Positions 1 through 32,139 of a DNA stretch of 32,139 nt are shown in pieces (within the stretch, counting starts at the first letter, position 1; each line of letters starts with the position of its first letter). The notes beneath the pieces were generated by a model that saw nothing but the letters and a program-made list of their open reading frames with translations, had not been told where the DNA came from and searched no databases. The stretch comes from Bacillota bacterium (GTDB lineage: Bacteria; Bacillota; Clostridia; Christensenellales; SZUA-584). The stretch lies in NCBI GenBank assembly GCA_023441905.1, contig JAEZNC010000106.1:1-32139 (forward strand), read 5' to 3'. The position numbers and the translations under genes were made by a program.

Positions 1-89
1 AGCATGTCAGTCAGAGGTTTCAAGTTCGAAAGTATTTGGTCAGACATAGATGAAAATGTTTAAGACAAAGCGATAAGGGGGAATGCGTT

Positions 90-2402
90 GTGAGTCAGGT
101 AGGAAAAAGTGTCACACGAGTGGATGCACTCGATAAAGCGACCGGCCGCGCCAAGTACACCGACGACCTGTGCGACAAGAGCGCGCTGATTACGGTTGTC
201 GTCCGGTCAACCATTGCACACGGTTATGTCAAGTCCATCGACGTGTCCGAAGCGGAAAAGGTGCCCGGCGTCGTGAAGATTTTCACGTGTTTTGACGTGC
301 CGGATATCCAGTTCCCCACGGCGGGGCATCCGTGGTCCACCGATCCCGGGCATCAGGACGTGGCCGATAGGCTGCTTCTCAACCGCCACGTGCGCTATTA
401 CGGCGACGATGTGGCTGCGGTGGTGGCCGAGAACGAGGTGGCCGCAGCGCAGGCAGCCCGTGCCGTGAAGATAGAATACGAGGAACTGCCCTTCGTGCTT
501 GATCCGCAGGAGGCGATGAAGGAGACTGCGCCGCAGCTGCACGACGAATTCCCGGGCAATGTGCTCAAACACACGGCCATCAATATCGGCAGCTATGACG
601 AAGCCATCAAGGAGCCCGGGCTCATCTGTGTGGACAAATGGTACGACACACAGGTGGTTCAGCACTGTCATATCGAAAATTTTATTGCGTATGCTTACGG
701 CGAGGGCGACAGAATTGTCGTTGTGGCTTCCACGCAGATACCGCACATCGTGCGCCGCACGGTGGGGCAGGCGCTCGGCATCCCATGGGGCAAGGTTCGC
801 ATCGTCAAGCCCTACATCGGCGGGGGGTTTGGGAACAAGCAGGATACGCTGTATGAACCGCTCGTGGCGTATATTTCGCAGCAGCTGGGTGGACGGCTCG
901 TGAAGATCGATGTGCCGCGCGAGGACACGTTCGTCAGCAACCGCACGCGCCACGCCATCCGCTCGCACATTGTGTCGTGGGTGCGGCCGGACGGCACGTA
1001 TGTCGCGCGCAAGCTCGAGGCTTTTTCTGATCAGGGCGCTTACGCGTCACACGGGCATGCGATTGTGGCCAAGGGTATGGGCGCGTTTCCGCAGATGTAT
1101 CCCTGTCCCAACGTGCAGTGCGACGCTTATACGGTCTATACAAATAAATCCGTTGCCGGGGCGATGCGCGGCTACGGCATACCGCAGGCCATGTTCGCCG
1201 TGGAAAGCCACACGGACGATGTGTGCAAGGTGCTCGGGATGGACCCTGAGGTTTTCCGGCGCAAAAATCTGATGCCGCAGGGATACAAGGATAACTTCTC
1301 GAAGAACGAAAATTACTATGATACTTATAACCAATGCCTCGATAAGGCGATGGCTTACATGGATTATCATAATAAGATAGAAGAATACAAGAACCAGGCC
1401 GGCCCTATACGCCGCGGCCTCGGCATATCCTGCTTTTGGTACAACACGGCAGTTTGGCCTATCGCGCTCGAGCATTCGTCCTGCCGCATGGTGATGAACG
1501 AGGACGGATCGATACAGCTTCAGGTGGGTGAAACGGAGATCGGTCAGGGCGCCGATACGGTGTTTGCCCAAATGGCGGCGGATGTAGTGGGGCTCAAGGA
1601 TTATAGCGATGTTCACGTCGTATCCTGCCAGGACACGGACGTTTCCCCGTATGGTCTCGGGGCATATGCCTCGCGCCAAACTTATGTATGCAGTTTCTCG
1701 ATTACTCAGACAGGCCGGATACTTAAAGAAAAGATAATAAAGCATGCGAGCGAGCTGACCCGCATGACGGAATCGAATCTGGATATCATCGACAGCAATA
1801 TCGTCCGAAAAACGGACGGGCGGGTGCTCATGTCGCTGGCGGAACTCGCGACAGAGGTGATCTACAGTATGAAGAAAAGCGATCATATCACCGCCGAGTC
1901 CAGCTACCATATCACCAACAACGCGTATTCCTTCGGCTGCTGCATCGCCGAGGTGGAGGTGGATATCCCGCTTTGCAAGGCGACGCTCAAGAAAATCGTC
2001 AACGTGCACGACTGCGGGACGCTGATCAACCCGGCATTGGCCGAGGCGCAGGTGCACGGCGGCATGTCGATGGGTATCGGCTACGGTCTCTCCGAACAGC
2101 TGCTGTTCGACCCCAAAACCGGCAAGCCGCTCAACAACAACCTGCTGGACTATAAGCTGTCCACAATGCTCGATCACCCGCATTTGGAGGCGCAGTTCGT
2201 GGAAAACCCGGAACCCACCAGTCCGTTTGGCACCAAGGCGCTGGGCGAGCCGCCGGCCACACCCGTTGCGCCCGCGATACGCAACGCGATACTGAACGCC
2301 ACCGGCGTTGCGGTTGACAAGCTGCCGCTGAACCCGCACATCCTGTTCCAGCGGTTCACCGAGGAAGGCCTCATTGAGGATCCCTCAAAAGAGGAGGTAT
2401 AA
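90..2402 (+). CDS. Xanthine dehydrogenase-family molybdopterin-binding (large) subunit
   Basis: 770-aa ORF with a GTG start about 8 nt after AAGGGGG. Carries hallmark motifs of the XDH/aldehyde-oxidase Mo-pterin subunit: GGGFGNK, GETEIGQGADT, and C-terminal KALGEPPATPVAPAIRNAI with the catalytic Glu loop. The cognate FAD and 2Fe-2S subunit genes follow directly. Confidence 0.9.
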   Translation: MSQVGKSVTRVDALDKATGRAKYTDDLCDKSALITVVVRSTIAHGYVKSIDVSEAEKVPGVVKIFTCFDVPDIQFPTAGHPWSTDPGHQDVADRLLLNRHVRYYGDDVAAVVAENEVAAAQAARAVKIEYEELPFVLDPQEAMKETAPQLHDEFPGNVLKHTAINIGSYDEAIKEPGLICVDKWYDTQVVQHCHIENFIAYAYGEGDRIVVVASTQIPHIVRRTVGQALGIPWGKVRIVKPYIGGGFGNKQDTLYEPLVAYISQQLGGRLVKIDVPREDTFVSNRTRHAIRSHIVSWVRPDGTYVARKLEAFSDQGAYASHGHAIVAKGMGAFPQMYPCPNVQCDAYTVYTNKSVAGAMRGYGIPQAMFAVESHTDDVCKVLGMDPEVFRRKNLMPQGYKDNFSKNENYYDTYNQCLDKAMAYMDYHNKIEEYKNQAGPIRRGLGISCFWYNTAVWPIALEHSSCRMVMNEDGSIQLQVGETEIGQGADTVFAQMAADVVGLKDYSDVHVVSCQDTDVSPYGLGAYASRQTYVCSFSITQTGRILKEKIIKHASELTRMTESNLDIIDSNIVRKTDGRVLMSLAELATEVIYSMKKSDHITAESSYHITNNAYSFGCCIAEVEVDIPLCKATLKKIVNVHDCGTLINPALAEAQVHGGMSMGIGYGLSEQLLFDPKTGKPLNNNLLDYKLSTMLDHPHLEAQFVENPEPTSPFGTKALGEPPATPVAPAIRNAILNATGVAVDKLPLNPHILFQRFTEEGLIEDPSKEEV

Positions 2403-2408
2403 ACGCTT

Positions 2409-3293
2409 ATGTTTGATATGAAAGAATTGTACGAGGCGCAGAGTGTGGCGGATGCCGTGCGTCTGCGCGTGGAGCACCCGGACGCCCATGTGATTGCGGG
2501 CGGTTCCGATGTGCTGATACAGATGCGCGAAGGCAAACGCGCGGGCGTTGAGCTGATCTCCATCTTTATGATTGACGAGCTGCGCGGCGTTTCCCTCGAT
2601 GAGGACGATGCAATTCGCATCGGTTCGCTCACCAGCTTTTCGCATATCACCAAAGACCCGATCATACAGAAATACATCAATGTGCTGGGTGAAGCGGTGG
2701 ATCAGGTGGGCGGCCCGCAGATTCGCAACATCGCGACCATTGGCGGCAACACCTGCAACGGTGTGACATCGGCAGACTCCGCGTCCACGCTGCACGCGTG
2801 GGAAGCTATCGTCGAACTGACCGGGCCAGAAGGCATTCGGAGTATTCCCATCAAGGAGTTTTACATCAAGGCGGGCACGGTAGACATCCGCCCGGGCGAA
2901 ATACAAACCGCGCTCATCATACCGAAAGAAAGCTATATGGATACGTGCGGCAGTTATAACAAGTACGCCATGAGAAACGCAATGGACATCGCGACACTGG
3001 GGTGCTCCGTCAATGTCCGGTTGTCGCTCGACAAGAAAACGTTCGAGCGTGTGCGTATCGCCTACGGTGTGGCAGGGCCTGTGCCCATGCGCGCGCCGTC
3101 TGCGGAGGCGGCGGCGAACGGACAGCCGGTTTCTGAGGCAACACTAAAAGCTTTTGGCAAAGCGGTATTGAACGACATAAACCCGCGCGACTCGTGGCGC
3201 GCATCCAAGGCACTGCGCCAGCAGATTGCCGTGGAGCTGGCGAAACGCGCGCTCGTCGAATCGGTAAAACGCTGCGGAGGTGAGATCTTATGA
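2409..3293 (+). CDS. XDH/CODH-family FAD-binding (medium) subunit
   Basis: 294-aa ORF with ATG about 9 nt after GAGGAGG. FAD-binding fold motifs are present (IAGGSDVLIQM, ATIGGN). A 4-nt ATGA overlap links it to the next subunit gene. Confidence 0.88.
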   Translation: MFDMKELYEAQSVADAVRLRVEHPDAHVIAGGSDVLIQMREGKRAGVELISIFMIDELRGVSLDEDDAIRIGSLTSFSHITKDPIIQKYINVLGEAVDQVGGPQIRNIATIGGNTCNGVTSADSASTLHAWEAIVELTGPEGIRSIPIKEFYIKAGTVDIRPGEIQTALIIPKESYMDTCGSYNKYAMRNAMDIATLGCSVNVRLSLDKKTFERVRIAYGVAGPVPMRAPSAEAAANGQPVSEATLKAFGKAVLNDINPRDSWRASKALRQQIAVELAKRALVESVKRCGGEIL

Positions 3294-3790
3294 AAGACCA
3301 GTTCCGGATGATAGAATTCAATCTCAACGGCAAGGATGTGGCCGTCATGGCGGACGCCCGCGCGTCACTCACGGATTTGCTGCGCAACGATTTTCGCATG
3401 ACATCTGTCAAAAAGGGCTGCGAAGTGGGTGAGTGCGGCGCGTGCAACGTGATCATCGACGGCGAGTGCTACAACTCATGCATCTATCTTGCGGTATGGG
3501 TGCGCGGCAAAAAGATACGCACGCTCGAAAGTCTGCTCGGCCCGAACGGCGAGCTTTCTGACATCCAGCAGGCGTTTATCGAAGAATCTGCCGTGCAGTG
3601 CGGCTTTTGCACGCCCGGCTTCATTATGTCTGCCATCGAGATTCTCGAAAGCGGCAAAGAGTACACCGACGACGAGCTGCGCAAGCTGATGAGCGGGCAT
3701 CTGTGCCGCTGCACCGGCTATGAAAACATATTGCGTGCCGTGAAGAAAACGATGTACAAACGCCTTGGCAAGGAAATGCCGGCTGAATAG
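3290..3790 (+). CDS. XDH/CODH-family [2Fe-2S] (small) subunit
   Basis: 166-aa ORF with two iron-sulfur cysteine clusters (CEVGECGACNV; CGFCTPG...CRCTGY). It is translationally coupled to the FAD subunit gene. Confidence 0.92.
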   Translation: MKDQFRMIEFNLNGKDVAVMADARASLTDLLRNDFRMTSVKKGCEVGECGACNVIIDGECYNSCIYLAVWVRGKKIRTLESLLGPNGELSDIQQAFIEESAVQCGFCTPGFIMSAIEILESGKEYTDDELRKLMSGHLCRCTGYENILRAVKKTMYKRLGKEMPAE

Positions 3791-3868
3791 TATCGGTTTT
3801 CTTAAAACGATGATCCGCGTCCGGCTGGCCGGGCGCGGTCACAGAAAACGGCGGAAGGTGATTATAAA

Positions 3869-5143
3869 GTGTCAACAGACAATTTGCTTATTCTTAAAGG
3901 GAATATTATATATACACAATCCCAACAGGAGCCGACGACTGTGGAGAACGGCTATATCGTCAGCGAAAACGGCATCACGACGGGCGTGTTTACTCAACTG
4001 CCTGAAAGGTATAGGAATGCCGATGTGACGGATTGCGGTAACAGCGTGATAGTGCCGGGGCTGGTGGATTTGCACGTGCACGCGCCGCAGTTTGCCGTGC
4101 GCGGCATGGGCATGGATTTAGAGCTCATCCCATGGCTTGACAAATACGCGTTTCCGGAAGAGGCGAAGTATGCCGATTCCGAATACGCGGCAGCGGCTTA
4201 CGGTGCTTTTTGTGCTGCCTTAAAATCCGGTGTCACCACGCGCGCGGCCGTCTACGCGACGGTGCATGCCGCCGCGACGGATATGCTGATGCGGATGCTC
4301 GAAGATTCGGGCCTTGCCACATATGTCGGCAAGGTCAACATGGACCGCAACTGCGCCGCCGCGCTAGCAGAGACGACTCAATCGTCTGTCGATGATACTG
4401 AAGAGTGGATTCGACATTCTCAGCGTGAGTACAAGAATACTAAGCCTGTCATCACGCCCCGTTTTGTGCCCACCTGCACGCCGGAATTGATGGCACAGCT
4501 GGGTGAGCTGGCTGAGCGCTTTTCAGTGCCGGTTCAGTCGCACCTGTCAGAAAATCTGTATGAAATCAGCTGGGTGAAGATGCTTCATCCGGAGGATGAA
4601 ACGTACGCTCACGTGTACCGGCGCTACGGCTTGTTCGGGCAGCTGCCCACCATTATGGCGCACTGCGTGCACCTGTCAGCCAGCGAGATGGACTTTATCC
4701 GCGACAGCGGGGTGACTGTGGCGCATTGCCCGCAGTCCAACATCAATCTGTGCAGCGGTATCGCGCCCGTTCGTCGTATGCTCAAGAAGGGGCTGCATGT
4801 CGGATTGGGCACCGATGTCGCGGGCGGGTTTTCGATCTCCATGTTCCGTGCGCTATCGGATGCGATACAGGCGTCCAAGCTGTATTCGGTATTCGTCGAT
4901 AAGAATGCCGCGCCGCTGTCACTGTCGGAAGCGTTCTACATGGCCACCAAGGGCGGCGGAAGTTTCTTCGGAAAAGTGGGCAGCTTTGAGCCGGGTTATG
5001 AGCTGGATGCCGTGGTGATTGACGACAGCGGCATCAATGGTCTTAATCCGCTCACATTAGAGCAGCGTCTGGAGAGGATTGTGCATCTTTCTGCAAACCA
5101 AGATATCGTGAGAAAATATGTGAAGGGAAAGCTGATTCAATAA
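3869..5143 (+). CDS. guaD: Guanine deaminase (amidohydrolase superfamily)
   Basis: 424-aa ORF with a GTG start after GGAAGGTGA. Metal-ligand and guanine-deaminase-like motifs are present: PGLVDLHVHAPQ, SHLSENLYE, AHCVHL, GTDVAGG. It sits directly downstream of a purine-hydroxylase-type enzyme. Confidence 0.7.
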   Translation: MSTDNLLILKGNIIYTQSQQEPTTVENGYIVSENGITTGVFTQLPERYRNADVTDCGNSVIVPGLVDLHVHAPQFAVRGMGMDLELIPWLDKYAFPEEAKYADSEYAAAAYGAFCAALKSGVTTRAAVYATVHAAATDMLMRMLEDSGLATYVGKVNMDRNCAAALAETTQSSVDDTEEWIRHSQREYKNTKPVITPRFVPTCTPELMAQLGELAERFSVPVQSHLSENLYEISWVKMLHPEDETYAHVYRRYGLFGQLPTIMAHCVHLSASEMDFIRDSGVTVAHCPQSNINLCSGIAPVRRMLKKGLHVGLGTDVAGGFSISMFRALSDAIQASKLYSVFVDKNAAPLSLSEAFYMATKGGGSFFGKVGSFEPGYELDAVVIDDSGINGLNPLTLEQRLERIVHLSANQDIVRKYVKGKLIQ

Positions 5144-5311
5144 GAAGAACAAGGGTCACCTTAGCTTCGTATTTTTTAGCGCATCGTCCATGCCGCCCTC
5201 TTACGGGATGCCCCGAATGATCGGCAGAGAGATATTTCAGCATGCCATCGGTTGTTATCGACTGGATTATGTAACTCTCACTCTCAAACGACTAATTGCA
5301 ATGCAATTTGT

Positions 5312-5341
5312 ATCCGTCCTTAATCGGGCGGATTTTTATTT
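5312..5341 (+). terminator. Intrinsic terminator, probable end of the xdh-guaD transcription unit
   Basis: 8-bp stem ATCCGTCC/GGGCGGAT (one G-U pair) with a 6-nt loop, followed by TTTTTATTT. It lies about 170 nt downstream of the guaD stop. Confidence 0.6.
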
Positions 5342-5525
5342 GCGGCAAAACATAGTATGGATACCCTGTTGTAAGGGACTCAATAGTTTTCAGAATAGGG
5401 TGCAGAGGTTGGGCGCGCGTCTTAATTCTGACTGTCAGATAAGCTTTATTAGTAGGATGGATTGGTATTAGAAAAAAACCTATGTGACTGACGATAACGC
5501 GCATGGATGAAAACAGCTTCGCGTA

Positions 5526-5550
5526 ACGTTGCCATGGCAACGTATTTTTG
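5526..5550 (+). terminator. Terminator or attenuator hairpin upstream of the Moco operon
   Basis: Perfect 18-nt palindrome ACGTTGCCATGGCAACGT followed by ATTTTTGTT. It lies about 150 nt upstream of the ATG at 5698. Confidence 0.5.
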
Positions 5551-5697
5551 TTCGTTTTCGTGCTAAGATATCAGGAAAGACATGTGACATTTATGGGCAA
5601 TGCTTTAAACAAGTGCAGATTGTTAATGATTTGAGGACAAGGCTGAGTTTCGCAACGACGCAACGTGCAAATTATTATGACGGTAGGGTGAGACGAC

Positions 5698-6726
5698 ATG
5701 AAACAGATCAAAACGACAGATGCTGTGGGGCATGTGTTGTGCCATGATATGACGCGTATCATTAAGGATGTCAGCAAAGATGCCGCTTTTCGAAAAGGGC
5801 ATATTGTGACGGAAGCGGATATCCCCGTGCTGCTTTCCATGGGTAAAGAAAACCTTTTTGTGTGGGAGAAAACCGACGATATGCTGCACGAAGACGAGGC
5901 AGCAGCCATTCTGCGCAAAATTTGCATTAACGATAATATGACCGCCTCCGAGCCAAAGGAAGGCAAGATAGATTTAATCAGTGAGATTGACGGCTTGTTT
6001 TTGGTGGATGTGGAGCGGCTGAATCGCATCAACGCGCTCGGTGAAATGATCATTGCGACGCGGCACACCAATACGCCCGTCAAGAAAGGCGACAAGCTCG
6101 CGGGTACACGTGTTATCCCGCTGCTGATCGACAAAGAGAAGATGGACAGCGCGCTGGCTGCGGCGGGGGAGACACCTCTGCTTCAGGTGAAGCCATTTAA
6201 ACATAAAAAAGCATCCATTGTGGTGACGGGCAGTGAGGTTTATCACGGGCGCATCAACGATGCGTTCGGGCCCGTCATCGCAGAGAAGCTGTCCGAGTAT
6301 GACGTGGATATCCTCAATAAAACAATCGTGGATGACGATACGGCAAAAATAACGGAAAAGATTTTTGAGGCCATCCGCGGCGGTGCCGACCTGATTATCT
6401 GCACAGGCGGCATGAGCGTAGACCCGGACGATACGACGCCGACCGCAATCAAAAATACATCGGCTCGTATGGTGACATACGGTGCGCCGGTGCTGCCCGG
6501 TGCTATGTTTCTGCTGGCTTACTACGAAACGAATGGACAAAGCATACCGATACTCGGCCTGCCCGGCTGCGTGATGTATGCCAAACGCACGATATTCGAT
6601 ATTGTGCTGCCGCGCGTCATGGCGGGAGACATATTGACGACAGAGGATTTTTCGGTGCTGGGGCACGGCGGACTATGTTTAAAATGCGACGTCTGTACGT
6701 TCCCAAACTGCGGTTTCGGCAAATAG
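5698..6726 (+). CDS. Molybdopterin-binding / MoeA-like Moco biosynthesis protein
   Basis: 342-aa ORF with ATG after AGGGTGAG. It has a MoCF_biosynth-type domain (VVTGSEV...ADLIICTGGMSVDPDDTTP) behind a MoeA-like N-terminal region, and a Cys-rich C-terminal tail (CLKCDVCTFPNC). It is the first gene of a Moco/mod operon. Confidence 0.7.
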   Translation: MKQIKTTDAVGHVLCHDMTRIIKDVSKDAAFRKGHIVTEADIPVLLSMGKENLFVWEKTDDMLHEDEAAAILRKICINDNMTASEPKEGKIDLISEIDGLFLVDVERLNRINALGEMIIATRHTNTPVKKGDKLAGTRVIPLLIDKEKMDSALAAAGETPLLQVKPFKHKKASIVVTGSEVYHGRINDAFGPVIAEKLSEYDVDILNKTIVDDDTAKITEKIFEAIRGGADLIICTGGMSVDPDDTTPTAIKNTSARMVTYGAPVLPGAMFLLAYYETNGQSIPILGLPGCVMYAKRTIFDIVLPRVMAGDILTTEDFSVLGHGGLCLKCDVCTFPNCGFGK

Positions 6727-6735
6727 GAGGATACG

Positions 6736-7218
6736 ATGGATAACGCGTTGACGCACTTTGATAATTTGGGCAATGCGGCAATGGTAGATGTGTCTGAAAA
6801 GATAGATACACTGCGTACCGCAGTTGCCAGAGGCAGAATCCGAATGAGCCGTGATGCGTATAATGCGGTGAAGAGCGGTACAGTCGGCAAGGGCGATGTG
6901 CTCGGCGTTGCGCGGGTGGCGGGCATTATGGGCGCCAAACGGACGTCAGATCTGATTCCGCTGTGTCATCCTCTGATGCTCACCAAAGTCGGCATTGATT
7001 TTGCGCTTGATGATGAGGACTGCGCGGTCTCTGCGATTTGTACGGCCAAACTTACCGGTAAAACGGGTGTCGAAATGGAGGCGCTGACGGGCGTCAGCGT
7101 GGCGCTGCTGACCATCTACGACATGTGCAAGGCGTTGGATAAAAGCATGGAGATATCGGATATTCATCTGGTCAGTAAGAGCGGCGGTAAATCCGGGCGC
7201 TTTGAGAATAGGAAATAA
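6736..7218 (+). CDS. moaC: Cyclic pyranopterin monophosphate synthase MoaC
   Basis: 160-aa ORF with ATG after AGGAGG. MoaC signatures are present: MVDVSEK..T.R.A.A, and DLIPLCHPL followed by GVEMEALTG. Confidence 0.92.
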
Positions 7219-7251
7219 TTGATTGCGTTTCAATACGTAAGAAAGTTTATT

Positions 7252-8112
7252 ATGAAGAAGAACCTAGTTATTGTTTTGGCCCTGTGCATGATGCTGTCGC
7301 TGCCCGGCTGCGGCGTGCCTATGGCAGAATCAGACGCACCGACGGAAACAGCCGCATCACAAGCATCTGTATCGGCGACATCGGAAGCAACGAACACGCC
7401 AGAAGCCACGCAACCGCCGGTTGAGCTGACCGTTGCAGCGGCAACAAGCTTAATCGATGTGATGACGGAAATCACACAAAGTTATAAAACCAAAGCGCCC
7501 AATGTGACATTGACGCTGACATACGGTGCCTCCGGCGCTTTGCAGACTCAGATAGAGCAGGGAGCACCGGTGGATATCTTCATATCGGCCGCCCAGAAAC
7601 AGATGGACGCGCTCGAAGATCAGAATCTGCTGCTCGAGGGGTCGCGTATCAATCTGCTGGAGAACAAAGTCGTGCTGATCGTCCCGAAAGATTCCGCGCT
7701 CGGTCTCAAGAGCTTTGATGACCTTGCAAAAGACGATGTGAAGACCGTGGCAATGGGTGACCCGGCCAGCGTTCCCGCAGGACAATACGGCGAAGATCTG
7801 CTGACCAACCTTGGCATTAAAGGCGCGGTGGAAGCCAAGGCCAATTTGGGTACGGATGTGCGTCAGGTGCTGACATGGGTAGAAACAGGAGAAGTGGACG
7901 CGGGCATCGTATACGCCACGGATGCGGCCACCTCGGATAAAGTCACGGTGGTCTGCGAAGCACCGTCAGACAGCGTGAAGAGAATCATTTATCCTGTTGC
8001 GATACTCAAAGCATCAAAAGCTGCAGAGCAGGCTAAAAGCTTTAACGATTATTTAAAGACCGACGAATGCATCGCATTGTTTGAAAAATACGGCTTTATC
8101 ATGGCGGAATAG
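7252..8112 (+). CDS. modA: Molybdate ABC transporter substrate-binding lipoprotein ModA
   Basis: The ORF-track start (TTG 7219) was trimmed to ATG 7252. The N-terminus MKKNLVIVLALCMMLSLPGCG is a lipoprotein signal with lipobox LPGC. ModA-type motifs are present: VAAATSL, TYGASGAL, DIFISAA. Confidence 0.88.
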   Translation: MKKNLVIVLALCMMLSLPGCGVPMAESDAPTETAASQASVSATSEATNTPEATQPPVELTVAAATSLIDVMTEITQSYKTKAPNVTLTLTYGASGALQTQIEQGAPVDIFISAAQKQMDALEDQNLLLEGSRINLLENKVVLIVPKDSALGLKSFDDLAKDDVKTVAMGDPASVPAGQYGEDLLTNLGIKGAVEAKANLGTDVRQVLTWVETGEVDAGIVYATDAATSDKVTVVCEAPSDSVKRIIYPVAILKASKAAEQAKSFNDYLKTDECIALFEKYGFIMAE

Positions 8113-8126
8113 TGGTATTAAGCAGC

Positions 8127-8810
8127 ATGGATATATTTCCTCTTTGGCTGTCGCTCAAGGTTGCGCTGATCGCAACGGTATTCACATTTATACTCGGCAT
8201 TTTCGCGGCCTGGCTGACGGTTAAACTACGCCGGGGCAAAGCCATCGTGGATGGTTTATTCACACTGCCGTTGGTGCTGCCGCCCACAATCGTCGGCTTC
8301 TTTTTGCTTATTATTTTCGGGAAAAACGGCTTTATCGGGCAAATACTCAACGAAATCGGCACACCCGTTGTTTTCACATGGGCCGGTGCCGTAATCGCCT
8401 CCACAGTGGTGGCGTTTCCGCTGATGTACCGCACCGCGCGCGGGGCCTTTGAGCAGCTGGATGAAAACCTGCTAAACGCAGGGCGTACGCTCGGCATGAC
8501 GGAATGGAAGCTGTTTACAGCGGTCATGCTGCCAAATTCGATTCCAAGCATCATGGCAGGTGCTGTGCTCGCGTTTGCGCGGGCGCTCGGCGAGTTCGGC
8601 GCGACGATCATGCTGGCCGGCAATATCCCGGGCAAAACTCAGACAGTCTCTGTGGCAATCTATACGGCGGTACAGGCGGGGAACTGGGATATTGCGTACA
8701 AATGGATGTTCATTATCGTCGGTATCTCGTTTATCACAGTCATTTTAATGAATGTATGGACGAAGCATGCCGCGCGATTCAGAAAAGAAAGCAGGAAGCT
8801 ATGGCGCTGA
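8127..8810 (+). CDS. modB: Molybdate ABC transporter permease ModB
   Basis: Multi-TM protein with the ABC permease EAA-type loop (ARALGEFGATIMLAGNIPG). The start was set to ATG 8127, although GTG 8112 is also possible. It lies between modA and the ATPase gene. Confidence 0.88.
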   Translation: MDIFPLWLSLKVALIATVFTFILGIFAAWLTVKLRRGKAIVDGLFTLPLVLPPTIVGFFLLIIFGKNGFIGQILNEIGTPVVFTWAGAVIASTVVAFPLMYRTARGAFEQLDENLLNAGRTLGMTEWKLFTAVMLPNSIPSIMAGAVLAFARALGEFGATIMLAGNIPGKTQTVSVAIYTAVQAGNWDIAYKWMFIIVGISFITVILMNVWTKHAARFRKESRKLWR

Positions 8811-9847
8811 GTGTCCGCATCGAAAAGAAAATCGGCCTCTTTCACTTGAAGAGCGAATTTGAATCGGGCAGCGAAACGCTCGCGATTTTAGGCGCGTCGG
8901 GATGCGGCAAAAGTCTGACGCTCAAATGTATCGCGGGTATTGAGACGCCGGACAAAGGGCGCATTGTGCTGGATAACACGGTGCTGTTTGACAGCGAAAA
9001 GAAAATCAATGTGCCCGCAAGGCTCCGTAAAACGGGATATTTGTTTCAGGATTACGCGCTTTTCCCGAACATGACGGTGGAAAAAAACATCGCATGCGGC
9101 ATCCCTGAAGGGCGCGATAAAGGAAAAGTCGTACGTGACAAGATCACCTCTATTTATCTTGAAGGTCTGGAAAAGCATTACCCGTCTCAGCTTTCAGGCG
9201 GCCAGCAGCAGCGCGTGGCGCTGGCGCGCATACTCGCAAGCGAGCCGCAGCTGCTGATGCTCGATGAGCCGTTCTCGGCCCTCGACAGCTTTTTAAAGTG
9301 GCAGCTCGAGCTGGAGCTCATCAAGGTGCGCGAGAGCTTTGCGGGAACGATATTATTCGTCTCTCACAACCGCGACGAGGTTTACCGACTTTGCGACCGC
9401 ATTGCCGTGATGGATGACGGCGTGACGCAGGAGGTGCTGGCTAAAAGGGATCTGTACTCAAAGCCCCAAACGCTGTCCACAGCGCTGCTTTCGGGCTGTA
9501 AAAATATATCTAAGGCAAGAAAGCTGTCTGACCATACGCTGTTTGCCGAGGACTGGAATGTCGAGCTTTTGTCGGACAGGACTGTGCCGGATGGTTTGGC
9601 ACATGTCGGTTTCCGCGCGCATTATTTTGAAGCGGTACAAAGCGCAGCGGATCAAAACGTGGTTTCGTGCAGCGTCACGCGCGTGATCGAGGATATGTTT
9701 TCAGTCATCGTGTTGGCGCGGATAGACGGCGCTGCCCACGATGTTTTATTGCGGTATGAGCTTGGCAAAGACAATTGGCGCTTGATGGAAGAGCCGAAAC
9801 AACTGCTTCTTAAACTCCCGGCCGAACAACTGATACTGATGAGGTAG
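8801..9847 (+). CDS. modC: Molybdate ABC transporter ATP-binding protein ModC (with C-terminal TOBE-like region)
   Basis: The ORF-track ORF 8504..9847 is over-extended into modB. The real start is ATG 8801, after AGGAAG, and overlaps the modB stop by 10 nt. Walker A (GASGCGKS), ABC signature (LSGGQQQRVALARIL) and Walker B (LLMLDEPFSALD) are present. Confidence 0.88.
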   Translation: MALSVRIEKKIGLFHLKSEFESGSETLAILGASGCGKSLTLKCIAGIETPDKGRIVLDNTVLFDSEKKINVPARLRKTGYLFQDYALFPNMTVEKNIACGIPEGRDKGKVVRDKITSIYLEGLEKHYPSQLSGGQQQRVALARILASEPQLLMLDEPFSALDSFLKWQLELELIKVRESFAGTILFVSHNRDEVYRLCDRIAVMDDGVTQEVLAKRDLYSKPQTLSTALLSGCKNISKARKLSDHTLFAEDWNVELLSDRTVPDGLAHVGFRAHYFEAVQSAADQNVVSCSVTRVIEDMFSVIVLARIDGAAHDVLLRYELGKDNWRLMEEPKQLLLKLPAEQLILMR

Positions 9848-9850
9848 CCT

Positions 9851-10825
9851 ATGCAGGACCGTTTTGGCAGAAAAATTGACTATATGCGTATCTCGGTAAC
9901 AGACAGGTGCAATCTGCGCTGTGTTTACTGCATGCCAAAGCAGGGTGTGGAAAGCATTGCGCACGATGAGATATTGTCGTACGAAGAGATCGTCCGTGTG
10001 GTGCGTACGGCTGCGTCTCTCGGCATTGAGAAAATCAAGATCACGGGCGGTGAGCCGCTCGTGCGCAAAGGCGTGGCATCACTTGTCCGCATGGTCAAAG
10101 CGATACCCGGAATTCGGGCGGTCACGATGACGACAAACGGCGTGCTGTTTGCGCAATACGGAGAGGAACTGGCTGGTGCCGGTCTGGACGGTGTGAATTT
10201 CAGCCTTGATTCGCTTGACAAACAAATGTTTGAATCGCTGACCCGTTTTGATGCGCTGGAAAGCGTGACGGAGGGGATTCGATTGGCACTGCGGCTCGGG
10301 CTGAAGACGAAGCTCAATTGTGTACCGATGCAAACACAACAAAGCAGCGATCGGCTTAATATCGCGGCGCTTGCGAGAGATAACCCGCTTGATGTGAGAT
10401 TCATAGAAATGATGCCGATCGGCCTGGGTCGTGATTTTGAAACGGTGATCAATGATGATATCATGCAGGAGCTCGCAAACGCGTTTGGTCAGCCGATCCG
10501 CTCGAATGTCATCCATGGCAGCGGACCCGCTGTATATTATGATTTTCCAGGGTTCCGGGGCAGTATCGGCTTCATCAGTGCCCTGTCGCATTCGTTCTGC
10601 AGCAGCTGCAACAGAATACGGCTCACTGCGGACGGCGAACTCAAGCCATGCCTGTGCTATCAAGACGGACTGGCGTTAAAGCCGCTTTTAAGGAGCGGCA
10701 TGTCCGATGATCAATTGACAGGTGTGATGGCCGATGTGATTGCAGGCAAGCCAAAACAGCATGTGCTTGGCGAAGCGGCAAGCGGTGAGCAAGAAACAAG
10801 AAAGATGGTACAGATCGGTGGCTGA
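9851..10825 (+). CDS. moaA: GTP 3',8-cyclase MoaA (radical SAM)
   Basis: 324-aa ORF with the N-terminal radical-SAM cluster CNLRCVYC and the C-terminal auxiliary cluster region CSSCNRIRLTADGELKPCL. Confidence 0.93.
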   Translation: MQDRFGRKIDYMRISVTDRCNLRCVYCMPKQGVESIAHDEILSYEEIVRVVRTAASLGIEKIKITGGEPLVRKGVASLVRMVKAIPGIRAVTMTTNGVLFAQYGEELAGAGLDGVNFSLDSLDKQMFESLTRFDALESVTEGIRLALRLGLKTKLNCVPMQTQQSSDRLNIAALARDNPLDVRFIEMMPIGLGRDFETVINDDIMQELANAFGQPIRSNVIHGSGPAVYYDFPGFRGSIGFISALSHSFCSSCNRIRLTADGELKPCLCYQDGLALKPLLRSGMSDDQLTGVMADVIAGKPKQHVLGEAASGEQETRKMVQIGG

Positions 10826-10838
10826 TATAGGCAAAATC

Positions 10839-11255
10839 ATGGCCGTGTGCATCAGTGAACAGCGCGGCACAAAAAAGATCAATATCTCGTCAGGCGAGTT
10901 TGTAGAGAACTTTGGCATAAAAAACGACGCGCACGCGGGCGACTGGCACAGGCAGGTCAGCCTCCTGTGTAATGACCGCGTGCAGGAGTTTCGCAGCCGG
11001 GATGCCAATGTGGACGACGGCGCATTCGGAGAAAACCTGCTCGTTTCTGATATCGATTTCAAATCGCTGCCGTTGGGCACCCGCCTCAAATGCAAGGATG
11101 TGGTGCTGGAGATCACGCAGATTGGCAAGCAGTGCCACTCTCACTGCGAGATATATCATCAGGTGGGCGATTGCATCATGCCGCGTGAAGGCGTTTTTGC
11201 GAAGGTATTAACCGGCGGCATCATCAAGGTGGGGGATGAGCTTTATGTTGAGTAA
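10839..11255 (+). CDS. MOSC domain-containing protein
   Basis: The ORF-track start 10740 overlaps moaA and was trimmed to ATG 10839 (MAVCISEQRG). MOSC-type sequence is present: GENLLVSDIDF...LPLGTRL...VVLEITQIGKQCH. Confidence 0.75.
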   Translation: MAVCISEQRGTKKINISSGEFVENFGIKNDAHAGDWHRQVSLLCNDRVQEFRSRDANVDDGAFGENLLVSDIDFKSLPLGTRLKCKDVVLEITQIGKQCHSHCEIYHQVGDCIMPREGVFAKVLTGGIIKVGDELYVE

Positions 11256-11745
11256 AGGATATCGTGCGGCGGTCATTACCGCGAGCGACAAAGGCTGCGC
11301 GGGGCAGCGCGAAGACCTCAGCGGCAGATATTTGACGGATAGCCTTGAAAGTCTGGGCTGGCAGGTCGTCAGCTATAGCATGCTGCCTGACGATAAAGAA
11401 TCCATTTCTGCAGAATTGATAAGGCTCGCAGACGGCGGTTTGTGCGATCTGATACTGACAACTGGGGGAACGGGCCTCTCGCCGCGCGATGTGACGCCTG
11501 AGGCGACGCTGGCTGTTGCGGACAGGCTTGTGCCGGGCATCAGCGAGGCGATGCGCGCTTTCAGCATGACAGTCACGCACAGAGCGATGCTGAGCAGAGG
11601 CGTGTCGGTCATATGCGGCAAAACGCTGATAATCAACATGCCGGGCAGTAAAAAGGCCGTGCAGGAGTGCTTTGACGTGATTTCCGGCGTGCTCGCGCAC
11701 GCGGTTGAGACGCTGCGCGGGGAATCGGGAGACTGCGCGCGCTAG
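11245..11745 (+). CDS. MogA/MoaB-family molybdenum cofactor biosynthesis protein
   Basis: Carries the MoCF_biosynth signature LILTTGGTGLSPRDVTPEAT. ATG 11245 has better spacing from AAGGTGGGGG than ATG 11236. Confidence 0.85.
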   Translation: MLSKGYRAAVITASDKGCAGQREDLSGRYLTDSLESLGWQVVSYSMLPDDKESISAELIRLADGGLCDLILTTGGTGLSPRDVTPEATLAVADRLVPGISEAMRAFSMTVTHRAMLSRGVSVICGKTLIINMPGSKKAVQECFDVISGVLAHAVETLRGESGDCAR

Positions 11746-12443
11746 GCGTTCTCGTGGCCGGTAAAGCCGGTTAGCAGCTTAAATTTATTCTTATAAAATT
11801 CTATCAAGCCCTCGTTTTGCATACGGCTCAGTTCACGTGAAAGCGCGCTGCGGTCCACACAGAGGTAAGAAGCGAATTCTTCGCGATTGAACGGAAGCTG
11901 AATCTCGTTCGATTTCTTACGGCGGGCCTGCAGCGATAGATAGAGCATTATTCTGTCCCTCAGGCTTTTTTTTGAGAGGATATCAATTTTATAAAGCTGG
12001 CGCATATTTGCATTGGCCACAAGCTCCAATATGTTTTTGAGTATCAGGCAGCGGGCTCTGTCGGGTATCGTGCCGGGCTTGCTGATGAGATGGTAAGGAA
12101 ACGTGATGACCTCGGATTCGGTATCGCTTGTGATCACCAGCGGGCTGACCTGTGAAGGCGTACAGGCGACTTCAATACCGTAAAGCTTATTGGCCTTTAC
12201 CTTGCGTATCAAATTCGGATGGCCGTAGATGTCTTCTTTAAAAATGCTGAGTTCACCTTCGCTCACAGCCCCGATATAATCAATTTTCTCATCCATGTTG
12301 ATGAGTATTGCGCCCTTTTTAAAACGTTTGACTTGCACATGAAGAAGAGGAAGAAGCGTTTTTGCATCCTCAATCATCATCCCATCAAACAACTTTGTTT
12401 TTTGCAGACAACTTAAAACCGAATCCATATCACTAATCCGCAT
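11742..12443 (-). CDS. Crp/Fnr-family transcriptional regulator
   Basis: Has an N-terminal cNMP-binding-like beta-barrel region and a C-terminal HTH (REEFASYLCVDRSALSRELSRMQNEGLI). It is convergent with mogA and the stops share a CTAG. The start is uncertain (ATG 12443 or 12428). An extended -10 (TGTTATACT) lies just upstream. Confidence 0.8.
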   Translation of the reverse strand: MRISDMDSVLSCLQKTKLFDGMMIEDAKTLLPLLHVQVKRFKKGAILINMDEKIDYIGAVSEGELSIFKEDIYGHPNLIRKVKANKLYGIEVACTPSQVSPLVITSDTESEVITFPYHLISKPGTIPDRARCLILKNILELVANANMRQLYKIDILSKKSLRDRIMLYLSLQARRKKSNEIQLPFNREEFASYLCVDRSALSRELSRMQNEGLIEFYKNKFKLLTGFTGHENA

Positions 12444-12582
12444 GATTTTTATAATAGTATAACATGGAAAAGCGTCTTTGTATTCCGCAATGTAAAAATT
12501 CTGGAACAAGACTCAAGATGCCGGGAAAAGATTAAGAAAATACAGCTTATGCAGCGGAAAAGTGCTCGCTCGATCATCTGTG

Positions 12583-12813
12583 AAATCAAAACCACCGGCT
12601 TAAACTGGTGGTATGCACCAGTCCTAAAAGGGCATATTACTGGCTACGTCTCAAGACGTACAGAAAAATCCACCAGTTGCATTACTTGCTCTACGACTGT
12701 TAAAGCAGATTCCTCACAATTAGTACTGCTCTTGACGGTTACCTTTTTGTCATTCGCTCCGCTTACTGCTGTAGCTGAAGCATTTTTTCTCACACCCGCA
12801 TAGCTGGTGGATT
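12583..12813 (-). promoter_or_regulatory. Candidate structured RNA or transcription attenuator (unclassified), read on the minus strand
   Basis: A perfect 10-nt inverted repeat AATCCACCAG (12667-12676) / CTGGTGGATT (12804-12813) encloses 127 nt. A perfect 7-bp hairpin ACTGGTG/CACCAGT (12604-12610 / 12616-12622) overlaps an alternative hairpin CCACCAG/CCGGTGG (12605-12611 / 12592-12598). On the minus strand the alternative hairpin is followed by UUUUGAUUU. This gives four mutually exclusive CCACCAG/CTGGTGG segments. Confidence 0.35.
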
Positions 12814-12830
12814 ATTACGCTAAAGCACAT

Positions 12831-12857
12831 TAAAAAAGACCGGCTCTCTGGCCGATC
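12831..12857 (-). terminator. Intrinsic terminator of the yjzC-like gene
   Basis: Read on the minus strand: GAUCGGC-CAGAGA-GCCGGUC (7 bp, one G-U pair) followed by UUUUUUA. It lies 9 nt after the stop. Confidence 0.65.
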
Positions 12858-12865
12858 TTTCGACG

Positions 12866-13024
12866 TTACTCTTTTTCAAAATGCTGATTCGCTCCGGGAG
12901 TCGGAGGAAATGAATCGCCCTTGTCAAGCGTGACACCCCGCCTGATGACTTGACCGTTTTGACTGACGATCCTATAGTCTCCGCTCTGCGGCGCTTTTTG
13001 TCCCGATTTAAACTGTTGCATCAT
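12866..13024 (-). CDS. YjzC-like small protein
   Basis: The track ORF was trimmed to ATGATG at 13024, preceded by AAAGGTGGAG. The 52-aa product MMQQFKSGQKAPQSGDYRIV...GDSFPPTPGANQHFEKE resembles the YjzC family pattern (G.KAP.SG.Y.....G......V.L..G..FPPT). Confidence 0.6.
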   Translation of the reverse strand: MMQQFKSGQKAPQSGDYRIVSQNGQVIRRGVTLDKGDSFPPTPGANQHFEKE

Positions 13025-13192
13025 ACTCCACCTTTCATAATTTCTTCTTTGAATATTTTTTGCGTTGTACCGCAAAATATGTGATATTTTTTATTGTTAT
13101 TTTTCTGTGCGTATGTTAAAATACATTTCGCGTGACGCTTTGGAACTAATATTTAAAGGGTTAAACGTCAAAAAAAATTTATTAATGCATTT

Positions 13193-13258
13193 GGAGAGAT
13201 GGCTGAGCTGGTCTAAGGCGCACGACTGGAAATCGCGTGACTGCGATTGGAAATCGTG
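13193..13258 (+). pseudogene. Degenerate 5' fragment of a tRNA-Ser(GGA) gene with a tandemly duplicated anticodon arm
   Basis: GGAGAGATGGCTGAGCTGGTCTAAGGCGCACGACTGGAAATCG aligns with the acceptor, D and anticodon arms of the intact tRNA 90 nt downstream. The 12-mer GACTGGAAATCG is then repeated as GATTGGAAATCG. No variable arm, T arm or 3' acceptor strand is present. Confidence 0.7.
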
Positions 13259-13282
13259 CATACAACTGAATAAATATGGCAT

Positions 13283-13372
13283 GGAGAGTTGGCTGAGTGG
13301 TCGAAGGCGCATGACTGGAAATCATGTTTACGGGTAACCGTAACTAGGGTTCAAATCCCTAACTCTCCGCCA
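13283..13372 (+). tRNA. tRNA-Ser (anticodon GGA), CCA encoded
   Basis: Hand-folded cloverleaf: acceptor GGAGAGT/ACTCTCC, anticodon stem CATGA/TCATG with loop CTGGAAA, long variable arm TACGG-GTAA-CCGTA, and T arm TAGGG-TTCAAAT-CCCTA. The discriminator is G, followed by CCA. Confidence 0.93.
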
Positions 13373-13377
13373 AAGAG

Positions 13378-13416
13378 TCCCGAAAGGCTTGATTTTATCA
13401 GGTTTTTCGGGATTTC
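13378..13416 (+). terminator. Hairpin/terminator downstream of tRNA-Ser
   Basis: 8-bp perfect outer stem TCCCGAAA/TTTCGGGA with an imperfect inner stem, followed by TTTC. The U-run is short. Confidence 0.45.
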
Positions 13417-13481
13417 TGCATTCTAAGGGCAACTGTATAGCAGGATGTTTTACTTCACCGAATGGCCTGATTTAATGAAAA

Positions 13482-13578
13482 TGTTACCCTTGTTACCCCG
13501 ATTTTGAGGGCAAACCTAATGAATAGTAAAATGTATAAACTAAGCGACCTTGAGAAATTGTTACCCCTTTTGTTACCC
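13482..13578 (+). repeat. Four direct copies of TGTTACCC in two closely spaced pairs
   Basis: Copies lie at 13482-13489, 13491-13498, 13559-13566 and 13571-13578, between tRNA-Ser and the first element ORF. The reverse complement, GGGTAAC(C), also occurs in the variable arm of the tRNA (13332-13339). Confidence 0.6.
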
Positions 13579-13661
13579 ACCCCTGCAAGGGATGATAAGC
13601 CACGATAAAAGAAAAAGCGGAACGATATGCCAAGTAGACGATTATGGAAAGGAGTATGAAG

Positions 13662-14057
13662 ATGAACTTTCAAATGCTCGACTTGTTGGACAAAGCAATC
13701 GACCAGGACACTGAATACGACCAAGCTATGCTGACGAAAGAAGGAGTGCTGACTTCTGAAAATCAAATTGATAAGAACAAACTCAATCTAATGTCCGGGG
13801 CGTATGCCTCCAATCTGCTGGATGCTATTGTAGAAGCCGATATGAACCCGCAGGAAGTAATAGAATATATGGGAAACCTCTATCAACAAAATCAATACAT
13901 GGGTGTCTATTATTTTCTGCTGTATCTTTTCGCAGCTTTGGAGATGGATATCCCTTATCTTTACATGCAGCTACCACGCCATCCAGAAGCCTTACAGTAT
14001 TATATTGGCGAACTGATAGCCGATATTAAAGACTGTGCTTTAGATCAAGAGGAATAA
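13662..14057 (+). CDS. Hypothetical acidic protein (no recognisable family)
   Basis: ORF preceded by GAAAGGAG. ATG 13662 has the best spacing, although 13644 and 13656 are in frame. A strong terminator follows. No motif was recognised. Confidence 0.5.
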   Translation: MNFQMLDLLDKAIDQDTEYDQAMLTKEGVLTSENQIDKNKLNLMSGAYASNLLDAIVEADMNPQEVIEYMGNLYQQNQYMGVYYFLLYLFAALEMDIPYLYMQLPRHPEALQYYIGELIADIKDCALDQEE

Positions 14058-14147
14058 CCGGTACCACCAGCAGAATAGAACGTCAAAAACTGAAAGGTAG
14101 GTATTAGAGTGCGCTAATACGCCTCTTTCATCTATGACATTGTTCAG

Positions 14148-14189
14148 AAGCCGTTTGCTTTATAAACGTATAGAGCAAGCGGCTTTTTT
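14148..14189 (+). terminator. Intrinsic terminator
   Basis: 12-bp stem AAGCCGTTTGCT/AGCAAGCGGCTT (one G-U pair) with a 14-nt loop, followed by TTTT. It lies immediately upstream of the parA SD. Confidence 0.65.
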
Positions 14190-14209
14190 ATATGAAAGGA
14201 GGAAACAGA

Positions 14210-15037
14210 ATGTCAAAAGTAATCGCCCTCGCCAACCAGAAAGGTGGCGTGGGTAAAACGACAACGGCGGTCAACTTGGGCATCGGCCTTGCGGCTCAGG
14301 GCAATACGGTGCTATTGATTGACGCAGACGCCCAGGGAAACCTGACAGATTCGTTGGGTTTTAAGGAACCGGATAATCTGCCGGTTTCGTTGGCAACCAT
14401 CCTAACGAAAACTATGCTGGAAGAACCGTATGGGCCTGACGAGGGCATTTTACATCATGCGGAGGGCGTATCCCTCATGCCGGGCAACATCGAATTGTCT
14501 GCGATAGAGGTGTCGCTTGTCAACACAATGAGCCGGGAAACGATTTTGCGCAGTTACATCAATGCCGTTAAAGACAGATACGACTATGTGCTGATCGACT
14601 GTATGCCCTCGCTGGGCATGATGACGATTAACGCATTGGCGGCGGCGGACAGCGTGATTATCCCTGTTCAATCCCACTACCTGCCCGCCAAAGGGATGAC
14701 ACAACTTTTGCAGACAATCGCCCGCGTAAGAAGAAATATCAATCCGAAGCTGACCATCGACGGTGTTCTTTTAACGATGGTGGACAACAGGACGAATTTT
14801 GCGAAGGACATTTCCTTTATCCTGCGGAGAGACTACGGCGACAAACTGCGCGTTTTCAACGCGGAAATCCCTTTGTCTATAAGGGCAGCCGAAACAAGCG
14901 CGCAGGGTAAAAGTATTTATGCCCACGACCCCAATGGTATCGTAGCAAAAGCCTATCAAGCCTTTACAAAGGAGGTGCAGGACATTGGCAGCGAAAAGCA
15001 GCGCAAGAGACAGCATCAAGTTGACCTCAGTAGATGA
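14210..15037 (+). CDS. parA: ParA/Soj-family partition ATPase
   Basis: ATG 14210 lies after AAAGGAGG (the track start 14192 contains the SD). The deviant Walker A NQKGGVGKTTT is present, along with the ParA-type motifs DYVLIDCMPSLG and PVQSHYL. Confidence 0.9.
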   Translation: MSKVIALANQKGGVGKTTTAVNLGIGLAAQGNTVLLIDADAQGNLTDSLGFKEPDNLPVSLATILTKTMLEEPYGPDEGILHHAEGVSLMPGNIELSAIEVSLVNTMSRETILRSYINAVKDRYDYVLIDCMPSLGMMTINALAAADSVIIPVQSHYLPAKGMTQLLQTIARVRRNINPKLTIDGVLLTMVDNRTNFAKDISFILRRDYGDKLRVFNAEIPLSIRAAETSAQGKSIYAHDPNGIVAKAYQAFTKEVQDIGSEKQRKRQHQVDLSR

Positions 15038-15932
15038 TCTGTTTTCCACGGAAGAAAGCCGTGCTGAAGAAAAAGGCGAAAAAATTATTATTGTACCGGC
15101 TGAAGATGTCCACCCATATGTAAGACAGCCCTATCAAACGACACGGCTTACGCAAGACCTTGTTAGGTTAATGGATAGCATTGGCCGTCACGGAATTGAA
15201 ACGCCGCTAATTGCAAGACCGCGAGCAGAGGGCGGATATGAGATTATATCCGGGCATCGCCGCAACTATTGTGCAGAAATGCACAATATTCCTGATAGGC
15301 CGTTGATTGTCCGCAACTATACGGATGATGAGGCAGATATTCTTGTAGCTGACCTAAATATTGTCCGTGAAGAAAACCTCCCGTCTGAACTCGCAAGAGC
15401 GTATAAGCTGCGATATGATGCCATGAAAAGGCAAGGGAAAAGAACAGATTTAACTTCTGGGCAATTTGAACAGAAGTTACAAACACAAAATTCACGGCGC
15501 GAATTGGCCGATACAGTGGGTAAAACCGAGGATGAAGTACGAAGGATACTCTGTTTGAATGAACTTATCCCCGAAATCCTACAAATGGTGGACGAGAATA
15601 AAATCGCGTTGCGCCCTGCGTCTGAAATCTCTTACCTTCCGAAAGAACAACAGCAAAACTTGTTTAGCATTATGGGATGTGGAGATTCTACTCCGTCACT
15701 GCCGCAGGCAATCAAGATGAAGCAATTTTCACAGGATGGGCGGCTGAACGAAGATGTTATTCTCTCTATACTCGCTGAGGAAAAACCAAATCAAAAAGAA
15801 AAGCTCACCATCAAAACGGATCGTGTTGACCGCTTCTTTCCCAAAGACTATTCCATAAAGCAAAAGGAGGATTTGATCGTCCGGTTGCTTGAAAGCTGGT
15901 ATAAGAAACGGCAGCAGGAGCCGGAACGATGA
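14985..15932 (+). CDS. parB: ParB-like nuclease/partition domain protein
   Basis: TTG start 7 nt after AAGGAGGTG, overlapping the parA 3' end by 53 nt. The ParB N-terminal box YEIISGHRR is present, with an HTH-like segment (RELADTVGKTEDEVRRIL). Confidence 0.8.
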   Translation: MAAKSSARDSIKLTSVDDLFSTEESRAEEKGEKIIIVPAEDVHPYVRQPYQTTRLTQDLVRLMDSIGRHGIETPLIARPRAEGGYEIISGHRRNYCAEMHNIPDRPLIVRNYTDDEADILVADLNIVREENLPSELARAYKLRYDAMKRQGKRTDLTSGQFEQKLQTQNSRRELADTVGKTEDEVRRILCLNELIPEILQMVDENKIALRPASEISYLPKEQQQNLFSIMGCGDSTPSLPQAIKMKQFSQDGRLNEDVILSILAEEKPNQKEKLTIKTDRVDRFFPKDYSIKQKEDLIVRLLESWYKKRQQEPER

Positions 15933-15959
15933 AAAGGCGTATGGAAGCGGCACGATACA

Positions 15960-15996
15960 ACGGCATTTGCTACAAAAAAAGCGATGCCGTTTTTTT
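15960..15996 (+). terminator. Intrinsic terminator after parB
   Basis: 7-bp stem ACGGCAT/ATGCCGT followed by a run of six T. Confidence 0.6.
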
Positions 15997-16020
15997 ATGC
16001 CCTGGGAATGGGGTGTCTCC

Positions 16021-16194
16021 ATGAATTTCACAGAAGGAAAGCTCCTGCAATACGAACGCATGATGCGGGAAAAGCCGGGTTTCGACCGCCGCCCTGTCAA
16101 GACGATGAAAGAGCGGGACTGCAAGCACTGCCTGTATTACGACGAACAGCGCCATAAGTGCGGCGTGGAAAAGTGCATCGTATTCAACGACTAA
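16021..16194 (+). CDS. Small Cys-rich (zinc-ribbon-like) protein of the mobile-element backbone
   Basis: The track ORF was trimmed to ATG 16021. The 57-aa product is MNFTEGKLLQYERMM...CKHCLYYDEQRHKCGVEKC, with a CxxC...CxxxxC pattern. The function is unknown. Confidence 0.5.
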   Translation: MNFTEGKLLQYERMMREKPGFDRRPVKTMKERDCKHCLYYDEQRHKCGVEKCIVFND

Positions 16195-16367
16195 CCTGAA
16201 ACACTTTACGCCAGGGGGGAAATCCGTCTATTTGAAAAACGTGCAAAATGGCCGCTTTCGCCGTCCCCCTCTCCGCACCTCTCCCCCAAAAAACTACCAG
16301 CCGAAAAAAAGAAAGCTATATGCCTTTCGGCAGGTAAAACCAAAAATCTTAGGAGGTAAATGAAATT

Positions 16368-17150
16368 ATGAAGCTACTCAAAAACCGATTCGTCATTGGA
16401 GCCTTGTGCATCATCGCGGCGCTGCTGTTGAGCTTCCTTGCTTTACCGGCGTTACAGGGCGGCAACCAAAACGCGTATGTCAACGCCGTTCGCATGAAGC
16501 AGCCCGTACAGGCCGGAACCCAGCTCACCGCTGAAATGCTGGAAACGGTAAGCGTGCCGGAAAAGCTCGTGGAAGGCGGCGTCCGGGATATCCCATCGGC
16601 TGCCGGCAAGTACGCGGCCAATGACCTTTATGCCGGGGATTATCTGACTGCCGCCAAGCTCTCGGCCACGCTCGCAGAGCAGGATTCTTTTTCGGCTGGT
16701 ACACCAAAGGGAAAGATGGTGGTGTCGATCACGCTGCCGTCTTTGGCCTCCGGCGTTTCCGGCAGGTTGAAACCCGGCGACATCGTGACGGTCATGGCGC
16801 TGCCCAAAGGCTCGGTCAACCAATCGCTGGGTGTGGAGCCTGAAACGGACGGCGATGATCTGTCCGGCGCTGTCATCTATCCCGAATTGCAGTATATCGA
16901 GGTATGCATGGTGACGGCAAGCGATGGATCGGATGCCAGCGTCGCGGCCCGGCCTGACAAGGATGCAAAGAACAGCCTGCCCATGACAATATCCTTCTAC
17001 GCCACCGAGGAACAGGCTTTGAGATTGGCGGAGATTGAAAACCAGAGCATCATCCACCTTGCCTTTGTCGCCCGTGGAGAGGCAGCCTCGGAATTCCTGT
17101 CCGAAAGAGTGCTGTCCGAAGGTGTGACTGTGGGAACGGAGGTGGAATAA
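16368..17150 (+). CDS. cpaB: Flp pilus assembly protein CpaB/RcpC-like (SAF domain)
   Basis: ATG after TAGGAGGT. It has an N-terminal TM anchor (FVIGALCIIAALLLSFLAL) followed by a SAF-like segment (VRMKQPVQAGTQLTAEML). It is the first gene of the Tad operon. Confidence 0.75.
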   Translation: MKLLKNRFVIGALCIIAALLLSFLALPALQGGNQNAYVNAVRMKQPVQAGTQLTAEMLETVSVPEKLVEGGVRDIPSAAGKYAANDLYAGDYLTAAKLSATLAEQDSFSAGTPKGKMVVSITLPSLASGVSGRLKPGDIVTVMALPKGSVNQSLGVEPETDGDDLSGAVIYPELQYIEVCMVTASDGSDASVAARPDKDAKNSLPMTISFYATEEQALRLAEIENQSIIHLAFVARGEAASEFLSERVLSEGVTVGTEVE

Positions 17151-17151
17151 C

Positions 17152-17883
17152 ATGATCATCGCAATCTGGGGCCGTGATGGGATCGGCAAGAGTGCGCTCT
17201 GCGACACATTGGGCGCTCTGCTTGCAAAGCAAGGCGTTACGGCAATCCTTGATACCGACCTTACGCAGCCTACGCTGCCTGCTCGTTTGGGCGGCAAGAA
17301 GCTCGACGCGGATGCGTCGCTTGGCAAGGCCATAGGCATGAGCGCAATGGACGCAGCGCCATATCTGCACCAGCATCCGAAGCTCAAGAACCTGTTTTAT
17401 GCCGGACTGACCGACCGTGATGAATACCTCTCGTATGAGTTCGGCCTGGAGGTTGATGAGGCTGCGCAGATTTTTGTGGAACGGTGCGAAGAATTGGCCG
17501 ATACGGTCATCATTGATCTGTCAGGGCAACGCTGCGACCCTTTTCTGCCCGGTGCGCTCATCTATGCGGATAAAATAATAACCCTGTTCACGCCCGACGT
17601 TCAAGGCGTCTGTTGGTTCAACGGCATAAAGCATCTCTTAACCACCATGAACGCGCAGGGGCGCGTGCTGCCGGTTGCGGCAATGGCAGACCAACAGCAG
17701 CTTTCCGCCATCGAGAAGGCAATGGACGCGCGGTTCACCGCGGTGCTGCCCTATGTCCGGGAATTCAGGCAAATCCACGACACAGGTGCTTTCCCCACGG
17801 AAGGCGCGACGCCCGGCGCTGTGCGGTATCTGCGGGAGGCAAAAAAACTTTGCGGGCTGTTAAAGGGGGTTGATGAACAATGA
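17152..17883 (+). CDS. TadZ/CpaE-like ParA/MinD-superfamily ATPase with atypical Walker A
   Basis: 243-aa ORF starting 2 nt after the cpaB stop. The P-loop is IWGRDGIGKS, where the signature Lys of KGGxGK[ST] is not conserved. It occupies the position between cpaB and the secretion ATPase, as TadZ does. Confidence 0.6.
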   Translation: MIIAIWGRDGIGKSALCDTLGALLAKQGVTAILDTDLTQPTLPARLGGKKLDADASLGKAIGMSAMDAAPYLHQHPKLKNLFYAGLTDRDEYLSYEFGLEVDEAAQIFVERCEELADTVIIDLSGQRCDPFLPGALIYADKIITLFTPDVQGVCWFNGIKHLLTTMNAQGRVLPVAAMADQQQLSAIEKAMDARFTAVLPYVREFRQIHDTGAFPTEGATPGAVRYLREAKKLCGLLKGVDEQ

Positions 17884-19211
17884 GCCGAACATTCCGGGAA
17901 CTGGCTTACGAAAGGCAAAACACCGCTCCGCAGATCAAAGACGCATATGAAGCCATGTTGGAGCAGGTTCGCGTATCCATCTCTCAGAACCACGCGGAAA
18001 CACTCGCACAAAGCATTACGGAAAAGGACGCCTCGGATTCAGTAAGACGGCTCATCGGTGAGTACATCACCGAACACCATCTGCATATAGACGGCCTTTC
18101 CATGCACCAATTATCCGACAGGTTGTACGGCGATATGGCTGGCCTCGGATTCCTCGACCGGTACATTTCCGATCCCGACATCGAGGAAATCAACGGCAAC
18201 TCCTGGCGTGATATCGAAATAGTCACTCGCACTGGTTGGCGGAAGATACCCGAACGCTTCCTCTCGCCCAGGCACGCCGAGGACACCCTGCGCAAGATGG
18301 TACGGCTTGGCGGCCTGATATTGGACGCGACCAACCCGATTGTGGACAGCTACATCACGGAAGGCATCCGTGTGTCGGCTATGATCCCGCCCGTCGCTGA
18401 CAGGCGCAGCGGTGTGGTGTTCAGCCTGCGCCGCCAGCGCATGGCGCGGATCACGAAGGAACAGCTTGTCGAGTGGCACACAGCTACACCGGAAATGCTG
18501 GACTTCTTAGTATTGTGCATCAACCACGGCGTTTCAGTCGGGTTCGCGGGTAAAACGGGCAGCGGTAAAACGACGGACATCGCTTTCCTGCTGAACGCGG
18601 TAGATCGAAATAAGCGCATCTATACTATCGAGGAAACACGGGAGCTGGATTTGTTCAACGAGGATGGCGACGGGAAAGTGCAAAACCGCATTATCCACAC
18701 CTGCACGCGCCCGTCCGAGATGGAAAACGCCAATATCGATATGCATGACCTGCTGCGTAAGGCCATGCGCTATTCCCCGGACATCATCGCCGTCGCGGAA
18801 ATGCGCGGCGCGGAGGCAATGACCGCCCAGGAAGCAGCGCGCACAGGGCATACGGTCGTCACCAGTTTGCACGCATCGTCCGCCCGCAAAGCATACGGGC
18901 GCATGTTGAGCATGTGCCAGATGTCCAATACGCGCATCGCATCGGATATTCTGCTGGACTTCATCGTCGAAGCCTACCCGATCATGGTACACAAAAAGCA
19001 GCTCCCGGACGGCACGCGCCGCATCATGGAGATTGCCGAGGCTGTTGGAATACAAAACGGGACAGTGCAGACCAATACGCTCTATCGGTTCGACGGCGAA
19101 ACGGGCAAATATATCCGGGCGCACGGCATATCAGACGCGCTTGCGGATATTCTGCGCGAGAATAGCGCGGACAAAGCGGCGATTGCCCGCTTCAGGGAGG
19201 TGAAAACATGA
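17880..19211 (+). CDS. tadA: Tad/CpaF-type secretion ATPase (TadA)
   Basis: 443-aa ORF with an ATGA overlap to the upstream gene. Walker A (GKTGSGKTT), Walker B region (PDIIAVAEMRG) and His box (TGHTVVTSLHA) match the VirB11/CpaF family. Confidence 0.9.
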   Translation: MSRTFRELAYERQNTAPQIKDAYEAMLEQVRVSISQNHAETLAQSITEKDASDSVRRLIGEYITEHHLHIDGLSMHQLSDRLYGDMAGLGFLDRYISDPDIEEINGNSWRDIEIVTRTGWRKIPERFLSPRHAEDTLRKMVRLGGLILDATNPIVDSYITEGIRVSAMIPPVADRRSGVVFSLRRQRMARITKEQLVEWHTATPEMLDFLVLCINHGVSVGFAGKTGSGKTTDIAFLLNAVDRNKRIYTIEETRELDLFNEDGDGKVQNRIIHTCTRPSEMENANIDMHDLLRKAMRYSPDIIAVAEMRGAEAMTAQEAARTGHTVVTSLHASSARKAYGRMLSMCQMSNTRIASDILLDFIVEAYPIMVHKKQLPDGTRRIMEIAEAVGIQNGTVQTNTLYRFDGETGKYIRAHGISDALADILRENSADKAAIARFREVKT

Positions 19212-20134
19212 CCGTACAGATACTATGTGCCCTGCTTATCATAGCGGGGCTGTTCCTGCTGTTCAGAATCCGCCCCTCGGATATGACGGGCAGGCTTTCA
19301 AAGCCATTCGCACAGTACAGAGAAAGAAAACAGCGTATACGCAGGATTACCGGAAAACCGAAAGGAAAGATGGCGGCGACGGTGGACAGCGCGAAGGAAA
19401 TGCTTACGGCGGCGGGCATGGGCGAACAGGTCGATGCCTACAAGTGGGCGGCTGTCATACTGGCGGTTCTCGGTATGCTGTTCGGACTATCGTTGAACAA
19501 TTTTCTTGCGGCGCTGGTGCTGGCGGCAGGGCTTGGTTGCGCGCCGCTGATCGTGATCCGCATCCGCACCGGCGACTATGTTCGGAATTTGAACGAGAAG
19601 CTGGAAAACGCAATGGGCGCGGTCACGAACGGCTATATCGCGTCGGGCGATATCATCGGCGCTGTGGAAAACAGTCTGCGCCTGTTGCCGTCTCCGCTGG
19701 ACGGCGTATTCCGCCATTTTTTCAATGAAACGCAGTTGATCGACTCCGACATCGTGAAAGCCCTGCGCCGGATGCGCGAACGGATCAACAACCGGTACTG
19801 GCGGGATTGGTGCGACGTGCTGGTGCAATGCCAGCGCGATAAGCAGTTGCGGTATGCCTTACCCGGCATTGTGAGCAGACTTGGCGAAATGCGGCGTATC
19901 CAGATGGAAACCGACACGACGATCCGCAAGCAGATTGGCGATTATATCATCACGGTTATGCTTGTTTTGGGTGCTATTCCGATGATGGGCGCTATGATGC
20001 CCGATTGGTACATTATGCTTACCACATCGGTGGCAGGCAAAATTACGCTGGCCGTTGTGCTGGCCGCCGTTCTTGCAACCGCCGTATGGGTGGCGCGCCT
20101 ATATCGCCCGGTGGAAGGCGGTGAACAGCAATGA
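19208..20134 (+). CDS. tadB: TadB-like type II secretion system F-family membrane protein
   Basis: 308-aa polytopic membrane protein with ATGA coupling to tadA. Its position and topology are typical of TadB. Confidence 0.7.
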   Translation: MTVQILCALLIIAGLFLLFRIRPSDMTGRLSKPFAQYRERKQRIRRITGKPKGKMAATVDSAKEMLTAAGMGEQVDAYKWAAVILAVLGMLFGLSLNNFLAALVLAAGLGCAPLIVIRIRTGDYVRNLNEKLENAMGAVTNGYIASGDIIGAVENSLRLLPSPLDGVFRHFFNETQLIDSDIVKALRRMRERINNRYWRDWCDVLVQCQRDKQLRYALPGIVSRLGEMRRIQMETDTTIRKQIGDYIITVMLVLGAIPMMGAMMPDWYIMLTTSVAGKITLAVVLAAVLATAVWVARLYRPVEGGEQQ

Positions 20135-21009
20135 CGTTGATCCTTTACTCCATATCTGGTTTCCTGTTCGCCATCGGCCTATACCGCGTCGCACAGGCGG
20201 CACTTAGCCTGCCCAACGGCAAGGCTACGAAGGCGGTGCGCAACATCCACGGCAGGCGTGAGCTGACGCAGCGGTTTCAGGACGCGCTGTTGCCGTTGGC
20301 AAGGGTAATTTCCAAAATATTTCCGATGAGCGAATACAAAAAAAGGCGCTTGGAGGCCGACTTTTCGAGGCTGCATATTTTACAGGCGGCGGAGGATTAT
20401 GTTTCACAGGCGAAAACGCGCTCATTGCTGCTGACGCTCATCGGCCTGATCTTCATCCCGTTCGGTATTCCGTGGTTAGCTTTGATTACCGCCGTCATCG
20501 CCGTTCTTGCCTATTTCCAGAGTATGCAGAGCATCCGCAAGCGCGTGGAAGTGCAGAACCGCGAGATCGAAGCGGAGATGCCCCGGCTGACGGAAACGCT
20601 TTTATACACGCTACGGGAAAACCGCGACCTGCTCACTTTCTTTGAAAGGTACAGGAAAGTGGCGGGCAAGGCGCTGGGTGCGGAGCTTGACCGGCTGATA
20701 ACCGACATGAAAACGGGCAATCAAGAAGCGGCGCTTCGAAGGATGGACGCGCGGCTGGGTCTTCCGTCGTTTGCGGCGCTCTGTGCGGTGCTGTGCGGCG
20801 TATACCAAGGCGTAGACCAACATTTAAGTCTACTTGTTTTAGAGCAGGACATGAGGGCAAAAGAGCGTGAAATGCTCCGAAGGCTTATGGAAAAGCGCCC
20901 CGGCAGGATCAAAGCGGCCTCGTTCATCCTGACGATACTCCTGATATTCCTCTTTATGATTCCCCTCGTACTGCTGATCATCAATAACCTACAGGCCGTG
21001 GGCTTCTAA
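20131..21009 (+). CDS. tadC: TadC-like type II secretion system F-family membrane protein
   Basis: 292-aa polytopic membrane protein with ATGA coupling to tadB. It is the second T2SS-F paralogue, as in Tad loci. Confidence 0.7.
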   Translation: MTLILYSISGFLFAIGLYRVAQAALSLPNGKATKAVRNIHGRRELTQRFQDALLPLARVISKIFPMSEYKKRRLEADFSRLHILQAAEDYVSQAKTRSLLLTLIGLIFIPFGIPWLALITAVIAVLAYFQSMQSIRKRVEVQNREIEAEMPRLTETLLYTLRENRDLLTFFERYRKVAGKALGAELDRLITDMKTGNQEAALRRMDARLGLPSFAALCAVLCGVYQGVDQHLSLLVLEQDMRAKEREMLRRLMEKRPGRIKAASFILTILLIFLFMIPLVLLIINNLQAVGF

Positions 21010-21027
21010 ACCATTCATCCGCTTTTA

Positions 21028-21062
21028 CAGGCAGCGCCGAAAGGAGGGCTGCTGTTTTTTTG
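21028..21062 (+). terminator. Terminator-like hairpin after tadC
   Basis: GC-rich imperfect stem (GCAGC...GCTGC core) followed by a run of eight T. Confidence 0.5.
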
Positions 21063-21089
21063 CTGCCCAAAGGGAGCGGATTTTATATA
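21060..21089 (+). promoter_or_regulatory. Possible sigma-A promoter of the pilin gene
   Basis: TTGCTG, an 18-nt spacer, then TATATA. It lies about 55 nt upstream of the pilin ATG and directly after the tadC terminator. Confidence 0.35.
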
Positions 21090-21142
21090 CATCAAACCCC
21101 CAACCATCATCAAAACAAAATAAAGAAAGGAAGATTATCACT

Positions 21143-21346
21143 ATGTTGAAAATCAAGAACTCCATCAAGCGTTTCGTTTCCGAGAAGAAGGCCGAGGGCT
21201 TTTTGGATGTCGCAATGAAAATTCTGATCGTCGTCGTTATCGGCGCGGCAGTGTTGCTCATCCTCAACGCTGCTATGCCCACCCTGTTCCAAGACCTGAT
21301 CGACAAAATTTCCGGCGAACTCACCGGCGTGAACGTGCTGCCGTAA
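21143..21346 (+). CDS. flp: Flp-type (type IVc) prepilin, probable major pilin
   Basis: 67-aa ORF after AAAGGAAG. It has a basic leader ending KKAEG, then FLDVAMKILIVVVIGAAVLLIL, which is class III signal peptide architecture. The size is typical of Flp pilins. Confidence 0.7.
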   Translation: MLKIKNSIKRFVSEKKAEGFLDVAMKILIVVVIGAAVLLILNAAMPTLFQDLIDKISGELTGVNVLP

Positions 21347-21371
21347 ACGGCAACAAATACAGGAATGGCGT

Positions 21372-21396
21372 GGGGCTGCCGCGAGGCAGCCCCTTT
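21372..21396 (+). other. Perfect 9-bp GC-rich hairpin with GCGA tetraloop 3' of the pilin gene
   Basis: GGGGCTGCC-GCGA-GGCAGCCCC followed by TTT only. It lies between the pilin stop (21346) and the next SD, and could be a partial terminator or an mRNA 3'-end stabiliser. Confidence 0.55.
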
Positions 21397-21414
21397 CCAT
21401 TGAAAGGAGCCGAT

Positions 21415-21840
21415 ATGAAAAAGAGATTGATACGCGACCAGACCGCAGAAGGGTACATCGACGTGGCCGTCACCATTCTGATCATCTTTACCCTCATGGC
21501 GTCGTTGCTGGCGCTTTACCCCATATTTACGGCACAACAGTCCCTGAACCAGACAGCGCGGCATATGGCAAGAACCATAGAACTGTACGGCAAAGCGGAT
21601 GAAGAAACGCTCCAATCAGTGACTGAGGATGGGAGCTTTCTTGCGCCTGACAGCATTGAGGTCGAAACAGAATGGCATAACGCGGCTGAAAAGACGATCC
21701 AGCTCAAGACGGCATTCACCGTCGTCATGACAAAGACCGTCCCCATCGTGATACTGCGGCCTGTGTTGGGAACCCCTGTCGTCATCAACGTACAGATTTC
21801 CGCAGCCGCAAGGGGCGTGTCGGAGGTGTATTGGAAATGA
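21415..21840 (+). CDS. TadE-like pseudopilin
   Basis: ATG 21415 after AAAGGAG. The leader is MKKRLIRDQTAEG, followed by YIDVAVTILIIFTLMASLLAL. The Gly-junction motif is the same as in the pilin: AEG|(F/Y)(L/I)DVA. Confidence 0.6.
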   Translation: MKKRLIRDQTAEGYIDVAVTILIIFTLMASLLALYPIFTAQQSLNQTARHMARTIELYGKADEETLQSVTEDGSFLAPDSIEVETEWHNAAEKTIQLKTAFTVVMTKTVPIVILRPVLGTPVVINVQISAAARGVSEVYWK

Positions 21841-22301
21841 TACGCTTTTTGAAGGACAGCACCGGCAGCGCGCTTATCTGGGCGGTATTCCTTACCCTCA
21901 TTCTTTTCACGGTTTCCGTAGTGGTTTATTCGGGCGTGATGATATATACGAAATACCAAACCTGTGAAACCGAAGTGCAGCGAGCGGCGACCATAACCAC
22001 GAACATGAGCATGGCCAACGCCAATGTGCGCGATCTTGAATTAGATGTTCCAGCTATACCGGCTGAGGATTATTTTTATGAAAACTTGACTGAAACGGGC
22101 TGGACGATGGCGGATGGATGCTGGCGCAGGTACGAGAACGGCAAGCTCATTTACAGCCTTGAGGACATGACAGTGGACATTGTTGGTAAAACCATACGGA
22201 TTACCGCGACATTCGCCATGCCCCTGCCCTGGGGCATCGGCGGTATTGGCGAAGTACATATCTCATTAAACGTGCGGTCATCGGTACTGTATATCGAATG
22301 A
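21837..22301 (+). CDS. Pseudopilin-like protein (TadF/TadG position)
   Basis: ATG 21837 overlaps the previous stop (ATGA). The N-terminus is MIRFLKDSTG, followed by SALIWAVFLTLILFTVSVVVY. Confidence 0.5.
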   Translation: MIRFLKDSTGSALIWAVFLTLILFTVSVVVYSGVMIYTKYQTCETEVQRAATITTNMSMANANVRDLELDVPAIPAEDYFYENLTETGWTMADGCWRRYENGKLIYSLEDMTVDIVGKTIRITATFAMPLPWGIGGIGEVHISLNVRSSVLYIE

Positions 22302-22314
22302 AAGGAGGCTCTAT

Positions 22315-25233
22315 ATGAAAAAGAAGAAAAAGATTGTAGTCATTCTGGCCGCGATCTTGGTTGTGCTTACGTCGCTTGTGCTGTTTTCTTCTACGGCGCT
22401 GGCCGCCGTTAATATCTCATCAAGAAATGTGACCAATATGTTCGATTACAACGGGGGCAGCGGATGGGCGGATTTGAAAACCCCTGAGCATTATGTTGTA
22501 GGCAGCTCCCCCGAACAGGTTGCCTATTGCCTCCAACATAAGAACGACAGCCCTTCCGGTTCCTCGTATAACGAAACAGATATTTTAGACAGCTATTCAG
22601 CGCGCGTTCGGACGGGATTGAGGATCATTTTTGAAAACGGCTACCCCTACGCAACAGGCGGCCTGACGGCGACGGAAGCACGGTACGCAACCGCCAATGC
22701 CGTGCGCTTCTGGCTGTCTGAAAATGGCGACAGCGGACAATACAACTTCACCAATCTTGGTTCGTATACCGACGCGCAGCTTCGCACCGCAGCCGCCAGC
22801 GGGCAGATCGGCAGCAAGATCAGAGCCAATTCAGGATATACCGATGTGCTGCAATTCTCCGTTGAATTGCTTATTAAAGCTCGGGCGCAAGCCCTGATGA
22901 CGCACGACATTGGACTGTCCACCCCTTCTATGTATATCAGCGGCAGCTACTTCGTCGGCACTGCCAGCGTGTCGCTCACCAACATGAACGGTGGATATTC
23001 GCTGGATACCACCGCGCTGCCATCCGGCTCCAGCGTGGCCGGTTACACGGGACAATCCGGGGATGTATTGACGGTGAGGATTCCCTTAAACGAAGCAAAC
23101 GCCAACCGAACCTTTTCCATATCGGCAACGGGCAGGGACAATAGGACGCGAAGTAATATGTTTGCCTACGCGCCTTCCAGCAGTAGCCTTCAACGCGTTA
23201 TCGTAGCTAAAAACGCGATATACAATGAAGCAAAGACCGTCTCGGTGTCCTTTGGAACGCCGCAAATCTACGCCGATCTTGTGGTCACGGCTTTTTATTC
23301 CGACGCTTCCGCATATAAGGCGGGTGACGCGATTACAATCACCGCTACTATCGCCAATCAGGGCCTTCGCTCTGCGGGCGGGTTTTATGTAGCATTAGGC
23401 TCACCTGACCTTTCGACACAGAGCAAATATGTTTCCTCACTGGCAGTAGGCGGCTCCACCAACGTCACCTTCAGCTATACCGCAGGCCAATACGCATCGG
23501 ATAAAACCATCAATATCACGGCAACCGCGGATTCTACCGGTGCTGTGGCCGAAAGCAACGAAAGCAACAACACTCGTTCGGCATCCTTCAAGGTGCTGGC
23601 ATATGTCCCTCCGCTGCCCGACCTTACAGTAACTTCCCTGACCAGCAACAAGGCCGAATACAAGGCGGACGAAACCATAACGATCACCGCCGCAATCCAA
23701 AACCAGGGAGTCGGCGCGGCAGGCGGTTTTTATGTGGCATTGGCATCCTCCGATCTTTCGACACAGAGCAAATATGTTTCCTCACTGGCAGTAGGCGGCT
23801 CCACCAACGTCACCTTTAGTTATACCGCAGGCCAGTACGCATCGGATAAAACCATCAATATCACGGCCACCGCGGATTCTACCGGCGCTGTGGCTGAAAG
23901 CAACGAAAGCAACAACACTCGTTCAGCATCCTTCAAGGTGCTGGCATATGTCCCTCCGCTGCCCGATCTGACTATTACCTCGCTTGCCGGAGACAAGACG
24001 CTTTATGAAGCCGGAGAAACGATAGTAATAACGGCTTCGGTTAAAAACATTGGTGAAAGTGCTTCGCCCGCAACAACGGTTCGGCTTACCGTCCCGGCCA
24101 TTGGAACATTCTCAGCAAATGTAGCGACGCTGAACGCGGGAGCAAGCCAGGCAGTGACGTTCTCCTTCACAGCGCCTACATCACTCAGCCCACAAACCGT
24201 TTCCATGACTGCATTCGCAGACCCCAACAATCTAATTGCAGAGAGCAATGAAAACAACAATACTCGCTCCGCGACAGTGTCCGTCAACGCATTGCGGCCG
24301 GATATTGAAATCGTGGATTCGACCATCATGGATTGGTATGCCGGTAAGGATGTTACAGTTTCGGCTACTGTCCGAAACCGAACTGACCAGCCTGTTCCTT
24401 CCGTAAGTATCCGGCTGACGATTGGCGGCGCGTCCTATACGGAACAAATCCCGGTTCCCGGAAGCGGAGACAACCTTGTGGTATTCAGAATCACCGTTCC
24501 GATTGCGAGAAACTACGCCGTCAAGCTCATCGCAGACCCGGACGGCGTGCTGAACGAAACGGACGAAGGAAATAACTCTTTGAGCAAAAACATTCAGGTT
24601 CTGACCATACCGGCTTGCATTGCGGCAGACCCCGATAACAGCGCGATGGAACAACGCCATAAAGTGTATGGGCTGACCAGCCTTCCCACGCTCACCTCAT
24701 CCGCCTACCACACATGGCAGGAGGTGCGTCTTGAGGATGGTAATTACATCACAAAAAACTTTTATGCGAGACTATCTACCACGTTTTCTATTTTACCGGA
24801 CAGCCGTATCGCCTATGCCGATAAGCCGCGCCAGATGGAATCAGGCTTCGGATTCAGCGTTCAATGCACGACCACCTTAGCCACCAACTATGACAGACCC
24901 GGCAAACTCGTTGGGGCGCAGATGGTTTGGATGCGCTGTCCCGAAAGTGCCTACGGCCAGCTATCGGAATGGCAAACCGTGCGGGATGCTCTGGAAGTCA
25001 AAACGGGCGCAGCCGGTGGTACGACAGCCACATGGCAGCTTGCCGTCAATCCTTGGTCAACAACAGGAAGTCGGCTGCATTACACTCCGCTTTGGTTCCC
25101 GGATGGCAACTATACGGTATGGGCGCAGGCGTTTTACGCATGGTCGCCTGTCGGCCAGCTCTACGAGCATAAAACCGACGCGCTGACCATATCGGGCGAT
25201 ATGTACGACCGGATCACGACAATAAGGCGGTGA
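22315..25233 (+). CDS. Large secreted surface protein with four CARDB repeats (candidate pilus-associated adhesin)
   Basis: 972-aa ORF after AAAGGAGG. It has a Sec-type signal peptide (MKKKKKIVVILAAILVVLTSLVLFSSTALA|A). Four CARDB-like units, each starting PD(L/I).(V/I) and ending ESNE.NN(T/S), span about 23272-24603. The N-terminal 300 aa contains a VAYCLQH motif. The C-terminal 210 aa was not recognised. There is no LPXTG motif and no C-terminal TM segment. Confidence 0.75.
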   Translation: MKKKKKIVVILAAILVVLTSLVLFSSTALAAVNISSRNVTNMFDYNGGSGWADLKTPEHYVVGSSPEQVAYCLQHKNDSPSGSSYNETDILDSYSARVRTGLRIIFENGYPYATGGLTATEARYATANAVRFWLSENGDSGQYNFTNLGSYTDAQLRTAAASGQIGSKIRANSGYTDVLQFSVELLIKARAQALMTHDIGLSTPSMYISGSYFVGTASVSLTNMNGGYSLDTTALPSGSSVAGYTGQSGDVLTVRIPLNEANANRTFSISATGRDNRTRSNMFAYAPSSSSLQRVIVAKNAIYNEAKTVSVSFGTPQIYADLVVTAFYSDASAYKAGDAITITATIANQGLRSAGGFYVALGSPDLSTQSKYVSSLAVGGSTNVTFSYTAGQYASDKTINITATADSTGAVAESNESNNTRSASFKVLAYVPPLPDLTVTSLTSNKAEYKADETITITAAIQNQGVGAAGGFYVALASSDLSTQSKYVSSLAVGGSTNVTFSYTAGQYASDKTINITATADSTGAVAESNESNNTRSASFKVLAYVPPLPDLTITSLAGDKTLYEAGETIVITASVKNIGESASPATTVRLTVPAIGTFSANVATLNAGASQAVTFSFTAPTSLSPQTVSMTAFADPNNLIAESNENNNTRSATVSVNALRPDIEIVDSTIMDWYAGKDVTVSATVRNRTDQPVPSVSIRLTIGGASYTEQIPVPGSGDNLVVFRITVPIARNYAVKLIADPDGVLNETDEGNNSLSKNIQVLTIPACIAADPDNSAMEQRHKVYGLTSLPTLTSSAYHTWQEVRLEDGNYITKNFYARLSTTFSILPDSRIAYADKPRQMESGFGFSVQCTTTLATNYDRPGKLVGAQMVWMRCPESAYGQLSEWQTVRDALEVKTGAAGGTTATWQLAVNPWSTTGSRLHYTPLWFPDGNYTVWAQAFYAWSPVGQLYEHKTDALTISGDMYDRITTIRR
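23376..23972 (+). repeat. Near-identical tandem duplication inside the CARDB gene (345-nt period)
   Basis: Blocks at about 23376-23627 and 23721-23972. From TTTCGACACAGAGC onward I count 8 differences in about 215 nt, and all 8 are synonymous third-position changes. Confidence 0.85.
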
Positions 25234-25239
25234 AGATAA

Positions 25240-25701
25240 ATGGAATTGCTGTTGAGCATCCTGACGGATGCTCTTTTTGTTTCTCTGTTGGCATGGTGCA
25301 GCTATACGGACATAAAGAAACGCATCGTTTCAAACCCTTCCGTTATTCTACTGCTATGCTTGGGGCTGGTGCATATGGCGCTTATGGTACTTGCCGGTAA
25401 TACATGGTGGACATATCCGGCTGGGCTGCTGTTGTCGGTTCCCTTCGTCATTGGATGGCTCAGAAACGGCATGGGTGCGGGCGATGTAAAGCTCATCATG
25501 GCAATCGGTTTATATCTGGGGTTGCTGAATACATTGGTATCCTTTGCCCTGATGGTTCCCGTGCTTGCCGTCCTTATGATCCGCTCTTGGACGAAAACCA
25601 AGACGCTCAAGGGCGTGGCGATACCCCTTACGCCGGTTATTGCCTTTGGCGCTACCGGCGCTGTGGCGCTCGGATACCTGTACGCTTTCATGCAGTTATA
25701 A
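25240..25701 (+). CDS. tadV: A24-family prepilin peptidase (TadV/CpaA type, no methyltransferase domain)
   Basis: 153-aa polytopic protein with the two catalytic Asp contexts: CSYTDIKKRIV and GMGAGDVKLIMAIG. Confidence 0.85.
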   Translation: MELLLSILTDALFVSLLAWCSYTDIKKRIVSNPSVILLLCLGLVHMALMVLAGNTWWTYPAGLLLSVPFVIGWLRNGMGAGDVKLIMAIGLYLGLLNTLVSFALMVPVLAVLMIRSWTKTKTLKGVAIPLTPVIAFGATGAVALGYLYAFMQL

Positions 25702-25719
25702 AAAGGAGGTGAATGCCGG

Positions 25720-25809
25720 ATGAAGATCATCATAACCGTGGTGCTGTGCCTGTTTATTGTCGGTGCGCTGATATATTTTCAAATCAAAAAGCGCAAGAAA
25801 TCGAAATGA
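25720..25809 (+). CDS. 29-aa single-TM micro-protein (not in the ORF track)
   Basis: ATG lies 8 nt after AAGGAGGTG. The product is MKIIITVVLCLFIVGALIYFQIKKRKKSK. The operon terminator follows directly. Confidence 0.5.
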   Translation: MKIIITVVLCLFIVGALIYFQIKKRKKSK

Positions 25810-25826
25810 TGATGGAGCGGTAAAAA

Positions 25827-25850
25827 GGGACGGCATATCCGTCCCTTTTG
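25827..25850 (+). terminator. Intrinsic terminator closing the Tad operon
   Basis: GGGACGG-CATAT-CCGTCCC followed by TTTTGT. Confidence 0.7.
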
Positions 25851-25878
25851 TCTGCCCGCAGATTAGGGGGAAAACAGT

Positions 25879-26481
25879 ATGAAAGAAGAAAAACGCATGG
25901 CAGGCGCATATGAAATCCTGTATGCAATCCACATTGGCGATAAGGAAATCGTATTTGGCGAAAACCCGGATATGGGCGCGCCTACCCGGTACTTTGCGGG
26001 CTGGTGTGATAAGGGCGACTTCTATGAACGATACATCGGGGATGAAACCGGCGACTATCTGAAAGCCATGCGGATATTTGTAGACGGCCTTTCGGCGCAG
26101 ATTGAAAAGGCGGAAAAGGAACGCGCTGCTGTAACCGTACCCATGGCTCCCATTACCGCCGAACAGTGTTATCCCAACGACCTGAGCCAGAACATTGAGG
26201 GTAAGGTTGTGGCGGTACGCGCCGGAGTGCTGAGAAGCGAGTGCCAGACGGCAGATCGCCAGCTTGTGCTGGTGACGGGCGGCTTTGGTTCGCACGCGAA
26301 CTCGCGCGGCAGCGCCGTATTCTGTACCAATCTCTATTATGGCAAGCATACCCGATGGGAACGGCGCGACATACAGGGCGAGGTAAAGCCGGAGCATCTT
26401 CCCGAGTGGGCAAAGGAACGCCTTGCCGCGTTACAGGCAGAAAAGCAAACGCCTGAGAAAAGCATTGATAAGGAGAGATGA
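25879..26481 (+). CDS. Conjugative-element accessory protein, function unknown (possibly DUF4314-type C-terminus)
   Basis: 200-aa ORF after AGGGGGAAAA. The segment VLVTGGFGSHANSRGSAVFCTNLYYGKHTRWERRDIQGEVKPEHLPEWAKE resembles a domain I associate with Firmicute ICEs, but the family name is from memory only. Confidence 0.5.
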   Translation: MKEEKRMAGAYEILYAIHIGDKEIVFGENPDMGAPTRYFAGWCDKGDFYERYIGDETGDYLKAMRIFVDGLSAQIEKAEKERAAVTVPMAPITAEQCYPNDLSQNIEGKVVAVRAGVLRSECQTADRQLVLVTGGFGSHANSRGSAVFCTNLYYGKHTRWERRDIQGEVKPEHLPEWAKERLAALQAEKQTPEKSIDKER

Positions 26482-26484
26482 GCC

Positions 26485-27297
26485 ATGGCAAAAGATATTA
26501 TTTTTAACGGTGCTTATGGACGTGAACTGTTTCGGATACCTGACGATACCTGCGTTGATGTGATTGCCTTTGACGGACAGAAAACCAGCTACCCATGCAA
26601 ATATGTAAGCGCCGCCGAAACGAACATCGGCGGCTGCATTTATGAATCAGACCTCTTTGCCCAGGAACAGGCGGAGAAAGGCTCGGTGTTTGCCCCAAGC
26701 GATAAGCGCCCGGAGGACATCGGGATGTACGAAATCTACCAGATACGCAGCACGCGCCATACGGATTACGCATTCCGCTCCTTTGAAGAAGCGCAAAATC
26801 AGTTTAATCCTCTGGACTATACGCGGGTGTACGCGGGGATGCTTTCTCCGGGTCAATCCTTAGAGAACCTGTTTGCGTTGCACAACGCTGACGAACGCCC
26901 CTTCGGGCGCAGGATGCGATCCATGTCTATGAGCGATGTGGTGGTCATCTTAAAGGATGGAGTTGCTGCCGCCCATTATGTGGATTCCTTCGGTTTTGCA
27001 CCTGCACCGCGATTTTTGGAGCCGGACACGCTCCCCGTTTCACAGCGGAACACCGTATCCGGCTATACCGTTACGGTCAGCGTCCCGATTGGCAACAAGG
27101 CGTTTGTGCTGGCGGAGAATCCGCGCGCCGTTCAGCCCTTCGTCACATGGCAGAGCAGCCGGGACAACAAAAGCTGCGAATGGGGCCATTATTATGACCG
27201 CCGCACGGACGCGGTGCGGGATTTATACCGGCGCGTGAATCAGGAACGGGATTTTCAGCGTGATTTCCCGCCGAAAAAGAAAGATTTGGAGAGGTGA
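26485..27297 (+). CDS. YodL-like domain protein
   Basis: 270-aa ORF. The core YEIYQIRS..DYAFRSFEEA...Y..VY.G.L......LE.LF..HN.D.RPFG..MRSMSMSDVVVI...G...AHYVDSFGF matches my recollection of the YodL-like domain, which is common in conjugative-element polyvalent proteins. Confidence 0.6.
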   Translation: MAKDIIFNGAYGRELFRIPDDTCVDVIAFDGQKTSYPCKYVSAAETNIGGCIYESDLFAQEQAEKGSVFAPSDKRPEDIGMYEIYQIRSTRHTDYAFRSFEEAQNQFNPLDYTRVYAGMLSPGQSLENLFALHNADERPFGRRMRSMSMSDVVVILKDGVAAAHYVDSFGFAPAPRFLEPDTLPVSQRNTVSGYTVTVSVPIGNKAFVLAENPRAVQPFVTWQSSRDNKSCEWGHYYDRRTDAVRDLYRRVNQERDFQRDFPPKKKDLER

Positions 27298-27302
27298 ATG
27301 AC

Positions 27303-27992
27303 ATGGAATTGAATATCCGTGCTATGACGCCCGAGGAAACCAAGTACAGCTATAGCCAGAGCCAGCAGCTTAGGATGCAGTGCGGCAGCATCGGACATCT
27401 GCGCGGGGATTTCGGTACCAAGGGCTACGAGTTTTATACAACCTGGGACGACCATAATCAACGGCTAAAAACAGAAGCCTTCAAATCAGAGCTTGATGAG
27501 GTTATCAATGCTCTACGCTCCGATGGGTGCGGACTCTTGAAAGACCGCTACGCCATGGGCGAGTTCAAACAGCGATATCCCGAAAGCGCCTTTATGGGCA
27601 ATTACACCACCGAATACGGGTTTCGGGTGGATACCCAGGAGTACGCCTACCTGCTGCGCTGCAATCCGGTTCGGGGCGATTATAATTTCTACTGTTTTTG
27701 CTATCAGGCAAAATGGCTGGACAGAAACATGGAGAAGGCCCGGCAGGGCATCCGCTTTATTGACAGCGGATACAAGGAGCTTTTCCGCGTCCCGGACGGC
27801 GGCAAGATCGTGATAACTGCCGCCTGGGGCGAAAAGATGGAACGCGCCTGCCGGTATATCGACGACACGCATGTGGAGGTAGGAAAAGAGCTGTACCACA
27901 TCTGCCAGTTTGCCGAAATCATGGAGAAAAACGGCGCGTCATATAAGCCGTTTGAGAAAAACCAGCCGAAAAATAAAGATTACGAACGATAG
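27303..27992 (+). CDS. Conjugative-element accessory protein, function unknown
   Basis: ATG 27303 lies about 7 nt after GGAGAGGTG (the track start is GTG 27294). The 229-aa product shows no catalytic motif that I recognise. Confidence 0.5.
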   Translation: MELNIRAMTPEETKYSYSQSQQLRMQCGSIGHLRGDFGTKGYEFYTTWDDHNQRLKTEAFKSELDEVINALRSDGCGLLKDRYAMGEFKQRYPESAFMGNYTTEYGFRVDTQEYAYLLRCNPVRGDYNFYCFCYQAKWLDRNMEKARQGIRFIDSGYKELFRVPDGGKIVITAAWGEKMERACRYIDDTHVEVGKELYHICQFAEIMEKNGASYKPFEKNQPKNKDYER

Positions 27993-28004
27993 GAGGTGCC
28001 GCAG

Positions 28005-31000
28005 ATGGCGCGAAAATATGAGCTGATTACCGAGCTGTATCAACAGACACTGGGGGAAATCACATCCTCGCAAGGGGCGTGGCGGGCCTTCCTGCGTAGC
28101 GCCTGCTGCAACTATAAATGCCGGTTTGACGAGCAGGTGTTGATTTACGCGCAACGCCCGGACGCCAGGGCTGTGCTGGAGCTGGATGATTGGAACAAAA
28201 AGCTCGGACGTTGGGTCAACCGTGGCGCGGCCGGTATCGCCGTATTCGATGACATTCACACGGGCTGCTCCCGGCTCAAGCACTATTTCGATATTTCCGA
28301 TACCCACGCCAGCCGCTTCTCCCGCCCGGTGCCCATATGGGAGATGCAGGAACGGTATGAGGATGAGGTCATCGAGGCGCTGGAAGCCTCCTTCGGCGCG
28401 GTACAGGACAACGGTTCTTTGGAAAGTACGCTTCTGCAAATCGTCTCCAACGTTGTGGAGGACAATGAGCAGGACTATTTCCGTGAGCTGATGTACTGCC
28501 GTGAGAACAGCTTGCTGGAGGAATTGGACGAATTTAATGTGGAGGTGTATTTCAGGCAGGCGCTGGAAGCCTCCGTGTCATATATGTTGCTGGAGCGGTG
28601 TCTGGGCGGCGCTGCCGACCAGTATGCCGCGCTTGTGGATTTTTCGCCTATACTGAACTTCAATACCCGCGAAACTGTCAATGCCCTTGGCATCGCCACC
28701 AGCGATATGGCCGAAATGGTGCTCAAGGAAATTGCCCTGACTGTCCGCAATATCCAGAAACGGGAACGCCAGCAAAATCGCACAGTTGATAAACCGCAGG
28801 AGGCCGGTTATCCTGTAAATGAACAGGAAACAAATGAGCCGGAAAGGAGTTTTGCATATGAATCTGACATACCGCAAAGAGGGCGACTACAATCTGCCCA
28901 ACCTGCTGCCCCCGCAGGAGACGGAGGTACACCTTGGGAAATACGCATTGCTGCGCCGGAAGTTCCTGAAGGAGAACCGCCGCGTGACCTACACCAACCT
29001 TCTGACATCGGGCAAGCTCAACAGCCACCTGATGGAGATCGAGCGGACGGCGCTTACGAGGCTGGAGCAGATGGTGCCGCAGATGGCGAAGGCCGAGGGC
29101 GTGACGGAGGAACTGAAAGCCACCGATCAGATGAAATGGGTGGGCCTGATGAACAACATCCGTCACTCGGCGGAGGAAGCGATACTGAGCGAACTGATCT
29201 ACAACTAAATACCGAAAGCCCCGAAGAAGCGGACAGCGACGAGCTGCCCGCTTTTTTAGATGACACGCTCATCATGGGCGTCATCGCCAACAAAGACGAT
29301 GAACTCAAATACAAAAAACAGCAGATCGCGCTGTTCTTCTCCATTCATCCCGACGAGAGCGAACGCGCGGAATATATCAAATCCGCCTATCCCGACCGCT
29401 ATACGGAAATCCTGGTGGGCGCAAAGCGCGTCGGCTTTAAGCCCCAGGAGGACGGTTTGCTCATGTGGGAGGGCGCATACCTCTCCCGCAGCAGCGAGGC
29501 CGTTTTTTCGTGGCAGACCGTTGCCGCGTGGACGGCGCAGCTCATAGAGAAAAAGGAATACCATATCAACAGGGACATTAAGGCGCTCAAAACTCAGGCA
29601 GGCCAGCAAATGTCCCTTTTTGATTTATCCCCGGTGGAGAGCGACACGCCATATGAGCAGGTATCTCTTGCGAGAGCGTTCGCTATCCCGCAGAGCGTTA
29701 TTGACGAAGCCCTGTGCCTGGGCGGGAACGAGCCGTATTGTCTGGAGCGCATATGCGCGTGGTTCTTGAAGGATTATCCACTGGAGCAAAACGCGGCGTT
29801 TCTGTGCGAGGAATATGGCACCTCCGGCAAGGGCTTTTTCTCCGGCGTCAGCCCGTATGCCCTCTGGTTCGATGGGGCCGGTATCCGTGTCGGTATGGGC
29901 CGGGCGGCGCAAAGCGCCACGACCCTTATTACCTGGGAGGCCGCCGCGAAACGAATCCGTGAGCTTTTGGACACGGGGCGCTATGTCCCTCAGAGCGTAC
30001 TGGATAACGCGCCGGAGAACGAGCGCAAGGAACTGGCCGACCATCTCTGGTATACGGTACAGGATTTTTCGCGGGAAGCCCACGACGAGAACCTTATCCC
30101 TACGATCCTTGAAATATATAATGGGCACGGCGGTTTCCCGGACAACACCGCGCAAATCCGCGAGCTGCTAAAGGACGGCGAAACGGTATCCACGCTCATC
30201 ACCGAGGTGGAAGCCTTTGCCGTGCGCTATGCTGAGAATCCCGACCTGATGCGCTTCCGGTTCCGCCGCCATGACGAAATACTCACCGGCTTACACGGCC
30301 TTTTGCGCCCGCATATCGAGTTTTCTGCCAGCCCGGATTTCTCCCTTGAACCGAAACAGTTTATTACCAACGATGAAATCGACCGACTGCTCACCGGCGG
30401 CAGCAATGTCCAGCACAGTAAGTTCCGTATCTACTCGTACTATTTGGAAGGACACACCCCTAAAGAAAGAGCCGACTTCCTGAAGCACGAATATGGTTCA
30501 GGCGGCGGCGGGCGGCTGGGCTTTGACGAATGGCACGATTCCAAGGGCATCACCTACAAGCGGGAAAACGCCCAGTTTGTTCCCTACGATACTATCCTTC
30601 TTAAATGGCCGCAGGTGGAAAAGCGCGTCAGCGAGCTGATCCGGCAGGGCAAATATATGTCGGAAAAAGAACTGGCGTATATCCCAACGTATGAAAAGCA
30701 TGAGCTGGCGCGGGAGATTCAGGGCTTTTTCTCAGGGCTTCCCCAGGAAACCCCACGCCCCTATCCGCATGGCTTTGATTTCTATGAAGCTGTGAAGCTG
30801 ATCGAGCCGCAGCTTGGCGATCCGGCGCGGGTGGAAGAAATCTATCAAATGATGCTGCCGGTATGGGAAAGCACAACCCAGGGCGACCGGTATTATGACT
30901 TTCAAGAACGGGTTTTTGAGCATATGACAGCGTACCGCAATGGTACGTTTTCTTTATTTGGCGAGAAAAAAGGGCCAGCGGCTATCCCGGCTCAAGCAGA

Positions 31001-32139
31001 GGAAACGCCCGCGCCCCCTCCGGCACCGGCAAAGGAATTACCAGCCGAAACAGAAACGCCGGACTATGATGCGCTGGCCGGGCGGCTCAATGACTTCTAT
31101 AAGGAATTTGGCCCTTATGATTACGTTGATGCCATGGAACTCGGTGAAACCGAGGGAGATGTTATCGCCCGGCTGGAAGAGCAGTTACAGCAGCCGGAGC
31201 AGCTTGCCCGAATACTGGAGGATTTGGAGCTGTCCCGGGATGCGTTAGACCCCGAGGATGAGCTTGCCATTGATCTTGAGCTTCTTATGGAGGACTTGCA
31301 GGCCCTTTCTGATGGTGAGCCGGAGGCACCCGTACAGGAAGCCTCACCCATATGGGAAAAGGTTGAAGGCGGCGAAGTCGCTCGCGTGCGGATCGACCTG
31401 ATGCCCGAACCGCTGGAATTACCCGCCGAAAAAGAAAATGTGCTGGCTCCGCCCAAGCCCAAGCGGGAGCGCGTGCTATTTTCCACACTCCACCCGGAGA
31501 TTCCCGCCGAGCAGTGGCATAATTTCCGCATCACCGACCCGCAGCTTGGCGTGGGCACCCCGAGCGAGAAGTTCGCGGCCAATGCCGCAGCGATCCGTAC
31601 TTTGAAGCAGATTGAAAATGAGAACAGGCTGGCAACGCCGGAGGAACAGGAAGTCCTTTCCCGCTATGTCGGCTGGGGCGGTCTGGCGGATTGCTTTGAT
31701 GATCGCCACGGCAAGTATCTGGAACTGAAAAGCCTCTTGGATGAGGACGAATATGCCGCCGCAAGAGCCAGCAGCCTGACGGCGTTTTACACGCCGCCCG
31801 TCGTTGTCGGAGCTATATACCGGGCGCTTTCGCAAATGGGTTTTGAGCGCGGCAACATTCTGGAACCCGCCTGCGGCGTGGGCAACTTCATAGGCATGAT
31901 CCCGGACAGCATGGCGGACAGCAAAGCCTACGGCGTGGAGATCGACAGCATATCGGGCCGTATCGCCCGGCAGCTTTACCAGAACAGCAGCATTGCCGTG
32001 GACGGCTTTGAAAAGGTGGATATGCCCGACAGCTTCTTTGATGTAGTCGTGGGCAACGTGCCCTTTGGGGATTTCAAGGTGCTGGACAGGCGGTATGACA
32101 AGCACAAATGGCTGATACACGATTACTTTTTCGGCAAGG
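28005..32139 (+). CDS. Giant polyvalent protein, 5' part only (ArdC-N-like N-terminus, disordered linker, LPD-type modules, N6-adenine DNA methyltransferase domain begins); continues beyond the window
   Basis: It is absent from the ORF track because it has no stop in the window. ATG 28005 lies 6 nt after TAGGAGGTG. I translated frame 0 by hand from 28005 to 32138 and found no stop codon. The MTase motifs I (NILEPACGVGNF) and IV (VVGNVPFG) appear near the end. An FLKHEYGSGGGG module lies at about 30480. Confidence 0.8.
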   Translation, partial: MARKYELITELYQQTLGEITSSQGAWRAFLRSACCNYKCRFDEQVLIYAQRPDARAVLELDDWNKKLGRWVNRGAAGIAVFDDIHTGCSRLKHYFDISDTHASRFSRPVPIWEMQERYEDEVIEALEASFGAVQDNGSLESTLLQIVSNVVEDNEQDYFRELMYCRENSLLEELDEFNVEVYFRQALEASVSYMLLERCLGGAADQYAALVDFSPILNFNTRETVNALGIATSDMAEMVLKEIALTVRNIQKRERQQNRTVDKPQEAGYPVNEQETNEPERSFAYESDIPQRGRLQSAQPAAPAGDGGTPWEIRIAAPEVPEGEPPRDLHQPSDIGQAQQPPDGDRADGAYEAGADGAADGEGRGRDGGTESHRSDEMGGPDEQHPSLGGGSDTERTDLQLNTESPEEADSDELPAFLDDTLIMGVIANKDDELKYKKQQIALFFSIHPDESERAEYIKSAYPDRYTEILVGAKRVGFKPQEDGLLMWEGAYLSRSSEAVFSWQTVAAWTAQLIEKKEYHINRDIKALKTQAGQQMSLFDLSPVESDTPYEQVSLARAFAIPQSVIDEALCLGGNEPYCLERICAWFLKDYPLEQNAAFLCEEYGTSGKGFFSGVSPYALWFDGAGIRVGMGRAAQSATTLITWEAAAKRIRELLDTGRYVPQSVLDNAPENERKELADHLWYTVQDFSREAHDENLIPTILEIYNGHGGFPDNTAQIRELLKDGETVSTLITEVEAFAVRYAENPDLMRFRFRRHDEILTGLHGLLRPHIEFSASPDFSLEPKQFITNDEIDRLLTGGSNVQHSKFRIYSYYLEGHTPKERADFLKHEYGSGGGGRLGFDEWHDSKGITYKRENAQFVPYDTILLKWPQVEKRVSELIRQGKYMSEKELAYIPTYEKHELAREIQGFFSGLPQETPRPYPHGFDFYEAVKLIEPQLGDPARVEEIYQMMLPVWESTTQGDRYYDFQERVFEHMTAYRNGTFSLFGEKKGPAAIPAQAEETPAPPPAPAKELPAETETPDYDALAGRLNDFYKEFGPYDYVDAMELGETEGDVIARLEEQLQQPEQLARILEDLELSRDALDPEDELAIDLELLMEDLQALSDGEPEAPVQEASPIWEKVEGGEVARVRIDLMPEPLELPAEKENVLAPPKPKRERVLFSTLHPEIPAEQWHNFRITDPQLGVGTPSEKFAANAAAIRTLKQIENENRLATPEEQEVLSRYVGWGGLADCFDDRHGKYLELKSLLDEDEYAAARASSLTAFYTPPVVVGAIYRALSQMGFERGNILEPACGVGNFIGMIPDSMADSKAYGVEIDSISGRIARQLYQNSSIAVDGFEKVDMPDSFFDVVVGNVPFGDFKVLDRRYDKHKWLIHDYFFGK
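28858..29208 (+). CDS. tnpV: TnpV-family protein, nested in the +1 frame of the giant ORF
   Basis: 116-aa ORF. ATG 28858 lies 8 nt after AAAGGAG (28843-28849). The N-terminus MNLTYRKEGDYNLPNL and the C-terminal GVTEELKA.DQM.WVG.MNNIR...E.IYN match the TnpV family as I recall it. The third-codon-position G/C bias follows this frame. Confidence 0.75.
   Translation: MNLTYRKEGDYNLPNLLPPQETEVHLGKYALLRRKFLKENRRVTYTNLLTSGKLNSHLMEIERTALTRLEQMVPQMAKAEGVTEELKATDQMKWVGLMNNIRHSAEEAILSELIYN

Follow-up and report, generated by a model that had tools for sequence, protein, structure and literature searches.

The genes between positions 16368 and 25809 would encode a Tad-like (type IVc-like) pilus and lie in an integrated mobile element of the Clostridia (Christensenellales type), in a bacterium of gut type. 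In this study, we analyzed the whole stretch of 32,139 nucleotides (the window; Table 1) together with related loci, plasmids, and protein families. The reading that we put forward, with confidence evenly divided for and against it, is that this secretin-less machine is a fixed module of the element and functions as a mating-pair-formation pilus, a function that we infer from the lines of evidence given below.

Table 1. Features of the window, with positions counted from its first nucleotide (↓, proposed cleavage site).
Feature	Position (strand)	Assignment and evidence
tRNA-Ser(GGA)	13283..13372 (+)	ARAGORN; probable left chromosome/element junction
parA	14192-15037 (+)	Pfam AAA_31/CbiA/ParA; with parB, first conserved element genes
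parB	14985-15932 (+)	Pfam ParB_N/HTH_ParB
57-aa Cys-rich protein	16021..16194 (+)	CxxC...CxxxxC; just 5' of cpaB
CpaB/RcpC-like protein	16368..17150 (+)	N-terminal TM helix, SAF, RcpC; Pfam RcpC 1.3e-9, SAF 3.9e-8
Short SIMIBI-class P-loop ATPase, 243 aa	17152..17883 (+)	TadZ/CpaE position; Walker A GRDGIGKS
TadA/CpaF-type hexameric secretion ATPase	17880..19211 (+)	Walker A GKTGSGKTT, Walker B DIIAVAEMRG, His box GHTVVTSLHA
TadB-like platform protein	19208..20134 (+)	Polytopic; paralogue of the TadC-like gene 3' of it
TadC-like platform protein	20131..21009 (+)	Divergent T2SS protein F member (weak, family-level evidence)
Major prepilin, 67 aa	21143..21346 (+)	Pfam DUF6133 1.7e-7
Hairpin	21372..21393 (+)	GC-rich, then T-run; directly 3' of pilin gene; 9-bp stem, 8 GC pairs (terminator scan)
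Minor pilin, 141 aa	21415..21840 (+)	Leader MKKRLIRDQTA↓EGYIDVAV..., then globular C-terminal domain
Third prepilin-like protein, 154 aa	21837..22301 (+)	Leader MIRFLKDSTG↓SALIWAVFL...; +5 not acidic
Sec-exported surface protein, 972 aa	22315..25233 (+)	N-terminal TED-like domain, CARDB Ig-like repeats, conserved C-terminal DUF8195
A24 prepilin peptidase, 153 aa	25240..25701 (+)	No methyltransferase domain; Pfam Peptidase_A24 1.5e-14
29-aa single-TM peptide	25720..25809 (+)	Backbone gene
Terminator-like hairpin closing operon	25823..25849 (+)	AAAAGGGACGG-CATAT-CCGTCCCTTTT; deltaG -24.3 kcal/mol
Downstream backbone	25879..32138 (+)	200-aa protein, YodL-domain protein (26485-27297; Pfam YodL), 232-aa protein, polyvalent methylase ORF
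Polyvalent methylase protein, >1378 aa open frame	28005 to contig end (+)	Pfam N6_Mtase
TnpV ORF	28819-29208	Nested in another frame of the methylase ORF; Pfam TnpV

Eleven co-directional, translationally coupled genes make up the operon. Two of them encode ATPases, one of the CpaF/TadA type and the other a short P-loop protein, and three more encode CpaB and a pair of paralogous, divergent T2SS-F platform proteins. The filament genes specify a 67-aa pilin (DUF6133) and two minor pilins, and the set is completed by a small A24 peptidase, a 29-aa membrane peptide, and a TED-like/CARDB protein exported by Sec. The first-pass annotation had described this run, and every ORF was recovered on the + strand where it had been placed, with the ATGA start/stop overlaps at 17880, 19208, 20131, and 21837 exact to the nucleotide. 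Its claim that secretin, TadD, and RcpB are missing from the gene set also holds. All eleven genes have a GGAGG-like Shine-Dalgarno sequence 6-12 nt upstream; the one at the operon start is AGGAGG, 11 nt 5' of the ATG at 16368, and the clean terminator reported after the last gene is a perfect hairpin followed by a T-run. The hairpin behind the pilin gene is kept in 11/11 loci, with compensatory changes within its stem, and is probably a partial terminator or mRNA stabilizer that allows excess pilin.

The TadA-type ATPase matches Pfam T2SSE (1.1e-26) and the NCBIfam FlaI (2.8e-42) and TadA-family (1.4e-39) models, and its best relative in the PDB is CpaF (E=1.7e-37), with an archaeal GspE-type ATPase, FlaI, and VirB11 ranking behind. 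The CpaB-like protein scores 1e-15 against TIGR03177, which is under the model cutoff. In the TadZ position, the ATPase has a homologue in all modules examined, but differs from its Tad/Flp counterparts in lacking the N-terminal receiver-like (TadZ N-terminal) domain; its ParA/Mrp profile matches are weak and confined to residues 2-54. Its P-loop had been called degenerate, a description that we withdraw, as GRDGIGKS fits the classical GxxxxGK[ST] and is conserved, reading GRDG[ITF]GKS among close family members and G[SAT]P[NGR][SC]GKT among distant ones; the deviant KGGxxGK[ST] signature of ParA/MinD is absent from it. The A24 peptidase has Asp24 (SYTDIKKR) and Asp82 (GMGAGDVKL) as candidate catalytic residues.

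Because neither platform protein of the window has a direct Pfam or NCBIfam match, their assignment needed family-level evidence, which points weakly to T2SS-F membership. In the TadC-like family (693 representatives), Pfam T2SSF is matched by 9 of 76 members, at best with E=3.5e-6, and is the only family to recur; a Bacillus homologue of the TadB-like protein matches T2SSF weakly (E=0.0013). Alignments of the two families match each other over the cytoplasmic helical domain (A1 vs A2, hhalign probability 83%, E=9e-6). For the AF2 model of the TadC-like protein (pLDDT 95.4), the only compact Foldseek matches are the cytoplasmic domains of OutF and EpsF (TM 0.67-0.71, rmsd 3.0-3.4 A), with probabilities up to 0.87 but E-values >1. 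The homologue on plasmid pTPHSE1 is labelled 'secretion protein F' by PGAP. Of the profile assignments expected from the first-pass annotation, T2SSE, RcpC/SAF, A24, and CARDB were matched in Pfam/NCBIfam, whereas Flp_Fap was not and T2SSF was not matched directly.

By homology, three proteins of the operon are predicted to carry class III signal peptides. The small pilin had been named Flp, a name that has to be given up, as it has no Pfam Flp_Fap match and all pilins tested are DUF6133, a family of 364 clusters at 90% identity. The minor pilin that follows, whose start is the ATG at 21415 (an upstream GTG at 21370 falls within the hairpin), matches DUF4320 (4e-21) and, at its N-terminus, DUF6133; a DUF4320 minor pilin is present in all modules examined. 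The third prepilin-like protein has no Pfam match and aligns with the KKG↓FSYIL group of distant loci. As first noticed, the pilin and the second pilin share one junction motif. However, the proposed cut AEG↓(F/Y)(L/I)DVA is probably two residues off: the claimed -1 Gly is S/L/T/F/M/A in 10 of 39 distinct family N-termini, whereas the position two upstream is A or G, with K/R before it, in 39 of 39. Because this is the invariant small residue, the junction is likely to be K-(A/G)↓E-G-(F/Y)-(I/L)-D, and moving the cut brings the acidic residue to the canonical +5 (Asp in 32 of the 39). With this cut, the leader would be a fairly ordinary class III signal peptide, differing from the Tad/Flp motif G↓xxxxEY in three ways: D5 replaces E5, Tyr6 is missing, and half of the cases have Ala at -1. 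The major prepilin would be processed as MLKIKNSIKRFVSEKKA↓EGFLDVAMKILIVVV..., giving a mature pilin of ~50 aa.

The 972-aa protein has Pfam matches above cutoff to CARDB (E=1e-68, four stretches) and TED (2e-5), and no sortase signal or wall anchor was found in it. Its family comprises 226 clusters with lengths of 850-1677 aa and the invariant residues C72, H75, N128, R131, and W133, the first of these lying in the TED-like domain. An AF2 model has a mean pLDDT of 75, with the C-terminal domain modelled poorly (residues 767-972 mostly <50). The large protein after the minor pilins varies among lineages, with CARDB here, Flg_new repeats in loci L013, L015, and L017, and PKD-like repeats in CP141730.1; together with the spread in length, this is the pattern expected of a specificity determinant. 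That the protein is associated with the pilus is our conjecture.

The probable left edge of the element is the tRNA-Ser gene, a truncated 5' copy of which lies 89 nt upstream. Its chromosomal side holds molybdenum-cofactor and xanthine-dehydrogenase genes (90-11745, Pfam), and GC drops to 0.40-0.45 at 12-14 kb. All genes from parA through the contig end are on one strand, and the pilus module has the GC content of its flanking backbone. In 11 related loci parA and parB are syntenic, and the sequence 5' of parA is unrelated among them. The 57-aa Cys-rich protein is found in the same position at 56-67% identity in L001-L004 and L011 (tblastn), the 29-aa peptide is conserved in L003, L009, and L011, and the downstream backbone genes have counterparts of 85-95% identity in L005, L006, and L010; homologues of the methylase protein (1890-2339 aa) bear SNF2 helicase domains. 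The mobile-element flanks reported earlier, with parA/parB upstream and YodL, TnpV, and the methylase-bearing giant ORF downstream, were all confirmed, and the tRNA-Ser gene and the differing flanks of the 11 loci agree with such a location. The first-pass annotation had allowed for either cargo or a functional module. The 11 MAG loci all repeat the order parA-parB-(small gene)-cpaB...A24-29aa-YodL, at 62-87% identity, and the variable insertions of these elements are defence genes and group II introns, the pilus module not being among them. The evidence therefore favours a part of the element backbone with a fixed place over loose cargo.

Sister elements, whose polyvalent protein is 50-56% identical, carry between parB and the homologue of the 29-aa gene a 1377-1462-aa TED+SpaA protein that has both canonical residues (Cys and Gln) and PKTGDD as its sorting signal. 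The homologue of the 29-aa gene lies 3' of this sortase-anchored adhesin gene in the Tad-less L026 and L028 and 3' of the A24 peptidase gene in L022. The pilus gene set occupies the mating-adhesin position of related elements. Like the thioester-domain (TIE) mating adhesin of pLS20 and the TED-SpaA adhesins of L026-L029, the latter from the same backbone slot, the 972-aa protein has an N-terminal TED-type domain and Ig-like repeats. The analogy is only partial because its TED-like domain has the Cys but, reading YATANAVRFW in place of ATQxxxW, no canonical thioester Gln; it also differs in having CARDB rather than SpaA/Cna repeats, no sorting signal, and a whole pilus machine alongside.

In the Clostridia plasmids pTPHSE1, pCd5_2, and CP141730.1 (Oscillospiraceae), the module is co-directional with transfer genes. 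A VirD4-like T4CP and a VirB4-like protein (DUF87 or homologue) occur in 3/3. Genes for a wall hydrolase, for a relaxase of the MobP2 or MobP3 type, and for TrbL (VirB6-like) are found in one or two of these plasmids. Locus L013 has an AAA_10/TraG-type ATPase gene 5 kb 3' of the module, and a downstream backbone gene of the closest relative, L022, has a counterpart in L086 that precedes a relaxase and a T4CP. Because the 32-kb contig itself contains no relaxase, T4CP, VirB4, integrase, or any T4SS gene, the conjugative backbone named in the first-pass annotation stands as a deduction from these relatives, not as a feature of the contig. From the presence of a pilus set in the adhesin position, it seems that some conjugative elements of Gram-positive bacteria may catch recipients with a pilus of their own; the reviews of Gram-positive conjugation that we consulted make no mention of such pili.

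In the proposed mechanism, the peptidase would cleave the prepilins after the invariant A/G of the revised junction, leaving Asp at +5, and the ATPase and platform would polymerize the ~50-aa DUF6133 pilin, which may be over-expressed because of the hairpin 3' of its gene. Priming and capping of the filament would fall to the DUF4320 pilin and to the one whose +5 residue is not acidic, and CpaB would steer the filament through the wall. The TED-like/CARDB protein, encoded directly after the minor pilins, would act as the adhesin and, as it has no wall anchor, is probably displayed, as PilY1 is, by the tip of the pilus. Recipient cells would be caught in fluid for DNA transfer by the element's T4SS, presumably encoded past the contig end, with the pilus standing in for the sortase-anchored thioester adhesin of the sister elements. 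Type IV pili are known to serve conjugation in IncI/TP114 plasmids and PAPI-1 (PMC12857230; PMC9045228). The thin pili of IncI1 R64 and IncI2 TP114 and the PAPI-1 pilus likewise combine, on a conjugative element, a type IV machine with a separate T4SS, have variable adhesin determinants, and are proposed to stabilize mating pairs in liquid or gut. However, they are type IVb pili (PilQ/PilR/PilS/PilV) of diderms, with a secretin and an experimentally shown role, whereas the machine here is Tad-like, its host presumed monoderm, and its role deduced.

The pilus might instead be host-benefit cargo, an adhesion or colonization organelle for gut mucus, particles, or cells in the style of a 'widespread colonization island', which the element would carry only because host fitness rises. 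Such is the role of all experimentally studied monoderm Tad pili, the Bifidobacterium breve pilus being an example (PMC6916266), and of most diderm ones; Tad loci are often horizontally transferred (PMC6668835), Flp-pilus plasmids are known in Cutibacterium acnes (PMC5696575), and proteins with CARDB, Flg_new, or PKD repeats are surface adhesins of a typical kind. We regard this account as possible but doubtful, since the module is fixed in the backbone of 11 loci, co-directional and translationally coupled with backbone genes, while true cargo forms variable insertions; it fills the adhesin slot 5' of the conserved 29-aa gene, adjoins T4SS genes in three unrelated Clostridia plasmids, and has a homologous counterpart on a Bacillus plasmid whose host is a non-gut organism.

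It seems improbable to us that the ATPase is a T4SS VirB11, as annotated in pAW63/pXO2, or that the pilus machine is part of the DNA translocation route, as proposed for PAPI-1, even though the NCBIfam VirB11 model matches at 2e-36, the pAW63 tra region has a 444-aa ATPase called VirB11 followed by 278-aa and 250-aa CDSs (PMC1196294; PMC9673590), and PAPI-1 transfer needs its type IV pilus (PMC12857230). Among solved structures, CpaF is far nearer to the ATPase than VirB11 is (132 vs 57 bits), the ATPase has a complete pilus set around it (CpaB, two platform proteins, three prepilins, and an A24 peptidase), and the plasmid relatives already have the usual monoderm VirB4, VirB6-like, T4CP, and hydrolase genes. 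Gram-positive T4SSs are not known to need VirB11. The pAW63 ATPase, which the literature treats, with those of pXO2 and pBT9727, as a T4SS component with no pilus described, is a candidate member of the pilus module family. A distant relationship (TadA identity 27%) links the module to Bacillus thuringiensis plasmid NC_018486.1, with cpaB, an AAA ATPase, a CpaF/VirB11 gene, two ~300-aa and two ~67-aa genes, and DUF4320 nearby. We give still less credence to a pilus for DNA uptake (competence) like that of Micrococcus luteus, where Tad pili mediate transformation (PMC6916266), or to a T2SS-like pseudopilus releasing the 972-aa protein, although the large protein gene always lies beside the minor pilin genes. 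No ComEA-, ComEC-, or DprA-like genes occur in the module or its relatives, host competence is of no obvious gain to a mobile element, and the Sec signal peptide of the 972-aa protein is an ordinary one, a second secretion step being needless in a monoderm.

As a machine, the predicted mating pilus shares with archaeal EppA-dependent (Epd) and other archaeal type IV pili a small peptidase, here with a weak EppA-model match (2.4e-4), an ATPase of the FlaI/TadA clade, and class III signal peptides in which K/R stands at -2 and G/A at -1. However, its host is a bacterium, the residue at +1 is Glu rather than Gln, and both CpaB and the TadB/TadC pair are features of bacterial Tad systems. With the Tad/Flp systems (type IVc; Aggregatibacter tad, Caulobacter cpa, and those of the monoderms B. 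breve and M. luteus) it shares the CpaF/TadA-type ATPase, CpaB/RcpC, two paralogous single-domain platform proteins, a very small pilin accompanied by two minor ones, a small A24 peptidase that has no methylase domain, the single operon, and, as in monoderms, the absence of a secretin. It departs from them in its DUF6133 and DUF4320 pilins, which are not Flp_Fap or TadE, in the 243-aa size and classical Walker A of the ATPase in the TadZ position, in the Sec-exported giant repeat protein of the operon, and in its embedding in a mobile-element backbone; CpaB is kept, though a review of monoderm Tad systems lists it as missing. Tad pili are classically organelles of adhesion and colonization, and at the machine level the locus is explained equally well as one of these.

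Homology shows the predicted products of the operon to be the parts of a secretin-less, Tad-like pilus machine. The first-pass annotation had described a complete Tad/Flp-like operon of eleven co-directional genes, and its layout held throughout: all eleven ORFs are present at the sizes given, the four ATGA start/stop overlaps are exact, the strong Shine-Dalgarno sequence at the start is an AGGAGG 11 nt 5' of the first ATG, and the proposed terminator is a perfect 11-bp hairpin with a T-run (ΔG -24 kcal/mol) that closes the operon. Moreover, a GGAGG-like ribosome-binding site lies 5' of each of the eleven genes. One gene start differs from the original call: because an upstream GTG sits within a hairpin, the second pilin gene (minor pilin 1) is placed at a later ATG. 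A GC-rich hairpin with a T-run directly 3' of the major pilin stop codon is kept in all 11 close loci, its stem showing compensatory changes among them, and this is the layout expected for making the major pilin in excess of the machine. The profile searches proposed with the annotation gave a divided outcome: T2SSE, RcpC/SAF, Peptidase_A24 and CARDB were matched, T2SSF was found at the family level only, and Flp_Fap and TadE were not matched. Direct profile matches were obtained for six genes, those of CpaB, TadA, the A24 peptidase, and the 67-aa, 141-aa and 972-aa proteins.

Three features of Tad systems are recognizable from such direct matches: a CpaB/RcpC protein, which matches RcpC (1.3e-9) and SAF (3.9e-8), each above the Pfam cutoff; a TadA/CpaF-clade ATPase, which matches T2SSE (1.1e-26) and has CpaF (1.7e-37) as its best PDB relative, with an archaeal GspE-type ATPase, FlaI, VirB11 and PilT behind; and a TadV/CpaA-type A24 peptidase of 153 aa (Peptidase_A24, 1.5e-14), which has no methyltransferase domain and carries candidate catalytic Asp residues in SYTDIKKR and GMGAGDVKL. 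The two polytopic proteins gave no direct profile match, and the TadB and TadC profiles found only chance matches among PDB sequences. We accept them as a divergent TadB/TadC pair, a Tad platform recognized at the family level only, because of four family-level lines of evidence: their paralogy (family alignments, hhalign probability 83%, E=9e-6), the breadth of the TadC family (693 representatives at 50% identity), the T2SSF (PF00482) matches of 9 of 76 TadC-family members, with no other family recurring, and the fold of the TadC AF2 model (pLDDT 95.4), for which the cytoplasmic domains of OutF/EpsF were the sole compact Foldseek matches (TM 0.67-0.71, rmsd 3.0-3.4 Å, at E-values above 1).

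The TadZ position is filled by a 243-aa SIMIBI-type P-loop ATPase that has a homologue in all modules examined. Its similarity to Mrp/ParA is weak, it lacks both the receiver-like N-terminal domain of TadZ and the 'deviant' Walker A signature of ParA/MinD, and it matches none of the solved TadZ structures at E<1. Its P-loop had been called degenerate, a description that does not apply, as GRDGIGKS fits the classical Walker A motif GxxxxGK[ST] and is conserved: close relatives have GRDG[ITF]GKS, distant ones G[SAT]P[NGR][SC]GKT. As first reported, RcpA secretin, RcpB and TadD are not found among the ORFs of the operon and its flanks; monoderm versions of the Tad system are expected to be without all three (PMC6916266).

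The pilins depart further from the Tad model. Although the 67-aa major pilin is Flp-like in size and architecture, with a short leader and a mature helix of ~50 aa, it is not the Flp protein it was taken for. It belongs to Pfam DUF6133, its motif is not G↓xxxxEY (↓, cleavage site), and the window pilin and 10 diverse relatives gave no Flp_Fap match, matching DUF6133 or nothing. Neither minor pilin matches TadE: the 141-aa protein matches DUF4320, with an N-terminal DUF6133 match, and the other has no family. From position and signal peptide only, the two may be functional analogues of TadE/TadF.

The processing site had been placed at AEG↓(F/Y)(L/I)DVA. We compared 39 distinct pilin-family N-termini from the window, 19 genome loci and plasmids, numbering from a cut two residues upstream of that one, so that its -1 Gly (AEG↓F) becomes +2. 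This Gly is replaced by S/L/T/F/M/A in 10 of the 39 sequences (Gly in 29), whereas the residue two positions upstream, now -1, is always small (Ala in 20, Gly in 19). Position -2 is K/R in 27 and position -3 is K in 26, while +5 is Asp in 32/39. Class III signal peptides have a small residue at -1, a basic one at -2 and an acidic one at +5. Since the residue pattern fits this rule, the most likely junction is predicted to be K-(A/G)↓E-G-(F/Y)-(I/L)-D. It would thus be less unusual than first thought. It still departs from the standard motif in carrying Asp5, in lacking Tyr6 and, in half of the sequences, in having Ala at -1. In the third prepilin-like protein (STG↓SALIW), the Gly aligns to the -1 column and there is no acidic +5; tip-type minor pilins often lack an acidic residue there. 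The system shares with the Tad pilus its ATPase clade, paired platform proteins, CpaB, small peptidase and tiny pilin, but its pilins are not Flp_Fap and its minor pilins are not TadE. Because most machine-level features were found and these two family tests failed, we class it as a Tad variant rather than as a canonical member.

The 972-aa product, encoded at 22315-25233, has an ordinary Sec signal peptide, four repeat stretches matched by Pfam CARDB (1e-68) and a conserved C-terminal domain (PF26615/DUF8195), and carries neither a sorting signal nor a C-terminal anchor. Its family comprises 226 clusters of 850-1677 aa, the length depending on repeat number. The N-terminal domain matches Pfam TED at 25.4 bits (cutoff 22), and a thioester-forming TED was considered and rejected, as the Cys-Gln pair is incomplete. 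Cys72, in (V/I)AYC(L/I)(Q/E)H, is invariant, as are His75, Asn128, Arg131 and Trp133, but the Gln is replaced in every aligned homologue: the canonical TQ position reads YATANA(V/I)RFW (YATANAVRFW in the window), and the invariant Asn128 stands where thioester domains carry Gln. In the AF2 model, the N-domain and repeats are good, and residues 767-972 are mostly below pLDDT 50. Across 58 homologues this last segment carries many invariant Trp, Tyr and Asp residues, and its folding may depend on a partner such as the minor pilins. A Foldseek search with the model returned only generic Ig-repeat arrays (alpha-2-macroglobulin, mastigoneme proteins) and was uninformative for the N- and C-terminal domains.

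Assembled, these parts would work as follows. The A24 peptidase would cut the prepilins at the A/G site, and the CpaF-like ATPase would assemble the ~50-aa pilin on the TadB/TadC platform, with the two minor pilins priming and capping the filament and CpaB guiding it across the wall. The anchor-less giant protein would be displayed at the tip, as PilY1-type proteins and the exchangeable Tad tips of Myxococcus (PMC12075869) suggest by analogy.

The flanks are those first listed, with parAB upstream and YodL, TnpV and a methylase ORF downstream (see the table below). The long frame at the contig end includes a methylase domain; homologous products, of 1890-2339 aa, are 'polyvalent' proteins that combine methylase and SNF2 helicase. 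The window is an entire 32,139-bp contig, which ends inside this gene and contains no relaxase, coupling protein, VirB4 or integrase; an integrase or recombinase would be expected at the far end of the element, which lies beyond the contig. At the left edge, the truncated tRNA copy may be left over from an integration or deletion that happened there earlier. The conserved 57-aa Cys-rich protein of the parB-cpaB gap, shared with the related loci L001-L004 and L011, may act on the pilus operon as a small regulator of the zinc-ribbon type.

Features of the window and of related loci, with their positions (window coordinates unless a locus is named)
Position	Feature	Description
1-12.5 kb	Chromosomal segment	xanthine-dehydrogenase-type and molybdenum-cofactor genes
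13209-13234	Truncated 5'-half copy of tRNA-Ser(GGA)	89 nt upstream; 92% identical to 13298-13323
13283-13372	tRNA-Ser(GGA)	GC drop; adjoins element left edge, chromosomal genes beyond
14192 to contig end	parA onward	every gene on + strand
16021-16194	57-aa Cys-rich protein	CKHC...CGVEKC
16368-25809 (+)	Pilus operon	eleven ORFs, first ATG at 16368
17880, 19208, 20131, 21837	ATGA overlaps	
21415	Minor pilin 1, start ATG	141 aa
24613-25233	Residues 767-972 of the 972-aa protein	DUF8195
25823-25849	Terminator	
Downstream of operon	Four ORFs	200-aa protein, YodL protein, 232-aa protein, open frame >1378 aa
28005-32138	Polyvalent frame	
28819-29208	TnpV ORF	Pfam E=5e-43
31066-31352	285-nt segment of polyvalent gene	absent from L022 (at L022:13062-13069)
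L022:1-6170; L002:17000-21113; L005:12886-15441; L007:17310-20461	Adhesin-A24 gap	insertion hot spot
L022:16401-22611; L023:9730-15940	Group II introns in polyvalent gene	two reverse-transcriptase genes

Eleven close loci from Christensenellales and other Bacillota MAGs (62-87% identity) have a common gene order: parA, parB, (a small Cys-rich gene), cpaB through the A24 peptidase, the 29-aa gene, the 200-aa gene and YodL. Nearly all of them have unrelated DNA 5' of parA, and no tRNA lies there in the 11 loci. The same order next to differing upstream DNA means that the element sits at different chromosomal sites and that the pilus module travels along with it, as the first-pass annotation had supposed. 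Chromosomal integration with boundaries that differ between genomes, as in ICEs, is thus seen at the left edge only. In distant loci TadA is ~35% identical, the same parts occur in a slightly changed order with tandem DUF6133 pilins first, and some of the modules adjoin parB or TnpV. In three related loci (L013, L015, L017), a 1120-1322-aa Flg_new-repeat protein is encoded 3' of the minor pilins, and in L013 an AAA_10/TraG-type ATPase follows 5 kb beyond it.

Sister elements, whose polyvalent protein is 50-56% identical to that of the window, are without pilus genes. In the interval from parB to a homologous 29-aa gene they instead encode a 1377-1462-aa protein with a canonical TED, SpaA repeats and a PKTGDD sorting signal. 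In these TIE adhesins Cys and Gln are both kept, in contrast to the window protein, which is without the Gln. Because the sister elements carry their TED adhesin in that interval, the Tad-like module with its TED-like/CARDB protein fills the adhesin slot of the backbone. In pLS20, a TED adhesin encoded in the conjugation operon was found experimentally to be required for efficient conjugation, especially in liquid (PMC8092201).

Relaxase, T4CP and VirB4-type genes are present in more distant relatives and on module-bearing plasmids. The closest relative, L022, aligns over 3.9 kb where the polyvalent gene begins, with 90% nucleotide identity; in at most 10 kb of its downstream region, viewed via YodL and polyvalent homologues, there are group II introns, DUF3848 and a 471-aa HTH protein, and no T4SS. 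With 495 relatives, the HTH gene is widespread as a backbone gene. A metagenome scan with its product gave 80 loci, the 92%-identical L031 being rearranged and uninformative, and transfer-type genes appeared only in HTH relatives that are ~70% identical: L034 (72%) encodes a CHAP-domain protein, and L086 (68%) a relaxase and T4CP downstream of the HTH gene.

A tblastn search of PLSDB, a plasmid collection without pAW63 (DQ025752), with TadA located the module on complete plasmids of Terrisporobacter petrolearius, Clostridioides difficile, an Oscillospiraceae isolate and Subdoligranulum, and returned 328 Bacillus records. Megablast of the operon against PLSDB found nothing, and tblastn with DUF4320 was too insensitive for a plasmid census (2 records). 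Three of these Clostridia plasmids, pTPHSE1 of T. petrolearius, pCd5_2 of C. difficile and CP141730.1 of Oscillospiraceae MB08-C2-2, carry the module co-directionally with VirD4-like and VirB4-like (DUF87 or homologue) genes; pLS20_p028-type genes occur on two of the three, TrbL/VirB6 and wall hydrolases on one or two, and relaxases are MobP2 in pTPHSE1 and MobP3 in CP141730.1. The last follows the order of the window, with parAB, several genes including the A24 peptidase, then cpaB, ATPases, platforms, pilin, DUF4320 and third pilin, and encodes a 1610-aa PKD-like protein 3' of the latter. A B. thuringiensis plasmid carries cpaB, an AAA ATPase, 'CpaF/VirB11', two ~300-aa genes and two ~67-aa genes, with DUF4320 nearby.

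On the whole, the earlier reading of the machine and its mobility largely survives, and that of the cleavage site and P-loop does not; its 'conjugative' label for the element is putative for this contig. As to function, we see about an even chance that the pilus captures recipient cells for conjugation, because the module replaces an adhesin in its slot, T4SS linkage recurs, the giant protein is lineage-specific, and there is a type IV pilus precedent in the transfer of IncI, TP114 and PAPI-1 (PMC12857230). Its main rival, a host-adhesion or colonisation organelle borne as cargo, strikes us as rather unlikely; even so, with adhesion alone the system would still be a variant of the Tad family, in pilin and junction, that the Pfam Flp_Fap and TadE models miss. 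A VirB11-like or DNA-conduit role is improbable, as it fits the gene set poorly. The same poor fit makes a role in competence or secretion slightly less probable still. We tentatively suggest, at somewhat less than even odds, that a widespread family of conjugative plasmids and ICEs encodes its own Tad-like pilus, possibly retractile and possibly with exchangeable giant tip adhesins, which would be the first dedicated monoderm conjugative pilus. Its carriers would be Clostridia and perhaps the B. cereus group, where the ATPase has been read as 'VirB11' since 2005.

Little is understood of how donors among Gram-positive bacteria find and retain recipients (PMC8092201), and the literature searched describes monoderm conjugation systems with surface adhesins, not pili. 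According to a 2019 review, the type IV pili studied in Firmicutes were all type IVa, and the monoderm type IVc pili studied were actinobacterial, without RcpC (PMC6916266). A December 2025 review of T4SS diversity gives type IV pilus partnerships for Gram-negative elements only (PMC12857230). The pAW63 paper (PMC1196294) and a 2022 review of conjugation in the Bacillus cereus group (PMC9673590) name the ATPase 'VirB11' and leave pili unmentioned, and one C. difficile genome paper has CpaB, CpaE and CpaF genes only as strain-specific genes. Searches for DUF4320, DUF6133, PF19629, PF14208 and 'conjugative Tad' gave no relevant paper. The module and its link to Gram-positive transfer regions are therefore undescribed in the literature searched; subscription journals may differ. 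A mating pilus, if true, would explain efficient transfer in fluid anaerobic habitats such as the gut, would offer a handle on host range, since the large tip protein varies by lineage, and would require re-annotation of the 'VirB11' of Bacillus conjugative plasmids. It would also give a possible function to four Pfam families, namely DUF6133, DUF4320, DUF8195 and the unassigned platform family. With cultivable carriers available in Terrisporobacter, C. difficile, the Oscillospiraceae isolate and B. thuringiensis, the question can be tested directly.

Several further observations concern the plasmids and the variable parts of the element. Three of the plasmids (L024, L025 and L110; NZ_CP154620.1, NZ_CP037841.1 and CP141730.1) are typed as 'non-mobilizable' by PLSDB/MOB-suite, and PGAP annotates a VirD4-like T4CP in 3/3, a MobP2/MobP3 relaxase in 2/3 and DUF87 (VirB4-type) in 1/3; the mobility of these Clostridia plasmids is under-called by standard typing. 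Variable cargo, comprising defence genes, extra genes and a second peptidase copy, is inserted in relatives between the large gene and the peptidase gene. This gap is a hot spot that holds a helicase, an MZB-domain gene and a Dcm/Vsr gene in L022, 2.5-3 kb of extra genes in L005 and L007, and two copies of the peptidase gene in L002. In L022 and in the related locus L023, two group II intron reverse-transcriptase genes split the polyvalent methylase/helicase gene, and group II introns likewise interrupt tra genes in the pAW63 literature.

The TnpV ORF lies wholly within the polyvalent frame and out of frame with it. Its codon-position GC is normal (0.55/0.32/0.80), and the long frame over it has GC of 0.81/0.56/0.33 and reads as a G/D/P/A/E-rich linker. 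Both frames are open in L022 at 90% nucleotide identity, and the arrangement may reflect true gene nesting or a frame that is open only by chance. No record turned up for the exact TnpV protein, since gene callers report the overlapping long ORF only. The 285-nt segment of the polyvalent gene that is absent from the otherwise 90%-identical L022 is an in-frame indel in the linker region, since its length is a multiple of three.

Follow-up and report, generated by a model that had tools for sequence, protein, structure and literature searches.

A tnpV gene nested out of frame in the linker region of a DarB-like polyvalent protein gene: probable dual coding in conjugative elements of Bacillota

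Anatomy of the overlap

In a conjugative element of a Bacillota bacterium, a complete gene of the TnpV family lies on the same strand as, and out of frame with, a giant open reading frame (ORF) that stays open through it. Comparison with related elements, about 90 in total, makes it highly likely that this is genuine dual coding, in which an independently initiated TnpV is encoded within the disordered linker of a DarB-like polyvalent protein. The anatomy of the overlap, its conservation, and selection signatures on both frames are evident in the compared sequences, from which we infer that both products are actually made. The distribution of the arrangement indicates that this is an ancient same-strand nested pair on a conjugative element, a rare and deeply conserved bacterial case.

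The window, that is, the entire analysed stretch of 32,139 nucleotides, includes, from about 13.4 kb onwards, an element with ParA/ParB, Tad-type pilus genes, a thioester/CARDB adhesin, a YodL gene and the DarB-like giant gene, adjoined by a tRNA-Ser. The giant ORF, tnpV and their start signals are all on the forward strand. The giant ORF (28005-32139), predicted to encode a polyvalent DarB-like methyltransferase/helicase protein, starts at ATG 28005, 8 nt downstream of a Shine-Dalgarno (SD) sequence, AGGAGG (27991-27996), and runs for 1378 stop-free codons up to base 32138, where the end of the window cuts it. Its first part encodes an N-terminal domain (residues 1-262; 28005-28790), delimited by homologue alignment and probably ArdC-like and ssDNA-binding, which is followed by an A-rich, variable, unstructured spacer (residues 263-279; 28791-28841) with weak conservation in the alignments. 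The tnpV gene (28858-29208), which encodes 116 amino acids and ends with TAA at 29206-29208, is nested wholly within the giant ORF, in its +1 frame ((28858-28005) mod 3 = 1). It is preceded by its own SD, AAAGGAG (28843-28849), located inside a conserved GAAAGGAG and separated from the ATG by an 8-nt spacer. In frame 0, the tnpV SD reads as Glu280-Arg281-Ser282; in the homologue alignment, E280 and R281 do not vary at all, and S282 hardly does. The open frame 0 and all coordinates of tnpV and its start signal agree with a previous sequence-only reading of this DNA.

Across tnpV, frame 0 continues without a stop as a low-complexity linker of about 125-126 residues, rich in G, D, E, P, A and R (28842-29222; ERSFAY...DLQLNTES). 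As had been noticed, the overlap is compositionally skewed in frame 0, where G/D/E/P/A/R/Q/S/T account for 85% of the residues and hydrophobic ones for 12%, compared to 36% in the N-terminal domain. The third-position bias of the host does track the tnpV frame, as also claimed: GC content by codon position in this frame is 0.57/0.33/0.83, with GC3 above that of the flanks (0.67-0.69). Past the tnpV stop, a segment that differs in length from homologue to homologue leads to the start of a conserved downstream module (ELPAFLDD...; 29241-29570), recognized by conservation and by the indel pattern in alignment columns 409-600. The module lacks an SD and a start of its own, and the first frame-0 ATG after tnpV, at 29274, has no SD either, exactly as initially described. 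A frame-0 stop anywhere inside tnpV would truncate the giant protein, because the modules beyond it lack a start signal of their own. A scan of the overlap for promoters and terminators yielded weak consensus matches only, and no terminator.

The giant protein and TnpV

By its domain content, the host ORF is identified as a predicted DarB-like polyvalent protein of a conjugative element, with methyltransferase and SNF2 modules. The N6-adenine DNA methyltransferase region, which is cut by the window end (31521-32138), matches PHROG 10089, 'DarB-like antirestriction' (E=5.6e-69), PADLOC MTase_II (E=4e-11) and, below the cut-off, Pfam N6_Mtase (E=0.0016). The helicase part lies beyond the end of the window; full-length relatives of 2422-2559 aa (L082, 2422 aa; L081, 2559 aa) contain N6_Mtase/Eco57I domains plus SNF2/ResIII/Helicase_C. 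Of the LPD/methyltransferase modules originally proposed for the downstream part, the methyltransferase is borne out by the PHROG, PADLOC and sub-threshold Pfam matches, and no LPD family was matched within the window; no peptidase domain was identified in the part of the giant protein that the window covers.

Homologues align over 100% of the first 520 aa of the giant protein, and the alignment of the N-terminal domain includes 67 invariant columns. The ArdC-N-like character attributed to this domain holds in part: residues 3-115 share 39.8% identity (tblastn) with proteins of Listeria plasmids designated by PGAP as 'ArdC-like ssDNA-binding domain-containing protein', and no match was found in Pfam (E<=10, 10 members), NCBIfam or PDB sequences. 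The Foldseek similarity of the domain to ArdC (6I89) was weak (E=4.9, prob 0.21, rmsd 5.2 over 112 columns), with core residues 58-109 of the AF2 model being of low confidence.

In its architecture, that of a giant multidomain protein with a probably ArdC-like N-terminus, an N6-methyltransferase and an SNF2 helicase, the host ORF resembles polyvalent proteins (Iyer et al. 2017, PMC5512222) and DarB of phage P1, and the likeness extends to its location on a conjugative element, beside a YodL-domain gene. The same study (PMC5512222) puts forward the hypothesis that polyvalent proteins are delivered to the recipient and undergo processing into domains. Unlike these proteins, the host ORF has an inter-domain linker that is encoded in an alternative frame of another gene; TnpV, overlapping frames, frameshifts and linkers have no occurrences in PMC5512222.

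The nested product matches Pfam family PF14198 (146.5 bits, cut-off 27; E=3.5e-43), with residues 4-114 aligned to positions 1-111 of the 111-position profile, as well as PHROG 24764, a PHROG of unknown function (E=6.9e-36); PADLOC and NCBIfam yielded no match. It fits the family by size (116 aa; family ~110-125 aa) and by location on a conjugative or mobilisable element, and 4125 homologues were retrieved. The AF2 model of TnpV (pLDDT 82.7) consists of a beta-hairpin and helices. For TnpV of Tn4451, an Xis-like role in excision has been postulated. A Foldseek search of the model against PDB and BFVD produced nothing with E<2 and thus no structural support for an Xis-like fold.

The same protein family is represented in the Tn4451/Tn4453-type mobilisable transposons and MOBQ2 IMEs (PMC3158075, PMC12084326), and TnpV, whether nested or of the Tn4451 type, invariably resides on elements capable of transfer by conjugation or mobilisation. 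The tnpV genes of the Tn4451-type and MOBQ2 elements differ in being free-standing, often with a 4-nt overlap with the end of a large serine recombinase gene, and the off-frame of standalone tnpV contains 3-14 stops, whereas that of nested tnpV is kept open. Identity of the nested TnpV to standalone copies (C. coli, S. gallolyticus, Salmonella plasmids) is 42-44%. Because the other habitat of TnpV is MOBQ-type mobilisable elements, TnpV may, by analogy, assist conjugative DNA transfer or establishment as an accessory factor; the nesting ties this uncharacterised protein to the anti-restriction/establishment machinery of conjugative elements and so yields a concrete functional hypothesis.

Conservation of the nesting

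Related loci were retrieved with the alignment of the N-terminal domain only, so that the overlap itself was not used, and the best 80 of the 554 genome matches were examined. In all 77 loci that extend past the N-terminal domain, tnpV is present in the same +1 frame, and in 74 of the 77, frame 0 is open through it. Because the loci are not phylogenetically independent, these figures amount to fewer independent tests than the raw counts suggest. The exceptions are two loci with a stop inside the N-terminal domain (L006 and L056) and one with a stop near the end of tnpV (L062). Homologues, then, do not routinely carry frame-0 stops, a question that the sequence-only reading had raised. The linker is both gap-free and stop-free in frame 0 in 19 of 19 aligned homologues. 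GAAAGGAG is kept at a near-constant distance of ~8 nt from the tnpV ATG in nearly all of 76 loci, with the neighbouring bases varying, and the start, SD, length (114-123 aa) and stop of TnpV are all conserved among the loci.

The same +1 nesting with an open frame 0 was detected in ten distant plasmid-borne relatives, from Monoglobus, S. suis, Cohnella, C. perfringens, C. botulinum, Listeria, Virgibacillus, Enterococcus, B. cereus and Subdoligranulum, and SD-like purine runs precede the tnpV start in distant AT-rich relatives, too. A recent fusion of three genes, one of the origins suggested at the outset, is rejected, as the arrangement is shared by Clostridia and Bacilli, with N-terminal domains as little as 21% identical. 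Conceivably, the N-terminal domain and the methylase-helicase body are joined only via the -1 frame of tnpV, the three-way arrangement being a single ancient invention across Bacillota; we put this forward tentatively, as something possible but less than probable.

Avoidance of frame-0 stop codons

The run of about 117 stop-free codons in an off-frame had been considered unlikely by chance. For a single sequence, this argument turned out to be weaker than stated (P=0.003 to 0.18), and it is the comparative data that carry it. In the window alone, synonymous resampling with window-wide codon usage gave a mean of 5.0 stops (P(stop-free)=0.0028), whereas permutation of tnpV's own codons, which are depleted of T in the third position (T3), gave a mean of 1.4 stops and was not significant (P=0.18), so that the claim of dual coding rests on the comparative data.

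Among 69 distinct tnpV sequences, T3 was observed before AA, AG or GA in 1 of 1648 cases, compared to 660 of 3993 (16.5%) in safe contexts; in the flanking domains, 25-28% of the third positions in the same stop-prone context are T. The equivalent off-frame contains 6.5-7.7 stops per 117 codons in the flanks versus 0.01 in tnpV. Over the relatives, 3.4-14.7 stops per gene are expected and about 0 observed, and for the five AT-rich ones (tnpV GC 33-42%), with 9.4-14.7 stops expected and 0 observed, none of 5000 resamples each was stop-free. At the critical, stop-prone sites, the third position is not fixed but may be C, G or A. As a control, three standalone tnpV genes contain 4, 3 and 14 stops in the corresponding off-frame. 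Taken across the compared sequences, the openness of frame 0 is far beyond chance. The nesting, the SD-ATG start and the open frame in 74 of 77 loci and in ten plasmids, together with this signature of stop avoidance, argue for genuine dual coding with the off-frame used as a disordered linker, as first surmised.

Selection on each frame

In the tnpV frame, synonymous differences exceed nonsynonymous ones (pS=0.59, pN=0.29), whereas the frame-0 reading of the overlap shows the reverse (pN=0.37, pS=0.30), a pattern indicating that TnpV is under purifying selection. The pS of tnpV is also lower than that of the flanks (0.59 vs 0.76), in every divergence bin, and four-fold sites have an entropy of 1.08 bits in tnpV, as opposed to 1.48 and 1.58 bits for the flanks (P=3e-5). 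Frame 0 is selected for openness, with some constraint on synonymous sites. The hot spots of this constraint correspond to R-D-G and to the D of DLQL in frame 0, which is suggestive of selection on frame-0 residues beyond openness; stronger codon bias, rather than selection on these residues, could be behind part of the reduced synonymous variation. The main target of selection would be the amino-acid sequence of TnpV, and selection in frame 0 would forbid stops, keep the first codon position G/C-rich, such that the linker is hydrophilic, and hold a few residues.

An unlikely source of the synonymous constraint is a nucleotide-level element, such as an RNA structure, an oriT-like site or a recombination site, for example, an IME target, rather than translation of frame 0. 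Some third positions are nearly invariant (Leu CTG in 35 of 35; the G-V-T block), and mobilisable elements of S. suis that carry tnpV integrate site-specifically into an snf2 gene (PMC9815147, PMC5357655). However, the dominant signal is confined to stop-creating contexts, which a structural or binding element would not yield, no consensus structure is predicted around the tnpV start, and the published 11-bp repeat TTTTGCGGACA, reported at the ends of tnpV-carrying cargoes in S. suis snf2, has no match at or near tnpV, be it in the S. suis locus or in the window. Such an element could act alongside dual coding as a minor extra layer.

The substitution pattern also bears on the proposition, which we consider very unlikely, that only frame 0 is functional, the TnpV-like ORF being an untranslated relic or a shadow of selection on the linker. 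It would agree with those annotations that list the giant ORF alone (S. suis, C. perfringens, C. botulinum), as Prodigal-style gene callers also do on long contigs. Yet pN is below pS in the tnpV frame of the overlap and above it in frame 0, and the start, SD, length and stop of TnpV are conserved; furthermore, free-standing genes of the TnpV family exist, and TnpV is confidently folded by AF2, in contrast to the low-complexity reading of frame 0.

Translation of the two frames

Under dual coding, ribosomes that initiate at ATG 28005 would translate the ArdC-like N-terminal domain, cross tnpV without a shift, producing a disordered tether rich in G, D, E, P, A and R, and then enter the methyltransferase and SNF2-helicase modules of the anti-restriction protein. 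Separate ribosomes would initiate at the internal GAAAGGAG-N8-ATG (28843-28860) and produce the 116-aa helical TnpV in the +1 frame. The nesting may itself be functional, with TnpV made beside the nascent giant protein, as its chaperone or secretion adaptor; alternatively, the traffic of frame-0 ribosomes may tune the output of TnpV. An RNA structure that sequesters the tnpV SD and couples translation of tnpV to that of frame 0 was considered and discarded, with 0 conserved pairs predicted by RNAalifold across 35 loci; in a single-sequence fold (z=-1.86), the SD is unpaired.

The internal SD could, in principle, stimulate a programmed +1 frameshift near GAAAGGAG instead of initiation, as in prfB-type SD-stimulated shifts, resulting in an ArdC-N::TnpV fusion, which was the third possibility raised by the sequence-only reading. 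The likeness to SD-stimulated frameshifting (prfB, +1; dnaX and IS3-family, -1; PMC5009743) consists in an internal SD-like sequence located just 5' of the point where the second frame becomes coding; the window further contains a T-run after it (AGT TTT GCA), and in 24 of 68 distinct upstream regions, the tnpV frame extends 5' of its start for more than 30 open codons. In 36 of the 68, by contrast, a stop interrupts this frame no more than 15 codons 5' of the ATG. The sequence between SD and ATG varies from locus to locus (TTTTGCAT, GCGCTGAT, ACCCCAC, CGACGATG and others) and therefore contains no shared slippery site; neither a slippery heptamer nor a CUU-U-type motif is shared among the frame-0 codons around the SD (45 of 68 distinct upstream regions). 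Unlike the known cases, the tnpV site has no conserved slippery sequence, no zero-frame stop after the supposed shift site, where prfB has one, and no conserved stimulatory RNA structure that could be predicted, and the conserved ATG at ~8 nt from the SD has the spacing of a start signal, pointing to a site of initiation. Considering also that standalone tnpV genes are translated on their own, we deem frameshifting into tnpV highly improbable.

That tnpV and separate flanking genes alone are functional, the continuous frame 0 being an assembly indel, an accidental recent fusion or the result of pseudogenisation, with a downstream start, for example, at 29274, would fit the PGAP annotation of the Monoglobus relative (TnpV plus a truncated 'SNF2-related protein'), the presence of that in-frame ATG, and the non-significant within-gene permutation for this sequence, but has a near-negligible probability given the open frame in independently assembled loci and distant plasmids, the context-specific avoidance of T3, the five AT-rich relatives with 9-15 stops expected and none present, and the lack of both an SD at 29274 and a stop for the N-terminal domain frame to end in.

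Relation to other nested genes

For viruses, long gene pairs with full out-of-frame nesting are well documented, whereas the bacterial ones are few, short and often disputed. One of these is comS (46 aa), nested in srfAB of Bacillus subtilis. Another is gndA (36 aa), nested within gnd of E. coli (PMC11230408). Both resemble the pair described here in that a small gene lies on the same strand and out of frame inside a very large bacterial ORF, with an internal ribosome-binding site of its own, and the host frame reads through. They differ in being short, lineage-restricted and overprinted on a conserved enzyme domain, whereas tnpV encodes 116 aa, belongs to a widespread Pfam family and is the more constrained frame, with the host frame reading as a low-complexity linker, and the tnpV pair has been maintained in two classes of Bacillota. 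Embedded genes of phages include Rz1 of lambda, inside Rz, and B and E of phiX174, inside A and D, respectively. Such genes resemble tnpV, as interpreted here, in their complete nesting on the same strand in another frame, in having two functional products, in the pairing of an ordered frame with one of biased composition, and in the reduced synonymous variation of the overlap (for viral overprinting, see PMC8227390). They belong, however, to small, size-constrained viral genomes, whereas the tnpV pair resides in large conjugative elements and plasmids that are under no obvious pressure for compaction, and its host gene encodes a multidomain protein of 2400-2600 aa.

In the openly accessible literature on TnpV, PF14198, polyvalent proteins, and nested or overlapping genes in conjugative elements, we found no description of the overlap. 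The nested pair recurs in elements of Listeria, Enterococcus, Streptococcus suis, Clostridium perfringens, C. botulinum, Bacillus and many gut Clostridia. With its length of 116 codons, a recognised protein family, signatures of selection on both frames and wide recurrence, it provides a natural and tractable system for the study of bacterial dual coding and overprinting.

Annotation and possible origin of nested tnpV

Annotation pipelines resolve the overlap arbitrarily, with the result that most records lack one of the two proteins. Thus, PGAP calls TnpV in Monoglobus and shortens the giant gene by about 1000 codons, whereas in S. suis, C. perfringens, C. botulinum and others, it calls the giant gene and drops TnpV. 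Studies of the 'snf2' gene of ICEs, of IMEs inserting into snf2 and of the distribution of TnpV accordingly work from incomplete maps.

The TnpV family may have arisen or diversified inside the linker, in which case the free-standing copies of the Tn4451 type would be escapes. In a rough neighbour-joining tree, three standalone TnpV copies fall inside the diversity of the nested ones, and the deepest branches are all nested.

Anatomy of the overlap

The giant open reading frame (frame 0) starts on the forward strand at ATG 28005, behind a Shine-Dalgarno (SD) sequence read as AGGAGG (27991-27996), and extends to the last base of the window, spanning 1378 codons with zero stops. Nested within it on the same strand, in relative frame +1 ((28858-28005) mod 3 = 1), is tnpV (28858-29208), with its own SD, AAAGGAG (28843-28849), an 8-nt spacer, an ATG at 28858, 116 sense codons and a TAA at 29206-29208, all as described in the sequence-only reading. 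The product is a full-length member of the Pfam TnpV family (PF14198, 146.5 bits, E=3.5e-43). Within the overlap, every frame-0 codon is formed by the last base of a tnpV codon together with the first two bases of the codon after it. The earlier observations that G/C bias at the third position tracks the tnpV frame and that frame 0 is of low complexity in this region both hold: the three codon positions of the tnpV frame have GC contents of 0.57/0.33/0.83, compared with a GC3 of 0.67-0.69 in the flanking frame-0 coding sequence, and the frame-0 translation of the overlap, hereafter the linker, is composed of G/D/E/P/A/R/Q/S/T (85%), with 12% hydrophobic residues. The tryptic peptides predicted for the linker in the window include DGGTESHR and SDEMGGPDEQHPSLGGGSDTER. 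The third frame over tnpV contains 13 stops.

The openness of the off-frame had been considered unlikely to arise by chance, which, for the window alone, is borne out under one null model but not under another. Synonymous resampling of tnpV with the codon usage of the window yielded a mean of 5.0 frame-0 stops, with 0.28% of the resampled sequences stop-free, whereas permutation of tnpV's own codons among synonymous positions, which preserves the depletion of T at the third codon position (T3) in this gene, yielded 1.4 stops (P=0.18). Because the P value depends on the null, the single sequence is suggestive only, and the case must rest on comparison.

Conservation of the nested arrangement

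With the first 520 residues of frame 0 as query, 1050 proteins were matched; 100% query coverage and 48-64% identity were seen for almost all of the top 120, and the linker segment (ERSF...DLQL) was free of gaps and stops in an alignment of 19 matched proteins. Given that a protein search can return open frames only, the search was repeated from the N-terminal domain (N-domain, residues 1-262) alone. Scanning one genome per species with the N-domain alignment (A2, 262 aa) identified 554 relatives. The 80 best loci were inspected; their sources include Oscillospiraceae, Lachnospiraceae and Christensenella, and their N-domains show 52-94% identity. All 77 loci that reach past the N-domain among these best 80 of 554 contain tnpV, always in relative frame +1, 60-90 nt downstream of the N-domain and 50-97% identical to the window copy. 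Frame 0 is open throughout tnpV in 74 of the 77, which are related loci rather than independent trials, and stops across tnpV are not routine among the homologues. The three exceptions look like decayed copies or sequencing errors: two (L006 and L056) have stops within the N-domain itself, and in the third (L062), a change at ~5198 introduces a frame-0 stop three codons from the tnpV end and also extends tnpV to 123 aa. Another locus, L001 (4854-5255), has lost the stop codon of tnpV, which lengthens TnpV to 133 aa, with frame 0 still open; L001 and L062 are natural variants that separate the fates of the two frames. Loci L010, L013, L042, L049 and L074 belong to MAGs whose labels read Alphaproteobacteria, Selenomonadaceae, Eggerthellaceae or Flexilinea; for a Bacillota-type element, such labels suggest either binning contamination or cross-phylum transfer.

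The same +1 nesting was found in three relatives from a plasmid collection, those of Monoglobus pectinilyticus, where the open frame spans 2559 codons, Streptococcus suis and Cohnella herbarum. The S. suis plasmid encodes a 2422-aa 'DEAD/DEAH box helicase', and its nested TnpV-like ORF is 33% identical to that of the window. Further N-domain relatives at 21-31% identity, from C. perfringens, C. botulinum, Listeria monocytogenes, Virgibacillus, Enterococcus wangshanyuanii, Bacillus cereus and Subdoligranulum, were checked with an HMM built from the TnpV set. In all seven, a +1-frame ORF at the same position matches the HMM (E from 1.6e-6 to 2e-26), and the giant frame is open across it. For five AT-rich relatives (tnpV GC 33-42%), 9.4-14.7 stops are expected by resampling and 0 were observed, with stop-free resamples in 0/5000 for each. 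The possibility raised earlier, that the arrangement reflects a recent fusion of three genes, is at odds with the extension of the +1 nesting, with an open giant frame, to relatives this distant.

Standalone tnpV copies carry stops in the equivalent frame, four in the Tn4451-like Campylobacter coli pCOS502 (714-2941), three in S. gallolyticus pSGG1 and 14 in a Salmonella IncHI2 plasmid, so that openness belongs to the nested context and not to the TnpV sequence. In pCOS502, tnpV shares the last 4 nt (2597-2600) of the gene for the large serine recombinase, and thus, TnpV is translationally linked to an upstream gene in the standalone habitat, too.

Selection on both frames

A frame-0 stop inside tnpV arises only from T3 before AA, AG or GA. 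Across 69 distinct tnpV sequences, T occurs at 1 of 1648 such opportunities, against 16.5% in other contexts of the same genes and 25-28% before AA, AG or GA in the flanking domains; per 117 codons, the corresponding off-frame contains 6.5-7.7 stops in the flanks and 0.01 in tnpV. The third bases at these critical sites vary among C, G and A, so the absence of T reflects avoidance, not lack of change. The region following the tnpV stop is a linker of variable length that lacks an SD, as had been noted for the downstream part, and the body of the giant protein, that is, its methyltransferase (MTase) and helicase modules, is not provided with a separate start. Any frame-0 stop within tnpV would thus eliminate the body, and this accounts for the stop avoidance.

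In simple Nei-Gojobori proportions, obtained at high divergence, pS and pN were 0.59 and 0.29 in the tnpV frame, 0.30 and 0.37 for the tnpV DNA read in frame 0, and 0.76 and 0.30-0.46 in the flanks (frame 0), a pattern indicating that purifying selection acts chiefly on the TnpV amino acid sequence. Synonymous divergence was consistently lower in tnpV than in the flanks (e.g., 0.39 vs 0.58 and 0.50 vs 0.71 in lower bins). Third-base entropy at four-fold sites of conserved columns was 1.08 bits in tnpV against 1.48 and 1.58 in the flanks (Mann-Whitney P=3e-5), and the hot spots at such sites map to the frame-0 R-D-G (in GRDGGTES) and the Asp of DLQL. We conclude that frame 0 is strictly selected for openness, with a bias to G/C-first codons that yields a hydrophilic linker; selection possibly acts on a few frame-0 residues as well.

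Proposed decoding of the two frames

The anatomy of the overlap, the conserved nesting, the stop avoidance and the selection on both frames, all shown here, support the earlier proposal of dual coding with a disordered linker, and both products are predicted to be translated. One transcript region would be decoded twice: ribosomes initiating at ATG 28005 would produce the N-domain, a ~125-aa disordered tether from the tnpV off-frame, and the MTase/helicase body, whereas other ribosomes would start at the internal SD/ATG and produce TnpV. The sequence GAAAGGAG is kept in nearly all of 76 loci at a near-constant distance of ~8 nt from the ATG, within a variable A-rich stretch, and reads in frame 0 as an invariant Glu-Arg-Ser. 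These signals and the observations below mark the tnpV start as a point of internal initiation and not of frameshifting. Ribosomal frameshifting from frame 0 into tnpV, which would give an ArdC-N::TnpV fusion, was rejected, given this conserved start signal, the lack of a slippery motif shared between the SD and the ATG, where the intervening bases differ among loci, a stop within 15 codons upstream that closes the tnpV frame in 36 of 68 distinct upstream regions, and no conserved RNA structure found around the start by RNAalifold.

The giant protein and its mobile element

Positions 90-12509 of the window are chromosomal, with xanthine-dehydrogenase-family, amidohydrolase and molybdenum-cofactor genes, a molybdate-type ABC transporter and a Crp-like regulator. 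A tRNA-Ser (GGA) gene lies at 13283-13372, and the element starts at ~13400 with ParA/ParB followed by transfer genes, so that the window spans its left boundary. A boundary at tRNA-Ser is typical of tRNA-gene integration; no integrase was seen within the window, and it may lie at the far end of the element. The integrated element is conjugative and includes genes for ParA/ParB, a Tad-type pilus, a CARDB/thioester adhesin and a YodL-domain protein. The Tad/Flp-type pilus cluster and the surface protein (16368-21009 and 22315-25233) comprise a CpaB/RcpC-SAF protein, a ParA-like ATPase, a CpaF-type T2SSE ATPase and two unassigned ORFs, and a 972-aa protein containing four CARDB repeats plus a thioester domain, respectively; this part, at least, represents a module for adhesion and not a classical set of the VirB4 type.

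The downstream part of the giant ORF, previously read as LPD/MTase modules, matches 'DarB-like antirestriction' (PHROG 10089, E=5.6e-69) and type II MTases, and full-length relatives additionally carry SNF2/ResIII/Helicase_C domains, which identifies the giant protein as a polyvalent methylase-helicase, as Iyer et al. (PMC5512222) use the term. The ArdC-N-like assignment of the N-domain is partly upheld: residues 3-115 share 39.8% identity with Listeria plasmid proteins named 'ArdC-like ssDNA-binding domain-containing protein' by PGAP, but the domain has zero sequence matches in Pfam, NCBIfam or PDB. The database proteins P0011, P0044, P0054 and P0084 share the N-domain and the linker and differ in the C-terminal modules that follow (HATPase_c, SNF2, Toprim, or a TraG/VirD4 coupling protein); this reflects either reshuffling of the body behind the linker or metagenome assemblies that are chimeric or carry frameshifts.

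Possible origin and function of TnpV

Under the criteria developed for viral overprinting, the ordered, more constrained frame is the older one. This suggests that tnpV may predate the frame-0 linker, in which case read-through across this third gene would have fused two others. For the extant copies, a rough neighbor-joining tree (~110 residues, midpoint root) suggests the contrary direction, namely, that the free-standing TnpVs may have escaped from nested copies: all three standalone sequences lie within the nested diversity, and the deepest branches are all nested.

The structure model of TnpV, a confident one (pLDDT 82.7), shows a beta-hairpin and helices, and no structural relatives of it were found. 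Because the only other habitat of TnpV is MOBQ-type mobilisable elements (PMC12084326, PMC3158075), a low-confidence proposal is that it has an accessory function in processing conjugative DNA or in establishment.

Relation to published elements and annotation

The overlap is undescribed in the literature mentioning 'TnpV' or 'PF14198' and in the polyvalent-protein paper (PMC5512222), and no description of it was found in work on gene nesting or gene overlap in conjugative elements, the literature covered mostly excluding subscription journals. Streptococcal mobilisable elements (IMEs) carrying a serine recombinase and tnpV insert site-specifically in 'snf2' of Tn5252-type ICEs, including in Streptococcus suis (PMC9815147, PMC5357655). 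This 'snf2' target is the same giant gene that already holds the nested tnpV. The published 11-bp repeat of IME insertion is absent at tnpV in the S. suis locus (L082); the IME target may or may not lie in or near the nested tnpV, and some 'IME tnpV' calls may be the resident nested copy.

RefSeq/PGAP annotates the overlap inconsistently. At the Monoglobus locus (NZ_OY725736.1, 8151-15830), TnpV is called, the start of the 'SNF2-related protein' is placed ~1000 codons late, and the stretches 8151-9012 and 9346-11261 are left without a listed gene. At the S. suis locus (NZ_CP135064.1, 8121-15389), the giant gene only is listed and the nested tnpV is unannotated, as is also the case in the C. 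perfringens, C. botulinum, Virgibacillus, Enterococcus and B. cereus plasmids.
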